From the IMG/VR virus record IMGVR_UViG_3300017598_000874: a stretch of 41,872 nucleotides of DNA; one strand, written 5' to 3'. The stretch comes from a virus. This document shows, piece after piece, positions 1-41,872 of the stretch. The notes under the pieces are model-generated. The model ran no database searches and was not told where the DNA came from. It was given only the letters and a program-made list of their open reading frames with translations. Made by a program: the position numbers and the translations under genes. Positions within the stretch are counted from its first letter, which is position 1. Every line of letters starts with the position of its first letter.

Positions 1-121
1 CAGGTTTTTTACGGGGATATTTGCCTGGGCTATATCCCCGCCCTTAAAAAAGGGGGGGAATACATTGGAAGCGAACTCCAGAAACACATCATTGATAACA
101 ATATCACGACCGCTTTAATTA
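1..121. repeat. terminal overlap, copy 1 (identical to 41752-41872)
   Basis: Read directly: nt 1-121 equal nt 41752-41872 (121/121). An ORF runs through the join in frame, so the unit genome is 41751 bp. Confidence 0.95.
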
Positions 122-924
122 ACTCATACCAGTATTTGGACGAAAAATTCACACGAGGCAAAGGCGATTTTGAATATGTTGATGAACACCTAGGGTGGAA
201 CGATCAACACAAAGGCCACCTTCAATCTGTTACCCTTGAAATTGACATTCCTGAAAATGATTCCGGCAGGGCCATTGGCGGAAAATATCTAAGAGTCACC
301 ACTTTCATTTCCTACTTTGCCCCCTATGGAGGGAGTGACGGACTAATTAAATGGGCATTTAATCAGGCAGATACCTATGATGGCTACAGGAAGCGCCTTG
401 ACAGGCTATCTGAGGACGGAACGGCTATGCATGCATCCATCGAAGCCTATTTAAACAGAACACGCTCTGCGGGCGAGCTGGAGGCTCTGCCGGACGGATG
501 GCTTAATTTTGTCAATAAGTACGAAATTGACGTTATCGAGACGGAAAAGCGGTTCTACGACAACACGCTGGGCGTGACCGGCCAGCCCGACCTGCTTTGT
601 TTTCTCCGAAAGCGTGGTAGTGAGGATGAATTTAAATTAACCGTAGTGGATTGGAAATCCAAAAAGAAGCCGTCTATGAAAGAACAGCTACAGCTATCCA
701 TCTACTCGAAAAATAAAAGCTTTGAAGACCAACCGGTTGAGCAGGCCATAGTTGTTTGTTTCGGTGCAGAAAATGCACAGGGCTTTACTACGGCAACCTA
801 TAAGCGGGATAAAATTGAAGCCACCTATCAGGCAATGATATTGCTTCGGAAGGTCATGGAGGGGTGCGGTGTGTGGGTTCACGAAAGTAAATACTGGGGA
901 ATCCCGCGAAAGGAGATCAAATGA
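1..924 (+). CDS. HIRAN-domain + PD-(D/E)XK (RecB/Cas4-like) nuclease fusion, C-terminal part (gene starts at 41623 across the overlap)
   Basis: The frame of ORF 136-924 stays open back to nt 1. It is in frame with ATG 41623 on the circular map (264 nt apart). Nuclease motifs: TAMHASIEAYL, GQPDLLCF, VVDWKSKKK (D...DxK), QLQLSIY (QxxxY). Confidence 0.7.
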   Translation, partial: QVFYGDICLGYIPALKKGGEYIGSELQKHIIDNNITTALINSYQYLDEKFTRGKGDFEYVDEHLGWNDQHKGHLQSVTLEIDIPENDSGRAIGGKYLRVTTFISYFAPYGGSDGLIKWAFNQADTYDGYRKRLDRLSEDGTAMHASIEAYLNRTRSAGELEALPDGWLNFVNKYEIDVIETEKRFYDNTLGVTGQPDLLCFLRKRGSEDEFKLTVVDWKSKKKPSMKEQLQLSIYSKNKSFEDQPVEQAIVVCFGAENAQGFTTATYKRDKIEATYQAMILLRKVMEGCGVWVHESKYWGIPRKEIK

Positions 925-1112
925 AAACAAAACGCTGGCGGGTTCCCTGTATGGTTCAACTTCTGGTTGGGTTGTTTAAGAAAGACACCAATCTGTGCCT
1001 TAAATGTAAATACCTTTCAGAGGATGGTATCTGCTACGAACTCTCAAACCGCGTGTGCTGTGCTTGTCGCCCAGATCACCGGAACAAATGCAAGGACTTC
1101 AAAAAGAAGTAA
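921..1112 (+). CDS. small Cys-rich protein (putative Zn-binding)
   Basis: ATGA overlap with the upstream stop. SD aaaggag. About 10 Cys in 63 aa. The N-terminus MKTKRWRVPCMVQLLVG resembles the family-C leader and carries CTGGTTGG at 963-970. Confidence 0.5.
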   Translation: MKTKRWRVPCMVQLLVGLFKKDTNLCLKCKYLSEDGICYELSNRVCCACRPDHRNKCKDFKKK

Positions 1113-1194
1113 ACCCAACGTTGAGATAACTTGCGAGTGCTTTTCTCGTCAAGTTAATTGACGTGTTATGCTAAAAACTAAAGGAGAAAACAAG

Positions 1195-1521
1195 ATGAAT
1201 GTAATAATTAATCCAGGCACAGAAGCAGTTGAACAAGCAACAATTGAAAACGCAACAATAAATATGAAACAATTAATTGAAGATTCTGGGCAAACTGGCG
1301 TTACTTTTGAACGAATAAAAAAACAAGATGCTGAAGGTAGATTTGCTTTCAGATTAAAAAGTGAGAAGCACAATTTTACAATCGGTGTTGATATGCCTGG
1401 TTGTGATTTAGAAAAAGTTCAAGCAAGTAAACCATTTTATTCGCCAAGATTGTATATTGACGGTTCAAGTTGGCTTTGGGGATATGCACTTGGATTTATA
1501 GATTTTGATAGAGACAAATAA
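1195..1521 (+). CDS. hypothetical protein in an AT-rich island
   Basis: ATG 1195 is preceded by aaaggag (1180-1186). Visibly AT-richer than the flanks. No recognisable motif. Confidence 0.6.
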   Translation: MNVIINPGTEAVEQATIENATINMKQLIEDSGQTGVTFERIKKQDAEGRFAFRLKSEKHNFTIGVDMPGCDLEKVQASKPFYSPRLYIDGSSWLWGYALGFIDFDRDK

Positions 1522-1570
1522 GCATAACGTTTGAAATGAGTTTCCGAACACATAAACATGGAGAAGAAAA

Positions 1571-1756
1571 ATGGGCGTTATTGAGGTAAATTCAATTTCC
1601 TTGTTCGATTCAGCTCTTTGCTGGTGGCAAAGACGAAGACCTTTAATCTGGACTCAGGAGCAACATCTTGAACATCCAACGATAAACTGTGTTGATTCAG
1701 CAGAGCACAGGCTTGCCGAAAATGTCGCACGAATCGTCAAGGAATCGACTGAATGA
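1571..1756 (+). CDS. hypothetical protein
   Basis: SD ggagaag upstream of the ATG. The stop overlaps the next start (ATGA). Confidence 0.45.
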   Translation: MGVIEVNSISLFDSALCWWQRRRPLIWTQEQHLEHPTINCVDSAEHRLAENVARIVKESTE

Positions 1757-2049
1757 GACTGAAGAAGGGGAATACTATGGATGATGTAAGATGTACAAAA
1801 TGTGGATGCCAAATCAAACCGACTTATGAGTGTGCGTGTCGCGCCCCTTCTGATAGTTCTCGATTGACTGGTTCTGTTTCTCAACGGTTAATCGAAGCTG
1901 AAGACATCCTCTCGGATTTATCGACAGGGTTTTGGGTTTCAACGCTAGACGATGCTGATGTGCCAGTGAATGTTAAGATGGGACAGCGTGTTTTGAATTA
2001 CTGGAAGAAACAGAACGTCACGCATGAGCCTTGCGGAAAAAGGCTTTAA
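1753..2049 (+). CDS. hypothetical protein with N-terminal CxxC..CxC
   Basis: ATGA coupling to the upstream ORF. An alternative start at 1777 (MDDVRCTKCGC) has SD gaagggg. Carries the box TTGACTGGTTCT at 1864-1875. Confidence 0.5.
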   Translation: MRLKKGNTMDDVRCTKCGCQIKPTYECACRAPSDSSRLTGSVSQRLIEAEDILSDLSTGFWVSTLDDADVPVNVKMGQRVLNYWKKQNVTHEPCGKRL

Positions 2050-2104
2050 ATTAATCCGGCGCGTTGTCCGCATAGGTTCTATGCGCTGGTTAGGAGAAAA
2101 GGCT

Positions 2105-2338
2105 ATGGCGAATTCAAGATTATATATTTACGACGAAGACACGAACACTGCTGTTATGATTGCAAAAACAATGGGTTCCGGTTGGCGTAATCGCTCAGAT
2201 CAGGTTTCAGAAAAACTCAATGAGTTTTTTGATGGGCTTGAAGAAAACCAAGGATACGGGATGCCAGATTCAACAGGGCTTAAAATTGCCACAGAATATG
2301 AGGTCCCAAATGATGCTCGGTGTATTTATGACTCCTAA
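2105..2338 (+). CDS. hypothetical protein
   Basis: Start moved to ATG 2105 (MANSRLYIYDED), which follows AGGAG at 2092-2096. That SD is fused to the CTGGTTAG box at 2086-2093. Confidence 0.5.
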   Translation: MANSRLYIYDEDTNTAVMIAKTMGSGWRNRSDQVSEKLNEFFDGLEENQGYGMPDSTGLKIATEYEVPNDARCIYDS

Positions 2339-2348
2339 CGACTAACAT

Positions 2349-2403
2349 GACTTTCGGTGCGGTCAACCTCGACTACCGCACCGGACGTTTTCACCGTAAA
2401 GTC
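2349..2403 (+). other. nested stem-loop in the 85-nt spacer
   Basis: Outer stem GACTTT (2349-2354) pairs with AAAGTC (2398-2403). Inner perfect 8-bp stem GGTGCGGT (2356-2363) pairs with ACCGCACC (2375-2382). Followed by GTTTTCACCGTA..CTGGTTGG, which is shared with family C. Confidence 0.6.
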
Positions 2404-2423
2404 GATGGACTGGTTGGATTATT

Positions 2424-2627
2424 ATGGAAGAAATCAAAATAGAATTAGAAGTTCTCACCGAAAGGCGGAATGAAAGGCAATGCGAGATTGCAGAGTTCTT
2501 TAACTGTCGCTTCCCGACTGATGTTGAATTTTGCAAAATTGGCAAATTGTGTGATGCGATTTTCACGCTTGAGGAGCGCATTGACGTTTGCCAAACGTTG
2601 CTGGACACAATCAAATCCAACAGGTGA
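2424..2627 (+). CDS. hypothetical protein
   Basis: ORF follows a structured 85-nt spacer. Weak SD. The C-terminus runs into family-D repeat copy A. Confidence 0.45.
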   Translation: MEEIKIELEVLTERRNERQCEIAEFFNCRFPTDVEFCKIGKLCDAIFTLEERIDVCQTLLDTIKSNR

Positions 2628-2678
2628 TATAAATATAAAAAGTCCATCTACGCAGATATTAAAGAGGAAAAGATGACT
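2613..2678 (+). repeat. family-D leader, copy A (upstream of VRR-NUC)
   Basis: AAATCCAACAGGTGATATAAATATAAAAAGTCCATCTACGCAGATATTAAAGAGGAAAAGATGACT. Confidence 0.9.
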
Positions 2679-3113
2679 GCACCAAGAATAAACCTGTCAG
2701 ATTCGGTGATTGAGCGAATGACCACCGATCAAAGAAAATCCCTTAAAGTTAAAACCAGAAGTGAAATTAACGCAAAACTCGAAGAAAAAGCTGAAAAGGT
2801 AATCCAAAACGAAGTAGAGAGCTGGCTTCGGCACAACGGGTTTTGGCCCCGATCGCCCGCTTTCTTGGACGGGAAGGTGCCACCTCGGGGGTGGTACACG
2901 CACACAAACAAAGCCAAGGGAAACCCCCTCACGCTCGATCTGACGGCATGGACGCTTGAGGGGGGCAATGTACTGGAATTAGAGCTGAAGACGCTTCACG
3001 GGACGCTCAGGCCCCATCAGCGGGTTATTCTGGACACAACGCCGTGTGCAAAGCTGGCGAGGAGCACTGAAGAGGCTATTGAGATTATTAGAGAGTGGTT
3101 TAACATCCCTTGA
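2673..3113 (+). CDS. VRR-NUC-like nuclease
   Basis: Pattern EKVIQNEVESWLRHNG ... NPLTLDLTAW ... LELELKTLHGTLRPHQ fits the VRR-NUC layout (D..ExK then Q). SD agaggaaaag lies within the family-D leader. Confidence 0.65.
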   Translation: MTAPRINLSDSVIERMTTDQRKSLKVKTRSEINAKLEEKAEKVIQNEVESWLRHNGFWPRSPAFLDGKVPPRGWYTHTNKAKGNPLTLDLTAWTLEGGNVLELELKTLHGTLRPHQRVILDTTPCAKLARSTEEAIEIIREWFNIP

Positions 3114-3137
3114 CAATGAATGAAGAGAGTGTATCAT
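3110..3137 (+). promoter_or_regulatory. sigma70-like promoter
   Basis: TTGACA, 16 nt, TATCAT, with a TG at the extended -10 position. Overlaps the VRR-NUC stop. Confidence 0.55.
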
Positions 3138-3166
3138 GGATAGCTTATTAAGCGGAAGGCAATGAA

Positions 3167-3382
3167 ATGGACGATAAGGTACTGAACGAAGAACTGAAAT
3201 CAAGTGCAAGGCGGCATTCCAAGCGGCTCATCGACAAGATGAAAGAAATCGGTGACGTTCCTGCCGTGGTGCAGGATTCAATCCGCACAGAAATGGAATA
3301 CGCCACAAAAGACGGCTACCGCATCACCGCCAGACATTTCCGAAATGGAGAATTCTGTGACGAAGACACCGGCAACCGCTAA
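3167..3382 (+). CDS. hypothetical protein
   Basis: First ORF after the sigma70-like promoter at 3110-3137. SD ggaagg. Confidence 0.45.
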   Translation: MDDKVLNEELKSSARRHSKRLIDKMKEIGDVPAVVQDSIRTEMEYATKDGYRITARHFRNGEFCDEDTGNR

Positions 3383-3962
3383 AAAATCCTTCATCCTGTA
3401 CGTCGATCTGCACGATGTTGTCTCAGAAATGTCTGAGGATGAAGCTGGGCATCTCTTCAAAGCCATCCTCCATTACCAGAAATTCGGGGAGCGTCCGGAC
3501 GTTCCTAAATCTGTTAAATTTACGTTCCTTCACCTCGTTTCGCAGTTCAAAAGGGATAATGCTAAGTGGGATGATATTCGCGTAAAGCGTTCTGATGCAG
3601 GTAAAAAGGGAGCCAAGCAAAAGCTAGCACTTGCTGGCAAAAGAAAGCAAAAGTCAGCAAAACAAGCTGTTAATGTAAGTGTTAATGTAAATGTAAGTGA
3701 TATATTAAATACAATGGGGAAGGCTAGAAGGGAAAGTTTTCAGCGGTGGATGCGGTACAAGTCAGAGAAGGGCCAGACGTACAAGCCAACCGGCTTCAAA
3801 GCCCTTGTCTCAAAATGGGAGAAGGTTTCGGATGAACGGCTTAACGCCGCTGTAACGCACTCCTCTTCCAATAATTATTCAGGGCTTTTTGAGCAAAACA
3901 CGCCTGTTCCCACCCCCAACGCCATAGAGACCGGACTAACCGACGAGGACTACAAGCTATGA
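3345..3962 (+). CDS. replisome-organiser/DnaD-like protein (tentative)
   Basis: Sits immediately upstream of the DnaC-like loader, with an ATGA overlap to it. The N-terminus KKSFILYVDLHDVVSEMSEDEAGHLFKAILHY resembles phage replication-organiser N-domains. Contains a basic KKGAKQKLALAGKRKQK stretch. The start is uncertain (ORF-track start 3252 is a GTG). Confidence 0.45.
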   Translation: MENSVTKTPATAKKSFILYVDLHDVVSEMSEDEAGHLFKAILHYQKFGERPDVPKSVKFTFLHLVSQFKRDNAKWDDIRVKRSDAGKKGAKQKLALAGKRKQKSAKQAVNVSVNVNVSDILNTMGKARRESFQRWMRYKSEKGQTYKPTGFKALVSKWEKVSDERLNAAVTHSSSNNYSGLFEQNTPVPTPNAIETGLTDEDYKL

Positions 3963-4609
3963 AAATCCCCACATCCATGCTGAAGCCCCCGGACACGAGG
4001 CCGGAACCAGAGGCCAATCTCATTGACCCCCTGATCGAAAAGGTGGGAATGAGCTTTGATAAACTGAGGCTGAAACGAACCCCGCTTATTGAGGCCGTCA
4101 TGCCGGTTTTTGGGCGCATCTGGTTTGACGTGAAGGATACCGATTTGTTTCAGCATGAATTTTCACAGGAGCGCGTTGTCGATACGGGGTATGCAATAGC
4201 AAAGCAGGGCGTACTGCTTGCCGGAGACGTGGGGGTTGGGAAAACAACCATTCTTCGCAGTATGGCATCCAGAATATGCGGTGAATATCTGAGTGTTCCT
4301 GAGCTGGCAATTACCTTCTCCCGTTTTGGCGCGGAGGGTTTTTGGGAACTGCTTGAAAGGGCGAGAAGCTGGGATTTATTTTTAGACGACCTCGGAGCAG
4401 AGGAAACGGTAAAAAGCTACACCAACCCGCTTCCGATTCCAGACTTGCTTTATCGCCGGTATGATTTATGGCAGAGCAGGGGTATCCGAACCCACATCGC
4501 CAGCAACCTGTCTGCCAAAGGAATTGAGGATCGTTACGGGTTGCGGGTGAGAGACAGGTTTCGGGAAATGATGCATGTCATTCCGTGTACAGGGAAGAGT
4601 TTGAGGTGA
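3959..4609 (+). CDS. DnaC/IstB-like AAA+ helicase loader
   Basis: Walker A LLAGDVGVGKTT. Walker B DLFLDDLGAEE. Size and position fit a loader. Confidence 0.85.
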   Translation: MKIPTSMLKPPDTRPEPEANLIDPLIEKVGMSFDKLRLKRTPLIEAVMPVFGRIWFDVKDTDLFQHEFSQERVVDTGYAIAKQGVLLAGDVGVGKTTILRSMASRICGEYLSVPELAITFSRFGAEGFWELLERARSWDLFLDDLGAEETVKSYTNPLPIPDLLYRRYDLWQSRGIRTHIASNLSAKGIEDRYGLRVRDRFREMMHVIPCTGKSLR

Positions 4610-4651
4610 TGGAGAAATCAGTTTTGCGAAACAGAAATAACGGAGGACATC

Positions 4652-4924
4652 ATGTGTACTGAAAATGAAAATATTGCGGACGGCGTTGAGCATAAATCTG
4701 AATTGACTGGTTCGGTTTCTGCGTGTGACATCATCAAAACGTGGCTCAAAGAAAACGGCTACGACGGTTTGTGCGACAACGATGAATGTGGTTGCGGATT
4801 GGACGATCTTGCACCGTGCGATTACATTGGGCTCTATCACTGCGTTGCCGCGCACAAACAAGACAATGGATTATTTTATGAGGGGAAGAAATCGAGCGAC
4901 GGTGTGAGCCTCGCAGGGAAATAG
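4652..4924 (+). CDS. hypothetical acidic Cys-rich protein
   Basis: SD cggagga. CDNDECGCGLDDLAPCD. Carries the box TTGACTGGTTCG at 4703-4714. Confidence 0.5.
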   Translation: MCTENENIADGVEHKSELTGSVSACDIIKTWLKENGYDGLCDNDECGCGLDDLAPCDYIGLYHCVAAHKQDNGLFYEGKKSSDGVSLAGK

Positions 4925-4934
4925 GAGAGTGATT

Positions 4935-5234
4935 ATGCGTATGAAAACAAATTTCAAAATCTGGTGCGGGGTATTGCGTAGGTTCCACGTATCGGTTCGA
5001 TTCTTCGAGGTTGCAGCAATCCTTGGGTTTCTCGATAAAGACACATGGAGAACGTTGTTTCCTCCATTCAAAGGTTGGGACATTGGATGCTACTACTGCG
5101 ACCTGCATGACCGCTCGGTTGAGCGTGGCGTGTGTGGCTATGGAGAAAGGCGTGGTTGGAAAAAGTGTGGTCGCGTTATAGGAGAAACGAACGATAAGAT
5201 GAGGCTGAAGAGCCGAAGGAGAAACGATGACTGA
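4935..5234 (+). CDS. hypothetical protein
   Basis: ATG 4935 lies 7 nt after AGGAG (4923-4927). The 3' end is read through family-A leader copy 1. Confidence 0.4.
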   Translation: MRMKTNFKIWCGVLRRFHVSVRFFEVAAILGFLDKDTWRTLFPPFKGWDIGCYYCDLHDRSVERGVCGYGERRGWKKCGRVIGETNDKMRLKSRRRNDD

Positions 5235-5279
5235 TACAAAAAAGCGTGACGGCCTTGATAGCCTCGATGAACTGGCTGG
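5199..5279 (+). repeat. family-A leader, copy 1
   Basis: ATGAGGCTGAAGAGCCGAAGGAGAAACGATGACTGATACAAAAAAGCGTGACGGCCTTGATAGCCTCGATGAACTGGCTGG. About 93% identical to 38425-38505. Confidence 0.9.
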
Positions 5280-5445
5280 CCTGCTGGAAGAAGCTTATCG
5301 CGCTGGCTACTCACAAGGCTATGAAGGGGGTTCTGTTGACGCTGGATTGCCCCCAACGCATAACGACCATGTTTGCCCGTGGGATGGCGACTACGCGAAG
5401 GCTAGGGCGACCACCTTTCTGAAGCAGGCCAACGTACTTGCGTGA
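5227..5445 (+). CDS. hypothetical protein, family-A N-terminus (MTDTKKRDGLDSLDEL)
   Basis: SD aaggag within the conserved leader. The first 16 codons are shared with 7553 and 38453. Confidence 0.55.
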   Translation: MTDTKKRDGLDSLDELAGLLEEAYRAGYSQGYEGGSVDAGLPPTHNDHVCPWDGDYAKARATTFLKQANVLA

Positions 5446-5463
5446 CCGTGAGCGCAAACCCTC

Positions 5464-5568
5464 CTAACGACAACCATGAGGCTGAACGGATTAACCAAAG
5501 GAGTAAAGCATGAGTGAAGAAGTTAAGAAAAACGCAGGGGGCAGTGATAGCCTCAATGAACTGGTTGG
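5464..5568 (+). repeat. family-A leader, diverged copy
   Basis: CTAACGACAACCATGAGGCTGAA ... GATAGCCTCAATGAACTGGTTGG. Confidence 0.7.
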
Positions 5569-5764
5569 ATGGCAAAAGGTTGGGTCTTTCAAGACGGTTG
5601 GAGAATTGAGACATCTGCTTCATCAATACGACAAAGAGTGCTCGATTGGGTTCATCAACCAACCAAAACAGGATCTATTCCTGCGAATTGAAGATGGGCG
5701 AGGAATGTTAGGATTCCAAAGGCCATCCAACGACCCGAATCAGACTGAAGGAGCAACCAAATGA
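5510..5764 (+). CDS. hypothetical protein, diverged family-A N-terminus (..GGSDSLNELVG)
   Basis: SD aaaggag. Box GATAGCCTCAATGAACTGGTTGG at 5546-5568. Confidence 0.55.
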   Translation: MSEEVKKNAGGSDSLNELVGWQKVGSFKTVGELRHLLHQYDKECSIGFINQPKQDLFLRIEDGRGMLGFQRPSNDPNQTEGATK

Positions 5765-6012
5765 CAATGATCGAACCAAAAACGCCCGATGCGAGTGATA
5801 GTCTGAATTTGCTGGTTAGCCAAATGAATCAGGAAATCGCTAATGCGATGGCAGTTGACATTCCAAAAATCATTATGCGAAACGGAACGATTGAATATCA
5901 ACAATCTCAAACCGTGCGAGAGGCCATTCACATGCGTGACTCTGCTTTAAACACGATGGCTAACAGAAGTATAAATGGGAAAAGTCCATCTACGCATACA
6001 TCACAGGAATAA
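5761..6012 (+). CDS. hypothetical protein, diverged family-A N-terminus (..DASDSLNLLVS)
   Basis: ATGA overlap with the upstream stop. Box at 5797-5819. The 3' end runs through family-D partial copy D. Confidence 0.5.
   Translation: MTMIEPKTPDASDSLNLLVSQMNQEIANAMAVDIPKIIMRNGTIEYQQSQTVREAIHMRDSALNTMANRSINGKSPSTHTSQE
5960..5996 (+). repeat. family-D, partial copy D
   Basis: CTAACAGAAGTATAAATGGGAAAAGTCCATCTACGCA. Confidence 0.7.
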
Positions 6013-6096
6013 AAAAACCTGAACTTTATGCTTGCACTTCCAAGTGCATATGCAATGCTAAAGGAACGATCAGGTTGAGCCTGAAGGAGCAAGCAG

Positions 6097-6336
6097 ATGA
6101 CTACAGATAAAACACAAAACGCGGGCGTTGCGACTGATAGCGCTCTAACCTCTGGCTCGGCAATGATTATGTCGTTTGTTACCGGACAAGATGCCTCTCT
6201 TTTTGGTGGGTGTGGGCGGTGCGACGCAACCGGATTGATTCACATCGAAGAAGGGAACTACTCGACTGATTGCCCTGACTGTCAAAGGAAAATAAATGAG
6301 AAAAGGAGAATAAATGAGAACTGGAAAAAATCATAA
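6097..6336 (+). CDS. hypothetical Zn-ribbon protein
   Basis: SD gaaggag. CGRC...CPDC. A weak box copy lies at 6136-6159. Confidence 0.5.
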   Translation: MTTDKTQNAGVATDSALTSGSAMIMSFVTGQDASLFGGCGRCDATGLIHIEEGNYSTDCPDCQRKINEKRRINENWKKS

Positions 6337-6469
6337 TGTTTATCTCAACCCGGTAGATTGGGATGAGCTAAAAGAAATCGGAGTGAAACATCGCCTCGAA
6401 CTGGAGAAACCCTCGAATTCTACAGGGGTGAGAGCGCTTCTTCGGTTCTGGAGAAAACATAAAAAATGA
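6314..6469 (+). CDS. small ORF (51 aa), possible ribbon-helix-helix-like
   Basis: Below the ORF-track cutoff and read by hand: MRTGKNHNVYLNPVDWDELKEIG...RALLRFWRKHKK. SD aaaaggaga. Overlaps the previous ORF by 23 nt. Confidence 0.3.
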   Translation: MRTGKNHNVYLNPVDWDELKEIGVKHRLELEKPSNSTGVRALLRFWRKHKK

Positions 6470-6529
6470 AGTCATCAGACATAAAGTTAGAAAATATCGA
6501 AGGCGACGGAGTAAAACAGGAGAAATAAG

Positions 6530-7171
6530 ATGAAATGGAAAAACGACACAACAGGCATGGCTCTCGACGGAGGTGTTTACGATGCCGTCTGTTGTAGCAT
6601 TATTGACATCGGCACCCAGCACGGTGAATGGCAGGGGAAAGAGAAAATTAAACGTCAGTGCATCATCGGGTGGGAGCTGCTTGACGAAACCTATGAAAAA
6701 GACGGAGAAACAAAGCGGTGTCATGCCAGCGAGTTTTACACGCAAAGCCTTGATCCCAGAGCAACACTTCGCAAACACCTGAAGGGCTGGCGCGGACGAG
6801 ACTTCACGCCGGAAGAACTGGCTGGGTTTGAACCTAAAAACATTCTCGGAAAGCCCTGCTCGCTTATGCTGGAACTAACTGACAAAGGGAAGAACCGCGT
6901 TGAAGCCATTAGTAAATATAAAGGTACAGATCAGCCCTCCCCGGAGGGTGACATTCGTTATTTTATGATGACGGATGATGACGGGAATATCACCTTTAAC
7001 GGCTATTTTCCCGAATGGATGAGCGACGGCATTAAAAAACTGATTGAAAAGTCAGATGAGTACCGAATTATCACAGGCGATTTAGTGCCTGTGACGGAGC
7101 CTCCCGAGTCCAGCGATTATGTCGGCGATGCTGTTCCTCCAGAAAATGAGGATGATAAAATCCCGTTCTAA
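6530..7171 (+). CDS. phage ssDNA-binding-like protein with SSB-type C-terminal tip
   Basis: The acidic C-terminal tail ends in PENEDDKIPF, which matches the bacterial SSB tip DDDIPF. SD caggaga. The body resembles phage DUF669-type SSB-like proteins (from memory, unverified). Confidence 0.6.
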   Translation: MKWKNDTTGMALDGGVYDAVCCSIIDIGTQHGEWQGKEKIKRQCIIGWELLDETYEKDGETKRCHASEFYTQSLDPRATLRKHLKGWRGRDFTPEELAGFEPKNILGKPCSLMLELTDKGKNRVEAISKYKGTDQPSPEGDIRYFMMTDDDGNITFNGYFPEWMSDGIKKLIEKSDEYRIITGDLVPVTEPPESSDYVGDAVPPENEDDKIPF

Positions 7172-7196
7172 CGAAAAAGATCAGGGGCTGGATGCT

Positions 7197-7262
7197 CCAA
7201 AGGAGACTACAGATGAGCGATAAAAACGCGGCGGGGCAAGACGTACCTTCCATTGACTGGTT
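7197..7262 (+). repeat. family-B leader, copy 1 (66 bp perfect)
   Basis: CCAAAGGAGACTACAGATGAGCGATAAAAACGCGGCGGGGCAAGACGTACCTTCCATTGACTGGTT, identical to 8174-8239. Confidence 0.95.
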
Positions 7263-7407
7263 AGCTGTATCGTTGAATGACTTGAAAGCACGAAGAGGGT
7301 GCGGATCGGCATACGACCAACTGATAAACGAGCGGAAAATATCCGACTTATTGGAAATGGCATCCAACGACAACCATGAGGCTGAAGAGCCGAAGGAGAA
7401 ACAATGA
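7213..7407 (+). CDS. hypothetical protein, family-B N-terminus (MSDKNAAGQDVPSIDWL)
   Basis: ATG 7213 follows aaaggag. The first 17 codons are identical to the ORF at 8190. Confidence 0.5.
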   Translation: MSDKNAAGQDVPSIDWLAVSLNDLKARRGCGSAYDQLINERKISDLLEMASNDNHEAEEPKEKQ

Positions 7408-7408
7408 C
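7364..7408 (+). repeat. family-A leader, left half (copy 2a)
   Basis: CCAACGACAACCATGAGGCTGAAGAGCCGAAGGAGAAACAATGAC. Confidence 0.9.
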
Positions 7409-7556
7409 AGAGTCCGCAGGATACGACGTTGATTGCACCCATGTCTCCAACTGCTGTGGGGCAGACCTTCGGATTGAAGGAAGGACTACGCAATACTATG
7501 TGTGCGAAAATTGCGGATACCCTTGTGATATTCGAGAGCCGAAGGAGAAACGATGA
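7404..7556 (+). CDS. small Zn-ribbon ORF (50 aa) between duplicated leader halves
   Basis: Read by hand: MTESAGYDVDCTHVSNCCGADLRIEGRTTQYYVCENCGYPCDIREPKEKR. Uses the family-A SD. Confidence 0.45.
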   Translation: MTESAGYDVDCTHVSNCCGADLRIEGRTTQYYVCENCGYPCDIREPKEKR

Positions 7557-7605
7557 CTGACACAAAAAAGCGTGACGGCCTTGATAGCCTCGATTCGCTG
7601 GTTCG
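7535..7605 (+). repeat. family-A leader, right part (copy 2b)
   Basis: AGAGCCGAAGGAGAAACGATGACTGACACAAAAAAGCGTGACGGCCTTGATAGCCTCGATTCGCTGGTTCG. Confidence 0.9.
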
Positions 7606-7819
7606 CCCAACAATCTTACTGGACATTCAAATGTACGTCGAGTGTCCGCACTGCGGAGAAGAACACGATCTTGCGCGATCAGAGTTCAACGCAGAGGGTG
7701 AGCACCTTTCTGCCCTATTCACGGGGGACAGTTACGACTGGCGAAAAAACTTGGACGGATCAGAGTTTGAATGTCCAGAGTGCAACAAAACATTTGAGCT
7801 AGGCGAGATCGAATGGTGA
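7553..7819 (+). CDS. hypothetical double Zn-ribbon protein, family-A N-terminus
   Basis: MTDTKKRDGLDSLDSL then CPHCG...CPECN. Conserved SD. Confidence 0.6.
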   Translation: MTDTKKRDGLDSLDSLVRPTILLDIQMYVECPHCGEEHDLARSEFNAEGEHLSALFTGDSYDWRKNLDGSEFECPECNKTFELGEIEW

Positions 7820-7871
7820 GGGCGAACGCCACCGATGAGGCTTTGCCAAAACAACAAAAGGAGAATGACCA

Positions 7872-8141
7872 ATGAAGAAAATTAAAACATTACTGTGCGG
7901 GTTAGCAATAGCCTCGATTGGCTTGTTGTCTGGCTGTGATGAGCATCAAAAAACAGCCCCCGCTTATCCCCACGACAGAAACATGAAAACAGTAAACAAC
8001 GATGTCAGCCGAAACGGATCTCGCTATCAGGGAGGGTTCCAAAAAACAGAGTGGGACGGGCACCTTTGGGTTATGCGCGTTCACGGAAACATGGTTGATG
8101 CGCTTGCGCATCACCCTGACTGTGCGTGCAACAACAGATGA
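7872..8141 (+). CDS. putative lipoprotein
   Basis: Signal peptide plus lipobox LLSGC (MKKIKTLLCGLAIASIGLLSGCDEH). SD aaaaggaga. Confidence 0.65.
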   Translation: MKKIKTLLCGLAIASIGLLSGCDEHQKTAPAYPHDRNMKTVNNDVSRNGSRYQGGFQKTEWDGHLWVMRVHGNMVDALAHHPDCACNNR

Positions 8142-8173
8142 CAGACAACGAAAACAATGAGGGGCGGATTGCC

Positions 8174-8239
8174 CCAAAGGAGACTACAGATGAGCGATAA
8201 AAACGCGGCGGGGCAAGACGTACCTTCCATTGACTGGTT
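8174..8239 (+). repeat. family-B leader, copy 2 (66 bp perfect)
   Basis: Identical to 7197-7262. Preceded by the hairpin GGGGCggattGCCCC. Confidence 0.95.
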
Positions 8240-8402
8240 GGAAGTAGATATTCTTTCTGTTGATTTTGAAACAAACGAAATGGTTCTGATTCTACCAAAA
8301 GAAGTGGTGGCGCGTGGATTTCACGCCGGAAAAGTTAAGGTTGATCTTTCGGGCGTACAACGTACTTCCAACGACAAGGTGAACCGTGAGCGTAGCGAAT
8401 AG
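8190..8402 (+). CDS. hypothetical protein, family-B N-terminus
   Basis: ATG 8190 lies inside the 66-bp perfect repeat 8174-8239. The 3' end runs into a CCAACGAC box. Confidence 0.5.
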   Translation: MSDKNAAGQDVPSIDWLEVDILSVDFETNEMVLILPKEVVARGFHAGKVKVDLSGVQRTSNDKVNRERSE

Positions 8403-8452
8403 GCTCCACTTTCTGGTTAGGCGAACACTAAACACAAACAAAGGAGACGACA

Positions 8453-8671
8453 ATGAAAGACCAAGTACTGAAAATTGTAAAAAACGCACTCGCAGGAACC
8501 GAAGACAACCTTTACCGCGCAAACATGCAGTTTGGGCGAATGACTCCAGAACAATTAAAAGGCGAATACGGGCAGTCCGGCGAAACGTGCGGAAAGATTA
8601 TGCAGGGCTACAGAGACGAAAACGAAAAACTGAAACAGTGCGTGGCATGGGTCGAGGACTGCCCCGCCTAA
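8453..8671 (+). CDS. hypothetical protein
   Basis: SD aaaggaga. A CTGGTTAG box lies 33 nt upstream of the ATG. Confidence 0.55.
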   Translation: MKDQVLKIVKNALAGTEDNLYRANMQFGRMTPEQLKGEYGQSGETCGKIMQGYRDENEKLKQCVAWVEDCPA

Positions 8672-8763
8672 CGACAAGATAACCAGCGGGAAAACCGCGA
8701 AGGGGTCAAGATGAAGGATAAAATTTCGGGCGGTTTTCACCGTATGGTTCATTTTCTGGTTAG
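8668..8763 (+). repeat. family-C leader, copy 1 (96 bp perfect)
   Basis: CTAACGACAAGATAACCAGCGGG...CATTTTCTGGTTAG, identical to 38158-38253. Confidence 0.95.
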
Positions 8764-8887
8764 CTTCCGCGCTGGAAGATTGAACGACATCAACATCTTT
8801 GAGGTGATATTGCTTTCGGCAATCGTTGGATCATTGCTTGGGGCTATCATTTACATGGGATTCCTTGAGTTAATCAAGGGAAGCTAA
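8711..8887 (+). CDS. small membrane protein (58 aa), family-C N-terminus (MKDKISGGFHRMVHFLVS)
   Basis: Read by hand. Begins inside the 96-bp perfect repeat. C-terminal TM segment VILLSAIVGSLLGAIIYMGFL. Confidence 0.5.
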   Translation: MKDKISGGFHRMVHFLVSFRAGRLNDINIFEVILLSAIVGSLLGAIIYMGFLELIKGS

Positions 8888-8923
8888 CGACAAAGTGAGT
8901 CTCCGAGGCTCGAAAGGACACAA

Positions 8924-9250
8924 ATGAAAAAAGCATCTGAAATTTTTGAAGACCAAAGAGGTTCGGCGTTTGCTGAATGCGTTGCGGAGCCGAAGGTAGA
9001 TTCTATGGCTGGTTCGATTCCAGTATTTACGGAAAAAAACTTAAGGGAGTGCTCTTTTTTGGCAGAGGGAACGGTGTTTGTTTCCGAGCATAACGACCCG
9101 CTCAAATACTGGGTAGAAATCGCGTTCTGTCGAAGCGTTGGGGTTTTCTTCCAAAAGAAAGACGCTGTCGAGTACGCAGAATTTATCAAATCGAACAGAG
9201 GTATAGATATAAAAAGTACATCTACGCAGATATTAAAGAGGAAAAGATGA
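8924..9250 (+). CDS. hypothetical protein
   Basis: SD aaagga. Contains GAGCCGAAGG and CTGGTTCG (9009-9016) repeat fragments. The 3' end is read through family-D copy B. Confidence 0.5.
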   Translation: MKKASEIFEDQRGSAFAECVAEPKVDSMAGSIPVFTEKNLRECSFLAEGTVFVSEHNDPLKYWVEIAFCRSVGVFFQKKDAVEYAEFIKSNRGIDIKSTSTQILKRKR

Positions 9251-9252
9251 CT
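9188..9252 (+). repeat. family-D leader, copy B (upstream of the SleB-like hydrolase)
   Basis: AAATCGAACAGAGGTATAGATATAAAAAGTACATCTACGCAGATATTAAAGAGGAAAAGATGACT. Confidence 0.9.
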
Positions 9253-9624
9253 ACTGGACTATTACTTGCATTAACTATCTGGCTAGAAGCGCGGGACGAA
9301 CCCTTTGAGGGAAAACTTGCCGTGGCTCAGGTTGTCATGGAGCGGGTGGCGGACAGCCGCTGGCCTGATACTGTCAGAGAAGTAATCCTGCAACCGAAGC
9401 AGTTCACCTGCTGGAACGGGCGGACACCATCGACAGCGCAGGTTCCGGCACAGCCTGATGAGGCATGGACGGCCTGCTGCGCCGCCGCAAGAGCGGTGCT
9501 TATGGACTCTGTGTTTCCGGACGGCTTCAATCATTATTATAATCCGAAGCGTTGCTCCCCGCTGTGGGCAAAAAGGGCCAAACGCACCATAAAAATCAAC
9601 AACCACTTATTTTTAGAATTATGA
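9247..9624 (+). CDS. SleB/CwlJ-family cell-wall hydrolase (endolysin candidate)
   Basis: TIWLEARDEPFEGKLAVAQVVMERV...QPKQFTCW...HYYNP...INNHLF matches the Hydrolase_2 (SleB) domain pattern EARGE..G..AVA.V..NR...QP.QF...YyNP...gnH.F. Confidence 0.9.
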   Translation: MTTGLLLALTIWLEARDEPFEGKLAVAQVVMERVADSRWPDTVREVILQPKQFTCWNGRTPSTAQVPAQPDEAWTACCAAARAVLMDSVFPDGFNHYYNPKRCSPLWAKRAKRTIKINNHLFLEL

Positions 9625-9672
9625 CCGCCCCTTTTTTAAACACACTTAATCACAGACGGAGATTGAGACAAA

Positions 9673-9792
9673 ATGAAAAACAAGACTACGAAAAGTCGGA
9701 GGGTTAGCTTGATTGATGTTATTGGGCTATCAATTTTGATTGCCGGAATAATCGCCGTTGTGGAGATTCTGCGGATTATTTACACAAGCTAA
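9673..9792 (+). CDS. small single-TM protein (39 aa), holin-like candidate
   Basis: Read by hand: MKNKTTKSRRVSLIDVIGLSILIAGIIAVVEILRIIYTS. Lies directly downstream of the hydrolase. Confidence 0.4.
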   Translation: MKNKTTKSRRVSLIDVIGLSILIAGIIAVVEILRIIYTS

Positions 9793-9822
9793 CGTTAATC
9801 ATCAGTTTCGAGGAGAAAGACT

Positions 9823-10065
9823 ATGACCGAAGAAAACAAACGTTGTACTCGTAAAATGAATGATCTGGTTAGATGTCCTTTTTGCAAGACGGAAGGTGAA
9901 TATCTGACAACGGTTATTGATGACAACAAAGCGTGGGTAAGTTGCTTTGAATGCGGTTGCAAGGGGCCATTTGCTATTGACTCAAGTTATGGGGATAGCG
10001 CGTCAAAGTTTGCACGAATACTATGGAACAACTCAGCATCTAACAGAAGTATAAATGGAAAATGA
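9823..10065 (+). CDS. Lar-family restriction-alleviation-like Zn-ribbon protein
   Basis: RCPFCKTEGEY...VSCFECGCKGPF...ARILWNN fits the Lar pattern CPFCG...C..Cg....A...WN. SD gaggaga. Confidence 0.6.
   Translation: MTEENKRCTRKMNDLVRCPFCKTEGEYLTTVIDDNKAWVSCFECGCKGPFAIDSSYGDSASKFARILWNNSASNRSINGK
10040..10064 (+). repeat. family-D, partial copy E
   Basis: CTAACAGAAGTATAAATGGAAAATG. The ATG of ORF 10062 lies inside it. Confidence 0.6.
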
Positions 10066-10301
10066 CGGCGCGATTAGCAGGGCGGATTGATTCCAGATTC
10101 TGTCCCGAGTGCCGAGAGTGGTATGAGGTGGAGGTTGGTCTGGCTACCAACGCTCAGGTTTACTGCACAACCGAATGCCGGATTGATGCTCGAAACCGGC
10201 GGCGGAGAAGGCGGGCCAGAGCAGCCAGCGCAATTCCGGTTGCCGAACAGGTTCGCCGGTGGGATTTACGTAAAGACCTAAAAAGAAAGGATGCGATATG
10301 A
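10062..10301 (+). CDS. Zn-ribbon + Arg-rich protein
   Basis: FCPEC...YCTTEC then RNRRRRRRAR. The CxxC..YC(S/T)xxC ribbon is shared with the ORF at 39474. Confidence 0.5.
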   Translation: MTARLAGRIDSRFCPECREWYEVEVGLATNAQVYCTTECRIDARNRRRRRRARAASAIPVAEQVRRWDLRKDLKRKDAI

Positions 10302-10438
10302 AAAGCGACAAAATGTCTTTTACCCAATATTTAAAGTTTTGGCTCAAGATCCACTTTGAGGACATTCGCCAGCCAGCAGATCAGGATCGTTATGCAGATG
10401 CACAGGGTTTTCATTCAATCTCCCGCGTGGCCGGTTAG
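10298..10438 (+). CDS. small ORF (46 aa), last on the plus arm
   Basis: ATGA coupling to the upstream ORF. Overlaps the 3' end of the convergent minus-strand ORF by 24 nt. Confidence 0.25.
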   Translation: MKSDKMSFTQYLKFWLKIHFEDIRQPADQDRYADAQGFHSISRVAG

Positions 10439-10714
10439 TTTGAGCACCATGAAAACAAGTCCGAGTATCGAGCCGAGCAGAGTTACCGCGCCGGGCCAGT
10501 TGAGCGCGTGGCGGGGTTTGGTGGCGGGGCAAGAGGCCATGCGAGCGCGGCATTCACGACTGCTGACAAATTCAGCATGGAACTGAATCCGGTTGGCGCG
10601 GATGAGGTAGCGGATGGCATCGCTCATGGTACCGGGGTCGCCGCGGTTTCCATTGCTGAGATCATTCTCCAGGCGCTCCCCCTCTAAAATCAGCTCCTTC
10701 TGTTCCGGTGTCAT
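10415..10714 (-). CDS. tail-anchored membrane protein (C-terminal TM), lysis or spanin-like candidate
   Basis: C-terminal TM WPGAVTLLGSILGLVFMVL. Last gene of the minus arm, next to a small lipoprotein gene. Confidence 0.45.
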   Translation of the reverse strand: MTPEQKELILEGERLENDLSNGNRGDPGTMSDAIRYLIRANRIQFHAEFVSSRECRARMASCPATKPRHALNWPGAVTLLGSILGLVFMVLKLTGHAGD

Positions 10715-10753
10715 AGTCTTCGTCCTTTTGCTCCCGGCCTTTGAACTTTATTG

Positions 10754-10963
10754 TTATTGCACCGGAATGGTGGTTTCGGGGGCAACGGCTCCGCCGCCTT
10801 CCATGTCTCTCACCGCTTCCGAATTGTTGTCGCTGCCGTCTGTATTCTGCGCCGCCGAGCGGCTGGTCAGGGCCTGACTGTTCGCGTTCACCGAATCAAT
10901 CCGTCCGGCCACGATGCACCCGCTCAGGAGTGCCGCTATTGTTAATAGTACTAGTATTTTCAT
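10754..10963 (-). CDS. small lipoprotein (o-spanin-like or exclusion candidate)
   Basis: MKILVLLTIAALLSGC lipobox. 69 aa. Flanked by a 15-bp direct repeat. Confidence 0.55.
   Translation of the reverse strand: MKILVLLTIAALLSGCIVAGRIDSVNANSQALTSRSAAQNTDGSDNNSEAVRDMEGGGAVAPETTIPVQ
10755..10769. repeat. 15-bp direct repeat, copy 1
   Basis: TATTGCACCGGAATG, identical to 10975-10989. Confidence 0.9.
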
Positions 10964-10974
10964 CGCTTATCCTC

Positions 10975-10989
10975 TATTGCACCGGAATG
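10975..10989. repeat. 15-bp direct repeat, copy 2
   Basis: TATTGCACCGGAATG. The two copies bracket the small lipoprotein gene. Confidence 0.9.
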
Positions 10990-10993
10990 TAGT

Positions 10994-12148
10994 TTATTCT
11001 CCGGTTAATTGTGTCTTAAACGCGGCAAAATCGGTAATTCCAGAAATCCCCACAGACTTTCCTTCTGTCATAGACTCCAAAATGTCGGCCATCAATGTTG
11101 GAGAGACAGTTAAATTTTTGTGTGTAGTTGAATCAGGCAATATCCACTTCGACCAACAAGATTTATAAACGGTTTCACCCTGACCGGGAATTTGATAGGG
11201 GTTGTTGCCGAAGAGCCGATTCGTTTCATTCACCAGCCCCACAGGGCAAAGGATTGCCACGCCGCCACTGTTTTTGGTTGGCCTGATGTGTGCAGCATTA
11301 TCAAAATCTAAATAGAATGTATCTGTATCATTTACCCACGTATCGAAACGCGGGATGTAATCTCTGGCTTCAACTTTACCGTTCTCGTAAATTTTGAGCA
11401 GACATATGCTCATGCCATCCTCAGCAGTCGTTCCCCAAAGAGGAATGTTGGGTTTAACCATGTGGACAATTGACTCATAATGGGCTGATACACGATTATA
11501 ATGGGAGTGATTATGTCCCATTACCGTCATTTTAATATTGGGGTGTTTTGCAATTACGCGGGAGCGAAACCCTTCCATATCCGCATCCACAGTTTGTCCG
11601 TCAACCAGAAAATAAGAGTGCGTTACAATTATACCAACCGCATTAGGGTTTGCAGTAAGAAGGGTGTTCGCCCACGTCTCAACCTCTGTTCTCGGATTCA
11701 TCTCCACACAAATAAACAGATAATCCCTGCCTTGGACAGCCAGCTTGTAAGCAACATTATTAATGTCCCCCTCTTTATACGCCCCTGCAAAATAAGATTT
11801 ATTTTCATAGCGGGAAGATGGGAATTCTTCATGCAAATAGGTGACACGACTGTTTGGCAGTTCAGCTTCCCCTCCAACCATATCGTGATTGCCCGTAGCA
11901 ATTAAAAATGGAACCTCCGCTTCCTCTATCGGCAAAAGAATATTCTTAGCCGCCGCGTTTACAATGCGGTGGAAAGATGCCGGACTGTTGTATTGCGCAT
12001 TTGACACGTCCCCCACGTGAACTACGAGTTGAATATTCTCAGCAACAATGTTATCCGCAACCCACTCTGCCATGAGCCGTTCGGTTTCCGCATCGGAGCC
12101 GTGACTGTAGTGCGTGTCGGGGATCAGAGCCAGTGTCCAATATTCCAT
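10994..12148 (-). CDS. calcineurin-like metallophosphoesterase
   Basis: Motifs in order: LIPDTHYSHG (DxH), HVGDVSN (GD), TGNHDM (GNHD), IVTHSY (H), VMGHNHSH (GHxH). Confidence 0.85.
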   Translation of the reverse strand: MEYWTLALIPDTHYSHGSDAETERLMAEWVADNIVAENIQLVVHVGDVSNAQYNSPASFHRIVNAAAKNILLPIEEAEVPFLIATGNHDMVGGEAELPNSRVTYLHEEFPSSRYENKSYFAGAYKEGDINNVAYKLAVQGRDYLFICVEMNPRTEVETWANTLLTANPNAVGIIVTHSYFLVDGQTVDADMEGFRSRVIAKHPNIKMTVMGHNHSHYNRVSAHYESIVHMVKPNIPLWGTTAEDGMSICLLKIYENGKVEARDYIPRFDTWVNDTDTFYLDFDNAAHIRPTKNSGGVAILCPVGLVNETNRLFGNNPYQIPGQGETVYKSCWSKWILPDSTTHKNLTVSPTLMADILESMTEGKSVGISGITDFAAFKTQLTGE

Positions 12149-13305
12149 TACTCAGCCCCGGCTAAAATTGCAGGCTCATCGATGTATCCATGATAAAACT
12201 GCCCAACTGATACATCATCTGGGTTAGCACCCATCCCCACTTGATCAGGAGTAAAAAAAGATGTTGAATCAGTGACGTTGGAAGCAACCAATTCCAGATT
12301 ATTCCACTCTGTCCCCACCCAGAGTTGCTGGTTGTCAACGGCAAGGAAGCGTCCCTCTACGCAATACCACGTTCCATCATTATATTGTTCGGCAGAAGTT
12401 GCGTGTCTCTCTGCCGTATTCCGCATTATCGTGCGAAGTTTTCCATTAGATGTTCCGATATAGAACTGTTTATCGTTTTCTGCCTTGTCGATCAGCGAAA
12501 TAATTGTTCCGATTGTCGTATTTGTAAATGCCGCCCGTGATCTTATCCGGAACGGATAGCCGGTAATATCATCAATATCACATTGTGCATAATCATCTGC
12601 TCCGTCAAAGGACCAGCACTCTTTACCCGCATATGTTGTAGCGGTTGGCTGATAGCCCATTCCCGTCTGTGTCATATCGTTTTCTTTAATGGAAAAATCA
12701 TGCCAAACGGCATTCGTTGTCTCGGAATCAATAACGGGATATTTTCCACTTAGCAACAATACAGAATCTATGCAGTCGGGATGAAAGGCCGCTAAATGAG
12801 CCAACGTCCCGTAAAGATTATCCGCCGCAATACGCGCCGTCTCTTCATCGGCCAGCGGGCCGGAATGAAACTCAACTGTAACGTCTGATAATACTCCATT
12901 AGAATACCAGCCATCATACGGGGGGAGGTAAGCCGCCGTATTATTAGTATAATCTTGGCCATCGACATCCAGAAGCCAATATGTATTCCATGCAAGGCCC
13001 GAGTAATATGGATGTTCCTCATACATATCTTGAAACGAATAAACTCCGTTACTTAGCGTTCCACTCACGACCACATACGAGTTCGTGAGCCATCCCCCAA
13101 CCGTCTTCGCCAGATCAAGCGTGTTGGTTGTATTGGCCGCATCCCCCGCAATCCGGGCCGTCGTCTCGGTGGCAAGGCCAGAGGCCGTTGCCGGAGTCGG
13201 AGATATGATGATCTCTTTCAGCACCGTTTCACCAACGACTTCGGTCGTAAACGTCCCCCCATAAACGCATCCCGCCAGCAATGTAAGTATCAGTATCTTC
13301 TTCAT
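12148..13305 (-). CDS. lipobox-bearing protein with C-terminal LamG/concanavalin-like domain (receptor-binding candidate)
   Basis: MKKILILTLLAGC lipobox. The C-terminus WSFDGADDYAQCD...WYCVEGRF...LWVGTEW...GMGAN...FYGYIDEPAI fits the LamG pattern. Confidence 0.7.
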   Translation of the reverse strand: MKKILILTLLAGCVYGGTFTTEVVGETVLKEIIISPTPATASGLATETTARIAGDAANTTNTLDLAKTVGGWLTNSYVVVSGTLSNGVYSFQDMYEEHPYYSGLAWNTYWLLDVDGQDYTNNTAAYLPPYDGWYSNGVLSDVTVEFHSGPLADEETARIAADNLYGTLAHLAAFHPDCIDSVLLLSGKYPVIDSETTNAVWHDFSIKENDMTQTGMGYQPTATTYAGKECWSFDGADDYAQCDIDDITGYPFRIRSRAAFTNTTIGTIISLIDKAENDKQFYIGTSNGKLRTIMRNTAERHATSAEQYNDGTWYCVEGRFLAVDNQQLWVGTEWNNLELVASNVTDSTSFFTPDQVGMGANPDDVSVGQFYHGYIDEPAILAGAE

Positions 13306-13318
13306 CTTGGTTCTCCTT

Positions 13319-14383
13319 TTAGTTGTCTACAAGTACAATATCAAATCCCGCAGATACTGAAGCTCCCGTGCCGCCATTCGCAGTCATAGTTACCCGCATC
13401 TCAATATCCGTCTTCTCCGAAAACACTTCAGGATCAATATAGTCGTGGACATAAGCCGATGTTCCTGTATCTGAAACTGCGCTTTTGTGTTTCAGCTGAA
13501 ACACCTGCCCAAACGGTCGGGCAAACAGCTGCACGATGTAGCTGGAGCCTCTACCCGCTCCGGCGGTTGCCGCATACCAACTTCGCAGGTATCCGGTCTT
13601 ACCGGCAGGGATAGTGTATATTGCCATTAATGTCTGGTTATTACCGTTATCCACCTGCGCTCTAACATCTTCTGAAGCAGTGACCACTCCGGAACTTGTC
13701 GGAGAGTTGGTGATGTAGCAGGAAACCTGTCCTACAAAATCAGAAGAGCCGACATTCTTTAAACGAAACACCCGAATCAGAGGGATTGGAATTTCCGCTC
13801 GCGTCTGCCCCGTCAGGGTAACAGTCTGCACAACCTGGGTATATCCGCTGTTCAATCCCTGAATTTCAATGTCTCCCGTATCACTGCCGGACGTGCTGAT
13901 AATACTGTCAATGTTTGCAGAATCAGAATAAGTATACGACATCTCATCAAGACCGCCGTCATTTGCACCGTCCCAGATAGATACACCTCCATCACCTGTG
14001 TCAAAATCGGGCGCATTGCCGAATTTATGAATATAAGAGACTCCGGTTACGTTGCCTTGTGCGATACTCAGCCCGCTGGAATTGTCTGAAATGGCAAGGT
14101 TTCCGTCCTGCGTAACGGCCACGTTATGGAAGGTATTGTCCTCATCCATGCCGGACAGAGTTGCTTTAACAAGCATCTCAAAATTGCCGCTGTAAACGTT
14201 AGATGAAATAGTAGCTTGGTTCCCAAGCGAATCTTGAATCACCGCGCCTACGACACCGGAAACGGTCTGGGTTGTGCCGGAGGCAGGGGTCGTGATAACG
14301 CTCTTCACAGGATTAACTACAAACACCTCGCTTGGTTCAGCAAGGCAAATAAACGGAATTAGAAGTATAACAAGACGGCGCAT
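13319..14383 (-). CDS. beta-rich protein with N-terminal signal-like leader (tail-fibre-region protein)
   Basis: ATG at 14383 (the ORF-track start 14386 is a GTG one codon upstream). MRRLVILLIPFICLAEP leader. Gly/Ser/Thr-rich. Confidence 0.65.
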   Translation of the reverse strand: MRRLVILLIPFICLAEPSEVFVVNPVKSVITTPASGTTQTVSGVVGAVIQDSLGNQATISSNVYSGNFEMLVKATLSGMDEDNTFHNVAVTQDGNLAISDNSSGLSIAQGNVTGVSYIHKFGNAPDFDTGDGGVSIWDGANDGGLDEMSYTYSDSANIDSIISTSGSDTGDIEIQGLNSGYTQVVQTVTLTGQTRAEIPIPLIRVFRLKNVGSSDFVGQVSCYITNSPTSSGVVTASEDVRAQVDNGNNQTLMAIYTIPAGKTGYLRSWYAATAGAGRGSSYIVQLFARPFGQVFQLKHKSAVSDTGTSAYVHDYIDPEVFSEKTDIEMRVTMTANGGTGASVSAGFDIVLVDN

Positions 14384-14391
14384 CACAGTTC

Positions 14392-14703
14392 CTATTTATA
14401 GGTGGCGGCAGCACGGTTTGTCCACGCTGTTGTCCATAGCGAATTGTCGCCAGCACCGGAGCCATAAGCATGTTTGATGCTAACAATATTTCCACTCGCA
14501 TCCTCAATCGTGCGAATAATTTTCCAAACAGCGGCATTTGTGCTTGGCGTACCTGCGGTATTTTCCGTGGTTCTTGTCATGCCCAAATAATTAGTTGTCC
14601 CGACTGTTTCACCAATATATGAATAAGCCTTGCCTATATTCTGCGCTATGACTATGAAAGCACAGATCAGGCTCAACATAATTCCAATTATTAACTTTTT
14701 CAT
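14392..14703 (-). CDS. small protein with signal-anchor
   Basis: Start moved to MKKLIIGIMLSLICAFIVIAQ (ATG 14703), which lies 6 nt after AGGAGA. Confidence 0.55.
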   Translation of the reverse strand: MKKLIIGIMLSLICAFIVIAQNIGKAYSYIGETVGTTNYLGMTRTTENTAGTPSTNAAVWKIIRTIEDASGNIVSIKHAYGSGAGDNSLWTTAWTNRAAATYK

Positions 14704-14766
14704 TCTGATCTCCTGTGAGGATTCCTCACCGTTATTTATACTTTGTCTCAATAAGGGTCAAGGATA

Positions 14767-17700
14767 TTACCCCTTTCTTTCCCACGGCGCTTTTTGTTTC
14801 TTCTTTTTCTTTCTGCCCAGCCCGCTAATATACTCGCGCCCTTCTTCAGTACTGTAAACTCCGTAAATCAGAGCTTTAATCGCATCATCATTTTCAATGC
14901 TAAAGAGCTTCTTCCCTGCCACATCCTGTACTTCTCCGCCCTCTGCAACAGCAGAAAGAACATCAATTATGCGGGCATAGCTTGCCCCTCCACCCATTCC
15001 AAGAGTTGCCAATCCGTAAGATGCCGCCCATTTATAAACACGCTTCGGATTTTTATGTTCAGCCAAATCATAAACACCTGCGAACAAATTATCAAAATTG
15101 CGTAACAGGTCGGGCCGGGTTTCTTTATAGTGAGCAAACCGTGTTACAGGCCCGTATTTTCTCAAGAATTTTCCAATCTCTTCATCTGCCTTAAAATGTT
15201 CTGCCAGAAAAGCGTTTATTTCAGCATCAATAATATCTCCCGCATACGGAACAAAAGTTCCTGCCGTATAATAAGAGCGGCCCGTCAACCACTTCATAAA
15301 TGCAGAAATAACCGTGGCCGACATTGCCAGCCATAAAGCCCGCAACATTCTTTCTTTTACACTTAACGGCACCCCCAGCCCCATAATGGTTTTTGCATGA
15401 TTCATTGCTGTAACAGCAAAAGTCTGATGGCTTGACAACATTTTTAAAACATCCGAGTTCTGAATAAATCCGCGAGTTTCCCGACGATAATTGGATTGAG
15501 TTTCCGCACCAATAATATCAGCATATAAAGCAGCTCTTTCACCCTTCATTCCCATTTGCTGTGCTTTATAATTCATGCCGATTACAGAAGCCCGCGTTAA
15601 ATACCGCTCTACAAAAGTTGCCCCCTTATTCAGCATTTCATTAAATACTTCTATAAATGAAAGACGGGAGCCAGAAACATCTTTAACCTCCGTTGCGCCA
15701 TATAACGGCCCGTAAATATCAGAGCGTTTCATGGTTTCAAACGGGCCGTAATCACCCATATTTTCAGTGGTCGGCTGTGCTGCTAAAAGAAGCCCCCTGA
15801 AGAAGTTAATCGGCCCTGAACTGCTTATTGAAAGCCCTCCTGAAGTCCATTGTGTACCAAGCATGAACCCTGCATTTCCAACCAGGTGCGCCCGAACTCG
15901 CACACCCTGCCATTCCCGCATTAGCTTTTGCGCTTGTGAACCAACCTCAATGTTCATTCCAGAATCAAGTTTGCTTATATCACCAACAAGAGCCTCTTCA
16001 ATATATCGCTTCCAATATCCGTTATATTTCGGAAACCCTCTTGTTCCATCTTCCCGATAAACTTGACGTAATGCCTGCCGATACAAATTGATTTTGCGAA
16101 TCGCAGGAGAAATATAGGCATGATTTATCAGCTTATGAAGGTGAGCATACATCTGATTAAAATAGTTTTCCTGCTTTGCTCTGGTCTTAAAAGCCTCCGC
16201 CCAATACTGCTGATCACTACGCATAAGCTCATAGCGTGATTTTACATCTATATTGTGTCGCTCAATCAAATCTTCTATGAAAAGAAGAGATTCTTTAATG
16301 AAAACTACATCCTGCTGATCTTCTGCGGCAAATTCTTCAATCGGATTTTTCCGCAACATATCCAGCCCGTATTTATCAGATACAGCATAAAGCTGTTCAT
16401 TTGCAGATTTGCTATACGGGTTCATGCCGTGTTTACGGTACAAATCAGCCAAAATTCCTTCTTCGGTAAACAGTGCCGTGTTTTTATTGTTTACCGCTTC
16501 TACGGTAGGAATCGCCACGCCCTCTGTAGCCCCGCCAAACCCGTTTTCCACATTATCAAACTTCAACGCCTGCAATCCAACGTGTTCCGTTGAACTGTTG
16601 GTATCTTTTTGATTAACACGGGCATATAAATCCGTCATTGCAAAAACTTGATTTTCATCCAATTCCTGCAAATTGACCGTAACACCTGATGCATCAGCAT
16701 CCCGCAATACTTTTTCAGCCGCCTCGATTTTCTGCTTCGCGTCTTTGAGTTTTGTTTGATCTTCTTCTGACAAAAGCCCGGCAACTCCCTCATACCGCTT
16801 AATCAACGTCAGTCCTTCAGCCAATTCTCCAACATTGATTTTATCAGCCAGCTCTACAATTTTGGCTTTATGTTCAAGACGTGCCAGCCCTTGGAAGTAT
16901 TGCTTTACAACCGCCAAAGAATCCGTGTTATACACTTGCGGAGAAACATCCTTTTTACGGGAAACCATACTTCCAAATTTCAGGTCTTCTTTTTGAAGAA
17001 TCCAATCTGCATCTATTTCTTCTTCACTCATATATCGGTCAGCTTTACGAAGCGGAAAAAAGTAATCACCCCTGGGATTAAACCGGTCTCCGGTAATTGC
17101 TGCCGCATGAACAATTCTGTCCCGCAAAAGGGGCCGTATCTGATGCCAACGATCATAAAAAGATTTTGCCCGAGAAGACAGATCGACTCCTTCAGTCATT
17201 TCCAAAAACTGAATCTGTTCAGCGGTCAGATCTTCTGTTTTAAGTTGATTAAGCTGATCTCGCAAAGTTTTTTCAAATATGCTTTGAACATCATCGTCTG
17301 TCAGTAAAGAAAGAATAGCCCCAAACTCTGCATTAAAAGCCTGCTCGCCGCGCAAATTCAACTCAGTATTGAGTATTTCTAAATCTTCATCACGGATTCT
17401 ATCAAACGGAAGGATTCTTTCTGCGGGATAAGAAATATCCTCAGCGGGTATTGTCGCAATTTCCTGTGTAGGTTTGGCGGGATCGAAATTAACCACCTGC
17501 TCATTATAGCGGGCAAGTGCTGCCGCATCACCACGAATGGCTTTCTTGAAATTTTCCTGCTGTTCACTTGGTTTATACATCAGGTCAGCATCTTCGTCGG
17601 AGAGAGTTTCTCCTAGATGCTTGGCTTCTTGCGGGGTCAGAACCTCGGTGAACGCGTGACGGGTAGCAGGAGCCTCTTGGGAGGTGGGTTTGGCAACTAT

Positions 17701-20700
17701 CGGCATAATATTAGCAGACTCATCGGTGTATTCCTGTATTTGAACCCACTTGTCGCCAACCCTAACCTCGATGTTCTTTGGGGAAACAGCTTGCGTGGAA
17801 ATGTAATCACCCCCATCGTTGCTTACATCAGACACCATTGTGTCCGTCTGTTTTGTTCTTAACAGTCGCCCGTTTTTTCTGGTCGCATATGACTCGCCAT
17901 AAACCTCCGTGTCTGCAAAATAGTTTTTATCTCCCGTTAAACCTTCTTCTCTTATTCTTCGGAACGCCCCCTCGCTAGTCCCGTGATAAACCCACGCCAC
18001 ATCCTTCGCCCCCTCTTTAGCAGGAGCCTCTTGGGAGGTGGGTTTGGCTTCGCGAATAATGTCTTTATCTAAAACAATATACGAATCGCTTTCTGTCTTT
18101 CCCTCGTACTCATTTCTGTAAATAATGGAGTCATAACCCATTTCAAGAAACGTGTCTCTAACGACCTTTGCCGAATCTCCGCTTGATACACGACTTTCAA
18201 AAAATGTTTTTTCAGCTTCGGTCATCCCAGTTTCGTCTGAATATTTTTTCCCGCCATACTCCAGCTTTCCACGAATCGCCAAAAGATACTGGTCTGCAAC
18301 ATTCCAATCGGAAATGTCTGGCAATCTGAGCGTTTTCTTCGGGGTTATGGTGCGGGAATAAACCCTTCTGCCAAGCCCTTTTTGAACGCCAATTCTGTGA
18401 GTTGCGACCTCTTCTGTTCCAAAGTGTACGCCAATATCGCCCTTTTCAACATCGAACGATGTTATTGACTCGTCTCTTGAGCCGTGGAATACATCAAGCC
18501 CCTCTTTAGCAGGAGCTTCTTGGGGGGTGGGTTTGATTTCTGGCGAGACGTAAGTTTTCGACCCATCGTCATTAACTATCTCTGTCCACCCTTCACTCGT
18601 GCGTTGCTTGATAATGTTTTCAAGAACCTTTTTAAAAACGGGAAGCCCCTTGGCCTCTGGAGACACGGTAAAGGAAATTACATTGTCTAGCAGGTTCTTT
18701 CTGGTCGGAAACGGTGCTATAAACTCAGCAGACCCTTGCTCTATGTGGTGATCCCACCCAGGAAGGTTTTTGTTTATCCGCAACATCATGTCATTAGGAG
18801 CGCGCATCTCAATCAAAACGCCAGTGTTTTCTTTCTGTCCAAGAGCCAAATCCTTGTTGTTTGAGAAGAACAGTTCTCCTGCAATTTCACCGCTTGCCCT
18901 GTCGTCAATAAACTCTAAAGATCGCTCGATGTTTGTCTGACGAAATAGCTTATCCGTAAAGGTGCTGGCTGGTTCAAGGAACTCGCTTTTCGATTTTATG
19001 ACCCCGTTTTCTCCAATCTTTGGCATCTCCCCCTCTTTAGCAGGAGCCTCTTGGGGGGTGGGTTTGTACTCACCGCTTCGGCTAAACGGGAAGGGAACCA
19101 TGTCTCCGTTTTCTGTCTCTAGCATTGTGGGGAAGTCTTTTACATAGTCAAAGCTTTTCGGGTTATCCTGCTCGCCCCATCTTATCGAAGGGCCATCTCC
19201 CGTATCAGACTTGACCACAACTGGTATGGTTTTTACGCCAAGCTCTTTTAGAGCCATTGCTCTGTGCCTGCCCTCATGCGACATAATGCTTACCGACTCT
19301 CCCATGTTTTCAAAACGCAAATACGGCAAACTTTCAAAACGTGTTTCAGATGAAAGAAGGTCTGATACCGTTTTTTCTTTCGTCTGGTCTTTTACGGGCA
19401 GATGTTCTGCCATGTTTAGAAAATCATCAATTGGCATCCGAACAAGAGTCTCTCTTGATTTTGGATTTTGATTTGATGCTCGCTCGATTTCTGTTTGGTC
19501 AAAGTATTTGTCGCCATCTCCCCCCTCTTTAGCAGGAGCCTCTTGGGTCTCAACCATAGACTCAATTTCATCAGCCAAATGCTCCTCAACAACCTCTTGG
19601 GCTGTCTCCTGCGGGCTCTCCGACTCAACAATGCGCTCTGCATACTCTGGAGACTTCTCACCAAATAACGGTTCTATCTGCTGTGTAATCCGCTTCTTTG
19701 CCACCTCTGCATCCACATCCTGAGCAAATGCTGTGATAGAGGAGCCAAGCGCACCAAGTAATGCCCCGGCCCTCGCATTCGCCCAAAATTCAACAGGTTC
19801 AATCTCTTTATTTAAAAGCTTCTGAAGCAAAACATACTCAAACCCCTCCTGTCCACCCTCGGTAACAGACCCAAGAGCAGCTTGGGTCGCTGTTTTAGCA
19901 AGCACCCGTAGCGCAGGAGATGATAGCTTGCCGCCAATGCCACGAAGCGGTCTGAATACGCCACCAATCACCAAGTCTGAAAGAACCGCCGTCGGAGCCG
20001 CTACAGCCGTATAAATACCGGCAGCGTCATGAGCATCACCGTCAGAAAGACCGTCATCTTTGGCTTGGGAGAACGCCTCGTTGTAGTACATCCCGATGTT
20101 GATTGGCACAGAAGCAGATAAGCCGCCGATAAATGAACCGGAAGCCCTTGTTCCGCCAGCCAAAACCGATAACGATCCGCCAAACAAACCAGCTCCCGCG
20201 ACTACAGGAATAATAGATAGCAACTGACCGCCGCCGGATGTCCACACCGAGTTCAACGCATCTTCGTGAGCCACCTCATCAAACATCCCCTTTTCGGACA
20301 TAACGTTGTACAGGTCATTTCCATATTCAGTCTGATAATCACCCATATTCATAAAGAAGTCATAGGAAGGACTGTTTTCTCCATTCTTGGAGTAGTTTCT
20401 CACCAACCCAGCAATCATCTTGTTTCCACCGGAGGCGGTATGCCAAACGTGCTTTGCGGTATGCCCTGATAAAGCCCTCATATAATCCCCGAAAGTCGCT
20501 TTATCATTAATCTCAAGGCTCATTGGGTGGGCATCGGTCTGTGCTATTTTATAGGTATTGCGAAGGGATCGAACCGCCGAAGTATAGGAAGCATTTTCTC
20601 CAAAATCAGCACGAACCCGATTGGCTACGGCTTCATCACTCAATTCAGTGCCGTTCTTGTAAGAGTAATAGTTTTTAAGAAGAACGTGAGAATGAGTTTC

Positions 20701-20877
20701 ATCATCAGCTTCAACAATCTGTTTTGGAATAGAAAGAATGCTTGCTTCTGCTGTTTGCGGATTAAATGCAGAGGCATTCACCCTGCCGGAGTTAATTAAT
20801 GTAGAGCGCAATTCTTCTTGCGTTGTCCCGTCAGGGATATTTTGTACAAGCGTGCCATTTGGAAGCCTAATATCCAT
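14767..20877 (-). CDS. giant internal virion/ejection protein with polyvalent architecture (2036 aa)
   Basis: Occupies the position of T7 gp16 after two smaller internal proteins. Gly-rich hydrophobic segments in the N-terminal region. Five KPT(P/S)QEAPAKEG linkers delimit cassettes. The C-terminal region of about 965 aa has hydrophobic segments and a KKKKKQK tail. Confidence 0.8.
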   Translation of the reverse strand: MDIRLPNGTLVQNIPDGTTQEELRSTLINSGRVNASAFNPQTAEASILSIPKQIVEADDETHSHVLLKNYYSYKNGTELSDEAVANRVRADFGENASYTSAVRSLRNTYKIAQTDAHPMSLEINDKATFGDYMRALSGHTAKHVWHTASGGNKMIAGLVRNYSKNGENSPSYDFFMNMGDYQTEYGNDLYNVMSEKGMFDEVAHEDALNSVWTSGGGQLLSIIPVVAGAGLFGGSLSVLAGGTRASGSFIGGLSASVPINIGMYYNEAFSQAKDDGLSDGDAHDAAGIYTAVAAPTAVLSDLVIGGVFRPLRGIGGKLSSPALRVLAKTATQAALGSVTEGGQEGFEYVLLQKLLNKEIEPVEFWANARAGALLGALGSSITAFAQDVDAEVAKKRITQQIEPLFGEKSPEYAERIVESESPQETAQEVVEEHLADEIESMVETQEAPAKEGGDGDKYFDQTEIERASNQNPKSRETLVRMPIDDFLNMAEHLPVKDQTKEKTVSDLLSSETRFESLPYLRFENMGESVSIMSHEGRHRAMALKELGVKTIPVVVKSDTGDGPSIRWGEQDNPKSFDYVKDFPTMLETENGDMVPFPFSRSGEYKPTPQEAPAKEGEMPKIGENGVIKSKSEFLEPASTFTDKLFRQTNIERSLEFIDDRASGEIAGELFFSNNKDLALGQKENTGVLIEMRAPNDMMLRINKNLPGWDHHIEQGSAEFIAPFPTRKNLLDNVISFTVSPEAKGLPVFKKVLENIIKQRTSEGWTEIVNDDGSKTYVSPEIKPTPQEAPAKEGLDVFHGSRDESITSFDVEKGDIGVHFGTEEVATHRIGVQKGLGRRVYSRTITPKKTLRLPDISDWNVADQYLLAIRGKLEYGGKKYSDETGMTEAEKTFFESRVSSGDSAKVVRDTFLEMGYDSIIYRNEYEGKTESDSYIVLDKDIIREAKPTSQEAPAKEGAKDVAWVYHGTSEGAFRRIREEGLTGDKNYFADTEVYGESYATRKNGRLLRTKQTDTMVSDVSNDGGDYISTQAVSPKNIEVRVGDKWVQIQEYTDESANIMPIVAKPTSQEAPATRHAFTEVLTPQEAKHLGETLSDEDADLMYKPSEQQENFKKAIRGDAAALARYNEQVVNFDPAKPTQEIATIPAEDISYPAERILPFDRIRDEDLEILNTELNLRGEQAFNAEFGAILSLLTDDDVQSIFEKTLRDQLNQLKTEDLTAEQIQFLEMTEGVDLSSRAKSFYDRWHQIRPLLRDRIVHAAAITGDRFNPRGDYFFPLRKADRYMSEEEIDADWILQKEDLKFGSMVSRKKDVSPQVYNTDSLAVVKQYFQGLARLEHKAKIVELADKINVGELAEGLTLIKRYEGVAGLLSEEDQTKLKDAKQKIEAAEKVLRDADASGVTVNLQELDENQVFAMTDLYARVNQKDTNSSTEHVGLQALKFDNVENGFGGATEGVAIPTVEAVNNKNTALFTEEGILADLYRKHGMNPYSKSANEQLYAVSDKYGLDMLRKNPIEEFAAEDQQDVVFIKESLLFIEDLIERHNIDVKSRYELMRSDQQYWAEAFKTRAKQENYFNQMYAHLHKLINHAYISPAIRKINLYRQALRQVYREDGTRGFPKYNGYWKRYIEEALVGDISKLDSGMNIEVGSQAQKLMREWQGVRVRAHLVGNAGFMLGTQWTSGGLSISSSGPINFFRGLLLAAQPTTENMGDYGPFETMKRSDIYGPLYGATEVKDVSGSRLSFIEVFNEMLNKGATFVERYLTRASVIGMNYKAQQMGMKGERAALYADIIGAETQSNYRRETRGFIQNSDVLKMLSSHQTFAVTAMNHAKTIMGLGVPLSVKERMLRALWLAMSATVISAFMKWLTGRSYYTAGTFVPYAGDIIDAEINAFLAEHFKADEEIGKFLRKYGPVTRFAHYKETRPDLLRNFDNLFAGVYDLAEHKNPKRVYKWAASYGLATLGMGGGASYARIIDVLSAVAEGGEVQDVAGKKLFSIENDDAIKALIYGVYSTEEGREYISGLGRKKKKKQKAPWERKG
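17665..17694 (-). repeat. linker repeat 5 (KPTSQEAPA)
   Basis: agcaggagcctcttgggaggtgggtttggc. Confidence 0.9.
17695..18010 (-). other. cassette 4: second ART/Tpt1-like module
   Basis: VAWVYHGTSEGAFRRIREEGL...NYFADTEVYGESYA. YHGT + I..eGL is typical of H-type ART/KptA folds. Confidence 0.45.
18011..18047 (-). repeat. linker repeat 4 (KPTSQEAPAKEG)
   Basis: ccctctttagcaggagcctcttgggaggtgggtttggc. Confidence 0.9.
18048..18499 (-). other. cassette 3: ADP-ribosyltransferase-like (ART-PolyVal-like) module
   Basis: LDVFHGS...GVHFGTEEVA...DSIIYRNEYEG. This layout is recalled from polyvalent-protein ART domains and is unverified. Confidence 0.45.
18500..18535 (-). repeat. linker repeat 3 (KPTPQEAPAKEG)
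   Basis: ccctctttagcaggagcttcttggggggtgggtttg. Confidence 0.9.
18536..19030 (-). other. cassette 2: uncharacterised, possibly R-type ART-like
   Basis: LFRQT...GELFFSNNKDLALGQ parallels the YHGT...YFADTE layout of cassettes 3 and 4, with R replacing H. Speculative. Confidence 0.25.
19031..19066 (-). repeat. linker repeat 2 (KPTPQEAPAKEG)
   Basis: ccctctttagcaggagcctcttggggggtgggtttg. Confidence 0.9.
19067..19522 (-). other. cassette 1 of the giant protein: ParB/Srx-like (ParBc nuclease-like) domain
   Basis: MSHEGRHRAMALKELGVKTIPVVV (nt 19213-19278) resembles the ParB/sulfiredoxin core DGxHRxxAaxxlGxxxiPv. Confidence 0.55.
19523..19547 (-). repeat. linker repeat 1 (QEAPAKEG)
   Basis: Plus-strand cctctttagcaggagcctcttggg, shared with the four other copies. 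Confidence 0.9.
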
Positions 20878-22437
20878 TTACTTCGCTTTTGGTAATGAAT
20901 TAAAATCAATTACATTTTCTTGCCGTGGAGCTGTTCCGGGTGCCGTTATCTGCCCAAAAATGCGGAGTTGTCTTCCTGTCATTAACGAGGCATTGCGAAG
21001 CTCTGTGCTTTTAGTATCCGCAAGATTTCCAAGTTCCCCGATACGTGCCTCCAGTGCGGACTGAACTTCTTCGTCAGTACCCGTTTTTCCTTTTTCCACC
21101 ATGCCCAGCATATCATCAATAAATGAAGTCCATATGCCAACTTCTCCAGAAGCCTTTACTGCACTCGTATAAGCATTATAAAGACGATCATATTCTTTTG
21201 CGGTAAACTTCCGTTTCTCTTTGTCCAGAGGAAGACTGGTTTTGCGCTCTGAAACAATATACTCAATAATCGCCGCTTTTTGCTGTTGATTTAAAGCATT
21301 TGACGCAGAAACATCTTCAATAGTCTGATCAACATCTTCGGGATTTCCCCCAAACCAACGAAGTGATCCTGTCATATTTTTAATACGTTTCGCTAATCCC
21401 TGATTAGTCCTTGCAAGAACTTTGATTCCCTCATTACGAGCATCTCGAAGTTCAGACTTGTTTTCAAAGCTCCCCGTCTCGGTACGCTCATAAATTTCAG
21501 CAATAGGCCCGGTATTTGCAATGTTTTCAAGCCACGCCGCCGCATCAGGGATGTTGGCTTCAATTTGCCCGCCAATCTGGTCAACAACTCCGGTAACATC
21601 TTCGCCCTTCCCGATAGCATCAGCAATTTTTCCGATAAGCCCCCACGACTCTGTTATCATTTTGTTTTTAAGGGCGGCAGAAGATTTTTTAACAGCCGCA
21701 TACTGTGCAGGAGTCAAATGAGCCTTGATTTTATCAAGACTTTCTTCAAAATTAACTACTTGCGGAACATTCTGAAGCTCAGATAAAGCTCCTATTGCCG
21801 CACTGTAAGTTCCTTCTGTACGATACCGCTCAAGCTCTTCAGGAGAAATCAGCCCCTCCATCTGCATCAATACTTCATCAGACTGTTCAGATAAAGCGAG
21901 ATATTGATCTTCATCTCCGGCAAGGTAAGCATCTATTGCTTCTTTGCGAATTACGTCAGCCTCACTCTTAATTCCCACCACCGCCTTCTGCATGGCAAAA
22001 TGATTCCCTTCTTTATGCCACGCGGCCTGTTCATAGGCCGATCGCTCTCGATGATAAAGCTGGAAGTCATCAAGAGCCCTCTTAGAGCCGCGCCAGCTTT
22101 CAATAAGTCCGCCCTCCCAGTCCTTCATGCTCTCTTCCATGAAAGCGGCTTTATGCTCCGGTGTTTTATCACTAAATCCAAAATTTCTTTCGTCCGGCGG
22201 CTTTGCCATTTCAGCATCAAATCCAGAAGAAAGAGCATTTGTTTTTTCAAGACGGGCCACTTTAGCTTCAGACAAAAACCCCTGATCCTTAAACTCCCCG
22301 ATCTTCGCCACCATCTGCCCAACATTCTGCACCTGCCCGCCTAACTCACCAAGCGCAGAGGCTACAGGGTCAGACCCCTGTAATTTTACCGTTCCGTCAA
22401 GCCGGGCCGGTTGCTGTTCATAAGTTGGTATTGCCAT
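20878..22437 (-). CDS. internal virion protein (gp15-position)
   Basis: Position between the small internal protein and the giant protein. Helical and acidic. Its stop abuts the next start. Confidence 0.55.
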   Translation of the reverse strand: MAIPTYEQQPARLDGTVKLQGSDPVASALGELGGQVQNVGQMVAKIGEFKDQGFLSEAKVARLEKTNALSSGFDAEMAKPPDERNFGFSDKTPEHKAAFMEESMKDWEGGLIESWRGSKRALDDFQLYHRERSAYEQAAWHKEGNHFAMQKAVVGIKSEADVIRKEAIDAYLAGDEDQYLALSEQSDEVLMQMEGLISPEELERYRTEGTYSAAIGALSELQNVPQVVNFEESLDKIKAHLTPAQYAAVKKSSAALKNKMITESWGLIGKIADAIGKGEDVTGVVDQIGGQIEANIPDAAAWLENIANTGPIAEIYERTETGSFENKSELRDARNEGIKVLARTNQGLAKRIKNMTGSLRWFGGNPEDVDQTIEDVSASNALNQQQKAAIIEYIVSERKTSLPLDKEKRKFTAKEYDRLYNAYTSAVKASGEVGIWTSFIDDMLGMVEKGKTGTDEEVQSALEARIGELGNLADTKSTELRNASLMTGRQLRIFGQITAPGTAPRQENVIDFNSLPKAK

Positions 22438-22446
22438 AATAGTCCC

Positions 22447-22920
22447 TTATGCAAAAAATTCTGAAATACGAGTACCCGAATTTAACAAACTGCCAAATGC
22501 CCCGATTCCTCCCGCTATACGAGAACGTCCAGCCTGTTGCTTCTGAAACTTTCCCTGTATTCTGGACTGGGCGGCCTGAAACCTCCCTCTAAGCCTCACG
22601 TTGATAGCATCCAGTTCATAGGCCTCAATAGTGTCTGCCATGACCTCAAGGGGCGTTCCGGACATCCTAACCCCCGCCTTGGCGTAACGAGTGCGCTGCG
22701 TGCCTATTAAGGCCCTCCCCTGTCGTCGTATATACTTAGCCTGCTCATCAGCATTCATTATGCTGATCTGAGCATCTATCCTGCTTTGCCGGGCATTAAA
22801 ATCACCAAGATCGCCCTGAAACTGACCTTGCTGATATTGCCCAAAGGCGGAAAAAAGCCCCCCTGTGGCAGTCAGTCCGGAACCCCATTTCTGATAACTT
22901 GTTGCATTTTCAAACATCAA
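22447..22920 (-). CDS. small internal virion protein (gp13/14-position)
   Basis: ATGA overlap with the nozzle gene. Gln/Gly/Arg-rich 157 aa. Confidence 0.5.
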   Translation of the reverse strand: MMFENATSYQKWGSGLTATGGLFSAFGQYQQGQFQGDLGDFNARQSRIDAQISIMNADEQAKYIRRQGRALIGTQRTRYAKAGVRMSGTPLEVMADTIEAYELDAINVRLRGRFQAAQSRIQGKFQKQQAGRSRIAGGIGAFGSLLNSGTRISEFFA

Positions 22921-25526
22921 TCCATCCCCGTTGCATCTAAATACAGACTGATAGAAAGAAGTTCAAGCGGTACAGGTTTGTCACTAACTATCCAAAATTC
23001 CGGCGAACGCGTAGTCGGAGCAATAGAGTTTAAGTCTTCAAAATAATCTCCATCCAGCCACGGTTCTGTAAGAGTAACCTCCTGAGTCCACAAACTGTTT
23101 GTATCGACTCCGTATTTAAATGTCCCTGAATTATTTACTTTATAAACTACTTTTTTAAGTGTCTTGGGATAAGAATAAGTAAATGAATCATTTCCGATAA
23201 CTTCAATGTGCATTGGACTTACCCGTGCAGTAAACGGCAGTCCGGCAATAACTCTTGAGTTCGTAGTGGAAAGGGTTATTACCCCGTTAGTGGAAACCGT
23301 TACATTTGTGTGTACTGTCCCGTCAGCCAAAACCGACACATCCTGTCCGGATAAATGCGTCAGGTTGGAAAAAGTGGATTTTGCCGCTCCATCATAATCA
23401 AGTCCGCTATCTACAAACCACGCATCCTCATCATCACTTCCCCAATCTAAGGGAGTAAACCATTCTATGAACCGCCCGTTTATGCGATTCACAACTAAAT
23501 ATACCCGATCTTCCCCTGAAGAGGGAATTACTGCTGCGCTCTCAAAATCTCCATCTGTAGTATGTCGATGCCATCCGTAAACATTTTGCTCTTTGTTATA
23601 GGTCAGCCCCGCTAATATCCCATCATCGCGAACAAACCAAATAATCGGCTGTGGCTGCTGCTGTTCAGCATATTGTATAATTCCAGACTCAGTAATATGC
23701 TCTGCAAGAAGCGTAGTATCATTAGACTTATATTTGTCAGCTTCTAAACTAAACTCAAATTCACGAACCTTCCGTCCCTGTCGCTGAACATAAATTACAT
23801 TTTCAGCAGCAAGTAAAGCCCCAAGCCCATCCTGAGAACCATAAGAGCTTTGTCGCCGGGCTTTAACTGTTTTGAAATTCAATGGAGTCGCATCGTCCCC
23901 TCCGGAAATAATCCATTCACTGCCAAGAGTCCCGATATAAAGCTGATCACGTCCGATCATCCATAAAACTACATTGTCGGAATTGATTTCAAACTGTAAT
24001 CCATCATCATCATTTAAACCCAACTCAAAATCATCATAAAGATCAGTTTTTGATCCCCAAATAGTATTTACTTCATACTCAGTATTCCCAAGCATCAATC
24101 GGTTTTCGTAAAACTCACAAGAACGGGGATGTCCCCGCTCGTCAGAAAATGCCGCTTCAGACCATTTTGCTGTTTCATTTGTGGATACAATCCCATGAAC
24201 AGAGTCTACTGTCCCTGTCACAACCGTCGAGGAAGCGAAACCGGTTATTTCCACTAAACCGTTATGCCAAGGCTCATGAACAGTAAAAGTTAAAACACAA
24301 TAATTATCATGAGATGGAGTTTCTTCATCAAAACGAACCCGATAAAAAACATCATTTTCCGTTTCCGTTCCTGATCTTTCATAACTTTTATACAAGTCTG
24401 AATCTTTATCGTTAAAATATTGACGAAGAACCGCCCATGATTCTCCATCATCATCAGATACTTCTAAGTAAGCCACTCCTGTCCATTTTTGTCTGCCGGA
24501 AACAACAAACTCCCAATCTCCTTTTACTGAAATAGAATCACTCGTAAAATCATTTTTACCTTCAATATAAAGCACATTGTTTGTTCTGGGATGAGAAATC
24601 TCCCACACAGACCCAATATGATCTTCTGTAAAGATTTCTTCAGAAGATGTAATGATTACCCCTCCGGCAAACTCATTCAAAAGTCCGAAAATCACACCAT
24701 TTGTCTTGGTAGAAAAAGTTACGCTTGTTCCTGTCCATCCGGTTGCTTCGTCTGGAAAATCCGTATCATCTGTAGAATACTGCAATTCTCCATCTCCGGG
24801 CCATTCATAGATTTGCCATTTATCATTATTCCACCGAACGCTATATCCAGATTTCTCATAGCGGGGCTTTCCATTCTGCATGTGGTCATATTCATACAAT
24901 CCATCTGCTCCCGAATCATCACAATCGAGTGTAAAATAATATAAAGAACCAAAAGGCGCTACTTGCAAAGTATGATCACTGTCATCATTTTCCTTTAAAA
25001 GCGGAGGATAGTCCCACTCAACCTTCTCCATTATAAATGTGGGATCAGTAGTTTCTCTGGTCAGTTTATAAACAGGATAATCAGGATGGGTAAAATACAT
25101 TTCATTTGCAAATTGTGCTGTTTGAAAAGTAAATACATCATTACTTGAATAAGGAGTAACAACCTCAACTGGAACAGAACTGGTTTGAATCTGAACTCCA
25201 TCCGCATAAAATCTGATATATTCATGGCCGGCCTCAAGAATGTATGACTGATCAACTCCTATACTCATAGAAATCAGCCGTGCCACACCACTGTTCTTTG
25301 TTTCGGCTATATATTGCGTTCCGCTTCGTTTTTGCACCCCTCCATAAGGAAGGCAAATCATATTCTCTAATCGCCTGCACCCGCTTTTATATTTTTTAAA
25401 GTCAATGCGGGCATTAATATGCGGAGAAAGCTCGCCGCCATTAAATGTATTTAAGACAACAAGCTCGGATTGTGCAACAAACACCCCGAATGCCGCGCCA
25501 AGCAAAATGGCAACATAAGATTTCAT
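22917..25526 (-). CDS. tail tubular protein B / nozzle-like protein with hydrophobic N-terminal extension
   Basis: LNTFNGGELSPHINARIDFKKYKSGCRRLENMICLPYGGVQKRSGT parallels the T7 gp12 N-terminus (IKNLKGGISQQPDILRYPDQG...GLQKRPP, from memory). 869 aa. TAATG coupling fixes the start, so MKSYVAILLGAAFGVFVAQS is translated. Confidence 0.65.
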   Translation of the reverse strand: MKSYVAILLGAAFGVFVAQSELVVLNTFNGGELSPHINARIDFKKYKSGCRRLENMICLPYGGVQKRSGTQYIAETKNSGVARLISMSIGVDQSYILEAGHEYIRFYADGVQIQTSSVPVEVVTPYSSNDVFTFQTAQFANEMYFTHPDYPVYKLTRETTDPTFIMEKVEWDYPPLLKENDDSDHTLQVAPFGSLYYFTLDCDDSGADGLYEYDHMQNGKPRYEKSGYSVRWNNDKWQIYEWPGDGELQYSTDDTDFPDEATGWTGTSVTFSTKTNGVIFGLLNEFAGGVIITSSEEIFTEDHIGSVWEISHPRTNNVLYIEGKNDFTSDSISVKGDWEFVVSGRQKWTGVAYLEVSDDDGESWAVLRQYFNDKDSDLYKSYERSGTETENDVFYRVRFDEETPSHDNYCVLTFTVHEPWHNGLVEITGFASSTVVTGTVDSVHGIVSTNETAKWSEAAFSDERGHPRSCEFYENRLMLGNTEYEVNTIWGSKTDLYDDFELGLNDDDGLQFEINSDNVVLWMIGRDQLYIGTLGSEWIISGGDDATPLNFKTVKARRQSSYGSQDGLGALLAAENVIYVQRQGRKVREFEFSLEADKYKSNDTTLLAEHITESGIIQYAEQQQPQPIIWFVRDDGILAGLTYNKEQNVYGWHRHTTDGDFESAAVIPSSGEDRVYLVVNRINGRFIEWFTPLDWGSDDEDAWFVDSGLDYDGAAKSTFSNLTHLSGQDVSVLADGTVHTNVTVSTNGVITLSTTNSRVIAGLPFTARVSPMHIEVIGNDSFTYSYPKTLKKVVYKVNNSGTFKYGVDTNSLWTQEVTLTEPWLDGDYFEDLNSIAPTTRSPEFWIVSDKPVPLELLSISLYLDATGMD

Positions 25527-25864
25527 TACAGATAGCGTTCAATTAAATGCTTAATCCTATCATATTCTTCCGGAATCTCATTTTTATGTAATTTTACCAT
25601 TCTCAAAAAATTACGGTCTTTATCGCCAATCAATCCGCGAGCATCACGAAGCTCTTTGACAGAAACCTTTTTGACAGAAACCTTTTTAACTTCCTTCGGT
25701 TTTGTTTGTTTAGATTTTGTCTCAATAACCGGATCAGAAACCGACAACCCCAATTCTACCACCTGTACATCTGTAAGAATGTCCATATGATGGTCGTTTC
25801 CTGTTTTGTCTGCAATTTCCCGCCACGGAATATCAAGTAATTTCGATGCTTCATGTATTCTCAT
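25526..25864 (-). CDS. hypothetical protein with HTH-like N-terminus
   Basis: IHEASKLLDIPWREIADKTG looks like a helix-turn-helix. KKVSVKKVSV arises from a 15-bp tandem duplication (25661-25690). Confidence 0.5.
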   Translation of the reverse strand: MRIHEASKLLDIPWREIADKTGNDHHMDILTDVQVVELGLSVSDPVIETKSKQTKPKEVKKVSVKKVSVKELRDARGLIGDKDRNFLRMVKLHKNEIPEEYDRIKHLIERYL

Positions 25865-25865
25865 T

Positions 25866-26483
25866 CTATCCTCCTACCCCTGAACGGGCGTTTTCCCATT
25901 GGTTGTTTTCTACAAAGCCTTCTTTGTCTTCCATCGTATCCTGCTGTTTGGCATTTGGAAGAATATATTCAATATAGCTCTTAAAGAGGATATTATAAAG
26001 CTCAAGGTCTTTCTTAATGGCAGTAGATAGATTGATCGCCAGCCGATATGAAATCAGATCAGAAAGTAAAATATCAAATTCGCTGTAATCAGTTGGCAAA
26101 GCAATATATTCAAGAAAAATGTCTTCTGCATCAGTATGAAGCTTGCCGTTAATAATTTTCCAGCGATCAGCGGGAATGTAATAACCCGAATCATTCCGAA
26201 GACGGATTACTTTTATATAATCATCAGGAAGAGTCAGCGCATAAGTAAAATGTAAATCAGATGAAGCCCCGTCGCCATCATCATAATCATGAAGTTTTGT
26301 TGCGCAATTCCAGTCATGATCACGCAGAACAATTTTTGCAGCAGGTTCAATCAGTTCGAGAGCCGCAACCGCATTAGGAGTAGATCCTGCATCAAGTTGT
26401 GCCTGTGTTACGGTTTGAGTTCCGGCAAGAGCAAGCGCACGGTTAATAGTTTGAAGTTTAGTTAGTCCGTTTGTTAATGCCAT
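25866..26483 (-). CDS. tail tubular protein A / adaptor (gp11-like)
   Basis: LQTINRALALAGTQTVTQAQLDAGSTPNAVAA...IVLRDHDWNCATK parallels T7 gp11 ([41 protein letters not shown], from memory). 205 aa versus 196 aa. Confidence 0.7.
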   Translation of the reverse strand: MALTNGLTKLQTINRALALAGTQTVTQAQLDAGSTPNAVAALELIEPAAKIVLRDHDWNCATKLHDYDDGDGASSDLHFTYALTLPDDYIKVIRLRNDSGYYIPADRWKIINGKLHTDAEDIFLEYIALPTDYSEFDILLSDLISYRLAINLSTAIKKDLELYNILFKSYIEYILPNAKQQDTMEDKEGFVENNQWENARSGVGG

Positions 26484-26494
26484 AGCCCCGCCCT

Positions 26495-26532
26495 CTTAAA
26501 AATGAAGGGGCGGGAGACAATCTCCTCGCCCC
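26495..26532 (-). terminator. intrinsic terminator after the capsid / 178-aa gene pair
   Basis: Minus strand GGGGCGaGGAGA-ttg-TCTCCCGCCCC (11 bp with one bulged A), followed by TTCATTTTT. Confidence 0.75.
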
Positions 26533-26542
26533 GCAGTTCGAG

Positions 26543-27079
26543 CTATTTAATGTACATAACCCATCCGCTAATAACCTTGGCGGCTACCCATACAGGATCG
26601 CCGGCCGCAGCAGAAACAGCAAGATACACCTTTTTATCAAAAGAGGCATATGTTGCATTGGCTTCGCCGATACCACCTGCGGCTCCACCGGTATCCCAAC
26701 CTGAATCATTCGGATTGGCTACACCGTCAAGAAACAGGTCTATATCATCAGCGGTAGAATCCGCGTCATTAATATAGCCGTTACCATCAGCTCCGATCAA
26801 TCCAAGATCAAGAACCTCTGAACCACCCATATCCGTAGATTTAATTGCTCCGCCAATAATCCTCACACTAGCAGGGATTTCAACAAGAGCAACTGTACCA
26901 TTGGTCAGGGCCGTAGTAGTATGTGTGAAATATTTCACAACCACTTTACCCGCCTCAGTCTGAGCGATGCTGTCGCCAGCGCGAAGCAAGTCGAGTTGGT
27001 CTGAATAATCAGAAGGCGTTACAGCAGAAGCCATAAACACCATTCCAAACACAGCCAGTAATGTAATCCATTTCTTCAT
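26543..27079 (-). CDS. secretory-leader protein downstream of the capsid gene (decoration-like body)
   Basis: MKKWITLLAVFGMVFMASA is a classical Sec-type leader. There is no internal Met before residue about 83, so the leader is part of the product. Confidence 0.55.
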   Translation of the reverse strand: MKKWITLLAVFGMVFMASAVTPSDYSDQLDLLRAGDSIAQTEAGKVVVKYFTHTTTALTNGTVALVEIPASVRIIGGAIKSTDMGGSEVLDLGLIGADGNGYINDADSTADDIDLFLDGVANPNDSGWDTGGAAGGIGEANATYASFDKKVYLAVSAAAGDPVWVAAKVISGWVMYIK

Positions 27080-27110
27080 AATTTTTCTCCAGTTATTGAA
27101 TTCAAGTTAA

Positions 27111-28085
27111 TTACGGAGTCTGATCAGAAAGAATACCGATCACGCCGCCCTGTGCAATCATGCGAGTTACACCAATCTGAATCCGACTGTAAACATGCGG
27201 ATCGTAATGATTCTTCTGCAACTCATCCGAACGGACAAACGGCGATTCCCACTGTGCATAAGCCATTCCGCTTTTAACAAGCATTGCACACATGCGAATA
27301 TCGTTAGCTCCGGCATCGTCTGCTGCAAACCCCTCTTTCGACCATGATTCATTGATCCCGGTCGCGGCATCATTGGCATACGGACAGGCTTCATCGACAA
27401 CGATCTGCTTGATACCAAGGAGTCCCTTCGGCATATCAAGTCCTGCAAGAGCCGCGCTGGTCTGATAATCCAGACTGGTCAGCTTTTCCTGCAACTTCAT
27501 GTCTGCTTCCACTTTCGGTGAAACAACAAGAGTCAGCTCGTTGCGCGGATCATTCGGATCAATTCCACGGCTTTTTGCCAACCGGATTGCTTCCACAATC
27601 TTATTGATATTCATACCGGTAGAACCAGAGCCGCCAAAAGCCGCCGCAACCACATCGGTTGAAGCCGCATTAAAGGACTCGCTTGTGCCACCGGCCTTTC
27701 CAGTGTAGGCCGTACCAAACGCGGCGGCCATAACCTGCTGGGCACACTTGCGCCCAAGCGCATACTGAATCTGCATAGACAGATCAGAACGCGGATCAAC
27801 CAATGATTCAACAGCATCTTTACTATCAAGTTGAGTAGCAAGATAGTGGAACTGCGGAACAACACGCCGACGAGAAAACTCGCCGTAATCAATATCATGC
27901 TCACCATAGCGAACACGACCGGTATTTGCGGTCATTGCCTGAATCTGATTAAAATACGCTTCTTCACCCTTTTTCTGTCCTTTATTGGTCAGATAAGGAA
28001 GGAGCGTCATTTTTGATTGAGGCAGCTCTTGAAGAGTCGCCTCAAATGCCTTTGTAGGCATTACTTCATAAAAGGTATTACCCAT
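27111..28085 (-). CDS. major capsid protein (T7 gp10-like, HK97 fold)
   Basis: Follows the scaffold gene after a 170-nt leader. LDSKDAVESLVDPRSDLSMQIQYALGRKCAQQVMAAAFG parallels T7 gp10 YDIEDAMNHYDVRSEYTSQLGESLAMAADGAVLAEIAG (from memory). Confidence 0.85.
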   Translation of the reverse strand: MGNTFYEVMPTKAFEATLQELPQSKMTLLPYLTNKGQKKGEEAYFNQIQAMTANTGRVRYGEHDIDYGEFSRRRVVPQFHYLATQLDSKDAVESLVDPRSDLSMQIQYALGRKCAQQVMAAAFGTAYTGKAGGTSESFNAASTDVVAAAFGGSGSTGMNINKIVEAIRLAKSRGIDPNDPRNELTLVVSPKVEADMKLQEKLTSLDYQTSAALAGLDMPKGLLGIKQIVVDEACPYANDAATGINESWSKEGFAADDAGANDIRMCAMLVKSGMAYAQWESPFVRSDELQKNHYDPHVYSRIQIGVTRMIAQGGVIGILSDQTP

Positions 28086-28230
28086 TGTTTTTCTCCAGTT
28101 AAGTTTTACTTACCATTCGGTAAGATTGTCCCTCAACCGGAGGGGTCCTGCCTGCATTTTAAGTCTGCTTGACCGACCCTTCAAACAAGGCTCTTACGAG
28201 TTATCTTAATTGAACGAAATCTAAATAAAG

Positions 28231-28259
28231 AAATACCCAAAACCGTTTGCAAATGTCAA
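28231..28259 (-). promoter_or_regulatory. candidate internal promoter for the capsid gene (TTGACA-17-GTATTT)
   Basis: Minus strand gcTTGACAtttgcaaacggttttggGTATTTc. Overlaps the scaffold stop. Confidence 0.4.
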
Positions 28260-29086
28260 GCGTTTTTTTGCTCAAGCTCAAATTGCTGCTTCAAAAGTCT
28301 CGTCATTTTTTGAACAGCAAGTGCATGTTTCGGGCCATCCTGACGAAACTCATCAGTGGCGCGAAGCTCATCAATCTGCACCTGCAAGCCCTGCGTGCTG
28401 TTCAAACGAGACTCTTTTAGAGTAGTTGAATCGCTTGTTACTTCCGCAAGTTTATGAAGAACCTCCATTGCAGTCGTAGTTTCATCCCATCCGAATTTCC
28501 CCATAACCTCTTTTTGAGTCGCTACAAGTTTTTCAGGGGCAAGACCGACTTTAGCAGCAACCTCTTTCAGTGCCTGCTCCTGCGCAGCCTGCGCCTCTGT
28601 TGCATTTTCAAGCTGACGAATGATGTCAGCTTCGGCAAAACGATCAAACGCTCTATCATAAGCACCCACAATATCATTCGGAGTTTTGGAAAGTTCTTCT
28701 CTGAATAACGTCAAAGACGATTCACGAAAACCGTTAAATTCCTCCATAGATGCTTTGGCGTGATCTCCAAGCCGTTCTGTTAGCTCGGGAGAAAATTCAA
28801 CTCCGCTTTTATCGGGGTCTCCACCAATTACTTTTTCAAGATATGCGGCCTTCTGCTCATCTGAGGCATCTGCGGCGGGAATATCACCCTTTTTGCCCGT
28901 CATTTCCACCATAGAAAAAATGGAGTTGGCAAGCCCTTTATCATCAGTAAATGTGTTAAGCCATTTCTGTTTATCTTCAGGAGCCCCGTTTTTTAACGAA
29001 TCCAGCATAGACGGACTCGATGCGGCTTCCTGCGTGGTGTCACTTTCGGACGCGGGACTTTCTTTCGTTACAGCTTCTTCATTCAT
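28256..29086 (-). CDS. scaffolding protein
   Basis: Acidic, helical, 276 aa, between the portal and capsid genes. Confidence 0.7.
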   Translation of the reverse strand: MNEEAVTKESPASESDTTQEAASSPSMLDSLKNGAPEDKQKWLNTFTDDKGLANSIFSMVEMTGKKGDIPAADASDEQKAAYLEKVIGGDPDKSGVEFSPELTERLGDHAKASMEEFNGFRESSLTLFREELSKTPNDIVGAYDRAFDRFAEADIIRQLENATEAQAAQEQALKEVAAKVGLAPEKLVATQKEVMGKFGWDETTTAMEVLHKLAEVTSDSTTLKESRLNSTQGLQVQIDELRATDEFRQDGPKHALAVQKMTRLLKQQFELEQKNA

Positions 29087-29393
29087 TATCCTCTCCTTCT
29101 TTTAGTTCTGCTTCTGTTGCCTTTACTAAATTTCTTAGCATTTGAGAGTACGCCCTCGCACCCTCTTTAGCAGCAATCCATTCCTTTGCATTAGCCTGAT
29201 AAATCATGGAAACGCTCTCTTTACCCACCATAGTATTAGTACGTAAATCTGAAAAAATAGATGTGTGAAGTTCAAACCACGCATCTACATCATCAAGCGT
29301 TTTTAGAGCATCCTCATTATCAAGAAAGCGGGTATAGCGAGAAAGCCGTTCGCCAAGTCCGGCTTTTATTTCTTCAGGAGTTGTTTCTTTCAT
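29079..29393 (-). CDS. hypothetical protein
   Basis: Overlaps both neighbours (translational coupling). Confidence 0.5.
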   Translation of the reverse strand: MKETTPEEIKAGLGERLSRYTRFLDNEDALKTLDDVDAWFELHTSIFSDLRTNTMVGKESVSMIYQANAKEWIAAKEGARAYSQMLRNLVKATEAELKEGEDNE

Positions 29394-31063
29394 AATTGTC
29401 CATCAAGGGCGCGCTGGGTTAAAGAACCTTGGCCGGGCGTACCGCCACCCTTACTTGCGGCATCTGCCAACCTGACTGCATTTTCCATCTCAGCCTGCCG
29501 CGCCGCCGATGCTTTATAGTCATTTACAATCTTCTTCACATCAGTCCTCTTGCGAAGCATTTCCATTGGCGCGTTTGTTCCTTCAAAAATTTCTTTCGGC
29601 AATTTTATCGTATCAATAGAAGCCATTAACTCTACCTGCATTTCAGGAGCAGGCAATCCCTGTGAAAACTCTACCAGGAATCCAAGAGCCTCGCGTTCCG
29701 CCAAAAGCCGAATACGTTTCTGTGCATTGGATAAACGGGATTTATACCGTATTTTCAACCGTCCGCCAAATTGTTCAAGAAGCTCGTCCTTAGAACCGAA
29801 ATCTTCGAATTTCCCAGCTTCCGCCAACTGATAGAACCGCATTTGAAGAAGTTTATTCAGAAGGTCGTTTTCAAGAGGGGTTACAATCTGTGAAACCATC
29901 TGATGTGATTTCTGCACCCGCTCCCTCATTTCCGAAGCTGTCATATTCCGGCGATCTTGAAGCGGATTAAAATAGTCGAGGAAGAAAAGCTGGCGCATGG
30001 TATCAGACAGATATTTTATCCACGACTCTCCATCTTCCACTTTGGCCTGAGAAATAATCTGATGAGGAGGATGCCCGGAAATCCCCACATCTTTATAAAG
30101 CAGGATTCGGAAATACGCATCTTTTTCATCAATTATTTTATAAGCGTTTTGTCCCTGCGATGCAGGAACCCCAAGGAAGGGAACGGTATTAATCGTTACC
30201 GCCCTGCGAATGGCTTTCATGCCCTCTTCAATCTCGGCCATTGTGCAAACAGCATCAATACACGGCCCGCGCCCCAACGACTCGGTACGGCTTCGACGAA
30301 CAGCGTAAACAGCAAATTTCTGGTAATCAGAACCTCCCTTCTCAAGCAGGTGGGCTTCATCGCCCATTTCATAGGTCAACACCACATACTTTTTATTATC
30401 AATATCCTTTTTAAGGGCATCCCGTTCTTCACGTTTGGCGCAATAACAGATAATATCAATATCTTGATCGGGATTCTCTTCAAATTTATTTTTGCAGTTT
30501 TCGGAGACATTCTTCAGTCCAAACCGCTCAACTAACGCACCTGCCGTGGTAGTCTTTTTAATCCAGACCGTATCTGCTTCTCCGTAATAGTCCCTCGCAA
30601 ACCAAAAATTACCAAAGGGAACCGCGCTGTCTCTGATTTTCTCTTCACCTGTATAACGCTCGGAATACTGACATACCGTTCCGTCCTCACAGGAAGAGGC
30701 CACCGCCAAAGCAAATTCACTCACAAAATTGGAATGATTGATGGAGTCCATCGTAAGTTCAGTCAGTTTACCGAGAATATCATACTCATCTTGCGTGGCA
30801 TCATTGACATAATATTCAAACCACTGATCACCGGATGTAATCATTTCCGAGACAATACCTGCCGTATAATCGTTTTTAAAAAGCGTTCCAATATCAGCTA
30901 TACGTCTCTTATGAAGCTTTGCGCCTTTTTGCGCCTGTATTCTCAACGTCGCGGCATCAGGATTAAAAAGTTCACGTACACTCTGAATTAAGGTCGTGAA
31001 AGTCTGCCACTCGTCAGATGTGTCTATCTTTACCCTGCGTTTTTCAATCGCTTGTACATCCAT
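29390..31063 (-). CDS. portal (head-tail connector) protein
   Basis: 557 aa, between the terminase and scaffold genes. Size is close to T7 gp8 (536 aa). Confidence 0.75.
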   Translation of the reverse strand: MDVQAIEKRRVKIDTSDEWQTFTTLIQSVRELFNPDAATLRIQAQKGAKLHKRRIADIGTLFKNDYTAGIVSEMITSGDQWFEYYVNDATQDEYDILGKLTELTMDSINHSNFVSEFALAVASSCEDGTVCQYSERYTGEEKIRDSAVPFGNFWFARDYYGEADTVWIKKTTTAGALVERFGLKNVSENCKNKFEENPDQDIDIICYCAKREERDALKKDIDNKKYVVLTYEMGDEAHLLEKGGSDYQKFAVYAVRRSRTESLGRGPCIDAVCTMAEIEEGMKAIRRAVTINTVPFLGVPASQGQNAYKIIDEKDAYFRILLYKDVGISGHPPHQIISQAKVEDGESWIKYLSDTMRQLFFLDYFNPLQDRRNMTASEMRERVQKSHQMVSQIVTPLENDLLNKLLQMRFYQLAEAGKFEDFGSKDELLEQFGGRLKIRYKSRLSNAQKRIRLLAEREALGFLVEFSQGLPAPEMQVELMASIDTIKLPKEIFEGTNAPMEMLRKRTDVKKIVNDYKASAARQAEMENAVRLADAASKGGGTPGQGSLTQRALDGQL

Positions 31064-31067
31064 GATA

Positions 31068-31691
31068 TTATCCTAGAGTTTGTCTGCCGCCGCCAAGAGC
31101 ACCGACCCCGCGCTTTCCAAGAGCTTTATGCCGCCGCGTCTTCCCGCGAGATAATGCACCCGCCCTGATTCCCTCGGCCCCTTTTGAAACCATAGCGGGC
31201 GTTGCAAGCTTTGGCATTTTGGCTTTTGGAGTAAGTGCTTTTGATGCTCCCGCTAAAGCAGCAGAGGTCGCTGCTTTAGCGAGACCTTTTTTAGCAGCGG
31301 TTTTTACCCCCGCTTTCAGCGCGGCTTTTGGAAGAGTTTTTGCAATCGCCTGTTTAGCAGCGGCTTTCCCAACCCCCTTGGTCGTGGCAACCGCTCCTTT
31401 TTCAAGCATGGCAGAGGCTCCCATTTCTTTTAGCCCTCCCGCAGCAGACTGCGCCAATGATCCGGACCCGGCTTTTACTCCCTCAAAAGCAGCGCCCGCT
31501 GTCGCCTGCAATGCACCTGCGCCAACCTGAGCCAGCCCCGATCCAATCGTTCCTATACTGCCGGACGCAATCCCGCTTCCAATCGTACCGACTCCCGCAC
31601 CCATCGTTCCTACACCGGCAGCCATTGTAGAACCTATTGTTGCCATAGTACTCCATGCCGCACCCAAAACCGCACTTGTTATAGCCGCCAT
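31068..31691 (-). CDS. Ala/Gly-rich glycine-zipper N-half + Lys/Ala-rich H1-like C-half protein
   Basis: N-half GAAWSTMATIGSTMAAGVGTMGAGVGTIGSGIASGSIGTIGSG. C-half KGVGKAAAKQAIAKTLPKAALKAGVKTAAKKGLAKAA. Confidence 0.55.
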   Translation of the reverse strand: MAAITSAVLGAAWSTMATIGSTMAAGVGTMGAGVGTIGSGIASGSIGTIGSGLAQVGAGALQATAGAAFEGVKAGSGSLAQSAAGGLKEMGASAMLEKGAVATTKGVGKAAAKQAIAKTLPKAALKAGVKTAAKKGLAKAATSAALAGASKALTPKAKMPKLATPAMVSKGAEGIRAGALSRGKTRRHKALGKRGVGALGGGRQTLG

Positions 31692-31693
31692 AA

Positions 31694-32074
31694 TTATTCT
31701 CCAAGAATTAACGTTGCTTCCCGAATTTCATCGCCCAAAATAAATCCATTGTGTTCGTAAATCTTCGGCAGTCCAGAACCATAAACATTGCCCTGCAATG
31801 CAAGTATATCGTACTGTTCAGCCATTTTTATCAGTTCTTTTAAAACCATGTCCACTGCTTTATAACTTTCAACCGGCGAGTTTTCAGGATTCGCTACCAC
31901 CCACTCAATCATTCCATACGGCACGCCAACAGCCCTGTACAAAAATCCCGCCGCCCTGCCTTCTACTGTCACACCTTCGGGAAGCGCAGGCAGCGGAACA
32001 GGACTCCAGCCATGTTTCCGCCACCAGACACAGAGCATTTCATAATCAACCGGCAGAAAGGGGCGACAGTTCAT
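31694..32074 (-). CDS. small GNAT-like protein (tentative)
   Basis: 126 aa with a general acetyltransferase-like layout (..WRKHGW.....IEWVVANP....KIYEHNGF). No clear Q/RxxGxG motif. Confidence 0.4.
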   Translation of the reverse strand: MNCRPFLPVDYEMLCVWWRKHGWSPVPLPALPEGVTVEGRAAGFLYRAVGVPYGMIEWVVANPENSPVESYKAVDMVLKELIKMAEQYDILALQGNVYGSGLPKIYEHNGFILGDEIREATLILGE

Positions 32075-32133
32075 AGGTGCTTATTTATACTCCATCTAAA
32101 TAACAGTCAAGCGATTTATTTTTTTCAAGCTCC

Positions 32134-33573
32134 CTAAAAGAACCCATCCATGCTCGGCATTTCCAGCCACTCAAAGCTATCATTCATATTCTTCGGGGCA
32201 ACCATTCCTTTATCAAGGGCCTCACACATAGTCCTGAACGCATCAGCATTATTACTTGAGGCATCATGTTCATCTACACCCATTCCCACGCCCTCCCGAT
32301 TCACTTTTTCATGATAAGAAGCCAGCGTATCCACCGCATCGGCGCACTCCGCCGCAAAATGGGCATACTGCCATGCCCGGCGACAGATTTCTATAGACTG
32401 CATAATGTGGTGTCCACGTCTCGGCACGGAGGTAAACTCGATTCCTGATTCTCTTGCCCATTGCAGATTATTACCCTCAACCCCCGCAATCCCCTTATTT
32501 ATATCCCACGGCGCATAGTGATTGCCGTACATATAACCCCTTGAGTTAAGAAGCCGGGCGTGTTCTGCCCATGTCTGCCCCCGACTCTCTTCATAGCCAA
32601 TCAAATTGATTCTCTTAGGCTTCGGTAAATCCTCATCTGGAAACTGCACAAACCATACCGCCATCGCATCGGTACACTTCTGTGCGGTGCCCTTTCCCAA
32701 ATCCCAGAAGGTATAGACCGGAAGACGAGGCTCATACTTTGCATCGTTTAACCGCCCGCCATCCTTCGCTCTGGCGTATTCGTGGGCGTAATATCCGCTC
32801 TCGTTATTAAGAACCGCCTCGTTCAAAAATTCCTGACGAGCCAGCGCATAACTGATTTCCCCTGAATCAACAAGCTTTTGAATGTTAGTATATTCCCGGC
32901 CGGTTTCCGGATTGATAGTTCCCGCTAATTCAGGATTGATATTCAATCCGTCGCCTACCCAATAGTACTGCTTCGTAATCTCAGGTACCAACCACTGCGT
33001 AAACCAGTCTTCCGCCCCGAAATTCTTCTCGAAATTCTTATAAAGGTGGTTCTGCTTGCCCCGCAATGTCCCCTGAAGTATCATCATTGCGTTGGCCTCT
33101 TCCAAAATCGGAGAAATATAGCTGGTTACGTCAGATCGGTGCAGTGAATACTCCGAAATCCCGAATGCAGCACCCCCCTGACCCACAAAATCAAGATTAT
33201 CCGTACCCGAAAACTGCATTACCGACCCGTTCGGATACGTTATTTTTAAATCTTTCTCGTGCTTTGTGACGGGAAGCCCTTCCGGAATCAAGATGTCTAT
33301 AAGCTTCCCCTTCCTTTCCCGTCCGCCCACTATGATTTCCTGCGTGTTGTTCCAAATCGCCCGCTCAGCCCACGCCCTCGTCGGAAAAAGATACCAATAA
33401 TTACCCACTCGACGCATAGCCTCCATCTGCATCAGATTAAACATGCTGACATCTTTTCCGTGACGACGAGGCCAAGTATAAAGAAGTCGCCTAATCCCCC
33501 GCCAATAGGCTTTAAACAACGGAATCTGATACCACCTAGGCGGCAAGGCAGGCAGATAAAGGGGCTTATTCAT
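32134..33573 (-). CDS. terL: terminase large subunit
   Basis: Walker A-like WPRRHGKDVS. ATPase followed by an RNaseH-like nuclease half (FWDLGKGTAQKCTDAMAVWF ... NADAFRTM). 479 aa. Confidence 0.9.
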   Translation of the reverse strand: MNKPLYLPALPPRWYQIPLFKAYWRGIRRLLYTWPRRHGKDVSMFNLMQMEAMRRVGNYWYLFPTRAWAERAIWNNTQEIIVGGRERKGKLIDILIPEGLPVTKHEKDLKITYPNGSVMQFSGTDNLDFVGQGGAAFGISEYSLHRSDVTSYISPILEEANAMMILQGTLRGKQNHLYKNFEKNFGAEDWFTQWLVPEITKQYYWVGDGLNINPELAGTINPETGREYTNIQKLVDSGEISYALARQEFLNEAVLNNESGYYAHEYARAKDGGRLNDAKYEPRLPVYTFWDLGKGTAQKCTDAMAVWFVQFPDEDLPKPKRINLIGYEESRGQTWAEHARLLNSRGYMYGNHYAPWDINKGIAGVEGNNLQWARESGIEFTSVPRRGHHIMQSIEICRRAWQYAHFAAECADAVDTLASYHEKVNREGVGMGVDEHDASSNNADAFRTMCEALDKGMVAPKNMNDSFEWLEMPSMDGFF

Positions 33574-33685
33574 AATTCTTTAATCTCTTCTTCCCCATAT
33601 CCGCTCCCATCCCCGCTCATACTTCGCTGTCGGCGGCGGACTTTGTATTCTGCGCTCCCTCGGAAGATCAGGCCGTGTCCATATC

Positions 33686-34027
33686 TTAGACCCCCCGACC
33701 CTCCGTCCGGTATAAATCCCCGCCTTCATCTGTTCTCCCCCTTTCTATGGGTTTAAGTGAAATGCCTTCCTTTAAAGATGCCGCTTCTATGCTTTCGAGA
33801 AAAGAGATTGGATCAAAGCTTTCTATTGCCTCTTTTTTCAGCCAAAAAGTCAGGTGGGCAAGTTTGCCGCTCTTCTTAACCACTCCTATAAAAGATGCTT
33901 CAAAAACCCATTCCGAACCCCACTCAAACCTAAACTTTACAAAATCCATAAAATACTTACTGCAAAGGGTTTTTTCAATTTCCCCCTCTAATATCTTTTG
34001 CAGGTATGGCTGCTTTTTCATTCTCAT
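33686..34027 (-). CDS. hypothetical protein
   Basis: Protein-like composition, in contrast to the Pro/Arg/Ser-rich antisense ORFs on the plus strand. Confidence 0.45.
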   Translation of the reverse strand: MRMKKQPYLQKILEGEIEKTLCSKYFMDFVKFRFEWGSEWVFEASFIGVVKKSGKLAHLTFWLKKEAIESFDPISFLESIEAASLKEGISLKPIERGRTDEGGDLYRTEGRGV

Positions 34028-34038
34028 CTCTCCTCAAA

Positions 34039-34482
34039 CTATTTCCTTAGATGGCTTTTAACAAACTTCCCGCATGCATCATATTCATGCCGGGAGTTCC
34101 GCTCCGCATCCGTATACCGCTCCGCATGCCAATTCGGATAATCAGGCACCAGCAGCATATACCGCTCCGCATCACCGCGACTCTTTATCTCCCGCCCGTC
34201 CAGCGGGCCGCCCAGCAGTTTCAATACTCTCCCGCACCCCTCCTCTTGGCATCGCCTCACCACATCATCAACCAACATCGGCTCGTAAACAGACACAATA
34301 CTTTCCACCGTAATGGGGGTGTCCCCTCCGTTTATCTGGTAATACTTGACCAATTCAATGATTTCATCAGCTCCAACACCACAAAATCTCACCCCTTGTT
34401 TAATAAACGCATCCATAAAGTCGGCATAATCAACCGACACAGACTCTCCCAACACATTTTTGATAATAATTTCCATCACCAT
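34039..34482 (-). CDS. hypothetical protein (three AERY/AERN repeats)
   Basis: CCGCTCCGCAT occurs three times on the plus strand (about 34098-34170) and encodes DAERY, HAERY and DAERN. Confidence 0.5.
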   Translation of the reverse strand: MVMEIIIKNVLGESVSVDYADFMDAFIKQGVRFCGVGADEIIELVKYYQINGGDTPITVESIVSVYEPMLVDDVVRRCQEEGCGRVLKLLGGPLDGREIKSRGDAERYMLLVPDYPNWHAERYTDAERNSRHEYDACGKFVKSHLRK

Positions 34483-34745
34483 CTCCCCTCTTCTTGACTC
34501 TCATCAGGCTCGTAATGCATCCCATCATCATCAGCCAGGTTCTCCCCCACGATCTTCATAACAGGATTCTTCATACTCCCGCCAGACAGCAACCGCTTCG
34601 CCATCACCCACCTCACAAGCCCCCAGCACGTGTCAAACGTACCCTTCTTCTGCTCCATACGCACCACATCAGCACTACAGCAGGCCGCCCCGGCTACACC
34701 AACACGGTCAAATTCGTACTTCTCCGTCTTCATGAAAAACACCAT
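34476..34745 (-). CDS. hypothetical protein
   Basis: ORF follows a 188-bp non-coding spacer. No clear SD. Confidence 0.45.
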   Translation of the reverse strand: MVFFMKTEKYEFDRVGVAGAACCSADVVRMEQKKGTFDTCWGLVRWVMAKRLLSGGSMKNPVMKIVGENLADDDGMHYEPDESQEEGRW

Positions 34746-34747
34746 GT

Positions 34748-34763
34748 GAAATTTTTTTCAGGT
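34748..34763. repeat. 16-bp direct repeat, copy 1
   Basis: GAAATTTTTTTCAGGT, repeated at 34781-34796. Confidence 0.9.
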
Positions 34764-34780
34764 GGTCAACCCTTTTACCC

Positions 34781-34796
34781 GAAATTTTTTTCAGGT
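34781..34796. repeat. 16-bp direct repeat, copy 2
   Basis: GAAATTTTTTTCAGGT. Confidence 0.9.
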
Positions 34797-34933
34797 AGCC
34801 GCTCTTTTGGGGCCTCCGCTCCGCTATTTCTCAGGCGGGGATGGGGGATTAATCACTTAATATACCACACCCCAAACCACCCTCCGACACCCGCCGGGGA
34901 ATGCATGCTCACCCCCTGAGGGGGTAGGGGGGG

Positions 34934-35305
34934 CTATGGCCGCTTGGAAGCCTGATAGGCATCAGGGGCATCCGAATAATCAATGATAGCCAGGGTAATG
35001 TCCTGATCAGCCTTGGCATACCCCTCAAGATCAGCGTACAGCTTGGCCGCCTGTGCATTACCGGCCTTGACGGTCTGGGAAAGGTAGGACATTAGCTCCA
35101 CGCGTGAGGTAATAGCAGCCGGTAGCGAGGGGGGGAGATTAATCCCCCCATCTTTTTTGGGGTTTTTTGGGGTTTTGGGGGTATTATCTGATATAAGCGG
35201 GCGCATGGCATTATAGAGTGCTTGGTGGATCTCTACTGTCTCTGACAGTCCCTTGATGGCCTTAACTTGCTTACCTGTGATTGCCCATAGAGTTTTATTA
35301 TCCAT
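34934..35305 (-). CDS. first late-arm protein (small-terminase/DNA-binding candidate)
   Basis: Strong SD AAGGAGG 6 nt upstream. A promoter lies at 35333-35361. The function call is a guess from position only. Confidence 0.55.
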   Translation of the reverse strand: MDNKTLWAITGKQVKAIKGLSETVEIHQALYNAMRPLISDNTPKTPKNPKKDGGINLPPSLPAAITSRVELMSYLSQTVKAGNAQAAKLYADLEGYAKADQDITLAIIDYSDAPDAYQASKRP

Positions 35306-35316
35306 TGATGTCCTCC

Positions 35317-35335
35317 TTAATTAGATTGGGTCTAA
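35317..35335. promoter_or_regulatory. operator-like site O1 (TTAATTAGATT...TCTAA)
   Basis: TTAGA-N5-TCTAA inverted repeat. Lies between the -10 box and the SD of the late-arm promoter. Confidence 0.5.
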
Positions 35336-35361
35336 ATACCACGGGGGTGGGACAGAGTCAA
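35333..35361 (-). promoter_or_regulatory. late-arm promoter (TTGACT-17-TATTTA on the minus strand)
   Basis: The reverse complement of 35356-35361 is TTGACT. The reverse complement of 35333-35338 is TATTTA. Followed by AAGGAGG and ATG 35305. Confidence 0.5.
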
Positions 35362-35421
35362 TAGTGATCTGATCTTATAGGGGTATTGTCTTGATTGTCG
35401 TGCGCATTATTATAGGGGCTG

Positions 35422-35440
35422 TTAATTAGATTAAATCTAA
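35422..35440. promoter_or_regulatory. operator-like site O2
   Basis: TTAATTAGATTAAATCTAA. Shares an 11-mer with O1. Perfect palindrome TTAGATT-a-AATCTAA. Confidence 0.5.
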
Positions 35441-35455
35441 GTTGACGTTGTAAAG

Positions 35456-35470
35456 CGTTGCATTGCAACG
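35456..35470. promoter_or_regulatory. 15-bp perfect palindrome upstream of P1
   Basis: CGTTGCA-T-TGCAACG. Ends 38 bp upstream of the -35 box of P1. Confidence 0.45.
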
Positions 35471-35507
35471 GGTTAAGTATTTAATTGGAAATAATTGGAG
35501 ATAATAG

Positions 35508-35536
35508 TTGACCTCACACGGCCAAGAGGTTAGAGT
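35508..35536 (+). promoter_or_regulatory. early promoter P1 (TTGACC-17-TAGAGT)
   Basis: Lies within a 42-bp block (35495-35536) that is repeated at 36946-36987. Confidence 0.6.
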
Positions 35537-35566
35537 ATGCTTGATGGTTGGGACAGGCCCGGCCGC

Positions 35567-35593
35567 AAACCGAAACGGAGAAAACAAATGAAA
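35567..35593 (+). promoter_or_regulatory. family-E translation-initiation region
   Basis: AAACCGAAACGGAGAAAACAAATGAAA. Confidence 0.7.
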
Positions 35594-35776
35594 TATTGTA
35601 ATATCAAAACCGCACTAGGCACATGGACCCTCACCTCTGATCACACTCGCCGCATCGTTAAGCGCTACCGCGTTATTCGACCGGCCTGCTCGCCGGAATA
35701 CGCCTCTGCCGGGTATATTGTGGGGGTCAATGGCATGGAAAAATTTATTTGCGCGTCCGATATACGCCCGGCCTGA
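35588..35776 (+). CDS. hypothetical protein (first early ORF)
   Basis: ORF-track start 35537 abuts the -10 box, so it is rejected. ATG 35588 has the family-E TIR. Confidence 0.5.
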   Translation: MKYCNIKTALGTWTLTSDHTRRIVKRYRVIRPACSPEYASAGYIVGVNGMEKFICASDIRPA

Positions 35777-35787
35777 CCGTTCAATTC

Positions 35788-35807
35788 GCCGCCCCGCAGG
35801 GGGCGGC
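35788..35807 (+). other. intergenic GC hairpin
   Basis: GCCGCCCC-gcag-GGGGCGGC (8 bp). Followed only by a weak T tract. Confidence 0.6.
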
Positions 35808-35845
35808 TTAAAGCCGTTAAACTTACAAAGACCAAGACAGAACCA

Positions 35846-35872
35846 AAACCGAAATGGAGACAGAAAATGAAA
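35846..35872 (+). promoter_or_regulatory. family-E translation-initiation region
   Basis: AAACCGAAATGGAGACAGAAAATGAAA. Confidence 0.7.
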
Positions 35873-36385
35873 GAAAATAACGAAGGAAAATACTACATCA
35901 CCGTGACCGCCGAAGCATACGGCACCACCGGACAACTCTGCTTAGATGGACATAGCACCTCTGATCTGTGCTTCGAGGGGGCGGATGTGGAGTTTGACAC
36001 GTTTGAAGAGGCTAAGGCCGCCGCTGAAAAGATCGACTTGAATAATTTCGTCGATTGGGTGCTCGAGGAAATGAAATTTGAAACCGTTGACACCCCCGCC
36101 GGAGGTCATGTTACCGCCGAAGTTATGGAGGGCGACGGCGGCCTGGTCGGGTATAAATATGAACATACCGACGGCGGATTTATCGAAATTAAATCAATCC
36201 GCGTCGGTTTCGAATCAGCACAGGCCGGGATCGATGTGACGTCCAGCACCTCCGCCGACCTTTGCGCGGATTGCCCTGAATGCGGACTGATAGACGCTTA
36301 TGTATCCAGCGGCGAACACGCCGAAAACGGCGGCGACTTCGTCCAATGTTCTGGCTGTGGCAATTGGTTCTACATTCATTGGTAA
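35867..36385 (+). CDS. strongly acidic early protein with C-terminal Zn-ribbon (DNA-mimic/anti-restriction candidate)
   Basis: About 33 Asp/Glu versus about 8 Lys/Arg in 172 aa. CADCPECG...CSGCGNW. Family-E TIR. Confidence 0.65.
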   Translation: MKENNEGKYYITVTAEAYGTTGQLCLDGHSTSDLCFEGADVEFDTFEEAKAAAEKIDLNNFVDWVLEEMKFETVDTPAGGHVTAEVMEGDGGLVGYKYEHTDGGFIEIKSIRVGFESAQAGIDVTSSTSADLCADCPECGLIDAYVSSGEHAENGGDFVQCSGCGNWFYIHW

Positions 36386-36396
36386 CAAAACCCCGC

Positions 36397-36416
36397 GCCG
36401 CTCGGGAAATAGCGGC
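36397..36416 (+). other. intergenic GC hairpin
   Basis: GCCGCT-cgggaaat-AGCGGC. Confidence 0.5.
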
Positions 36417-36438
36417 AACAATTTTAGAACTGAAACAC

Positions 36439-36465
36439 TAACCGAAACGGAGACAGGAAATGAAA
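36439..36465 (+). promoter_or_regulatory. family-E translation-initiation region
   Basis: TAACCGAAACGGAGACAGGAAATGAAA. Confidence 0.7.
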
Positions 36466-36744
36466 ACAGGAAATGAAAACAAAAACACGCAAACAGAATA
36501 TTTAATCCAGGGGTTAGAAGACGGCATTGTTAAAGACTGCCTAACGGCTTACGGATTTGAAAGCATGGAACAGAAAGCAAGCGGCAACTGGTCAACGTGG
36601 TTTGAAGAAGTCGCTATTTATGACATAACAAACCCCGCAAGCCCCGTATTCATACAGAAACGCAAAGCGGGTAACGAATGTCCCGTCTGGGGCGAACCCT
36701 TCTCTTTGAGAGAGGCCATGACGGAAAGCGAGCGGCCTTTTTAA
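36460..36744 (+). CDS. hypothetical protein
   Basis: Family-E TIR, tandemly duplicated (13 bp x2 at 36453-36478). Confidence 0.55.
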   Translation: MKTGNENKNTQTEYLIQGLEDGIVKDCLTAYGFESMEQKASGNWSTWFEEVAIYDITNPASPVFIQKRKAGNECPVWGEPFSLREAMTESERPF

Positions 36745-36756
36745 CCGCCAACCAAA

Positions 36757-36784
36757 AACCGAAAGTGAGAAAGACGAAATGAAG
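36757..36784 (+). promoter_or_regulatory. family-E translation-initiation region (variant)
   Basis: AAACCGAAAGTGAGAAAGACGAAATGAAG. Confidence 0.6.
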
Positions 36785-36940
36785 AAAAACATAACACTCG
36801 ACGGCGAACCCGCAGTGGTCGCACAAAAAGAAGATGGTTTTTTTGTTGTAAAGCGGTTGGACGGGCGCGGCGGGGATGTAGAATTTTCGCAAACCGCAGT
36901 AACGCGCATACTCTCAAAAGATGCCAACTTTATAAGCTAA
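36779..36940 (+). CDS. small ORF (53 aa)
   Basis: Read by hand: MKKNITLDGEPAVVAQKEDGFFVVKRLDGRGGDVEFSQ... Family-E TIR variant. Confidence 0.45.
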   Translation: MKKNITLDGEPAVVAQKEDGFFVVKRLDGRGGDVEFSQTAVTRILSKDANFIS

Positions 36941-36958
36941 ATTTGTTGGAGATAATAG

Positions 36959-36987
36959 TTGACCTTATACGGCTAAGGGATTAGAGT
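36959..36987 (+). promoter_or_regulatory. early promoter P2 (TTGACC-17-TAGAGT), duplicate of P1
   Basis: TTGGAGATAATAGTTGACCTTATACGGCTAAGGGATTAGAGT, about 36/42 identical to the P1 block. Confidence 0.6.
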
Positions 36988-36993
36988 TTAGAT

Positions 36994-37116
36994 GCTTAAT
37001 GGATAATGAATATCTAAATCAAACGGAGAAAAATTATGCGCCGCTAATAAAACTGCACTGAGGCAATGAGCTCAGAAAAACTCTAACTGCCCTCCTTTTT
37101 AGCGGGGGCAGTTTTA
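36994..37116 (+). ncRNA. candidate short leader transcript / sRNA (P2 to terminator) carrying a 3-codon mini-ORF
   Basis: Inferred from the P2 -10 box (ends 36987) and the terminator (ends 37116). Contains an SD-like ACGGAGA plus ATG CGC CGC TAA (37036-37047) and the hairpin CTGAG-N8-CTCAG (37058-37075). Confidence 0.3.
37087..37116 (+). terminator. intrinsic terminator about 100 nt downstream of promoter P2
   Basis: CTGCCCTC (37087-37094) pairs with GGGGGCAG (37104-37111), including one G-U pair. Followed by TTTTAT. Confidence 0.6.
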
Positions 37117-37121
37117 TCAGC

Positions 37122-37148
37122 AAACCGAAATGGAGACAGGAAATGAAA
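37122..37148 (+). promoter_or_regulatory. family-E translation-initiation region
   Basis: AAACCGAAATGGAGACAGGAAATGAAA. Confidence 0.7.
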
Positions 37149-37391
37149 ATCAAACACAGCTACAGAATCGCAATCCAAACGAAATACATCGGCCCGACCA
37201 ATTACAGATGGTCACGGGTAAAAGCATTCGGCCCTGACGGTCAAACACTTACCCTTGATTGGGATGATGCATTGAACATGGAAGAAAATCACGCTGAAGC
37301 AGTAAAAGCCCTTTGTAAGAAATTCGAGTGGGGCGGAACGTGGACGCTTGGCGGAACTAAAATCGGCTATTGCGCAGTACAAACGAACTAA
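37143..37391 (+). CDS. hypothetical protein
   Basis: Family-E TIR. Lies downstream of the terminator at 37087-37116. Confidence 0.55.
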   Translation: MKIKHSYRIAIQTKYIGPTNYRWSRVKAFGPDGQTLTLDWDDALNMEENHAEAVKALCKKFEWGGTWTLGGTKIGYCAVQTN

Positions 37392-37396
37392 AAAAC

Positions 37397-37410
37397 CCCG
37401 CTTCGGCGGG
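37397..37410 (+). other. intergenic hairpin with TTCG loop
   Basis: CCCGC-ttcg-GCGGG, preceded by A5. Confidence 0.5.
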
Positions 37411-37421
37411 TTGTAAGAACC

Positions 37422-37450
37422 AAACCGAAAAGGAGAAAGAGGAAATGAAA
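37422..37450 (+). promoter_or_regulatory. family-E translation-initiation region
   Basis: AAACCGAAAAGGAGAAAGAGGAAATGAAA. Confidence 0.7.
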
Positions 37451-37717
37451 GTTGAAATCGCAGCAACCTACACTACTAAAAAAATTGAAATCACCGACGA
37501 GCTCTCAGAAAGTAGCTACGGAATCCCAGTATGTGTGATTGATAACGTCGCTTACGGCCCTGCTGATAATGCTCCTCTGTACACTCGCCTAGACAATCCC
37601 GATGATTTTATAGGAGATAAATATCCCTCTCTCGGCCGGGCTGTCCAGCATCTGGTTTGTGATGCTCAATTAAGTGACGAGGATTATGCATTCTGTCAAA
37701 AATTTTACCACCGGTGA
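37445..37717 (+). CDS. hypothetical acidic protein
   Basis: Start moved to ATG 37445, which carries the family-E TIR (aaaaggagaaagaggaaATG). Confidence 0.55.
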   Translation: MKVEIAATYTTKKIEITDELSESSYGIPVCVIDNVAYGPADNAPLYTRLDNPDDFIGDKYPSLGRAVQHLVCDAQLSDEDYAFCQKFYHR

Positions 37718-37794
37718 AATAAGCCTCTGACGCCGAACCACGGTCATGCTAACACGTCATATTAAATGGTCAATTCGGGCCAAAGTAGGAAAAG

Positions 37795-37932
37795 ATGAAC
37801 AATAAAACACTGATTAAGCTTGCCGGAAACGGCGCAGGCGTGATCCCTGCTCATGAGTACCAGCAGGCAAAGAACGACTGGCCTGCGAGTGCGATTGCCG
37901 ACCTGCTCCGGCTAATCGAAAAAACAGAATGA
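37795..37932 (+). CDS. small ORF (45 aa)
   Basis: Read by hand: MNNKTLIKLAGNGAGVIPAHEYQQAKNDW... SD aggaaaag. Confidence 0.35.
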   Translation: MNNKTLIKLAGNGAGVIPAHEYQQAKNDWPASAIADLLRLIEKTE

Positions 37933-37990
37933 GCGATAAAATGAATTCGATGGTTAGTCTAAAGTTGAACAATCAACGAAGGAGAGAAAC

Positions 37991-38161
37991 GTGAAAGCAG
38001 AACACGACGGAATAAAACTCACACTAACAAAACCAGAAAGCCTCTTGCTCAAAGAGTTGGCTGGGAAAATAACAGGGCAAATGATAACAGAGCAAATGAA
38101 GCTTACAGGCGAACATGGTGCCTTCTGCGATAATCTTTACGATTTGCTTTGTGAAGACTAA
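37991..38161 (+). CDS. small ORF (56 aa, GTG start)
   Basis: SD aaggagag 5 nt upstream of the GTG. Its stop is the TAA of the family-C box CTAACGAC. Confidence 0.4.
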   Translation: MKAEHDGIKLTLTKPESLLLKELAGKITGQMITEQMKLTGEHGAFCDNLYDLLCED

Positions 38162-38253
38162 CGACAAGATAACCAGCGGGAAAACCGCGAAGGGGTCAAG
38201 ATGAAGGATAAAATTTCGGGCGGTTTTCACCGTATGGTTCATTTTCTGGTTAG
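38158..38253 (+). repeat. family-C leader, copy 2 (96 bp perfect)
   Basis: Identical to 8668-8763. The flanks differ on both sides. Confidence 0.95.
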
Positions 38254-38416
38254 TTTTTTTACTCTGCGATACGAGATTCAAGAGCGTTTAATGGGAGGAC
38301 AAAACTACTGGATGATTGACAGAATCTACATGGGAGAAAGAGTGTTTTTTGAACGGTGGAACACGCCTGAGTCAGCCCAAAAACGTTTGGATGAACTTAA
38401 CGGATTCATAAACTAA
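38201..38416 (+). CDS. hypothetical protein, family-C N-terminus
   Basis: Begins inside the 96-bp perfect repeat 38158-38253. Unrelated to the ORF at 8711 after residue 18. Confidence 0.5.
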   Translation: MKDKISGGFHRMVHFLVSFFTLRYEIQERLMGGQNYWMIDRIYMGERVFFERWNTPESAQKRLDELNGFIN

Positions 38417-38505
38417 CGACAACCATGAGGCTGAAGAGCCGAAGAAGAAACAATGACTGAAACAAAAAAGCGTGACGGCCTTGATAGCCTCGATGAACTG
38501 ATTAG
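38413..38505 (+). repeat. family-A leader, copy 3
   Basis: CTAACGACAACCATGAGGCTGAAGAGCCGAAGAAGAAACAATGACTGAAACAAAAAAGCGTGACGGCCTTGATAGCCTCGATGAACTGATTAG. Confidence 0.9.
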
Positions 38506-38710
38506 CCTACTGAAAGAGCGTCCCGGTCGGACTTGTACTGAGATCGGAGAATCTCTGTGGGGCGGAACAATGACCGCCAAAGCGAGAGACCGCCAGCACT
38601 ACGCAAGACCGGCCGGCAAGCTGGTCAAACGAGCAATGGCACTTGGGCTTGTGCGGGAACGCCGCATCTTTGGGAAAAGACATATGCGCCGTGAATTCTT
38701 AGCACGCTAA
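38453..38710 (+). CDS. winged-helix-like DNA-binding protein, family-A N-terminus
   Basis: MTETKKRDGLDSLDEL then RTCTEIGESL...LVKRAMALGLVRER (wHTH-like). Confidence 0.55.
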   Translation: MTETKKRDGLDSLDELISLLKERPGRTCTEIGESLWGGTMTAKARDRQHYARPAGKLVKRAMALGLVRERRIFGKRHMRREFLAR

Positions 38711-38831
38711 TGCATGAATGAAACTGAAGAAACGATGCGATCTGGCACGACTACAAGGACAAGGTGCGTCCGATCATTGAGCGTGCCAACGCAAATGGTG
38801 ACTCTTCACCGGAAACCACGAAGGAGATTAC

Positions 38832-39047
38832 ATGAGCAACAAAACAAAAAAGCAACCGGACGGGTCGGTGATAGAGTCCAACAAATTGTTGGATGATTTG
38901 GTCAAATTGGTCAAGGCGGTCGAGACGGAAACATACGGCGGAATCTACGTCTGCGATGTTGACGAAACGAACTGGTTTGACATGAGGGATGAAGTGTTGG
39001 TTAGAGCAACATCCAACGCCTGCTGTCAGCCTGAGAGAGCGGAGTGA
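38832..39047 (+). CDS. hypothetical protein
   Basis: SD aaggag. Confidence 0.5.
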   Translation: MSNKTKKQPDGSVIESNKLLDDLVKLVKAVETETYGGIYVCDVDETNWFDMRDEVLVRATSNACCQPERAE

Positions 39048-39098
39048 ACGATAGGATGAACGCGCTTGTTGAATTTCAATTTGAACAGAGGAAAGAAA

Positions 39099-39278
39099 AT
39101 GGATGTTGAAAACTATAAATTTAAGAAGGGTCAAAAATTCCACCTTGATTCCATCTACTCAGTCCAAGGGTTGGGTGGGGGTGATTGGTGGGAACACGAA
39201 GACGATTGTGAATATTCCGACAACGTTATAATCACAAAAACCATTGAAATAAAAATCAATGTTAAAATCACGGATTGA
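39099..39278 (+). CDS. hypothetical protein
   Basis: Start moved to ATG 39099 after gaggaaag (the track start 39066 is TTG). Confidence 0.45.
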   Translation: MDVENYKFKKGQKFHLDSIYSVQGLGGGDWWEHEDDCEYSDNVIITKTIEIKINVKITD

Positions 39279-39341
39279 AATTCAACAGGTGATATAAATA
39301 TAAAAAGTCCATCTACGAAGATATTAAAGGAGAAAAGATGA
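39278..39341 (+). repeat. family-D leader, copy C (upstream of the acidic 51-aa ORF)
   Basis: AAATTCAACAGGTGATATAAATATAAAAAGTCCATCTACGAAGATATTAAAGGAGAAAAGATGA. Confidence 0.9.
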
Positions 39342-39493
39342 ACTATACATTGCCAAATTCCGGAAATTACCCTCCGGGAATGACCGATGCCGACTACCGC
39401 CACGTTAACGGTGAGGAAGAGGAATTCGATGAAGGGGCCGATCCGAGGGATGATGCGCATGATGGGAAAGATTATGACAAAAGAAGAAAATAG
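39338..39493 (+). CDS. small very acidic ORF (51 aa) behind family-D leader copy C
   Basis: Read by hand: [51 protein letters not shown]. Confidence 0.4.
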
Positions 39494-40022
39494 AATCAGA
39501 TGTCTTGATTACAGAAATCGCAACAGGGAAAAGATGCGTGAGTACGAACGGAAACGGTCACAAACAAGAACAGCTAGAGCACCTGAAAGAGAATGTTTGC
39601 TTTGCGGGTGTATATTCAAATCATACCGGAAAGATCAAAAATATTGCTCTAAATCATGTCAAGCAAAACACGCCAACACGGGGCGCGTACAACCACGAAG
39701 TGCTGTTGAGGCCAATAAGATTGCGCGAGAAAACCACCCCAACACAGGACGGTTTGAAACAAACAAGCATGCAAAACATTGGCGTATTACTGATCCTCAT
39801 GGATGTAACTATGAATTTGATAACCTTGAGCATTTTGTTAGGAATAATTCTGAATTGTTTGAAGGTGGGGATGTGGAAAGCGACCCCAGCCTTGCCGCGC
39901 ACCAGCTTCGGCGGCTTCGACCCGACAGAAAGCACAGGATAAATTCATGGAAGGGCTGGGCTTGGAATTTCAATACTGCCAACAGAAACATAAATGGAAA
40001 AAGGAAAACACAATATGAGTGA
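39474..40022 (+). CDS. Zn-ribbon DNA-binding protein, possible homing-endonuclease-like C-terminal module
   Basis: CLLCG...YCSKSC ribbon, paralogous to the ORF at 10062. [25 protein letters not shown]...SWKGW resembles nuclease-associated DNA-binding modules (weak). The start is uncertain (39387-39474). Confidence 0.45.
39979..40004 (+). repeat. family-D, partial copy F
   Basis: CCAACAGAAACATAAATGGAAAAAGG. Confidence 0.55.
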
Positions 40023-40293
40023 TGATCTGTTTGATATTTGCGAGCGAAAACACGGCGGAAATCCAAATTCCGTCGCCGCCAATGAGCGCATAGTTCCATC
40101 GAAAGATGCGGTCAGAGCGAGGGTGCTTGAGGTTGTCCGGCTCCACTCGCAGATAACGCTTGCAGAACTAGCTGAGATGTGGGGCGTTGAAAAGAACACC
40201 ATTTCCGGCAGGTTCAGCGAGCTGAAAACCCGTGGACTAATCGAACAGCGAGGCCGCCGCGACGGGTGCGGCATTTGGCGGCTGTGCAGATGA
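40015..40293 (+). CDS. winged-helix (MarR/ArsR-like) DNA-binding protein
   Basis: [44 protein letters not shown]. Confidence 0.6.
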
Positions 40294-40466
40294 GAAAGAA
40301 TATGACAGATTCAGATTATTTACAGGATGCGCTAGACGCTCAGGACAAGGAATTGCGACGAGAAAAAACAGCTCGCTTGAGAAAAAGATTTCGAAACAGA
40401 AATAAATTTCTACCAAAACTAAAACGGGCAATTAGAAATTTCCACCTAAACCGAGGCATAGATTAA
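40290..40466 (+). CDS. small basic protein
   Basis: ATGA coupling. Lys/Arg-rich C-terminus. Confidence 0.4.
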   Translation: MRKNMTDSDYLQDALDAQDKELRREKTARLRKRFRNRNKFLPKLKRAIRNFHLNRGID

Positions 40467-40484
40467 AAAACAAGGAGAAATAAC

Positions 40485-40661
40485 ATGAGTGATAACCGGA
40501 CATTTGAAAGCGAGATTGACCAAATAAGAAGGACGATAACAAATCCCAATATGTCTCCGGAAGACGAAACGGAAACATTAAGGCTTATTCTGAAAATTAT
40601 TTTCCATCAGGGGGGCATTGAGGCCATGAACCAGTGTAGAAAGGAAATGAAGGAAATATAA
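40485..40661 (+). CDS. small ORF (58 aa)
   Basis: Read by hand. SD aaggaga. Confidence 0.4.
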   Translation: MSDNRTFESEIDQIRRTITNPNMSPEDETETLRLILKIIFHQGGIEAMNQCRKEMKEI

Positions 40662-40662
40662 T

Positions 40663-40827
40663 ATGAAAACCACTACCCAAGATGGCCACACTCTTCCGAT
40701 ACCGCTTGAACACTTCGGAAGTCCGGCAGAAAAAAGTGAATTGCAAAAATCCGTGGGCGCTTTATTGAAACGCAAGAACTGGTTTCGCGGCGAAGCTCAC
40801 CAGCCAACAGGAAAACCCAAACCTTAG
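40663..40827 (+). CDS. small ORF (54 aa)
   Basis: Read by hand: MKTTTQDGHTLPIPLEHFGSPAEK... SD aaggaaat. Confidence 0.4.
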   Translation: MKTTTQDGHTLPIPLEHFGSPAEKSELQKSVGALLKRKNWFRGEAHQPTGKPKP

Positions 40828-40829
40828 CC

Positions 40830-40858
40830 TTGCACTTATAAGGGTATAGGTGTAGAGT
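40830..40858 (+). promoter_or_regulatory. promoter P3 (TTGCAC-17-TAGAGT)
   Basis: Same unusual -10 hexamer TAGAGT and the same spacing as P1 and P2. Lies upstream of the YopX gene. Confidence 0.5.
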
Positions 40859-40892
40859 GCCGTTCAGTTAAACGAAAGAAGGAGAAATCGAA

Positions 40893-41285
40893 ATGATGCG
40901 CACAATAATTTTTCGCGGAAAACGGATTTACAGAGATAACGGAACCGATTTTGTTTATGGGTTCTATGTTTACAATAAAATTCTGAAACAACACCGGATA
41001 AACACACCATCGGGTGGGTCTGCGGAAGTCTCCCCCGCCACAGTCGGGCAGTTTACGGGGCTTCTTGATAAGGAAGGCAAGGACATTTACGAAGGGGATA
41101 TTGTCGAATATGATTCGGCAAAAAATGAGTATGGCGGCAAATTATTTGTCAACATGGTTTGCTGGGATTATGCGCGAAGCCAATGGGCCCTATCACCTTA
41201 TTCCCGCCCTTATTATCTTGGCGAGGAAATGAGAGTCATCGGCAACGTAACAGATCACTCCGAACTGTTGGAGAAATCGAAATGA
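40893..41285 (+). CDS. YopX-like protein
   Basis: FRGKR...VGQFTGLLDKEGKDIYEGDIVEY...VIGNVTDHSELL matches the YopX pattern (vGQyTGlkDknGkeIyEGDIv ... iGNihenpeLL). Confidence 0.75.
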   Translation: MMRTIIFRGKRIYRDNGTDFVYGFYVYNKILKQHRINTPSGGSAEVSPATVGQFTGLLDKEGKDIYEGDIVEYDSAKNEYGGKLFVNMVCWDYARSQWALSPYSRPYYLGEEMRVIGNVTDHSELLEKSK

Positions 41286-41623
41286 AACTAATTCCATCAC
41301 TTAATGACACCGGCGAATGCTACACGTTTAGAGATGCGGACAATGGAAACTTTATTGTTGGGCATGAAAGCCGTCATGACGCGCTTGGCTTGGCTCGGCA
41401 CATTCTCCTGCTGGATCAAGATCGAAACTCGTCAGAAAAACTGGCAACTGCAGAAAAGAATTTTGCACTTACAGCAAATACTTTTGCTGACAGAATCCTT
41501 AACGGGGAAAGCGCGGAAGACCTAAAAAAGGAACTCACAGAGAGGACGTTCCAGCTTACGGAAATAATTATAAACGGACAGGAAGCCGGGCTTGATGAAT
41601 ATCGGGCTAAAAGGAGTGACTGA
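41282..41623 (+). CDS. hypothetical protein
   Basis: Start moved to ATG 41282 (ATGA overlap with the YopX stop). Confidence 0.5.
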   Translation: MKLIPSLNDTGECYTFRDADNGNFIVGHESRHDALGLARHILLLDQDRNSSEKLATAEKNFALTANTFADRILNGESAEDLKKELTERTFQLTEIIINGQEAGLDEYRAKRSD

Positions 41624-41872
41624 TGCAAGTAAACTTAACGGGAATCCAAGCGGAAGCAAAAAAGAACTTTGAGACATTTCAAACCCTTCGACCTGTAGGA
41701 GCGGTAACCCTTGTCCACGACAAAGAAAACGAATACGACTCTTTTTGCATTCAGGTTTTTTACGGGGATATTTGCCTGGGCTATATCCCCGCCCTTAAAA
41801 AAGGGGGGGAATACATTGGAAGCGAACTCCAGAAACACATCATTGATAACAATATCACGACCGCTTTAATTA
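41623..41872 (+). CDS. HIRAN-domain + PD-(D/E)XK nuclease fusion, N-terminal part (continues at nt 1/122)
   Basis: The ATG overlaps the upstream stop (TGATG). VTLVHDKENEYDSFCIQVFYGDICLGYIP resembles the HIRAN core (..epdNpyD.nAi.V.....lGyip). Confidence 0.7.
   Translation, partial: MQVNLTGIQAEAKKNFETFQTLRPVGAVTLVHDKENEYDSFCIQVFYGDICLGYIPALKKGGEYIGSELQKHIIDNNITTALI
41752..41872. repeat. terminal overlap, copy 2 (identical to 1-121)
   Basis: Same as copy 1. Contains an A6G7 homopolymer pair. Confidence 0.95.

Follow-up and report, generated by a model that had tools for sequence, protein, structure and literature searches.

The strand-locked box and its hairpin element

The window, meaning the whole 41,872-nt stretch of viral DNA that was analysed (IMG/VR record IMGVR_UViG_3300017598_000874), contains an early arm of small genes in which the sequence CTGGTT(A/G/C)G recurs. 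The 14 plus-strand positions given for this box in the original prediction were all exact on recount, a single minus-strand copy was found at 15878-15885, and the plus strand of the late arm carries no copy, as had been noted. Dinucleotide shuffles gave 3.36 ± 1.74 copies for both strands pooled, with at least 15 in 0 of 100 shuffles. An unbiased k-mer count placed CTGGTT first among the enriched 6-mers of the early-arm sense strand (20 observed versus 2.7 expected), with 6 copies antisense and 5 in late-gene sense, and CTGGTTAG first among the 8-mers (7 versus 0.2). The comparison with a shuffled null, proposed beforehand, shows the box to be enriched, and the counts by strand and region place it on the early-arm sense strand. 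The upstream half described for it is also genuine, and the two together form a 23-nt consensus, R-T-A-N3-T-N2-A-N4-CTGGTT-V-G, whose weight matrix at 10 bits or more matched 22 plus-strand positions and none on the minus strand.

Rather than standing alone, the box closes a larger imperfect hairpin element of 63-145 nt at its 3' end. A covariance model built from the phage elements (R1) detected 24 sites at E < 0.01, above the 16-18 first estimated, running from 38153 to 9877 across the genome junction. All 24 are on the plus strand and all 24 in the early arm, and no R1 match below E = 1 was present in the late arm. Newly recognized were 1519-1612, 4888-5004, 6058-6164, 7359-7465, 7818-7934, 38781-38897 and 39008-39077. 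Among the near-variants listed previously, those at 1868, 5272 and 38498 lie inside full elements, while that at 37950 is a half-site only (R1 9.2 bits, E = 2.1).

Every element is built, in this order, on an invariant AAC...GTT base; next come an unpaired spacer of 5-6 nt, the CTG of the box forming its 3' side, then a second, covarying helix in which one base is bulged and a T six bases away is conserved, and last a variable centre. Across 15 phage modules, 91.7% of the cells of the two-helix structure were paired, compared with 74.3 ± 2.3% after shuffling (observed value reached in 0 of 500), and the covariation score was 0.471 against 0.188; shifting the partner arm by 1-3 columns left at most 46.5% paired. 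The covariation sought in related phages was present in 11 modules from four other contigs, where helix 2 was paired in 96.5% of cells with compensatory changes at 7 of 8 pairs. Note, however, that the outermost R-box pair is unsupported in these relatives, being unpaired in 8 of the 11 modules. The element was said to begin with YYAACGAC at the stop of the upstream gene; this left box is real (CTAACGAC, 6 copies versus 0.3 expected, 0 antisense), and its TAA forms the upstream stop codon in six sites. Pairing with an upstream partner does enclose the Shine-Dalgarno sequence (SD) and start codon as suggested, but the proposed AACCA/TGGTT pairing occurs in just a few copies. The conserved pairings are those of AAC with the GTT of the box and of an ATGAGG-type sequence with the nnTCnAT upstream half. 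The extended consensus RYYYAAC/GTTRRRY is matched exactly by only about one-third of R boxes, and the sites 5183-5284, 38408-38510, 7359-7465, 7818-7934 and 38781-38897 are degenerate.

The sites and the gene starts they enclose

The plus-strand sites, all attC-like, were scored with R1 and with a second model (R2), whose training set was limited to 21 attC sites of Pontiella. Before the genome junction, the site at 38153-38258 (repeat D8; box CTGGTTAG at 38246) encloses the SD and ATG of gene 38201-38416, scores 82.0 bits with R1 and 22.2 bits with R2 (E = 1.7e-4), and is 99% identical to the site at 8663-8768. The latter (box CTGGTTAG at 8756; R1 79.0, R2 18.4 bits) holds the start of gene 8711-8887, has the left box GCCTAAC, a canonical RYYYAAC, and folds at -34 kcal/mol. 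Degenerate boxes are carried by 38408-38510 (CTGATTAG at 38498; start of gene 38453-38710; R1 91.0, R2 20.5 bits) and 38781-38897 (ATTGTTGG; start of gene 38832-39047; R1 68.9 bits), and the short site 39008-39077 (CTTGTTGA; R1 21.4 bits, E = 0.0016) lies without a start codon upstream of gene 39099. A plus-strand mini-ORF of 21 codons at 37929-37994 contains the remnant half-site at 37950, ATGGTTAG; the stop codon of this ORF and the GTG that starts gene 37991 overlap.

Four sites have canonical length and the highest R2 scores: 1519-1612 (94 nt; box CTTGTTCG at 1600; start of gene 1571-1756; R2 49.2 bits, E = 9e-13; R1 31.0 bits), 2007-2098 (92 nt; R2 56.1 bits, E = 6e-15; R1 30.7 bits), in which the box CTGGTTAG at 2086 shares bases with the SD (AGGAG) serving the start at 2105, 2330-2422 (93 nt; non-coding; box CTGGTTGG at 2410; R2 59.5 bits, E = 6e-16; R1 38.0 bits) and 9784-9877 (94 nt; box CTGGTTAG at 9865; SD and ATG of gene 9823-10065; R2 49.4 bits, E = 7.5e-13; R1 64.4 bits), the last being colinear with the 93-nt bacterial consensus in the R2 alignment. 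Near-identical copies of 2330-2422 were found in contigs L069, L205 and L002, and comparison of the flanks showed unrelated genes in each. The same region includes 873-975, with a weakly conserved 5' arm (box CTGGTTGG at 963; start of gene 921-1112; R1 39.7 bits), 1736-1880, with a long centre (box CTGGTTCT at 1868; start of gene 1777-2049; R1 27.2 bits), and a weak candidate for a 25th site at 1110-1174 on the plus strand (R1 15.6 bits, E = 0.048; R2 15.5 bits, E = 0.018).

Further along, gene starts are enclosed at 4601-4719 (box CTGGTTCG at 4707; gene 4652-4924; R1 50.1 bits), 4888-5004 (variant box TCGGTTCG at 4992; gene 4935-5234; R1 62.8 bits; long-range duplex -28.3 kcal/mol, z = -3.1), 5183-5284 (degenerate box CTGGCTGG at 5272; gene 5227-5445; R1 83.3 bits), 5459-5573 (box CTGGTTGG at 5561; gene 5510-5764; R1 80.2, R2 14.9 bits), 5722-5824 (box CTGGTTAG at 5812; gene 5761-6012; R1 64.3, R2 27.5 bits), whose L box is the compensatory variant ATCAGACT/AGTCTGAAT, and 6058-6164 (box CTGGCTCG at 6152; gene 6097-6336; R1 38.9, R2 21.5 bits). 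At 7163-7269 (box CTGGTTAG at 7257; start of gene 7213-7407; R1 71.8 bits) gene 6530-7171 ends on the TAA of the left box. The site at 7359-7465 is decaying, its 5' arm being intact but its 3' arm degenerate (start of gene 7404-7556; R1 23.3 bits, E = 5e-4); it is followed by 7509-7610 (box CTGGTTCG at 7598; start of gene 7553-7819; R1 61.9 bits) and 7818-7934 (degenerate box CTTGTTGT; R1 66.2 bits), the 3' arm of which, on translation, encodes the lipoprotein signal peptide of gene 7872-8141. The remaining sites are 8140-8246 (box CTGGTTGG at 8234; start of gene 8190-8402; R1 77.3, R2 17.4 bits; duplex z = -3.4), the short 63-nt site 8363-8425 (box CTGGTTAG at 8413; R1 30.7, R2 22.9 bits) upstream of gene 8453-8671, whose SD and ATG are independent of it, and 8879-9021, with a long centre (box CTGGTTCG at 9009; start of gene 8924-9250; R1 38.1 bits).

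Altogether, in 20 of the 24 sites the variable centre spans the SD and start codon of the downstream gene together with its first ~15 codons, and four contain no start codon. The distance from ATG to box is 42-55 nt in most cases and 85-91 nt in two. The box was thought to be read in at least two frames; all three are in fact used, giving L-V (for example in genes 921, 5510, 7553, 8711 and 9823), W-L (7213 and 8190) and (T/A)-G-S (1777, 4652 and 8924). Its placement upstream of a start codon holds for 2410 and 8413, where it is non-coding, and for 2086 only with the start at 2105 called on the JGI contig. Conservation is at the level of nucleic acid, as originally argued.

Homology with bacterial integron attC sites

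Searches with R1 also retrieved bacterial arrays of ~93-nt elements, all in one orientation and spaced by 200-700 nt, in Pontiella and other PVC-group genomes. Pontiellaceae B1224 (L093) has 10 R1 sites at E < 0.05, and every plus-strand ORF there terminates at an element; other arrays were found in Pontiella sulfatireligans (L153, L159), Pontiella MAGs (L082, L108) and Verrucomicrobiota and Kiritimatiellia MAGs (L162, L191). Integron integrases are encoded at L153:422-1543 and L162:5139-6473 (TIGR02249, 448 and 383 bits; cut-off 265), transcribed divergently from the cassette ORFs. The bacterial attC consensus and the phage motif have the invariants AACG, TGA, GTA, TC-A and CTGGTT in common. 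They also fold alike, both combining AAC/GTT with a spacer that ends in CTG and an L box of 10 bp containing a single bulge. In the reverse direction, R2 at E < 0.05 detected 13 full-length plus-strand sites in the window, with top scores of 59.5, 56.1, 49.4 and 49.2 bits. As judged from sequence and predicted structure, the phage sites are homologous to the attC sites, 93 nt long, that chromosomal integrons carry in Pontiella/Pontiellaceae and further PVC-group bacteria.

It is therefore highly probable that CTGGTT(A/G/C)G and its upstream half (R)TAnnnTCnA are the 3' arm of an integron attC-type site, and that the early arm holds a 24-site CALIN, a large attC cluster lacking an integrase, on which a host integrase may act. 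By alignment, CTG is the 3' side of the predicted central spacer, GTTVG the R'' box and the upstream half the L'' arm with its extrahelical bases; in the predicted 5' arm, YYAAC-GAC corresponds to R' and the spacer, and the L' arm, of ATGAGG type, comes next, just 5' of each SD. The box is, by homology, the non-cleaved R'' end, and the crossover point would fall in the other box, CTAA|CGAC. The phage coding strand corresponds to the attC bottom strand, whose folding and recombination drive cassette exchange in integrons. There are more G.T pairs than A.C mismatches, 24 to 7 in the phage sites and 8 to 0 in the bacterial sites, and the modelled strand is therefore taken as the folding strand. 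That the attC centre holds the gene start accounts for the common 'leaders' of unrelated genes and for the box appearing in all three frames; paralogous phage genes share only their first 17-22 residues.

The window yielded no integron integrase, attI site or Pc promoter, and no recombinase was among the ORFs scanned with Pfam or PHROG, a scan that took in only a minority of the small early ORFs. The cluster is accordingly classed as a CALIN, and any recombination must depend on a host enzyme. We infer that a host integrase may recombine the phage sites as follows. The plus strand, when single-stranded, would fold into the bulged hairpin; the integrase would bind it and exchange strands at the A|C step of the left-box AAC (CTAA|CGAC). 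The mobile unit would run from one left box to the next and consist of one small gene with an attC and a translation start of its own, often terminating on the TAA within the next left box. Such recombination could delete, duplicate, reorder or exchange small accessory phage genes, and the strict orientation lock would be its consequence. Given the attC homology and the sites around most small early gene starts, a third of the phage genome resembles an array of integron cassettes read in the opposite direction. No strain variant with altered cassette order was found, exact-protein look-ups returning only the same phage. The same conservation could in part reflect repeated re-acquisition or a role in RNA.

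Alternative readings and known systems

Three roles were originally envisaged, and only that of a recombination cassette boundary is supported by the evidence. An RNA operator or processing site is possible but doubtful: attC-derived elements would now act mainly in the early polycistronic mRNA, the stem clamping ribosome-binding site and start codon into a loop, as a device for translational coupling or insulation, as the operator of a common repressor, or as a processing site for a double-strand RNase. The elements are sense-oriented in a transcribed operon with SD and ATG enclosed in 20 of 24, the start-enclosing layout is retained in relatives whose exonuclease is only 43-63% identical, and attC hairpins in mRNA have been reported to influence cassette translation. 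At the six sites whose left box supplies the TAA stop of the upstream gene, a ribosome terminating there would open the stem, and a small local hairpin 5' of the SD competes with the long-range stem (GGGGC..GCCCC versus TTGCCCC/GGGGCAA, with compensatory CTGCCCC/GGGGCAG in L009). The G.U excess over A.C suits plus-strand RNA equally well. However, the unpaired invariants CTG, the conserved T and AACG are identical to those of bacterial attC, and the bacterial arrays are transcribed in the sense of the cassette ORFs, so that no RNA of the attC-motif strand is expected there; this points to a reader of DNA. Furthermore, four sites enclose no start codon, one of them (2330-2422) conserved in four phage contigs; SD and ATG lie mainly in the open loop rather than sequestered, duplex energies at several sites are just modestly beyond shuffles (z +1.1 to -3.9), and no RNA-binding regulator was identified.

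General recombination, in which the elements provide portable homology for the phage exonuclease/annealase or host RecA and genes are shuffled without an integrase as with T4 PeSLs (PMC2839356), appears unlikely. Near-identical 90-100-nt modules do stand beside unrelated genes, the phage has genes for a PD-(D/E)XK exonuclease and for a protein resembling Holliday-junction resolvases, and a second assembly of the same phage (contig L004, JGI sample 3300021155) breaks precisely at the D8 repeat. Exchange driven by homology, however, requires neither hairpin, covariation, invariant AAC/GTT nor bulged bases at fixed spacing, and leaves the homology to integrase-linked bacterial attC arrays unexplained. 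A signal in double-stranded DNA (promoter, transcription-factor site, Chi-like sequence or nicking site) would fit the enrichment and orientation of the box, which is loosely like E. coli Chi (GCTGGTGG), but it is highly improbable: the box is placed within ORFs, at a depth of 42-55 nt, sigma-70-like sites show no excess over shuffled sequence, and the covarying partner arm and attC homology explain all conserved positions. The proposed phage transcription-factor site is likewise unsupported. Several genes have MTDTKKRDGLDSLDELVG-like or MKDKISGGFHRMVHFLVS-like N-termini, yet a shared N-terminal targeting or leader peptide can hardly be credited at all. As the cause of the box it is refuted by the three frames and non-coding positions; moreover, bacterial cassette arrays carry this sequence too, on their non-coding strand, and the pairing partners lie upstream of the start codon.

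The attC reading can also be set against described systems. T4 PeSLs carry promoter and terminator signals, whereas no sigma-70 promoter or terminator signal above shuffles was found at the phage elements, which are instead homologous to integrase-linked Pontiella attC; the T4-like comparison first offered was therefore not borne out. Published attC sites have a conserved AAC/GTT, a 5-6-nt spacer, extrahelical L'' bases and a distal T six bases from the proximal bulge, and measure 57-141 nt (PMC5027507); the phage sites have this geometry and a similar length (63-145 nt). Near-identical phage sites stand beside unrelated genes, as do attC sites within one chromosomal integron (PMC5027507). The gene layout, in contrast, is opposite to that of canonical cassettes, the phage ORFs being encoded on the attC bottom strand, where they overlap the site and lie downstream of it. 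There are precedents for CALINs in virulent phages and for the recombination of phage attC sites by IntI1 (PMC9892861).

The repeated box and its hairpin

The box CTGGTT(A/G/C)G had been listed at 14 positions on the + strand of the window, and counting found all 14 copies to be exact, with a single extra copy on the - strand at 15878. The claimed enrichment held against a shuffled genome, which gave 3.36 ± 1.74 copies (both strands together) compared with the 15 observed, and 0 of 100 dinucleotide-preserving shuffles reached 15. On the sense strand of the early arm, k-mer counts ranked CTGGTT as the most enriched 6-mer (20 copies against 2.7 expected, with 6 on the antisense strand and 5 on the sense strand of the late genes) and CTGGTTAG as the top 8-mer. 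A second box, CTAACGAC, was enriched almost as much (6 copies against 0.3 expected), with none on the antisense strand or in the late arm. The upstream half of the box also proved real and gave the 23-nt consensus R-T-A-N3-T-N2-A-N4-CTGGTT-V-G, whose weight matrix returned 22 matches of at least 10 bits on the + strand and none on the - strand.

The original observation that the box is read in more than one frame was correct, the frames being three rather than two, with non-coding copies at 2410 and 8413. Since the box occurs in all three frames and in non-coding DNA, its conservation is at the nucleic-acid level, as had been proposed. Similarity between copies was found to reach ~90 nt upstream of the box, across the first ~15 codons, the ATG, the SD, a small hairpin and an AACGA box, and to end immediately after the box; paralogous genes are alike at residues 1-17/22 only.

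On folding, the box and its upstream half make up one side, the 3′ arm, of a long imperfect hairpin; its 5′ arm lies directly upstream of the SD (for example, -34 kcal/mol for 8670-8770). Duplex energies compared with shuffles were just modestly significant at several sites, and the structural claim therefore rests on covariation rather than energy. In alignment A2, comprising 15 phage modules, helix 1 joins the AAC of the partner (left) box to GTT of the box, and helix 2 joins (N)ATGAGGC to G-CCTC-N-AT. Paired cells amounted to 91.7%, against 74.3 ± 2.3 when shuffled (0 of 500 shuffles reached the observed value), and the covariation score was 0.471 against 0.188 in shuffles; with the partner slid by 1-3 columns, paired cells were ≤ 46.5%. 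Helix 2 was 93.6% paired in the phage modules, with compensatory changes at six of eight pairs, and 96.5% paired in 11 independent modules of relatives, with compensatory changes at seven of eight. Pairing of the V position of the box with the base before AAC found support in the window (U-A 5, C-G 2, G-C 2, U-G 2, other 4) but none in relatives, and was rejected. The simple AACCA/TGGTT clamp that had been envisaged around the SD and start codon was present in few copies only.

A covariance model built from A2 (R1) detected 24 sites in the window at E < 0.01, all on the + strand and running from 38153 through the genome junction to 9877, and nothing below E = 1 in the late arm. A scan of the window against Rfam, which has no attC family, gave no match at the gathering threshold. 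A tRNA-like origin, with resemblance to a D-arm or T-arm, was discarded, as ARAGORN reported 0 tRNA and the spacing does not fit. A Chi-like or IHF-like site offers partial resemblance only and leaves the upstream half unexplained; the likeness of 8681-8700 to a type I-E CRISPR repeat concerns one family only and was judged to be chance.

Likeness to the attC sites of bacterial integrons

An exact-pattern scan with GATAGCCTCNATNNNCTGGTT over one genome per prokaryotic species returned mostly lone chance matches, together with five loci from Pontiella or Pontiellaceae. In those bacteria R1 revealed arrays of ~93-nt elements, in a single orientation and 200-700 nt apart: 10 sites at E < 0.05 on a 5.7-kb Pontiellaceae scaffold (L093), several sites in two loci of Pontiella sulfatireligans F21 (L153 and L159) and two sites each in two Pontiella MAGs (L082 and L108). 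Ten sites at E < 0.05 were detected in a Verrucomicrobiota MAG (L162), and further matches came from Kiritimatiellia, Lentisphaeria and Terriglobia MAGs. Every + strand ORF of L093 terminates at an element. An integron integrase gene, transcribed divergently, borders the array in both L153 and L162 (TIGR02249, 448 and 383 bits; cut-off 265), and these loci are therefore chromosomal integrons, with the elements as their attC sites.

The consensus of 21 bacterial attC sites (A6) shares the invariants of the phage motif (AACG, TGA, GTA, TC-A and CTGGTT) and folds as in the phage, with an AAC/GTT R box, CTG on the 3′ side of the spacer and a 10-bp L box with one bulge; compensatory changes were seen at eight of 13 pairs. 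A model made from these 21 Pontiella attC sites only (R2) matched the + strand of the window over its full length in 13 places (E < 0.05), among them 2330-2422 (59.5 bits), 2007-2098 (56.1 bits), 9784-9877 (49.4 bits) and 1519-1612 (49.2 bits). Sequence and modelled structure together establish the phage elements as integron attC-type sites; the strand, the arrays and the association with an integrase in the bacterial loci are likewise established.

In the published geometry of attC, the R-box inverted repeats carry a conserved 5′-AAC-3′ and 5′-GTT-3′, a 6-bp stem separates two extrahelical bases, of which the distal one is a conserved T and the proximal one mostly G, the central spacer of 5-6 nt is unpaired, and the length is about 57-141 bp with a variable terminal structure (PMC5027507). 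Mapped onto this geometry, the distal T is motif position 3, the 6-bp stem positions 4-9, the proximal base position 10, the spacer NN-CTG and the R″ box GTTVG. The three AAC/GTT pairs were A-U in 12, A-U in 13 and C-G in 12 of the 15 phage modules, and AAC/GTT is invariant in 10-11 of 11 modules of relatives and in 20-21 of 21 Pontiella sites. By inspection, about a third of the phage boxes fit the extended consensus RYYYAAC/GTTRRRY exactly (for example, GCCTAAC at 8663 and GTTAGGC at 8413) and the others are off at one position; Pontiella integron sites depart from it likewise (e.g. GTTCG..). Helix 2 behaves as an L box, its structure kept but not its sequence, in phage, relatives and the bacterial set. 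The central spacer is unpaired in the consensus structures (on the 5′ side, GACAA(N) for the phage and GTTA for Pontiella; on the 3′ side, NN-CTG). One base is bulged in the 3′ arm (CTC-N-AT), a G in the commonest family, and an invariant T stands six bases 5′ of the bulge; from the alignment we infer that motif positions 3 and 10 are truly extruded. The phage sites are 63-145 nt long, with centres of 12-94 nt; four measure 92-94 nt, matching the 93-nt Pontiella sites, and two (143 and 145 nt) lie slightly above the published range.

Kiritimatiellota, Verrucomicrobiota, Lentisphaeria and one Terriglobia MAG (L093, L153, L159, L082, L108, L162, L191, L193 and L197) have chromosomal integrons whose attC sites are homogeneous, at 93 nt for Pontiella and 65-81 nt for the other taxa. 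A full-text literature search for attC, integron and Kiritimatiell* found no paper. Within its cassette array, L159 carries at 3155-5192 an IS91-type transposase (Y2_Tnp and Zn_Tnp_IS91) with an adjoining tyrosine recombinase. As to the phage, attC homology suggests a host in Pontiellaceae or elsewhere in the PVC group (Pontiellaceae/Kiritimatiellota), and the attC type supplies a host prediction for an uncultivated phage lineage.

Gene starts, relatives and genome layout

In both integrase-flanked integrons the orientation of the model is opposite to that of the cassette ORFs, and the phage coding strand is therefore the attC bottom strand. It is the bottom strand of attC that folds, with cleavage between A and C of AAC (PMC5027507). 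The AAC predicted to be cleaved on the phage + strand lies within the left box (CTAA|CGAC), and CTGGTT(A/G/C)G would be the non-cleaved R″ end. G.T pairs are commoner than A.C mismatches (24 to 7 among the phage sites, 8 to 0 among the bacterial ones); this excess shows the better folding of the modelled strand and agrees with bottom-strand folding.

The SD, the ATG and the first ~15 codons of the downstream gene are contained in 20 of the 24 sites, the attC overlapping the 5′ end of the ORF. The gene at 7872-8141 encodes a lipoprotein precursor (MKKIKTLLCGLAIASIGLLSGC...), and the 3′ arm of site 7818-7934 codes for its signal peptide. Four sites have no internal start codon; one of these, 2330-2422, is nearly unchanged in the phage contigs L069, L205 and L002, with unrelated genes on both sides, and attC sites of a single integron lineage show this same pattern. 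The 93-nt bacterial consensus and site 9784-9877 are colinear, the site having GAGGAGAAAGACTATGACC where the consensus has GTGGAATAAACTTTGACC; a few substitutions would therefore be enough to create a translation start. At 37929-37994 a 21-codon mini-ORF (MSDKMNSMVS...) holds a remnant half-site, ATGGTTAG, at 37950, and its TGA overlaps the GTG start of the gene at 37991; it looks like a decayed site that is now a coupled leader ORF.

No tyrosine recombinase or intI was found among the ORFs scanned, a set that takes in only a minority of the small early ORFs, and the array is therefore a CALIN, a cluster of attC sites lacking an integrase, and not a complete integron, for which intI, attI and Pc would share one replicon.

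The ends of the window are identical (1-121 and 41752-41872, 100%), so that it represents a complete genome, circular or terminally redundant, with a unit of 41,751 bp. The + strand arm extends from about 35.4 kb across the junction as far as about 11 kb, and the podovirus-like late arm lies on the - strand; a PD-(D/E)XK exonuclease gene (350 aa, 41623-924) spans the junction. In the nearest phage contig, L002, the exonuclease is 63% identical, only two proteins are in common with the window, and the elements are present. R1 elements, always gene-oriented, also occur in L069/L204, L009, L016 and L205, where the exonuclease is 42-48% identical when measured, and are absent from other relatives such as L078 and L003. 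A second assembly of the window phage (L004, JGI 3300021155, 12,319 nt) breaks exactly at two copies of a 99-nt repeat (8668-8766 and 38158-38256), so that attC-like repeats break up the assemblies of such phages from short reads. No deposited phage matched 1-12000 by megablast, an IMG/VR search for relatives of the DnaC-like protein found none, an exact 19-mer search of IMG/VR gave a single chance match (L001), and a homologue search with the cargo protein of 7553-7819 returned itself alone. Exact-protein look-ups for strain variants with altered cassette order gave the same phage only.

Other repeats were observed in the window. At 35567-37448, five or six genes without an attC-like site carry translation-initiation regions of another repeated family, AAACCGAAA(C/T)GGAGACAG(G/A)AAATGAAA, which is unrelated to the first, and a duplicated sigma-70-like promoter, TTGACC-17-TAGAGT, stands upstream of genes of this AAACCGAAA family at 35508-35536 and 36959-36987. 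A 64-nt repeat (..TATAAATATAAAAAGTCCATCTACGCAGATATTAAAGAGGAAAAGATGA) containing the TATAAATA motif is found at 2613-2676, 9187-9250 and 39278-39341 (and 5970-6013), and comprises the 3′ end of one gene and the start region of the one that follows (resolvase-like at 2673, endolysin at 9247 and the gene at 39338). The giant late gene 14767-20877, on the - strand, encodes a 2036-aa protein with no Pfam match. Within this gene, at 17652-19558, a direct repeat of about 41 nt occurs five times at spacings of 354-531 nt, which suggests that the protein has repeated domains whose DNA is conserved. A candidate nucleic-acid binder is encoded at 10062-10301: a small zinc-ribbon protein that has no family match and includes an arginine-rich stretch (..RNRRRRRRARA..).

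Possible mechanism and comparison with known systems

The most likely interpretation of these data is that the folded + strand would be bound by the host integron integrase, and that crossovers at CTAA|C would move units in which one gene travels with an attC and a translation start. In six cases the stop codon is the TAA of the left box that follows. Movement of such units would explain why the box is locked in orientation and independent of frame, why genes share 'leaders' and why similarity ends so sharply, and we infer from sequence that the phage sites would be recombined by the host integrase.

A recombination cassette boundary had been among the roles originally proposed, and the attC homology and covariation bear out the kind of element; the T4 PeSL system named with it does not fit, the promoter and terminator signal being absent. 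PeSL elements combine a strong sigma-70 early promoter with a terminator stem-loop between genes and recombine by homology (PMC2839356). Neither part of the early arm has more sigma-70 promoter-like or terminator-like sites than shuffles, and no such site falls on an element. Both systems consist of short repeated regulatory modules that bound small non-essential early genes, coincide with mosaic junctions and plausibly mediate shuffling. Shuffling by homology only, of the PeSL kind, would leave the covariation and attC homology unexplained; in contrast to PeSL, the phage hairpin reaches across the gene start, and the sites are those of a system in which an integrase acts site-specifically. 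It is plausible that the same hairpins have a secondary role at the RNA level, in translational coupling, insulation or processing. Like the sites of T4 RegA/RegB and T7 RNase III, they are a cis element common to many early mRNAs, in or close to the translation initiation region, and RNase III substrates have a similar stem-internal loop-stem architecture. Against an RNA role as the sole function, the conserved bases left unpaired are shared with the attC DNA of bacteria, where transcription in that sense is not expected, and some sites have no start codon. Nothing resembling a RegA/RegB-like RNA-binding repressor or endonuclease was present among the larger proteins scanned.

Returning to recombination by the host integrase, our tentative reading, of rather less than even probability, is that a clade of podovirus-like, uncultivated phages, whose hosts are probably Pontiellaceae or other PVC-group bacteria, may have domesticated attC sites as modules with two purposes, and that 'reverse cassettes' could be swapped by a host SOS-inducible integrase, possibly with the host integron. 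In a 'reverse cassette' the attC of each accessory gene would also carry the ribosome-binding site, start codon and N-terminal codons. Genes able to express themselves could then be excised, rearranged and exchanged between phages by the host integrase, and possibly also between a phage and the host's chromosomal integron. If true, this would give the mosaicism of phage early regions a site-specific engine, and would supply a concrete mechanism for the rapid turnover of orphan early genes and a direct route of gene exchange between phages and chromosomal integrons. The reversed arrangement is also a natural case of a recombination site inside coding sequence, with translation signals built in; integron engineers had to design recombination sites within coding sequence (PMC7439510).

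Cluster K mycobacteriophages carry start-associated sequences (SAS), 13-bp motifs of the GGGATAGGAGCCC type that precede the start codon by 3-8 bp, and ESAS, 17-bp imperfect inverted repeats wholly upstream of the start (PMC3203893). These too are orientation-locked repeats at the translation starts of many genes of different families, with imperfect inverted repeats in ESAS. Unlike the window box, which differs in sequence and lies 42-55 nt downstream of the start, neither enters the ORF nor relates to attC.

The closest likeness is to integron attC sites and CALINs: R′/R″ boxes with invariant AAC/GTT, an unpaired spacer, a structure-conserved L box, L″ extrahelical bases and a variable centre, in same-orientation arrays with one small ORF per unit and near-identical sites beside unrelated ORFs. 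As in CALINs, the replicon has no detected integrase, and the sequence homology is direct to integrase-linked Pontiella attC sites. A canonical cassette has a promoterless top-strand ORF followed by its own attC, whereas the phage genes are inverted, on the attC bottom strand, with the attC at the 5′ end of the ORF enclosing the SD, ATG and first ~15 codons. The discovery of phage attC clusters is recent and the finding is rare: 17 phage CALINs were reported in 10,705 genomes by a survey that demanded at least two attC sites each, CALINs were already known in virulent phages, and IntI1 recombined five of six tested phage attC sites (Qi et al. 2023; PMC9892861). Compared with those, the 24 sites here, of PVC/Kiritimatiellota type, spread over about a third of a 41.75-kb genome in an arrangement kept across a clade of uncultivated phages. 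The array is no passenger: it organises most of the small early genes as well as that share of the genome, and is retained in diverged relatives. The phage CALIN is known as a category; the novelty here is that the attC sites double as gene starts.

Follow-up and report, generated by a model that had tools for sequence, protein, structure and literature searches.

Integron attC sites are recognized through their structure, and such a site can be accommodated within almost any sequence (Nivina 2020, PMC7439510). In the published geometry of the attC bottom strand, which served as our yardstick, an extrahelical base is found at position 16 and a T at position 23/24, with a 6-bp stem between them, and the extrahelical base is located on the arm opposite AAC (Nivina 2016, PMC5027507). 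A cluster of attC sites without an integron integrase is termed a CALIN (Cury 2016). Virulent phages carry such clusters, and the sites can be recombined by IntI1 (Qi 2023, PMC9892861). Among the cases presented in that report, clusters contain two or more predicted sites, with the cassettes shown in the usual orientation.

The DNA analyzed here (41,872 nt in full, hereafter the window) extends these phage attC clusters to a much denser and differently organized case. Because the window ends carry a terminal redundancy of 121 nt, the genome size is 41,751 bp, and the genome is podovirus-like. At least 15 attC-type elements of 56-110 nt, all on the + strand, are present together with half-sites, and the clusters that they form (38.1-39.1, 1.5-2.4, and 5.2-9.9 kb) consist of tiny accessory genes. 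With 15 sites at E < 0.1 and no IntI homolog detected by tblastn (E ≤ 10) or Pfam in the window, the set agrees with the definition of a CALIN; integron integrases were likewise absent from every phage locus compared. Since the phage encodes no integrase, any activity of these sites would depend on the host. In comparison with the examples given in Qi 2023, the present set comprises three clusters with 15 or more sites in total, every site is inverted with respect to the genes, the sites double as translation-initiation regions and N-terminal code, and the same element type occurs in several other phage contigs. The synthetic coding attC sites presented in Nivina 2020 were engineered, whereas those described here are natural, repeated, and placed across a start codon.

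The phage sites and those of chromosomal integrons (Vibrio VCRs and Pontiella F21) have the same geometry, including the AAC/GTT R box, the spacers, the bulge at position 16, the T at position 23, and a variable loop. In both, arrays of same-strand sites are separated by single small ORFs, and very similar sites within one replicon are combined with unrelated ORFs. Moreover, the Pontiella F21 attC sites have direct sequence homology to the phage sites. In contrast to chromosomal integrons, the phage sites occur without an integrase, the ORFs are inverted and lie on the attC bottom strand, most loops carry a Shine-Dalgarno sequence (SD) and a start codon, the L''/R'' arm is translated, the TAA of the preceding gene is built into R', and the cassettes are very small, with a spacing of about 200-340 bp. 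A typical cassette has a co-oriented ORF and a 3' attC, as do the normally oriented Pontiella cassettes, whereas in the phage the site lies at the 5' end of the ORF. The phage site is thus on the coding strand, contains the start of translation, and becomes part of the translated sequence.

A sequence-only reading of the window had described a family-A leader, i.e., a common N-terminus MT(D/E)TKKRDGLDSLD on three ORFs that are unrelated beyond it, and our comparison of 5227-5445, 7553-7819, and 38453-38710 bears this out. The surrounding DNA forms repeat family D1 (5199-5291, 7525-7617, and 38425-38517). The three copies had been put at over 90% identity; they are indeed near-identical in a 73-nt core (5209-5281, 7535-7607, and 38435-38507; 89-92% pairwise identity by BLASTN), but over 93 nt the third copy is 91% and the second only 76% identical to the first. 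The 30-mer AAAAAGCGTGACGGCCTTGATAGCCTCGAT has three exact occurrences in the window and none in 100 shuffles. When one mismatch is allowed, the 25-mer GAGGCTGAAGAGCCGAAGGAGAAAC from the upstream part occurs at 5201, 7378, and 38427, and its copy at 7378 lies ahead of another gene (7404-7556), whose product does not have the common N-terminus. The conserved stretch of hairpin, SD, ATG, and first codons that had been attributed to all copies exists overall, but in the copy at 7535 the 5' half is missing, and with it one half of the GGCT-gaag-AGCC hairpin. Two copies lie about 8.5 kb apart across the genome join, as noted earlier (8,525 nt from 38453 to 5227). The true starts do not lie downstream of the conserved part, given that there are no in-frame alternatives and that the SDs are located 7-8 nt 5' of the ATG. 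The features of this family are as follows, with scores from two covariance models, R1 and R2, described below.

5187-5281, + strand: family-A copy 1, a complete attC-type element (R1 19.0 bits, E 0.0027; R2 12.5 bits, E 0.066)
5227-5445, + strand: gene for a 72-aa protein, with its first ~18 codons within the element (ORF and SD)
7364-7403, + strand: 5' half-site with R' TCCAAC|gacaac, L' CATGAGGCT, hairpin, and SD (repeat D2)
7531-7605, + strand: family-A copy 2, 3' part only, with the second half of the hairpin, SD, and ATG 7553
7553-7819, + strand: gene for an 88-aa double zinc-ribbon protein with the family-A N-terminus (Pfam matches below cut-off)
38412-38507, + strand: family-A copy 3, a complete element (R1 26.4 bits, E 1.6e-5; R2 22.4 bits, E 1.3e-5)
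38453-38710, + strand: gene for an 85-aa winged-helix protein (AF2 model, mean pLDDT 72)

In copy 1, the arms are R' ACGAAC|g, L' ATGAGGCT, L'' AGCCTC[G]ATG, spacer aactg, and a degenerate R'' GCTGGCC, and the variable loop contains the GGCT-gaag-AGCC hairpin, the SD, and ATG 5227. Copy 3 has R' ACTAAC|gacaac, L' CATGAGGCT, an SD, ATG 38453, L'' AGCCTC[G]ATG, aactg, and R'' ATTAGCC; its R' contains the TAA stop of gene 38201-38416 at the crossover point, and its RNA fold has a z of -3.3. Copy 2 is matched by neither covariance model and retains an arm of L'' AGCCTC[G]ATT, cgctg, and GTTCGCC. The half-site at 7364-7403 is followed by the ATG of the leaderless gene 7404-7556, and gene 7213-7407 runs through it to end in SNDNHEAEEPKEKQ. 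Together, 7364-7403 and 7531-7605 look like one site split by the 50-aa ORF 7404-7556. For the leader proteins, no Pfam domain was found beyond zinc-ribbon matches just under the curated cut-offs in the 88-aa protein (Zn_ribbon_4, 29.3 bits against 30.3; DUF7559, 26.9 against 27), which has no homolog except itself among 5.8 billion proteins.

Across 37 aligned sites, the R boxes keep AAC in 34-36 and GTT in 36, although R'' is degenerate in two family-A copies (ATT and GCT); typical boxes are (C/T)(C/T)TAAC and GTT(A/G)G. Counting from the 3' end, R'' has 7 nt, the spacer 5 nt, and then follow 3 bp, the bulge, the 6-bp stem, and a T. Located opposite the AAC arm, the position-16 bulge is a purine in 27 of the 37 sites (A in 15, G in 12, C in 8, and T in 2), and after the 6-bp stem a T occupies position 23 in 35 sites. 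Spacers are 5-6 nt long, the 5' one being g plus 5 nt in most sites and the 3' one NNCTG. Loops of 12-95 nt give totals of 55-138 nt, compared with a published attC range of 57-141 nt, and the purine fraction, listed among the bottom-strand geometry features, is 0.556. The L box is paired in 94% of cases, and in seven of nine pairs both sides change. The covariation score, based on an alignment (A3) that was fitted to the model, is 0.445, compared with 0.134 for shuffles (none of 500 reaching the observed value) and 0.04-0.12 for slid partners. This covariation among copies may predate the transfer to phages and may have arisen in bacterial integrons.

G:T pairs outnumber A:C pairs in the L box by 19 to 2, which identifies the coding strand as the folding strand. 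In attC terms, the coding (+) strand of the phage corresponds to the bottom strand. On the + strand, the order is R' NNYTAAC, a 6-nt spacer, a 9-nt L', the variable loop, the T, the 6-bp stem, the bulge, 3 bp, NNCTG, and R'' GTTRGNN. The variable loop of the coding subtypes contains a small hairpin, an SD, an ATG, and about 10 codons. The key pairing is long-range, between a segment 5' of the SD and codons 11-15, and the GGCT-gaag-AGCC hairpin is only part of the variable loop. In seven of 18 sites, the TAA in R' is the stop codon of the preceding gene, which ends exactly at the published A|C crossover.

When a pattern derived from the phage elements was searched against 185,579 species genomes, only two matched, both Pontiella. 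In Pontiella sulfatireligans F21 (locus L069), the match lies inside a same-strand array of small ORFs, with the elements separating the cassettes, and the array is divergent from a gene for a 357-aa integron integrase (TIGR02249, 448.6 bits against a cut-off of 265; Pfam Phage_integrase and Phage_int_SAM_4), i.e., a chromosomal integron. Model R1 was built from six Pontiella sites only, and R2 from four Pontiella sites that the phage-derived pattern had missed. At E < 0.1, each model matches the window 15 times, without exception on the + strand and within the small-gene clusters, although the E-values of these models are rough. Among 402 kb of fetched loci, matches at E ≤ 0.1 were limited to the Pontiella training loci and the related phage loci L008-L010, L062, L063, L066, and L067. 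Rfam gave no match in the window at the gathering score and none at the L068/L069 sites at E ≤ 1. At the level of sequence comparison, the phage elements are homologous to genuine integron attC sites, and, judged by site similarity, the likely host would be a Pontiella-like member of Kiritimatiellota.

The other elements of the genome are listed below.

880-978, + strand: probably a diverged element of the D8 type, spanning the start of gene 921 (repeat D14, long-range stem)
1523-1609, + strand: 87-nt element including the start of gene 1571 (R1 35.1 bits, R2 32.2 bits)
2011-2095, + strand: 85-nt element of the non-coding type, with ATG 2105 located 10 nt downstream (R1 42.2 bits, R2 41.1 bits)
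2334-2419, + strand: 86-nt non-coding element, the top match (R1 63.3 bits, E 1e-16; R2 61.3 bits, E 3e-20)
5463-5570, + strand: diverged family-A-type element before and inside gene 5510 (MSEEVKKNAGGSDSLNELVG), matched by R1
5726-5821, + strand: element at the start of gene 5761 (R1 29.5 bits, R2 28.2 bits)
6062-6161, + strand: weaker element of gene 6097 (R1 14.0 bits, E 0.089; R2 13.7 bits, E 0.023)
7167-7266, + strand: D9-type element at the start of gene 7213 (MSDKNAAGQDVPSIDWLA; repeat D9, R1, R2)
7822-7931, + strand: element at the start of lipoprotein gene 7872 (R1 17.2 bits, E 0.03)
8144-8243, + strand: second D9-type element, at the start of gene 8190 (R1, R2; RNA fold z = -4.1)
8367-8422, + strand: short non-coding element with a loop of 14 nt (R1 21.8 bits, R2 22.8 bits)
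8667-8765, + strand: D8-type element at the start of gene 8711 (MKDKISGGFHRMVHFLVS; repeat D8, R1, R2)
8884-8923, + strand: 5' half-site before gene 8924 (AGCTAAC|gacaaag, hairpin GAGTCTCCGAGGCTC, SD)
9788-9874, + strand: 87-nt element including the start of gene 9823 (MTEENKRCTRKMNDLVR; R1 44.4 bits, E 5.6e-11; R2 43.8 bits)
38157-38255, + strand: D8-type twin before the unrelated gene 38201 (repeat D8, R1, R2)
39012-39074, + strand: short element with a loop of 20 nt and ATG 39099 located 25 nt downstream (R1 17.7 bits, R2 13.7 bits)

Diverged leader copies had been suggested for ORFs 5510, 5761, and 6097, and the covariance models confirm all three. The element at 5463-5570 scores 19.2 bits by R1 with filters off and 32.2 bits (E 8.8e-7) with default filters, and its L box is CATGAGGCT/AGCCTC[A]ATG. 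The L box of 5726-5821 is fully compensated (AATCAGACT/AGTCTG[A]ATT), and a 1-nt insertion in 6062-6161 shifts the 3' arm to the third reading frame. In the element at 9788-9874, the L box is CATCAGTTT/AAAATG[A]ATG. Preceding genes end at the crossover in several places: the TAA of gene 6530-7171 is at the R' crossover of 7167-7266, an element in which the W-L frame is used; that of gene 2105-2338 is at the crossover of 2334-2419, with ATG 2424 located 5 nt downstream of the element; and that of gene 8711-8887 is at the crossover of the half-site 8884-8923. ATG 8453 is found 31 nt downstream of the element at 8367-8422. The two D8-type elements (8667-8765 and 38157-38255) are 99% identical exactly from CTAAC to GTTAG, and their flanks are unrelated. 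The element at 880-978 ends in CTGGTTGG, is 84.6% identical to L009:19510-19587, and is matched by neither R1 nor R2. Finally, the 3' arm of 7822-7931 (AGCCTCGATTggcttGTTGTCT) encodes part of the lipoprotein signal peptide of gene 7872 (...AIASIGLLSGC). This element has 89.7% identity over 116 nt to L010:2813-2928 (BLASTN), where the gene body is unrelated, and by tblastn, the match of the gene 7872 product is confined to the first 22 aa.

The sequence-only reading had offered two explanations for the leader, namely a shared functional peptide or selection or homogenization of the nucleotide sequence itself. The second was right in kind, without recognizing the sequence as an attC-type site. 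The reading frames do not support the first, because the homologous element is translated in three of them. The frame CTG|GTT gives L-V in family A, D8, 921, and 9823; C|TGG|TT gives W-L or L-L in 7213, 8190, 1571, and the signal peptide of lipoprotein 7872; and the third frame is used in gene 6097. Furthermore, at four or five places the element is wholly upstream of the SD and ATG (2011-2095, 2334-2419, 8367-8422, and 39012-39074). In family A, codons 11-18 (GAT AGC CTC GAT GAA CTG GTT RG, i.e., D-S-L-D-E-L-V-G/S) correspond to T23, the stem, the bulge, L'', the spacer, and R''. The N-termini of these unrelated proteins are thus identical because their genes contain a common recombination site, of which the pairing and the integrase-recognized features constrain the segment.

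An N-terminal tag for localization, packaging, or degradation that is selected at the protein level would have a precedent in the internal proteins of T4, which carry an N-terminal capsid-targeting leader of about 10 residues that is removed by the prohead protease. There, too, unrelated small proteins from a variable locus have a common leader, although the functional unit in T4 is the peptide, whereas the unit conserved here is the nucleotide sequence. Such a tag would account for the 14-16 residues common to three unrelated proteins, for the retention of D-S-L-[DN]-x-L-V in diverged copies with some synonymous changes (AGC/AGT and CTC/CTG in 5761), and for the LDSL..L retained by homologs in other phages. 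It is nevertheless very improbable, given that the same element is also read as W-L-A, as I-A-S-I-G-L-L-S in a signal peptide, or not at all, that the conserved stretch reaches about 40 nt 5' of the ATG, and that the nucleotides of the motif pair and covary with the upstream segment. In addition, residues 1-11 are not retained in orthologs, and in the AF2 model of the 38453 protein, residues 13-22 (LDELISLLKE), partly encoded by L'', the spacer, and R'', form helix 1 of the fold rather than a separate tag, whereas residues 1-12 are non-helical and residues 1-10 mostly have a pLDDT below 50. Since LDSL..L is kept in homologs of two of the three proteins and is placed in helix 1, the peptide is not functionless.

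Relatives of the leader genes are few. The only ortholog found is P0002, which is 75% identical to the 38453 winged-helix protein (47% over residues 1-17 and 81% over residues 18-85). In P0002, the 5' half of the element is gone, with another ribosome-binding site (RBS) in place of the 5' arm, and the first 11 residues are changed, but S-L-D-x-L is kept. This comparison suggests that the leader evolves separately from the gene body. P0055, a homolog of the 5227 protein with 45% identity, keeps ...LDSLVDLLKEAY and differs at the extreme N-terminus. The same element type precedes unrelated genes in other phage contigs (L009, L010, L061-L063, and L066). By tblastn, cassette bodies common to different phages, or to a phage and Pontiella, were limited to the winged-helix ortholog, one 30% match, and one leader-only match. 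Megablast searches with this region and with the structural module had no match among 50,697 phage records, exact leader patterns had no match in IMG/VR, and the IMG/VR relatives identified through TerL have only 22-30% identity. The motif is also absent from the metagenome loci found through the phage nuclease (mostly ≤43% identity) and from further nuclease relatives (L054-L060), which were used as negative controls. Only one other contig of this phage was found, and it is 100% identical.

The reading that we favor, with a probability of roughly 0.7, is that the family-A leader is a subtype of the integron attC-type site, on which a host integrase may act. Each small gene with its 5' site then has the form of a gene cassette, with the ORF inverted relative to normal bacterial cassettes, and the host integron integrase may excise, insert, or shuffle cassettes at these sites. 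A crossover at A|C leaves each site attached to its own gene body, and simple cassette movement therefore fails to explain identical sites on unrelated bodies, which need site replacement, gene conversion, or cassette genesis. Within-genome replacement or homogenization of sites could place one site before unrelated genes. We infer that recombination may take place on the phage DNA, in a host like that suggested above, and may benefit the phage. Given less than an even chance is the broader and tentative proposal that phages of this group maintain their accessory early genes in the form of inverted integron cassettes, in which an attC site provides each tiny gene with its RBS, start codon, and first ~16 codons and a TAA at the crossover ends it. 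The host integrase would shuffle these cassettes or exchange them among co-infecting phages, and perhaps also with the host integron. If true, cassettes moved into the host integron would be antisense and silent, and the arrangement would be the phage-side counterpart of chromosomal integrons that store anti-phage defense cassettes.

Alternatively, the elements may descend from attC sites but now act as mRNA structures that display or hide the SD and ATG, couple translation with termination at the TAA in the stem base, or guide processing of the RNase III type, with no integrase action. The folding strand is the mRNA sense strand, the SD and ATG fall within long-range stems predicted for the RNA (two elements have z values of -3.3 and -4.1), seven of 18 sites have the upstream stop codon in the stem base, and the loop hairpin covaries between the window (GGCT-GAAG-AGCC) and L062 (GAGTCT-GAAG-AGACTC). 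However, placement relative to the RBS varies, in that the SD and ATG are part of the loop in about 11 cases but follow the entire element at a distance of 5-31 nt in four, and some of the elements are no more stably folded than their shuffles (z = +1.1, +0.4, and +1.5). Moreover, the most conserved features (AAC, T23, bulge 16, and the 6-bp spacing) are those recognized by the integrase and have no known RNA role. We therefore consider an exclusive mRNA function unlikely, and a role in the mRNA would be compatible with the attC explanation.

The elements may also be passive relics or linkers that entered the lineage once and spread by homologous recombination or gene conversion, possibly with a contribution of the phage nuclease and without site-specific recombination, comparable to the boundary sequences of lambdoid phages or the PeSLs of T4-type phages. 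PeSLs (promoter-early plus stem-loop; Arbiol et al., 2010) are reportedly conserved elements that flank variable small early ORFs, for which gene shuffling was proposed; they are said to contain an early promoter and to act via homologous recombination. The likeness consists of short conserved elements with a stem-loop beside variable small ORFs in plastic regions, but PeSLs are not known to be attC-like or to encode N-termini, and they bear promoters, whereas no promoter signal was found here. Near-identity limited to the element itself (99% in D8 and 89-92% in family A), the HIRAN/PD-(D/E)XK nuclease encoded by the phage, half-sites and the split site at 7364-7403/7531-7605 that resemble unequal homologous exchange in the loop, and the uniform RBS of its own that a relative (L003) has instead of the 5' arms all agree with this scenario. 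It remains doubtful because relics would be expected to decay, whereas compensatory changes maintain the structure and the integrase features across highly diverged subtypes, including the phage-specific coding ones, which are additionally under coding constraint, and every match of both models in the window at E < 0.1 is on one strand.

Taken together, the comparisons trace identical N-termini on unrelated phage proteins to a defined DNA structure rather than a peptide signal, and common N-terminal motifs in phage ORFans can accordingly be nucleotide elements, which is a caution for annotation. If the sites are active, they would offer the accessory genes of phages a site-specific path to mosaicism and provide a small natural system for how attC sites join new genes. 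The attC type could then also serve as a host predictor, in this case pointing to Pontiella-like Kiritimatiellota.

Several other candidates were considered for these elements. A scan for sigma-70 promoters and terminators found no enrichment (12 promoter-like sites compared with 12.1 expected), and none of the promoter-like sites listed is inside a family-A copy. Phage promoters of the T7 or N4 type were rejected since no phage RNA polymerase was found, as was a hammerhead-like core in CTGAAGAGCCGAA, which lacks stem II and has no Rfam match. Judged by eye, a MITE with CTAAC/GTTAG inverted ends fits less well than the attC geometry, and the similarity of CTGGTTRG to GCTGGTGG does not indicate a Chi-like site because the motif is tied to gene starts and lies inside a paired element. 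With regard to the extended consensus RYYYAAC/GTTRRRY, about 11 of the 22 CTGGTTRG sites fit GTTRRRY by hand count, compared with 25% expected given GTTRG.

The repeated gene-start elements of this phage are shown here to be attC sites (integron recombination sites) in a dense cluster that lacks an integrase. The near-identical starts of three genes (family A; ORFs 5227, 7553, and 38453) reported in the sequence-only reading are real and correspond to the D1 repeat at 5199-5291, 7525-7617, and 38425-38517. One 30-mer is identical in all three copies (0 occurrences in 100 shuffles), a 73-nt core shows 89-92% identity between copies, and the ORFs of 72, 88, and 85 aa all begin with MT(D/E)TKKRDGLDSLD, their remainders being unrelated. 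The description given in that reading holds in part: its copies stand, including the one at 7535, but the upstream half is missing from the latter and also occurs before gene 7404, a gene that has no such leader. Gene 7404-7556 lies between two half-sites, one 5' and one 3', which together look like one split site. The family-A segment GAT AGC CTC GAT GAA CTG GTT RG encodes D-S-L-D-E-L-V-G/S and divides into attC parts as listed below, with the ATG, the ribosome-binding site (SD), and the earlier-noted GGCT-gaag-AGCC hairpin contained in the variable loop.

Parts of the attC site in the family-A segment
T of the first GAT: T23
AGCCTC: 6-bp stem
G after AGCCTC: bulge
ATG after the bulged G: L'' arm
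AACTG: spacer
GTTRG: R'' box

The same layout is found in two further leader families, D8 (8668-8766 and 38158-38256; 99% identity over 99 nt) and D9 (7170-7269 and 8147-8246; 90% identity), and all leader families start with (C/T)(C/T)AACGA(C/A)AA and end with CTGGTTRG. The + strand of the window has 11 copies of CTGGTTRG, every one within small-gene clusters, and the - strand has a single copy, against an expectation of about 1.3 per strand. The motif lies either 42-51 nt past a start codon or 14-40 nt ahead of one, and is translated as L-V in some genes and W-L in others. In predicted folds, the segment 5' of the SD pairs with codons ~10-15 (e.g., CATGAGGCT with AGCCTC[G]ATG, the bulged base in brackets). 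The start codon lies downstream of the entire element in four cases, and in gene 7872 the 3' arm, in another frame, is part of a lipoprotein signal peptide; this element has 89.7% identity to one in the phage contig L010 that precedes an unrelated gene. These elements are thus shown to be conserved as nucleotides and structure, not as a peptide.

Alignment of 37 sites shows 94% pairing in the L box, with two-sided changes at 7 of the 9 pairs. Its covariation score is 0.445; shuffles give 0.134, with none of 500 reaching 0.445, and slid partners give 0.04-0.12.

Compensated L boxes (L' / L'' side, bulged base in brackets)
CATGAGGCT / AGCCTC[G]ATG
CATGACTTT / AAAGTC[G]ATG
AATCAGACT / AGTCTG[A]ATT
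GGTGAGGCT / AGCCTC[C]ACC
GTTGAGTCT / AGATTC[C]AAC

G:T pairs outnumber A:C pairs in the L box (19 vs. 2), indicating that the displayed (coding) strand is the folding strand. From the 3' end, the sites consist of a 7-nt R'', a 5-nt spacer, 3 bp, a bulge at position 16 (a purine in 27 of 37 sites), a 6-bp stem, and a T at position 23 (35 of 37 sites), the bulged base being on the arm opposite AAC. The bottom strand of attC has G16, T23/24, a 6-bp spacing, and 5-6-nt spacers; attC sites are 57-141 nt long with a purine-rich bottom strand, and crossover occurs between A and C of AAC (Nivina 2016, PMC5027507). Given this agreement in geometry, the phage coding strand corresponds to the attC bottom strand. 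Of 18 sites, 7 have the TAA of the previous gene ending precisely at the A|C crossover. The elements are shown to have the structure that defines attC. Their fit to the RYYYAAC/GTTRRRY consensus is partial.

A search pattern derived from the phage elements (ATGAGSCT N30-60 AGSCTCRAT N3-4 CTGGTTRG) matched seven loci in IMG/VR; of 185,579 species genomes it matched only two, both from the genus Pontiella (Kiritimatiellota). In P. sulfatireligans F21 (locus L069), the matching element belongs to a group of several similar ones between small + strand ORFs, and this array directly adjoins a divergently transcribed 357-aa integron integrase (TIGR02249, 448.6 bits, cut-off 265; also Pfam Phage_integrase and Phage_int_SAM_4). 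A complete integron is normally laid out in this way, which identifies the elements as attC sites of the Pontiella integron. The presumed attI region, which separates intI from the first cassette (1496-1689 of L069), has four direct repeats, TTTCC(A/T)(C/T)ATATGACC, which may be integrase-binding repeats. Two covariance models were trained on Pontiella sites only, R1 on six sites and R2 on four that the phage-derived pattern does not match. At E<0.1, each gave 15 matches in the window, all on the + strand and within small-gene clusters.

Matches to the covariance models
2334-2419, + strand, best match (R1 63.3 bits, R2 61.3 bits)
38412-38507, + strand, family A (R1 26.4 bits, R2 22.4 bits)
5187-5281, + strand, family A (R1 19.0 bits, R2 12.5 bits)

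Across 402 kb of fetched loci, R1 matches at E<=0.1 are confined to Pontiella arrays and related phage contigs. Homology of the phage elements to genuine attC sites is thereby shown.

The genome is podovirus-like, and the terminally redundant assembly (1-121 = 41752-41872) gives a length of 41,751 bp. The + strand holds ~17 kb of small genes.

Structural genes
32134-33573, - strand, TerL
29390-31063, - strand, portal
27111-28085, - strand, major head protein
22917-25526, - strand, tail tubular B

A giant virion (ejection-type) protein of 2036 aa (14767-20877, - strand) has no PHROG match; five copies of a 41-nt motif within its gene (17652-19558), spaced 354-531 nt, suggest repeated domains. 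Ga0216252_10003730 (12.3 kb) is a second contig of the same phage, 100% identical to window 38177..8744; its ends fall inside the two 99-nt D8 copies, where assembly evidently broke. Related phage contigs were fetched with homologues of a 350-aa nuclease encoded across the genome join (41623-41751 plus 1-924), which are numerous in marine phage contigs and bear precomputed HIRAN or PD-(D/E)XK Pfam domains. In three contigs with 48-63% nuclease identity (L008, L009, and L010), CTGGTTRG is confined to the gene strand near gene starts, with one family-A-like leader (MINTNDKKTGAPRSLDELVG); the motif is absent from most more-distant nuclease relatives and other fetched loci. Non-coding attC-type elements of ~87 nt, much alike (AATGAGCCTT.GTGCCCTGTGGCT.AGA..CAAAACAGGGCGTTTA...), lie ahead of different genes across viral contigs of 20-97 kb (two copies in L066, 3125-3212 and 3832-3914; L009 19728-19814; L062 11722-11805; L063 1476-1561).

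The sole family-A orthologue found, P0002 on contig L003, carries MTNDKKTGAPCSLDGLVMLL and has 75% identity to the 85-aa protein (47% over residues 1-17, 81% over residues 18-85). The upstream arm is replaced there by a uniform RBS, AAAGGAGCTAGGGGATG. These 17 nt precede every small gene in L003 1-1640, with the preceding gene's TAG stop inside them, and are a different, genome-wide uniform translation-coupling junction. In a homologue of the 72-aa protein (45% identity), LDSLVDLL is retained and residues 1-11 are not. AF2 models the 85-aa protein (mean pLDDT 72) as a winged helix with residues 1-12 non-helical (most of 1-10 at pLDDT <50) and residues 13-22 as helix 1, so part of the peptide encoded by the site belongs to the fold.

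A host integron integrase is inferred to act on the phage attC-type sites and thereby move or shuffle cassettes, and site replacement or homogenisation would place identical sites on unrelated genes. Chromosomal integrons show the same unexplained pattern of like sites on unrelated genes, and their attC sites resemble one another more closely inside a single integron than across integrons (Cury 2016). However, Pontiella cassette ORFs lie on the strand opposite to the bottom strand, as is usual, whereas the phage ORFs are inverted, which counts against cassette shuffling. The covariation among sites may predate transfer into the phage. An mRNA-level role of the elements is also possible and is compatible with their being attC sites. 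Virulent phages have been reported to carry attC clusters that IntI1 recombines (Qi 2023, PMC9892861). In full-text literature searches, no description was found of attC sites bearing an SD, start codon, and N-terminal codons, of systematic bottom-strand coding at attC sites, of attC sites at this density, or of integrons in Kiritimatiellota.

Two other repeats were observed. D4 (35567-37448) is a separate conserved start region, AAACCGAAATGGAGACAGRAAATGAAA, ahead of five or more small genes in a row; it does not resemble attC, and neither R1 nor R2 matches it. A 64-nt repeat (2613-2676, 9187-9250, and 39278-39341; 83-94% identical; partial copies at 5962, 10040, and 39979) starts with (C/T)(C/T)AACAG, includes TGATATAAAT, and covers a gene's 3' end together with the ATGA start of the following gene. 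Near it, R1 gives only a very weak match (39255-39280, E 2.3), and the repeat could be a promoter or another type of half-site.

What the first reader, a model, noticed from the sequence alone, without database searches (positions are those of the whole stretch)
8668..8763. Family-C: a 96-bp perfect repeat on the two early sub-arms, with a built-in 7-bp long-range stem around the start codon
8668-8763 equals 38158-38253 (96/96), and the flanks differ on both sides. Each copy begins at the TAA of the upstream gene (CTAACGAC) and contains TAACCAG at its 5' side and CTGGTTA at its 3' end. These can pair across about 66 nt and enclose the SD, the ATG and 15 codons (MKDKISGGFHRMVHFLVS).

The two ORFs then diverge into a 58-aa TM protein and a 71-aa soluble protein. 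Related but diverged versions lie at 921-970 (MKTKRWRVPCMVQLLVG, GTATGGTTCAACTTCTGGTTGG) and 2335-2417.
Basis: seen in the sequence. Interest (0 to 1): 0.65.

Follow-up and report, generated by a model that had tools for sequence, protein, structure and literature searches.

The report
Hairpin gene-start cassettes in a phage
The 96-base perfect repeat is two copies of a portable, hairpin-forming "gene-start cassette" (upstream stop codon, ribosome-binding site, start codon, about 16 codons) that an uncultured marine phage lineage places in front of many unrelated small early genes.

Summary
In detail: 8668-8763 equals 38158-38253 (96/96) and the flanks are unrelated. The window is a circular phage contig, so both copies lie on one continuous early arm, 12,261 bp apart.

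The proposed 7-bp stem is not the favoured fold. The whole element folds as one long imperfect hairpin (-34.3 kcal/mol, z about -5), running from the upstream TAA (CUAAC) to GUUAG in codon 17. The ribosome-binding site and AUG sit in its apical loop.

At least 17 early genes, in about 9 sequence families, have this architecture. Each family's two arms are complementary to each other and not to other families' arms (0 of 7,437 permutations). One helix pair takes four Watson-Crick types, and the sense strand folds better.

ORF bodies behind shared heads are unrelated. In unrelated marine metagenomes only the cassettes are covered, at 90-99% identity, each with different flanks.

No promoter, terminator, integrase or Rfam family matches.

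Best reading: a structured intercistronic RNA module that also acts as a recombination joint, comparable in role to T4 PeSLs. The identity of the two copies reflects recent copying within this genome. The biochemical function is inferred, not shown.

The parts
8668..8763 (+). Family-C cassette, copy C1: whole hairpin module from CTAAC to GTTAG
   Evidence: 96/96 identical to 38158-38253. Folds at -34.3 kcal/mol, z -4.8 to -5.2. The only part of 8560-8870 covered by foreign metagenome contigs.
38158..38253 (+). Family-C cassette, copy C2
   Evidence: Shares the private G at the position equivalent to 8717, where all five foreign runs that covered it (X1-X5) show only A.
8669..8671 (+). TAA stop of upstream ORF 8453-8671, inside the basal helix (CUAAC)
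8668..8702 (+). 5' arm of the C1 hairpin.
   Evidence: MFE pair list.
8699..8713 (+). SD-like GAAGGGG (8699-8705) and ATG (8711-8713) in the apical region
   Evidence: paired probability of the region -14..+6 around the ATG (TIR, translation-initiation region) is 0.42, against 0.89 and 0.77 for the arms.
8724..8763 (+). 3' arm of the C1 hairpin = codons 5-18 (S G G F H R M V H F L V S).
   Evidence: 8735-8763 is invariant in metagenome copies.
8711..8887 (+). 58-aa ORF headed by C1; its body is unrelated to that of C2
38201..38416 (+). 71-aa ORF headed by C2
880..971 (+). Family-C member C3 (70% identical to C1). Heads the 63-aa Cys-rich ORF 921-1112. The inner long-range helix is kept; the outer part is lost.
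2335..2417 (+). C4: diverged relative sharing the 3' arm (GTTTTCACCGTA..CTGGTTGG). A hairpin that lies just before the ATG at 2424.
   Evidence: D10; E=0.007. L002:12082-12158 is its counterpart.
7168..7265 (+). Cassette D9a (heads ORF 7213-7407)
   Evidence: (D9).
8145..8242 (+). Cassette D9b (heads ORF 8190-8402). End-to-end hairpin, -32.4 kcal/mol, z -4.35.
   Evidence: 28 bits with the Family-C model; foreign contigs cover 8146-8241 only.
5464..5569 (+). Cassette G1 (heads ORF 5510-5764). Inner helix UGAGGCU/AGCCUCA.
5727..5820 (+). Cassette G2 (heads ORF 5761-6012). Inner helix UCAGACU/AGUCUGA, compensatory relative to G1.
6063..6160 (+). Cassette G3 (heads ORF 6097-6336). Arms AGGUUGAGC/GCUC(U)AACCU.
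7823..7930 (+). Cassette G4 (heads lipoprotein-like ORF 7872-8141). The 3' arm ATAGCCTCGAT is read in a different frame than in G5/G6.
   Evidence: (L004 90% identical over 116 nt).
5188..5280 (+). Cassette G5 (heads ORF 5227-5445)
   Evidence: (D1/D2).
38413..38506 (+). Cassette G6 (heads ORF 38453-38701)
7364..7411 (+). 5' half-cassette (AACGAC + GGCU-GAAG-AGCC hairpin + SD + ATG) heading ORF 7404-7556. No matching 3' arm.
   Evidence: (D2).
7535..7607 (+). 3' part of a D1-type cassette heading ORF 7553-7819. Its 5' arm has been replaced.
   Evidence: (D1).
8884..9017 (+). Cassette E1 (heads ORF 8924-9250). Starts on the TAA of the C1-headed ORF.
9789..9873 (+). Cassette F (heads Lar-like ORF 9823-10065). 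CUAAC/GUUAG ends.
2012..2094 (+). H-type hairpin (UGAGCCU/AGGUUCU) ending in CTGGTTAGGAG, which supplies the SD for the ATG at 2105
   Evidence: (-31.2 kcal/mol cognate duplex).
4885..5009 (+). H-type cassette around the ATG at 4935
   Evidence: (E about 0.01).
8368..8421 (+). Mini-element without an ORF start (CCAACGAC...CTGGTTAGG), upstream of ORF 8453-8671
   Evidence: E=0.03.

Best explanation
The 96-nt repeat is two copies of a modular gene-start cassette. Each cassette holds the upstream gene's stop codon, a leader, an SD, the ATG and about 16 codons.

Shown here:
- On the sense RNA the two halves of the cassette pair into one long imperfect hairpin. Its base is CUAAC (containing the upstream UAA) paired with GUUAG (codons 17-18). 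The SD and AUG lie in the comparatively open apical loop.
- The same syntax, (Y)AACGA - 5' arm - SD - ATG - 3' arm - CTGGTT(R)G, heads at least 17 small early ORFs in about 9 sequence families, in this phage and in distant relatives.
- The arms of each family co-vary.
- The ORF bodies behind identical heads are unrelated.
- The cassettes, but not the genes between them, recur at 90-99% identity with other flanks in marine metagenomes.

Inferred:
- (i) The cassettes are patches of homology at which small early ORFs of unknown function (ORFans) are exchanged by ordinary homologous or short-homology recombination. Breakpoints are seen at the AACGA end, in the local hairpin, at the SD/ATG and at CTGGTT.
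- (ii) C1 and C2 are identical because one was recently copied onto the other within this genome, by gene conversion or duplication. The tract is bounded by the ends of the homology.
- (iii) On the polycistronic early mRNA the helix acts as an intercistronic module. It closes the translation-initiation region into a loop, so initiation is insulated from the variable ORF body. It may also be coupled to termination at the UAA in the helix base, and/or the helix may serve as a processing or stability element.
For: Structure:
- C1/C2 fold at -34.3 to -34.5 kcal/mol, z -4.8 to -5.25, with 0 of 200 shuffles as stable. D9b gives z -4.35.
- In all 17 cassettes the MFE has 6-36 pairs enclosing the ATG. 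Mean paired probability is 0.34 for the TIR (the region -14..+6 around the ATG) against 0.62-0.64 for the arms.

Co-evolution of the arms:
- Cognate 5'/3' arm duplexes average -20.6 kcal/mol, against -13.7 +/- 1.0 for deranged pairings of 11 family representatives (0 of 7,437).
- In the G/H/E inner helix, 94% of cells are paired and the covariation score is 0.307 against 0.131 (0 of 500 shuffles). One pair takes GC:5, CG:4, AU:1, UA:1. Sliding the partner collapses pairing to 28-61%.
- In Family C, 3 of 22 consensus pairs show compensatory changes. The +U after 8689 and -U at 8734 travel together.

RNA level rather than DNA level:
- The sense strand is more stable than the antisense strand in 16 of 21 cassettes (Wilcoxon p=0.006).
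- All non-training hits of the covariance model built from Family C (model R1) with E<1 lie on the coding strand.
- The 3' arm ATAGCCTCGAT is read in two different reading frames.

Modularity:
- ORF bodies behind shared heads are unrelated, z<1.5.
- L003, L155 and L004 carry the heads at 77-90% nt identity on otherwise unalignable DNA.
- Foreign contigs cover only 5199-5275, 5465-5568, 5729-5820, 6064-6159, 7364-7411, 8146-8241 and 8666-8769, plus one gene-body piece at 7417-7543. Each runs into different flanks.
- The syntax AACG..ATG..CTGGTT occurs 9 times against 1.1 expected.

Recent copying: all five foreign runs that covered position 8717 (X1-X5) show only A there, while C1 and C2 share G.

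Stop codon: the upstream ORF ends on the TAA in CTAAC in at least 7 window cassettes.
Against: - No experimental or transcript data exist. No RNA-seq run holds the sequence, so the function of the helix is inference only.
- Some elements are compact hairpins with no TIR inside them: 8368-8421, 2012-2094, two tandem ones in L004:1552-1630, and an apparent apex-deleted C variant in run X4. Enclosing the RBS is therefore not obligatory, and the arms are the conserved core.
- Within Family C the arms are nearly invariant across metagenomes rather than covarying. That pattern fits recent spread or protein recognition as well as it fits RNA pairing.
- D9a, L003-C and several G cassettes fold no better than shuffles on their own (z -1.2 to +0.1).
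- Covariation of the outermost pair (YAAC/GTTR) was not significant by my hand count (11 of 18 paired against about 9 expected).
- The invariant AACGAC and CTGGTT motifs shared by all families are unexplained.
Confidence: 0.55

Rival explanations
1. A discrete 7-bp stem, TAACCAG/CTGGTTA, brackets the SD and ATG and gates translation initiation.
For: Both heptamers are present. The L003 homologue keeps AACCAG/CUGGUU and uses that register in its MFE.
Against: In C1/C2 this register is 7.3 kcal/mol worse than the MFE and has pair probability about 0. C3 has no AACCAG at all. Other families lack an upstream AACCAG even though they end in CTGGTT.
Confidence: 0.08
2. RNA processing and stability element. 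The long imperfect duplex is an RNase III-type (or other endonuclease) site that cuts the polycistronic early mRNA at each gene boundary, or a hairpin that protects transcript ends, as at T7 early RNase III sites. Having the TIR in the loop would be secondary.
For: C1, C2, D9b and H1 have roughly 25-33 bp of imperfect coaxial duplex with bulges. The elements sit exactly at gene boundaries, starting on the stop codon. Compact versions without a TIR exist. The portal is related only distantly (21-25% identity) to those of isolated podoviruses, including Pelagibacter and enterobacterial phages, and the genome has a single long early arm.
Against: Many cassettes (G1, G2, G5, G6, F) have only 6-7 bp plus 5 bp separated by large internal loops, which makes them poor RNase III substrates. 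Cleaving both arms would cut inside the coding sequence. No transcript data are available.
Confidence: 0.2
3. DNA-level recombination site. The imperfect palindrome with ends resembling RYYYAAC / GTTRRRY is a folded-DNA substrate for a site-specific or structure-specific recombinase or nuclease, like an integron attC, or the inverted repeats of a MITE-like mobile element.
For: The ends GCCTAAC ... GTTAGGC/GTTGGGT resemble the attC R'' and R' boxes (the consensus is from my own knowledge). The arms are invariant while the apex varies and is sometimes deleted. The cassettes occur in many contexts with sharp common boundaries. L001 is a 12,261-bp circle-like contig closed through the repeat.
Against: No integrase, transposase or HNH gene was found among 49 window proteins scanned. 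The element is not linked to the upstream ORF as an attC would be: C1 and C2 have different upstream genes. Breakpoints occur at several positions inside cassettes, not at one crossover point. The elements occur only in the sense orientation and in register with stop and start codons. The sense (top) strand folds better than the bottom strand. G-U pairs occur in covarying helices.
Confidence: 0.12
4. The conserved head is a functional N-terminal peptide, such as a targeting, packaging or signal sequence, and the nucleotide identity is only a by-product.
For: The reading frame is kept through the cassette in variants with three separate 1-nt deletions. G4's head is a lipoprotein-type signal peptide.
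Against: The untranslated 5' arm is as conserved as the coding arm. Codons 2-8 are the most variable part. The same 3' arm sequence is read in two frames. CTGGTT occupies three different frames. The heads of different families have nothing in common as peptides. There are no Pfam hits.
Confidence: 0.04
5. Assembly artefact: one copy is a mis-join or a collapsed repeat.
For: L001, an independent contig, breaks and closes inside the repeat.
Against: The repeat (96 nt) is shorter than the 121-nt end overlap of the contig. L001 confirms both inner junctions (C2 into its downstream flank, and the flank upstream of C1 into C1) at 100% identity. Related cassettes with other flanks are common in independent data sets.
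Confidence: 0.02

Closest known systems
PeSLs (promoter-early stem-loops) of T4-type phages (PMC2839356, PMC4122927)
   Same: Short conserved composite regulatory cassettes. They lie between small ORFs of unknown function (ORFans) in a plastic early region, end with the SD and start codon of the downstream gene, and contain a stem-loop. They come in families that differ between phage groups and mark the breakpoints of insertions, deletions and replacements. Recombination between two copies can give circles.
   Different: PeSLs are a terminator stem-loop plus a sigma70-like promoter and stop at the ATG. Here there is no promoter and no terminator. The stem is a long-range helix that encloses the SD and ATG. 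The cassette also includes the upstream stop codon and about 16 codons, so exchange creates head-body chimeric proteins.
SAS/ESAS of Cluster K mycobacteriophages (PMC3203893)
   Same: Repeats tied to translation start sites of genes from different families, all in one orientation. ESAS have imperfect inverted repeats. Their function is unknown, with a suspected role in translation.
   Different: SAS is a fixed 13-mer (GGGATAGGAGCCC) overlapping the SD, and it is absent here. The ESAS inverted repeats (17 bp, 4-13 bp spacer) lie wholly upstream of the start. They do not enclose it or extend into the coding sequence.
Integron attC sites (own knowledge)
   Same: Imperfect palindromes of about 60-140 nt at cassette boundaries. 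The ends resemble RYYYAAC / GTTRRRY, and the stop codon of the upstream ORF often lies in the first box.
   Different: No IntI-type integrase. The top or sense strand folds better. The element is not inherited with the upstream ORF. There are multiple breakpoints. It contains the next gene's SD, ATG and first codons.
RNase III sites between early genes of T7 (own knowledge)
   Same: Imperfect hairpins with internal loops at gene boundaries of a long polycistronic early mRNA of a podovirus.
   Different: T7 sites lie between the stop codon and the next RBS and do not contain the initiation region or coding sequence. Cleavage here is untested.
Long-range mRNA pairings controlling initiation in RNA coliphages (MS2 Min Jou interaction) and structure-based translational coupling (own knowledge)
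   Same: Pairing between a segment upstream of an RBS and a segment in coding sequence, which can be opened by ribosomes translating or terminating upstream.
   Different: In those systems the RBS itself is occluded. Here the SD and AUG are left in the loop, and the module is repeated, portable and present in many families.
Small palindromic repeats of bacteria (ERIC/IRU, Correia/NEMIS, REP/BIME) (own knowledge)
   Same: Imperfect palindromes of about 100 nt, dispersed in transcribed intergenic regions. They fold in mRNA and affect stability or processing, and deletion derivatives exist.
   Different: Those elements insert in both orientations and do not carry a gene's start. Here the elements occur only in the sense orientation, in register with stop and start codons, and are part of the ORF.

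Membership tests
PeSL (T4-type promoter-early stem-loop) | sigma70-like -35/-10 promoter inside the element | tested here: not met
   four promoter-like sites in 5000-9400, as many as in shuffles (4.3), and none inside a cassette.
PeSL (T4-type promoter-early stem-loop) | Stem-loop acting as an intrinsic terminator upstream of the promoter | tested here: not met
   the only + strand terminator-like site (6158-6174) overlaps just the last bases of cassette G3, and the total equals chance. The local hairpins (e.g. GCGG-GAAAA-CCGC) lack a U-tract.
PeSL (T4-type promoter-early stem-loop) | SD and start codon of the downstream gene at the 3' end; located between ORFans of a plastic region; breakpoints of gene replacement fall in the element | tested here: met
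   The element extends about 16 codons further than a PeSL does.
PeSL (T4-type promoter-early stem-loop) | Recombination between two copies yields circles or deletions | tested here: inconclusive
   L001 is a 12,261-bp arc plus a 58-nt end overlap, closed through the repeat. It could equally be a product of assembly-graph pruning.
Integron attC | R''/R' boxes RYYYAAC ... GTTRRRY | tested here: inconclusive
   GCCTAAC...GTTAGCT in C1. Full matches occur at some cassettes (GTTGGGT, GTTAGGC, GTTGGAT), but many depart from the consensus.
Integron attC | An IntI-type tyrosine recombinase encoded nearby | tested here: not met
   No integrase in Pfam or PHROG scans of 49 window proteins. Small ORFs were not all scanned.
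Integron attC | attC travels with the ORF upstream of it; a single crossover at G|TT | tested here: not met
   C1 and C2 have unrelated upstream ORFs. Breakpoints lie at several positions.
Integron attC | The bottom strand is the folded, recombined strand | tested here: not met
   The sense (top) strand is more stable in 16 of 21 cassettes.
SAS/ESAS (Cluster K mycobacteriophages) | 13-bp SAS GGGATAGGAGCCC just upstream of starts | tested here: not met
   0 matches with up to 2 mismatches.
SAS/ESAS (Cluster K mycobacteriophages) | 17-bp imperfect inverted repeats, 4-13 bp spacer, upstream of the SAS | tested here: not met
   Here the arms flank the start codon and are 30-70 nt apart.
RNase III processing site (T7-type) | About 20 bp or more of imperfect duplex with an internal loop, in a transcript | tested here: inconclusive
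   Met by C1, C2, D9b and H1. Not met by G1, G2, G5, G6 and F.
RNase III processing site (T7-type) | Cleavage by RNase III | not testable with these tools
   No RNA data are available.
MITE-like palindromic repeat (ERIC/Correia type) | Terminal inverted repeats; dispersed copies with sharp ends; deletion derivatives | tested here: met
MITE-like palindromic repeat (ERIC/Correia type) | Insertion in either orientation, with target-site duplication | tested here: not met
   All copies are on the coding strand. No duplication is visible at the C1 or C2 flanks.
Rfam RNA families | Match to any curated covariance model | tested here: not met
   nothing at gathering score. One chance-level snoRNA hit at E=0.086.

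The most novel reading that the evidence does not exclude
The cassettes may be the sites of a dedicated cassette-exchange system in lytic phages. In this reading, hairpin modules of about 95 nt bound every small early ORF of unknown function (ORFan) and are recognised as folded DNA or RNA by a so-far unidentified phage or host factor. They would move ORF bodies between genomes and automatically supply each one with a stop for its neighbour, an RBS, a start codon and an N-terminal head. That would be a phage analogue of the integron that creates head-body fusion genes. The invariant AACGAC and CTGGTT motifs at the hairpin base would be the recognition sequence.
Probability: 0.15. Interest if true: 0.9.

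Novelty: new variant of a known kind. Interest (0 to 1): 0.68.

Why it matters
Phage early regions are full of small, fast-changing genes of unknown origin, many of them involved in host takeover or anti-defence. How such genes are swapped while staying expressible is an open question. So far the only worked-out example is the PeSL system of T4-type phages.

These cassettes would be a second, different solution. They are a structured translation-initiation module that includes the neighbour's stop codon and the first codons of the gene, so any ORF body joined at CTGGTT is expressed from a standard, insulated start.

The covariation gives a concrete RNA structure to test. The sharp, conserved ends give markers for tracing gene flow in uncultured marine phages. 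The design resembles engineered insulated ribosome-binding sites and could be reused as one.

Tried and rejected
- Close relatives in public collections: none. GenBank phages gave no match by megablast or blastn.
- IMG/VR scans found nothing: a nuclease-based search and three exact cassette patterns had no hits. A loose 18-mer and a gapped pattern gave only chance hits.
- GTDB genomes: 0 hits for two exact cassette patterns, so there is no host clue.
- JGI metagenome scan with a gapped Family-C pattern: 37 hits, of which only L155 is a real member.
- Exact-protein look-ups of the two C-headed ORFs: not on record.
- Pfam on the heads and bodies of the C ORFs: nothing.
- Integron or attC reading: rejected, see the membership test.
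- A Chi-like or primase-site reading of CTGGTT: rejected, because the motif is tied to a fixed distance (42-63 nt) from start codons.
- Bypass, readthrough or fusion ideas: TAA and ATG are in frame in C1/C2 (42 nt apart) but not in L155 or D9a, so dropped.
- A per-gene 'start-enclosing pair' score over all early and late genes was too dependent on context to use. C1 and C2 gave 23.9 and 45.3 from the same element.
- Covariation of the outermost YAAC/GTTR pair, by hand count: 11 of 18 paired against about 9 expected, not significant.
- Antisense-strand terminators at cassette hairpins: 2 of 6 sites, no more than chance.
- Head swapping on orthologous bodies could not be tested. L002-L006 share almost no ORF bodies with the window.
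- Metatranscriptomes: none hold the sequence.
Full report
**What is in the sequence**

Positions 8668-8763 and 38158-38253 are identical (96/96). The match runs to 99 nt with one mismatch, and the flanks on both sides are unrelated.

The window is a circular assembly. Positions 1-121 repeat at 41752-41872, giving a unit of 41,751 bp.
- The - strand from about 11000 to 35300 carries the terminase, portal, major head and tail genes.
- The + strand from about 35400, through the end, to about 11000 is one uninterrupted arm of about 70 small genes.
- The two copies therefore lie on one arm, 12,261 bp apart, not on two sub-arms.

The portal is only 21-25% identical to those of isolated podoviruses. 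No GenBank phage, IMG/VR contig or GTDB genome shares DNA with the region. This is an uncultured marine lineage.

**The fold**

The energy is -34.3 kcal/mol, z = -4.8 to -5.25, and none of 200 dinucleotide shuffles is as stable.

The pairs in C1 are as follows:
- CUAAC 8668-8672, which contains the upstream UAA, pairs with GUUAG 8759-8763.
- AAGAU pairs with AUUUU.
- AACCA 8681-8685 pairs with the UGGUU of AUGGUUCA.
- A GC-rich 13-bp core joins 8687-8698 to 8730-8742, with one bulged A.
- A weak GAAG/UUUC pairing follows.
- The rest of the SD (GG) and the AUG (8711) lie in the apical region.

The idea of a long-range helix around the start codon is therefore right. The particular stem is not, except in one homologue (L003), where AUGGUU has mutated and the CUGGUU register is used.

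**It is one of many**

Repeat finding already showed several other families that span gene starts: D1, D2, D9, D10 and D13.

CTGGTT lies 42-63 nt after the ATG of a dozen early ORFs with unrelated N-termini, in three different reading frames. The pattern AACG-N30-60-ATG-N36-66-CTGGTT occurs 9 times against 1.1 expected.

I catalogued 17 cassettes with the initiation region inside the hairpin, 13 in the window and 4 in related loci. There are also a few compact hairpins without a start. In all 17 the MFE contains 6-36 pairs that enclose the ATG. The region -14..+6 has a mean paired probability of 0.34, against 0.62-0.64 for the arms.

A covariance model built from Family C alone gives weak hits to the other families, all on the coding strand: D9b at 28 bits and E=6e-5, plus C4, 4885-5009, 8360-8430 and cassettes in L002, L003 and L004.

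**The arms co-evolve**

- Cognate 5'/3' arm duplexes average -20.6 kcal/mol. Deranged pairings of 11 family representatives give -13.7 +/- 1.0, and none of 7,437 reaches the observed value.
- For the inner helix of the G/H/E cassettes (UGAGGCU/AGCCUCA and variants, 12 sequences), 94% of cells pair. The covariation score is 0.307 against 0.131 (0 of 500 shuffles).
- One pair in that helix appears as G-C (5), C-G (4), A-U (1) and U-A (1), and three G-U pairs occur. Sliding the partner by 1-3 columns drops pairing to 28-61%.
- In Family C, RNAalifold recovers the long-range helix with three compensated pairs. The L155-type variant has an extra U in the 5' arm opposite the A that is bulged in C1, and one U fewer in the 3' arm.

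**RNA rather than DNA**

The sense strand folds better than the antisense strand in 16 of 21 cassettes (mean 2.7 kcal/mol, p=0.006). Orientation is strictly that of the genes.

The 3' arm ATAGCCTCGAT encodes D-S-L-D in three ORFs and I-A-S-I in a lipoprotein signal peptide. The constraint is therefore on nucleotides, not on the peptide.

**Heads and bodies**

Behind identical or near-identical heads, the ORF bodies are unrelated. Local alignment z is below 1.5 for C1/C2/C3, D9a/D9b, the three D1 ORFs and G1/G2/G3.

Bodies include a zinc ribbon, a Lar-like protein, a lipoprotein and TM peptides.

The heads also occur in distant phages:
- L003, whose nuclease is 52% identical, carries a Family-C cassette at 75-85% nt identity on otherwise unalignable DNA, heading an unrelated 63-aa ORF.
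- L155 carries one at 85%.
- L004 carries the G4 cassette at 90%.

**Spread in nature**

Logan contigs from seawater and marine-sediment metagenomes of five studies were laid on 5150-9300. They cover only the cassettes: 5199-5275, 5465-5568, 5729-5820, 6064-6159, 7364-7411, 8146-8241 and 8666-8769. The one exception is a single gene-body piece at 7417-7543.

Depth reaches 490 in one run. Every contig runs on into flanks unlike the window and unlike each other.

In Family C all listed variation lies in 8689-8734. That region holds the loop of the local hairpin, the SD-ATG spacing and codons 2-8. The arms 8668-8688 and 8735-8763 are invariant.

One contig appears to lack 8696-8740, which would be a compact hairpin made of the arms only. 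Contigs also join halves of different cassettes or leave a cassette at the SD. In the window, 7364-7411 and 7535-7607 are half-cassettes. Breakpoints are therefore multiple. That fits homologous or short-homology recombination rather than a single crossover site.

**Why the two copies are identical**

All five foreign runs that covered position 8717 (X1-X5) show only A there, while C1 and C2 share G. The two copies are thus each other's closest relatives.

This points to copying within this genome, by gene conversion or duplication. The tract is limited by the ends of the homology.

An independent JGI contig, L001, is 100% identical to 38177..8744. Its length is 12,261 + 58 nt, and its first and last 58 nt are identical. 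It is exactly the arc between the copies, closed through the repeat. That may be an assembler's cycle or a real recombination product.

**What it is not**

- No sigma70-type promoter or intrinsic terminator lies in the cassettes, so they are not PeSLs as defined in PMC2839356 and PMC4122927.
- The SAS 13-mer of Cluster K mycobacteriophages is absent (PMC3203893).
- The ends resemble integron attC boxes, but no integrase was found in 49 scanned proteins. The element is also not inherited with the upstream ORF, and the top strand folds better.
- No Rfam family matches.

**Mechanism**

Shown: a selected sense-strand helix between a leader segment that begins on the upstream stop codon and a segment in codons 5-18; modular heads on unrelated bodies; dispersal of the cassettes.

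Inferred: the cassettes are homology patches for exchange of small early ORFs of unknown function (ORFans). On the early polycistronic mRNA they act as an intercistronic module that presents the SD and AUG in a closed loop.

The upstream ORF stops on the TAA in the helix base in at least 7 window cassettes. Where TAAC has become CAAC, the upstream ORF reads through to an ATGA overlap. This suggests a link with upstream termination.

A processing or stability role of the RNase III type is a serious alternative and is not exclusive. The compact TIR-less hairpins show that the arms, not the enclosed start, are the conserved core. The AACGAC and CTGGTT motifs common to all families remain unexplained. 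No transcript data exist.

**Verdict**

The feature is a member of a previously undescribed class of structured gene-start cassettes. Functionally it is closest to PeSL-type modular shuffling, but it is built differently.

Interest is 0.68. Confidence in the overall explanation is 0.55: the structure and the modularity are well supported, while the biochemical role is open.

Noticed in passing
L001:1-12319 (= window 38177..41751/1..8744): An independent JGI contig is exactly the 12,261-bp arc between the two Family-C copies plus a 58-nt end overlap, so it looks circular and is closed through the repeat. The arc carries the replisome organiser, a DnaC-like loader and the nuclease. It could be an assembly cycle or a real circle or tandem made by C2 x C1 recombination.
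   Followed up: partly
window 2613-2676, 5970-6013, 9187-9250, 39278-39341: Another repeat family (D6/D7): TATAAATATAAAAAGTCCATCTACGCAGATATTAAAGAGGAAAAGATG, lying directly before the ATG of ORFs 2673, 9247 (endolysin) and 39338, with a partial copy at 5970. It looks like a phage-specific promoter or leader rather than a hairpin cassette.
   Followed up: no
window 35567-37448 and 39986-40012: Seven copies of AAACCGAAAYGGAGACAGGAAATGAAA, a fixed RBS context for the first genes of the early arm. This is a different start-site convention from the hairpin cassettes.
   Followed up: no
window 35495-35536 and 36946-36987: A 42-nt repeat containing TTGACC-N17-TAGAGT. These are likely host-type early promoters at the head of the early arm.
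   Followed up: no
window 17652-19558 (- strand, inside ORF 14767-20877): Five copies of a 41-nt repeat (TTTAGCAGGAGCCTCTTGGGRGGTGGGTTTG), spaced 354-531 nt apart inside the 2036-aa ORF, which has no Pfam match. This implies a repeated protein module conserved at the nucleotide level.
   Followed up: no
L004:1552-1630: Two compact cassette-like hairpins in tandem (AACGC..GAGCCU-loop-AGGCUC-UGGUUAAAC, then AAACGAGCG..CGCUC..CTGGTTGG) with no ORF start inside.
   Followed up: partly
window 8695/8741 (run X4): One metagenome contig joins 8695 to 8741, skipping 45 nt. This would be a Family-C variant without its apex (SD, ATG, first codons), leaving only the two arms.
   Followed up: no
window 41623-41751/1-924: A 350-aa early protein with a PD-(D/E)XK nuclease domain. 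Many homologues carry an N-terminal HIRAN domain (PF08797). It is the only early gene found shared at 48-63% identity with the cassette-bearing relatives L002-L006, apart from weaker matches of g6530 (36%) and the endolysin g9247 (30%).
   Followed up: partly
window 9823-10065: The ORF headed by cassette F has a near-threshold match to the Lar restriction-alleviation family (27.3 bits against a cut-off of 28.6). This suggests that cassette-headed ORFs include anti-defence genes.
   Followed up: no
window 10994-12148 (- strand): A metallophosphoesterase with a weak SbcD-like match (a palindrome-specific nuclease subunit) in a genome rich in imperfect palindromes. The adjacent 385-aa ORF 12148-13305 has no match.
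   Followed up: no
all cassettes, e.g. 8670-8675 and 8756-8761: The hexamers AACGAC (5' base) and CTGGTT (3' base) are shared by cassette families whose arms otherwise differ. They pair only partly with each other. Their role (a protein or RNase recognition site?) is unexplained.
   Followed up: partly

Follow-up and report, generated by a model that had tools for sequence, protein, structure and literature searches.

A putative gp16-type ejection protein of a phage carries an array of polyvalent effector-like cassettes

A giant gene at the gp16 position

The phage genome analysed here (IMG/VR record IMGVR_UViG_3300017598_000874; 41,872 nt, hereafter the window) encodes on its minus strand a 2036-aa protein that begins with an ATG start codon and spans positions 14767..20877. 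The initial annotation had reported an open reading frame of this length at this locus without noting its strand, and every motif quoted there is found in the translation: MSHEGRHRAMALKELGVKTIPVVV at aa 532, LFRQT at aa 644 and LFFSNN at aa 669, VFHGS at aa 796, HFGT at aa 818 and IIYRNEYEG at aa 918, and VYHGTSEGAFRRIREEGL at aa 963 with YFADTEVYGESYA at aa 986. The ATG directly follows the TAA of an upstream 519-aa gene without a family match (20878..22437, minus strand). Read along the minus strand, the genes are ordered as tail tubular protein A, tail tubular protein B (22917..25526; phrog_376, E=1e-161), a gp14-like internal virion protein (22447..22920; phrog_418, E=1.7e-26), the 519-aa protein at the gp15 position and the 2036-aa gene. 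This arrangement corresponds to T7 gp11-gp12-gp14-gp15-gp16, in agreement with the T7 gp16-type position originally proposed, and the same late-operon order is present in the distant relatives HTVC203P and KL4. Other genes of the phage specify an exonuclease and a protein resembling Holliday-junction resolvases.

Four cassettes occupy the middle of the protein, and the surrounding scaffold contains the hydrophobic N-terminal and C-terminal regions described earlier. An N-terminal region (20257..20877, minus strand; aa 1-207), which over its first 40 aa shares 42% identity with the N-terminus encoded by its counterpart in a distant relative (IMG/VR contig L005), leads into Gly/Ala-rich hydrophobic region I (19708..20256; aa 208-390), with hydrophobic sequence at aa 208-316 (segments 208-263 and 284-316) and 366-390. 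Following the cassettes, a 965-aa C-terminal scaffold (14770..17664, minus strand; aa 1072-2036) contains hydrophobic region II (14944..15837; aa 1681-1978), which is moderately hydrophobic at aa 1681-1700, 1820-1866 and 1956-1978, and ends in a basic tail, RKKKKKQKAPWERKG (14770..14814), that is not conserved in L005. Homologue searches with this C-terminal scaffold were empty with every tool used, and comparison of the scaffold with gp16 families and all other proteins searched revealed no sequence similarity. Size and synteny, not sequence, are the usual basis for matching ejection proteins (PMC8954989), and the gp16 assignment here rests on position and crude hydropathy.

T7 gp16 is the inner-membrane component of the DNA ejectosome, a 1318-aa protein whose topology is described in PMC8954989. 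Like gp16, the 2036-aa protein follows gp14- and gp15-like genes, is the largest protein of the core block and is built from an N-terminal part, a first hydrophobic region, a long soluble part, a second hydrophobic region and a positively charged C-terminus. Hydrophobic regions I and II are positional counterparts of gp16 TMH I and TMH II, and gp16 requires its positively charged C-terminal residues (PMC8954989). Unlike gp16, the protein shares no sequence similarity with the T7 protein, lacks an N-terminal lytic transglycosylase domain and carries an array of enzyme-like cassettes of ~625 aa; its 2036 aa compare with 609-1337 aa reported for gp16-like proteins (PMC8954989), whereas the scaffold without the array measures ~1410 aa. 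Giant ejected podovirus proteins also include the N4-type virion RNA polymerase polyvalent proteins, which sometimes carry an ADP-ribosyltransferase (ART), as in Roseovarius Plymouth podovirus 1. In contrast to these, RNA polymerase motifs and family matches are absent here: as first noted, a regular-expression scan recovered neither DxDGD nor a T7-type motif, and the sole match to RNA polymerase families was a noise-level hit to Rpb1 domain 4 (E=0.017).

Missing homology to known ejection proteins, together with the fibre-like neighbours of some cassette relatives (see below), could instead mean that the protein belongs to the tail, a fibre or another external part of the virion, or that it is a late protein outside the virion whose gene adjoins the core genes. 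We consider this improbable. The gene comes directly after those for the gp14-like and gp15-position proteins, with its start codon adjoining the stop codon of the latter; the two hydrophobic regions and basic tail resemble gp16, the protein contains no beta-helix, collagen or fibre signatures, and fibre genes in relatives come after the internal-protein block.

Four distinct cassettes

The four cassettes are set off by the linker KPT(P/S)QEAPAKEG, whose five copies coincide with the limits drawn initially at residues 452-603, 616-780, 793-943 and 956-1061. Cassette C1 (19066..19512, minus strand; aa 456-604) belongs to a large family without a Pfam model that includes stand-alone proteins of ~165 aa and domains inside giant proteins. 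Nearly all of the 489 library matches below 1e-10 fall on C1, as do ~137 of the best 150. Its invariant HEGRHRA core (H534, R537 and R539) resembles ParB box II, and the three best matches of a C1 profile against the PDB are SbnI ParB/Srx domains (E=0.012), aligned over a DGxHR core. A comparison with the ParB domain of P1 DdrB found no similarity. The ParB/Srx-like assignment made at the outset is thus suggested, not proven, and the prediction for C1 is a ParB/Srx-type domain active in NTP binding, NTP hydrolysis or DNA nicking. Elsewhere, stand-alone C1 genes adjoin giant beta-helix (fibre-like) genes.

Cassette C3 (18046..18498, minus strand; aa 794-944) is the most readily classified. Phmmer matched it to domains called ART-PolyVal by Pfam with E values of 1e-16 to 1e-24, and a profile built from only six Pfam-verified ART-PolyVal domains scored 79 bits on aa 794-949. 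All invariant residues are kept, with C3 retaining H798, H818-F819, the GYD motif (D916), Y920, N922, E925 and D931. Sequence comparison therefore makes C3 a solid ART-PolyVal homologue, as expected for the VFHGS cassette. Cassette C4 (17692..18009, minus strand; aa 957-1062) is a mini ART-like domain with a putative H-Y-D triad (H965, Y986 and D1024), the configuration of ARTs in polyvalent proteins (Iyer et al., PMC5512222). All seven members of its family match ART-PolyVal weakly (best 2.4e-4), two match Tpt1/KptA and one matches PARP. A C4 profile matched eight distinct Tpt1/KptA chains in the PDB (best E=0.018), and Foldseek, run with a C4 model based on only 7 sequences, ranked PARP14 and Tne2 at the top, neither significantly. 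These weak and consistent matches agree with the ART-like nature proposed for this VYHGT cassette. Both C3, of the ART-PolyVal type, and C4, of the mini H-Y-D type, are predicted to be NAD+-dependent ADP-ribosyltransferases that may target a host protein or nucleic acid.

Cassette C2 (18535..19029, minus strand; aa 617-781) represents a rare family with a WW-like C-terminal hairpin and invariant residues R646, T648, F671, A-x-GQ-x-x-N-x-GV and E718. Its AF2 model is confident (pLDDT 85.7) and a Foldseek search of that model against the PDB returned no significant match, so an ART-like fold is a weak lead; sequence comparison with T4 ModA and ModB also found no similarity. The LFRQT...LFFSNN cassette thus stays uncharacterized, as it was initially described, and is possibly an ART-like enzyme. 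C2-type domains also occur in BA3_0002, alongside LPD38 and a methyltransferase, and in P0095, alongside LPD38.

Compared directly with Pfam, the window's C1, C2 and C3 do not reach threshold, and C2 and C4 have no significant structural matches. Both observations would fit a core or ejection protein whose role is purely structural, with cassettes that are degenerate, non-catalytic spacers or binding modules adding only length or bulk. Against this unlikely reading, the protein keeps every family-invariant polar residue at an expected catalytic position (H798, D916 and E925 in C3; H965, Y986 and D1024 in C4; H534, R537 and R539 in C1; R646 and E718 in C2). Furthermore, the cassette domains occur as small stand-alone proteins in many phage contigs, which indicates that they can function alone.

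A linker conserved at the nucleotide level

The linker copies lie on the minus strand at 19518..19558 (a half-site with only the 3' part, QEAPAKEG), 19026..19066 (KPTPQEAPAKEG), 18495..18535, 18006..18046 (KPTSQEAPAKEG) and 17652..17692 (a half-site with only the 5' part, KPTSQEAPA), placing QEAPA at aa 445, 609, 786, 949 and 1067. At the DNA level it forms a repeat family, with five near-identical copies of 36-46 nt within 1.9 kb; its 36-nt consensus occurs three times in the window at ≤1 mismatch, compared with 0 expected from 100 shuffles. The second copy is identical at 36/36 nt to a linker in L005, a distant syntenic phage contig whose blastn similarity to the window is confined to the linker. 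In L005, the linkers flank another ART-PolyVal cassette, 28% identical to C3.

Short repeats of this kind could lead a metagenome assembler to fuse cassettes from strain variants into an array that exists complete in no one phage, and L005 itself contains frame breaks, one of them in a G8 run of the linker. However, the 6.1-kb reading frame is unbroken, standard reads exceed the repeats in length, cassettes and scaffold are alike in G+C and GC3, the window ends in a 121-nt terminal repeat as for a complete 41.75-kb genome, and the protein record lists 3 contigs with identical sequence. An assembly artefact is accordingly very improbable.

Identity of the 36-nt linker without other DNA similarity suggests a recombination handle for cassette exchange. 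Most likely, the linker, which measures 36-41 nt around each cassette, acts as a short homology handle through which cassettes can be gained, lost or exchanged within a phage population; exchange is deduced from two genomes, because L005 is the sole contig besides the window that carries the linker. A competing explanation, which we regard as possible but doubtful, is that selection conserves the peptide and not the DNA, with KPT(P/S)QEAPAKEG serving as a required flexible spacer or as a protease site whose cleavage after injection would release the individual effectors. Four copies in the window and one in L005 encode the identical linker peptide, repeated junction peptides occur in other polyvalent proteins (WRFEIDDS seven times in P0066 and FDESKHVR three times in P0108), and processing of polyvalent proteins has been proposed by Iyer et al. 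(PMC5512222). Yet synonymous sites are equally conserved: 12/12 codons are identical between the window and L005 linkers, compared with a genome-wide baseline of 44% codon identity at conserved residues (P about 6e-5). The second L005 linker keeps the DNA while a compensated frameshift alters the peptide (SQE to SPK), and searches of the protein and its neighbours revealed no peptidase domain. The peptide and DNA readings are not mutually exclusive.

A polyvalent protein in a probable ejection-protein scaffold

Homologues of the cassettes are domains of proteins of up to 5812 aa that carry Pfam ART-PolyVal and LPD38, the hallmarks of phage polyvalent proteins, in line with the polyvalent effector first proposed. 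Cassette homologies and scaffold topology together therefore identify the 2036-aa protein as a phage polyvalent protein in a gp16-type scaffold. We favour, with a probability of roughly 65%, the explanation that, in a podovirus whose structural module is of the T7 type, it is the largest ejection (internal-core) protein, a positional and topological counterpart of T7 gp16 into which effector cassettes have been inserted and can be exchanged through the linker. The four-cassette array is inserted just after the first hydrophobic region, which would correspond by analogy to the part of gp16 that ends in, and faces, the host cytoplasm. In such a model, the protein would be synthesised late, alongside structural proteins, and packaged in a few copies atop the portal; it would then leave through the tail ahead of the DNA, its two hydrophobic regions would enter the inner membrane and the cassette array would be exposed at the DNA entry site before phage gene expression.

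The concept is already known from the polyvalent proteins of Iyer et al. 2017 (PMC5512222). As there, a giant late-operon protein combines several unrelated effector domains, H-Y-D ARTs and ParB/Srx-type domains are the commonest components, cassette homologues occur in ART-PolyVal/LPD38 proteins, and packaging and injection with the DNA are predicted. The carrier differs: MuF, portal, N4 vRNAP and DarA/DdrB proteins are described in PMC5512222, with gp16 and internal virion proteins unmentioned, whereas here it is a putative ejection protein that occupies the gp16 position and has two hydrophobic regions. Searches of this protein detected neither a zincin-like peptidase nor an LPD domain, and for three cassette families out of four (C1, C2 and C4) no Pfam model is reached. 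The nucleotide-conserved linker is a new feature relative to known polyvalent proteins, being undescribed in PMC5512222, where the word 'linker' has 0 occurrences.

Phage T4 Alt provides a precedent: this ART is packaged in the phage head, enters the host along with the DNA and modifies proteins there, host RNA polymerase among them, before phage genes are expressed (PMC5512222). Alt, from a myovirus, is a protein in its own right and falls in the R-S-E clade, whereas C3 and C4 are of the H-type clade and form part of a putative ejection protein. Among cultured podoviruses, Thalassomonas phage BA3 (NC_009990) encodes a giant protein, BA3_0002 (2631 aa), that carries LPD38 and a methyltransferase, unlike the window protein, and lacks C1, C3, C4 and the QEAPAKEG linker. 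Its gene likewise adjoins DNA-ejection and structural genes, and its aa 545-690 form a C2-type domain with 28% identity to C2 (BLASTP E=7e-7, Foldseek E=1.4e-9).

Genome setting of the 2036-aa protein

The gene for the 2036-aa protein is one unbroken open reading frame (ORF) with an ATG start at 14767–20877, exactly where the initial annotation had drawn it, and it is read from the minus strand. It belongs to a late operon that runs on this strand from ~35.3 kb down to 11 kb and begins with genes for large terminase, portal, major capsid protein and tail tubular A. Next come the genes for tail tubular B (phrog_376, E = 1e-161) and for a gp14-like internal virion protein (phrog_418, E = 1.7e-26). 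A 519-aa protein is encoded after these, and the TAA of its gene abuts the ATG of the 2036-aa gene, which is itself followed by genes for three further proteins. The operon ends with the gene for a calcineurin-like metallophosphoesterase (10994–12148, minus strand; Pfam Metallophos, E = 1.3e-9), three genes downstream of the 2036-aa gene. The 41,872-nt contig has a perfect 121-nt direct repeat at its two ends (1–121 and 41752–41872), which may be direct terminal repeats of the genome or an overlap from circular assembly and indicates that the genome is complete at about 41.75 kb. The early genes lie on the plus strand and encode an exonuclease (phrog_298, 136–924), a Holliday-junction resolvase-like protein (2673–3113), a DnaC-like helicase loader (3959–4609) and an endolysin (9247–9624), and the window has no polymerase-sized ORF. 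Early-gene content and T7-type late genes together show that this genome joins a lambdoid-type early region to a T7-type structural module.

Relatives of this structural module are distant. The nearest cultured phages by tail tubular B, which are the Pelagibacter HTVC203P group, Burkholderia KL4 and BcepC6B and Yersinia YeP4-6, share only 32–40% identity and carry the same internal-protein block between tail tubular B and the fibre genes. The structural module had no close relative by megablast, and an exact-sequence contig look-up with the window protein returned no record.

A probable ejection-protein scaffold at the gp16 position

Gene order and protein architecture both point to a T7 gp16-type ejection protein. 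The initial annotation placed the gene at the T7 gp16-type locus, and the late operon bears this out: gp14-like, gp15-like and gp16-like genes follow tail tubular B, with the 2036-aa gene directly after the gp14-like and 519-aa genes. A hydropathy scan divides the protein into an N-terminal part (aa 1–207), a Gly/Ala-rich hydrophobic region I (aa 208–390; segments 208–316 and 366–390), a long soluble stretch, a moderately hydrophobic region II (aa 1681–1978; segments 1681–1700, 1820–1866 and 1956–1978) and a basic C-terminal tail, RKKKKKQKAPWERKG. Two hydrophobic regions that flank a soluble part, together with a basic C terminus, are the architecture of gp16-type proteins (PMC8954989). T7 gp16 has a periplasmic N-terminal part, TMH I at 243–410, the cytoplasmic gp16-C at 411–1118, TMH II at 1119–1290 and, at the C terminus, five positively charged residues that are essential (PMC8954989). 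Without its cassette array of ~625 aa, the scaffold of the window protein measures ~1410 aa; T7 gp16 is similar in size, at 1318 aa. The array starts ~60 residues past hydrophobic region I, an insertion point that by analogy would correspond to the start of the portion of T7 gp16 that faces the host cytoplasm.

The scaffold differs from the T7 gp16 families in having neither sequence or profile similarity to them nor an N-terminal transglycosylase. Its N-terminal 445 aa and C-terminal 965 aa have no relative in Pfam, PHROGs or NCBIfam; no scaffold relative emerged from tblastn of the whole protein against GenBank phages or from peptide-pattern scans of IMG/VR and JGI metagenomes, and in a word-indexed search of a 5.8-billion-protein index the scaffold query matched itself alone. 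Comparison by BLASTP and phmmer with the internal proteins of HTVC203P, KL4 and Thalassomonas phage BA3 produced matches for the gp14-like protein alone and none for the big protein. When the N- and C-terminal parts were run with phmmer against the top 150 library matches to the array, one weak match appeared, to P0116 at aa 204–310. Because the scaffold is without detectable relatives, the gp16 role is assigned from synteny and architecture, by which most gp15- and gp16-like proteins are likewise recognised (PMC8954989). A search of the 2036-aa protein for RNA polymerase (RNAP) motifs was empty, in agreement with the initial reading. As such motifs are absent elsewhere, a weak Pfam match of the C-terminal scaffold to Rpb1 domain 4 (16525–16740, aa 1380–1451; E = 0.017–0.18) was judged to be noise.

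An alternative that we considered is a virion protein that is not ejected; we assign a probability of about 70% to packaging of the 2036-aa protein into the core followed by its ejection. By analogy with T7 gp16, the odds that the cassette array is then exposed to the cytoplasm are about even. The array would sit within the T7-type gp14/15/16 ejectosome, the best-understood ejection machinery, in the part of the protein that is expected to be exposed to the cytoplasm, and this placement offers a concrete, testable delivery route.

Four cassette families in one polypeptide

Five copies of the peptide linker KPT(P/S)QEAPAKEG, at aa 445, 609, 786, 949 and 1067, bracket four effector-like cassettes, C1–C4. 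The cassette limits guessed in the initial annotation coincide with these copies, and every motif that it quoted was found in place. A phmmer search with aa 452–1076 against 1.84 billion representatives gave 968 matches below 1e-3, including 489 below 1e-10, which were allotted to C1–C4 by local re-alignment. Searches by tblastn with the whole protein and with the array against 50,697 GenBank phage records and PLSDB plasmids recovered no C1, C2 or C4, their sole matches being weak and C3-type. Composition gave no evidence that the cassettes are foreign.

C3 (aa 794–944) is an ADP-ribosyltransferase (ART) homologue. It matches regions of the library proteins P0120, P0019, P0066 and P0006 by phmmer (E = 1e-7 to 1e-12), and a Pfam scan identifies the regions in P0120, P0019 and P0006 as ART-PolyVal with 61–86 bits; C3 aligns to such domains at E = 1e-8 to 1e-12. 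C3 itself has no match to the ART-PolyVal model PF18760 (gathering threshold 31.2 bits) even at E ≤ 10, probably owing to an insert of ~45 aa. A profile of six ART-PolyVal domains, built with the window sequence left out, scores 79 bits on aa 794–949, and C3 keeps 19 of 19 invariant columns, including H798, H818, GYD916, Y920, N922 and E925. The proposal of an ART-like fold for this cassette is supported by homology to Pfam-verified domains and retention of their conserved residues.

C4 (aa 957–1062) represents a small family with ~50% identity and the invariant elements YHGT-EG-FR-IR, Y-F, YA-RK, GD(Y/F) and IEV. All seven members match ART-PolyVal weakly (best 2.4e-4), two also match Tpt1/KptA and one the PARP catalytic domain, and the C4 profile aligns to eight different Tpt1/KptA chains in the PDB on the H-G-T strand (best E = 0.018). 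Invariant residues of the family include H965, Y986 and D1024, which form the H-Y-D configuration given for ARTs of polyvalent proteins (PMC5512222). The AF2 model, computed from seven sequences only, has a pLDDT of 78.8 and the expected beta-alpha-beta-alpha-beta start. Foldseek of this model ranks PARP14, Tne2 and PARP16 first, none of them significantly (best E = 0.6). Overall, C4 probably belongs to the ART superfamily, as the initial annotation proposed. Scanning GTDB genomes for C4 gave one true match, on a 5-kb MAG scaffold. The cassettes might serve as an inactive structural spacer, an alternative that we weighed against the conserved residues of C3 and C4; we lean towards catalytic competence for these two. 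The H-type ART cassettes might carry out new NAD+-dependent modifications of host protein, RNA or DNA.

C1 (aa 456–604) accounts for ~137 of the best 150 phmmer matches, at 40–50% identity, and its family comprises stand-alone proteins of ~165 aa as well as segments of proteins of up to 5812 aa. The core GHEGRHRA-x-AL-x(3)-G-x(4)-PV is fully or almost fully conserved and is followed by IRW-x-EQ and FDY. Searched against the PDB, a 57-sequence profile has as its top three matches the ParB/Srx domains of SbnI (E = 0.012–0.056), a ParB/Srx-fold serine kinase, with the alignment exactly on the DGxHR core; the motif also resembles ParB box II (GERRxRA). The ParB/Srx-like cassette of the initial annotation is suggested by the core motif and the SbnI matches. 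In Pfam, none of 30 members reaches any model, and a precomputed PF02195 flag on 2 of 78 relatives was not reproducible. Judged from sequence, C1 likely belongs to the ParB/Srx superfamily, and it may or may not, with similar chances, have an NTP- or DNA-directed activity. A DdrB-like ParB identity was rejected, as hhalign of the C1 profile with P1 DdrB gave P = 0.02 and aligned the wrong DdrB region (aa 491–625). Stand-alone C1 genes occur in other phage contigs, at 10001–10507 in L070/L071, 2720–3343 in L074 and 10001–10492 in L073. Twice they directly adjoin giant genes, one for a beta-helix protein of 4227 aa and the other for a protein of 2354 aa, and one is in a contig of 450 kb that also has a T4 rIIB-like gene and is probably from a jumbo phage.

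C2 (aa 617–781) is rare, with six relatives among the top 150 matches and two more from the word-indexed search, and has no sequence match in Pfam or the PDB. Its AF2 model is confident (pLDDT 85.7, pTM 0.81). Foldseek of this model against the PDB found nothing significant; the best low-rmsd matches are KptA, Tpt1, Tne2 and ModA, the first three with probabilities of about 0.3 or less. Against BFVD the model matches A8HNV9_1 (E = 1.4e-9), which we take to be BA3_0002 because the 1315-aa chunk is half of 2631 aa and BLASTP aligns C2 to BA3_0002 aa 545–690 (28% identity, E = 7e-7). BA3_0002, a 2631-aa 'hypothetical protein' encoded at 1851–9746 in Thalassomonas phage BA3 (NC_009990), adjoins DNA-ejection and tail genes and also has LPD38 (E = 2.5e-46) and a methyltransferase domain. 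Its LPD38, methyltransferase and C2-type domains make it a polyvalent protein that has gone unannotated in a cultured phage, an isolate that experiments could use. P0095, another carrier of C2, likewise has LPD38.

R646, F671 and E718 are invariant in C2 and S672 is not; the order of the ART triad is kept (R646, F671–S672, E718). Alignment of C2 with C4 by hhalign gave P = 0.004 and paired LYRET with LYHGT and FFSN with YFAD. We treat an ART-like nature of C2 as a lead rather than a finding, its chances falling a little short of even. Comparison with T4 ModA/ModB gave no statistical signal (hhalign P = 0.54, Smith–Waterman z mostly <1.5), the R-S-E likeness being by eye only. The C-terminal end of the C2 family is a WW-like hairpin, GW-x(5-6)-DGS-x-x-Y-x-x-P (18535–18600, aa ~760–781), at which the AF2 model has two short strands and the C2 profile matches the PRP40 WW domain (E = 0.04).

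A polyvalent protein on a probable ejection scaffold

Phage polyvalent proteins are operationally defined by two or more disparate effector domains in one polypeptide, domains typical of the class, a place among late or virion genes, and packaging in the particle for delivery with the DNA (PMC5512222). The 2036-aa protein combines four cassette families, each also known alone or in other architectures; C3 is an ART-PolyVal homologue and LPD38 occurs in proteins that share C2; and the gene lies in a terminase–portal–capsid–tail–core operon. With unrelated effector domains in one late-operon protein, ART and ParB-type components and predicted co-injection, it is a phage polyvalent protein under this definition. 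The polyvalent-effector interpretation, already put forward in the initial annotation, is supported by the four cassette families and is not a new idea. Three features set the window protein apart from those described: the carriers in PMC5512222 are MuF, portal, N4 vRNAP and DarA/DdrB, whereas the carrier here is a gp16-position ejection scaffold; it has no LPD and no MPTase or other peptidase domain by Pfam search; and three of its cassette families lie outside domain libraries.

These three families, missed by the libraries, are now defined, and one has hundreds of phage-metagenome members. Injected proteins act before phage gene expression and are prime candidates for counter-defence and early host takeover. 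Polyvalent proteins were reportedly a computational prediction of 2017 that has since scarcely been put to experiment. The protein described here links polyvalent effectors to a T7-type ejectosome, and the conserved element at its junctions could be what drives the exchange of cassettes.

A linker conserved at the DNA level

At the DNA level the linker forms a repeat of about 41 nt (family D3), whose 36-nt consensus occurs three times in the window with at most one mismatch; shuffles are expected to contain none. The first copy consists of the 3′ half only and the last of the 5′ half only, and half-linkers at both ends fit the expectation for the edges of an inserted array. An assembly chimera at the repeats was considered as an alternative origin of the array. 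Scanning IMG/VR for DNA that encodes QEAPAKEG identified L005 (IMGVR_UViG_3300017613_000818), a distant syntenic relative in which tail tubular B is 28–53% and the gp14-like protein 32% identical to those of the window. The N terminus of the big gene shares 42% identity over 40 aa, and the C-terminal scaffold has no similarity. By blastn, the linker is the sole similarity between the two genomes (44/46 nt), and one L005 linker is identical at 36/36 nt to the window copy at 19030–19065. Two L005 linkers likewise bracket a cassette.

That L005 cassette is a different ART-PolyVal domain (Pfam 48.9 bits; 28% identity to C3), followed by another, unrelated cassette. Frame and linkers are thus kept and cassettes differ, an observation on cassette exchange that comes from two genomes only. 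In L005 the big gene (7024–9091) is broken up into overlapping ORFs, three in number, with 251, 455 and 1128 aa. The second of these breaks lies within eight consecutive G at a linker's 3′ end, where the window equivalents have 4–6 G and are in frame, and reflects either a sequencing error or homopolymer slippage.

Selection on the peptide, for example as a cleavage site, is a possible explanation of the linker that is compatible with a role of the DNA, and repeated junction peptides also occur in other polyvalent proteins. However, synonymous sites are kept as well. Residues conserved elsewhere between the window and L005 have only 44% identical codons, a baseline from which 12/12 identical linker codons have P ~6e-5 even given the identical peptide. 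The second L005 linker carries a compensated +1/−1 indel that changes SQE to SPK and keeps the DNA. A peptide-level linker scan of metagenomes gave 64 matches, all due to chance and with no extended identity. RNA structure at the linker was rejected (z-scores −1.1 to +0.8), as was an internal Shine–Dalgarno sequence and start codon for each linker, an in-frame start being nearby, by inspection, in only two of four copies. As neither explains the conservation, the most economical reading, tentative as it is, makes the linker a short homology handle whose uniformity is maintained by recombination or gene conversion. Linker length is within the range of phage annealing-type recombination systems, and the early genes of the window include one for an exonuclease and one for a resolvase-like protein.

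Such a handle would make the cytoplasm-facing loop of the ejection protein an integron-like cassette array for injected effectors. Through short-homology recombination that employs the phage's own exonuclease and annealing functions, members of this lineage could acquire, drop and swap effector domains that act before phage gene expression, and the handle would be identical among phages otherwise diverged past DNA recognition. The bolder proposal of a dedicated recombination handle for trading effector cassettes, along with C2 as the first R-type ART in polyvalent proteins, is unlikely as it stands. A nucleotide-conserved linker in a very distant relative with other cassettes suggests how effector repertoires shuffle.

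Repeated modules in the early region

Families of near-identical 44–100-nt modules lie at gene starts in the early region and resemble the cassette linkers in that short conserved junctions join unrelated modules in both. Repeat D1 (5199–5291, 7525–7617 and 38425–38517) comprises a ribosome-binding site and the first ~21 codons (MTDTKKRDGLDSLDEL...) common to three small ORFs. The D5/D6 repeat (2613–2676, 5970–6013, 9187–9250 and 39278–39341) is a promoter/leader, TATAAAT...AAAGAGGAAAAGATG, that precedes unrelated genes, among them the resolvase-like gene and the endolysin gene. Repeats D7 (8668–8766 and 38158–38256) and D8 (7170–7269 and 8147–8246) occur twice each. The divergent region that separates the late and early operons holds a 42-nt direct repeat with 88% identity (TTGGAGATAATAGTTGACC...), at 35495–35536 and 36946–36987.
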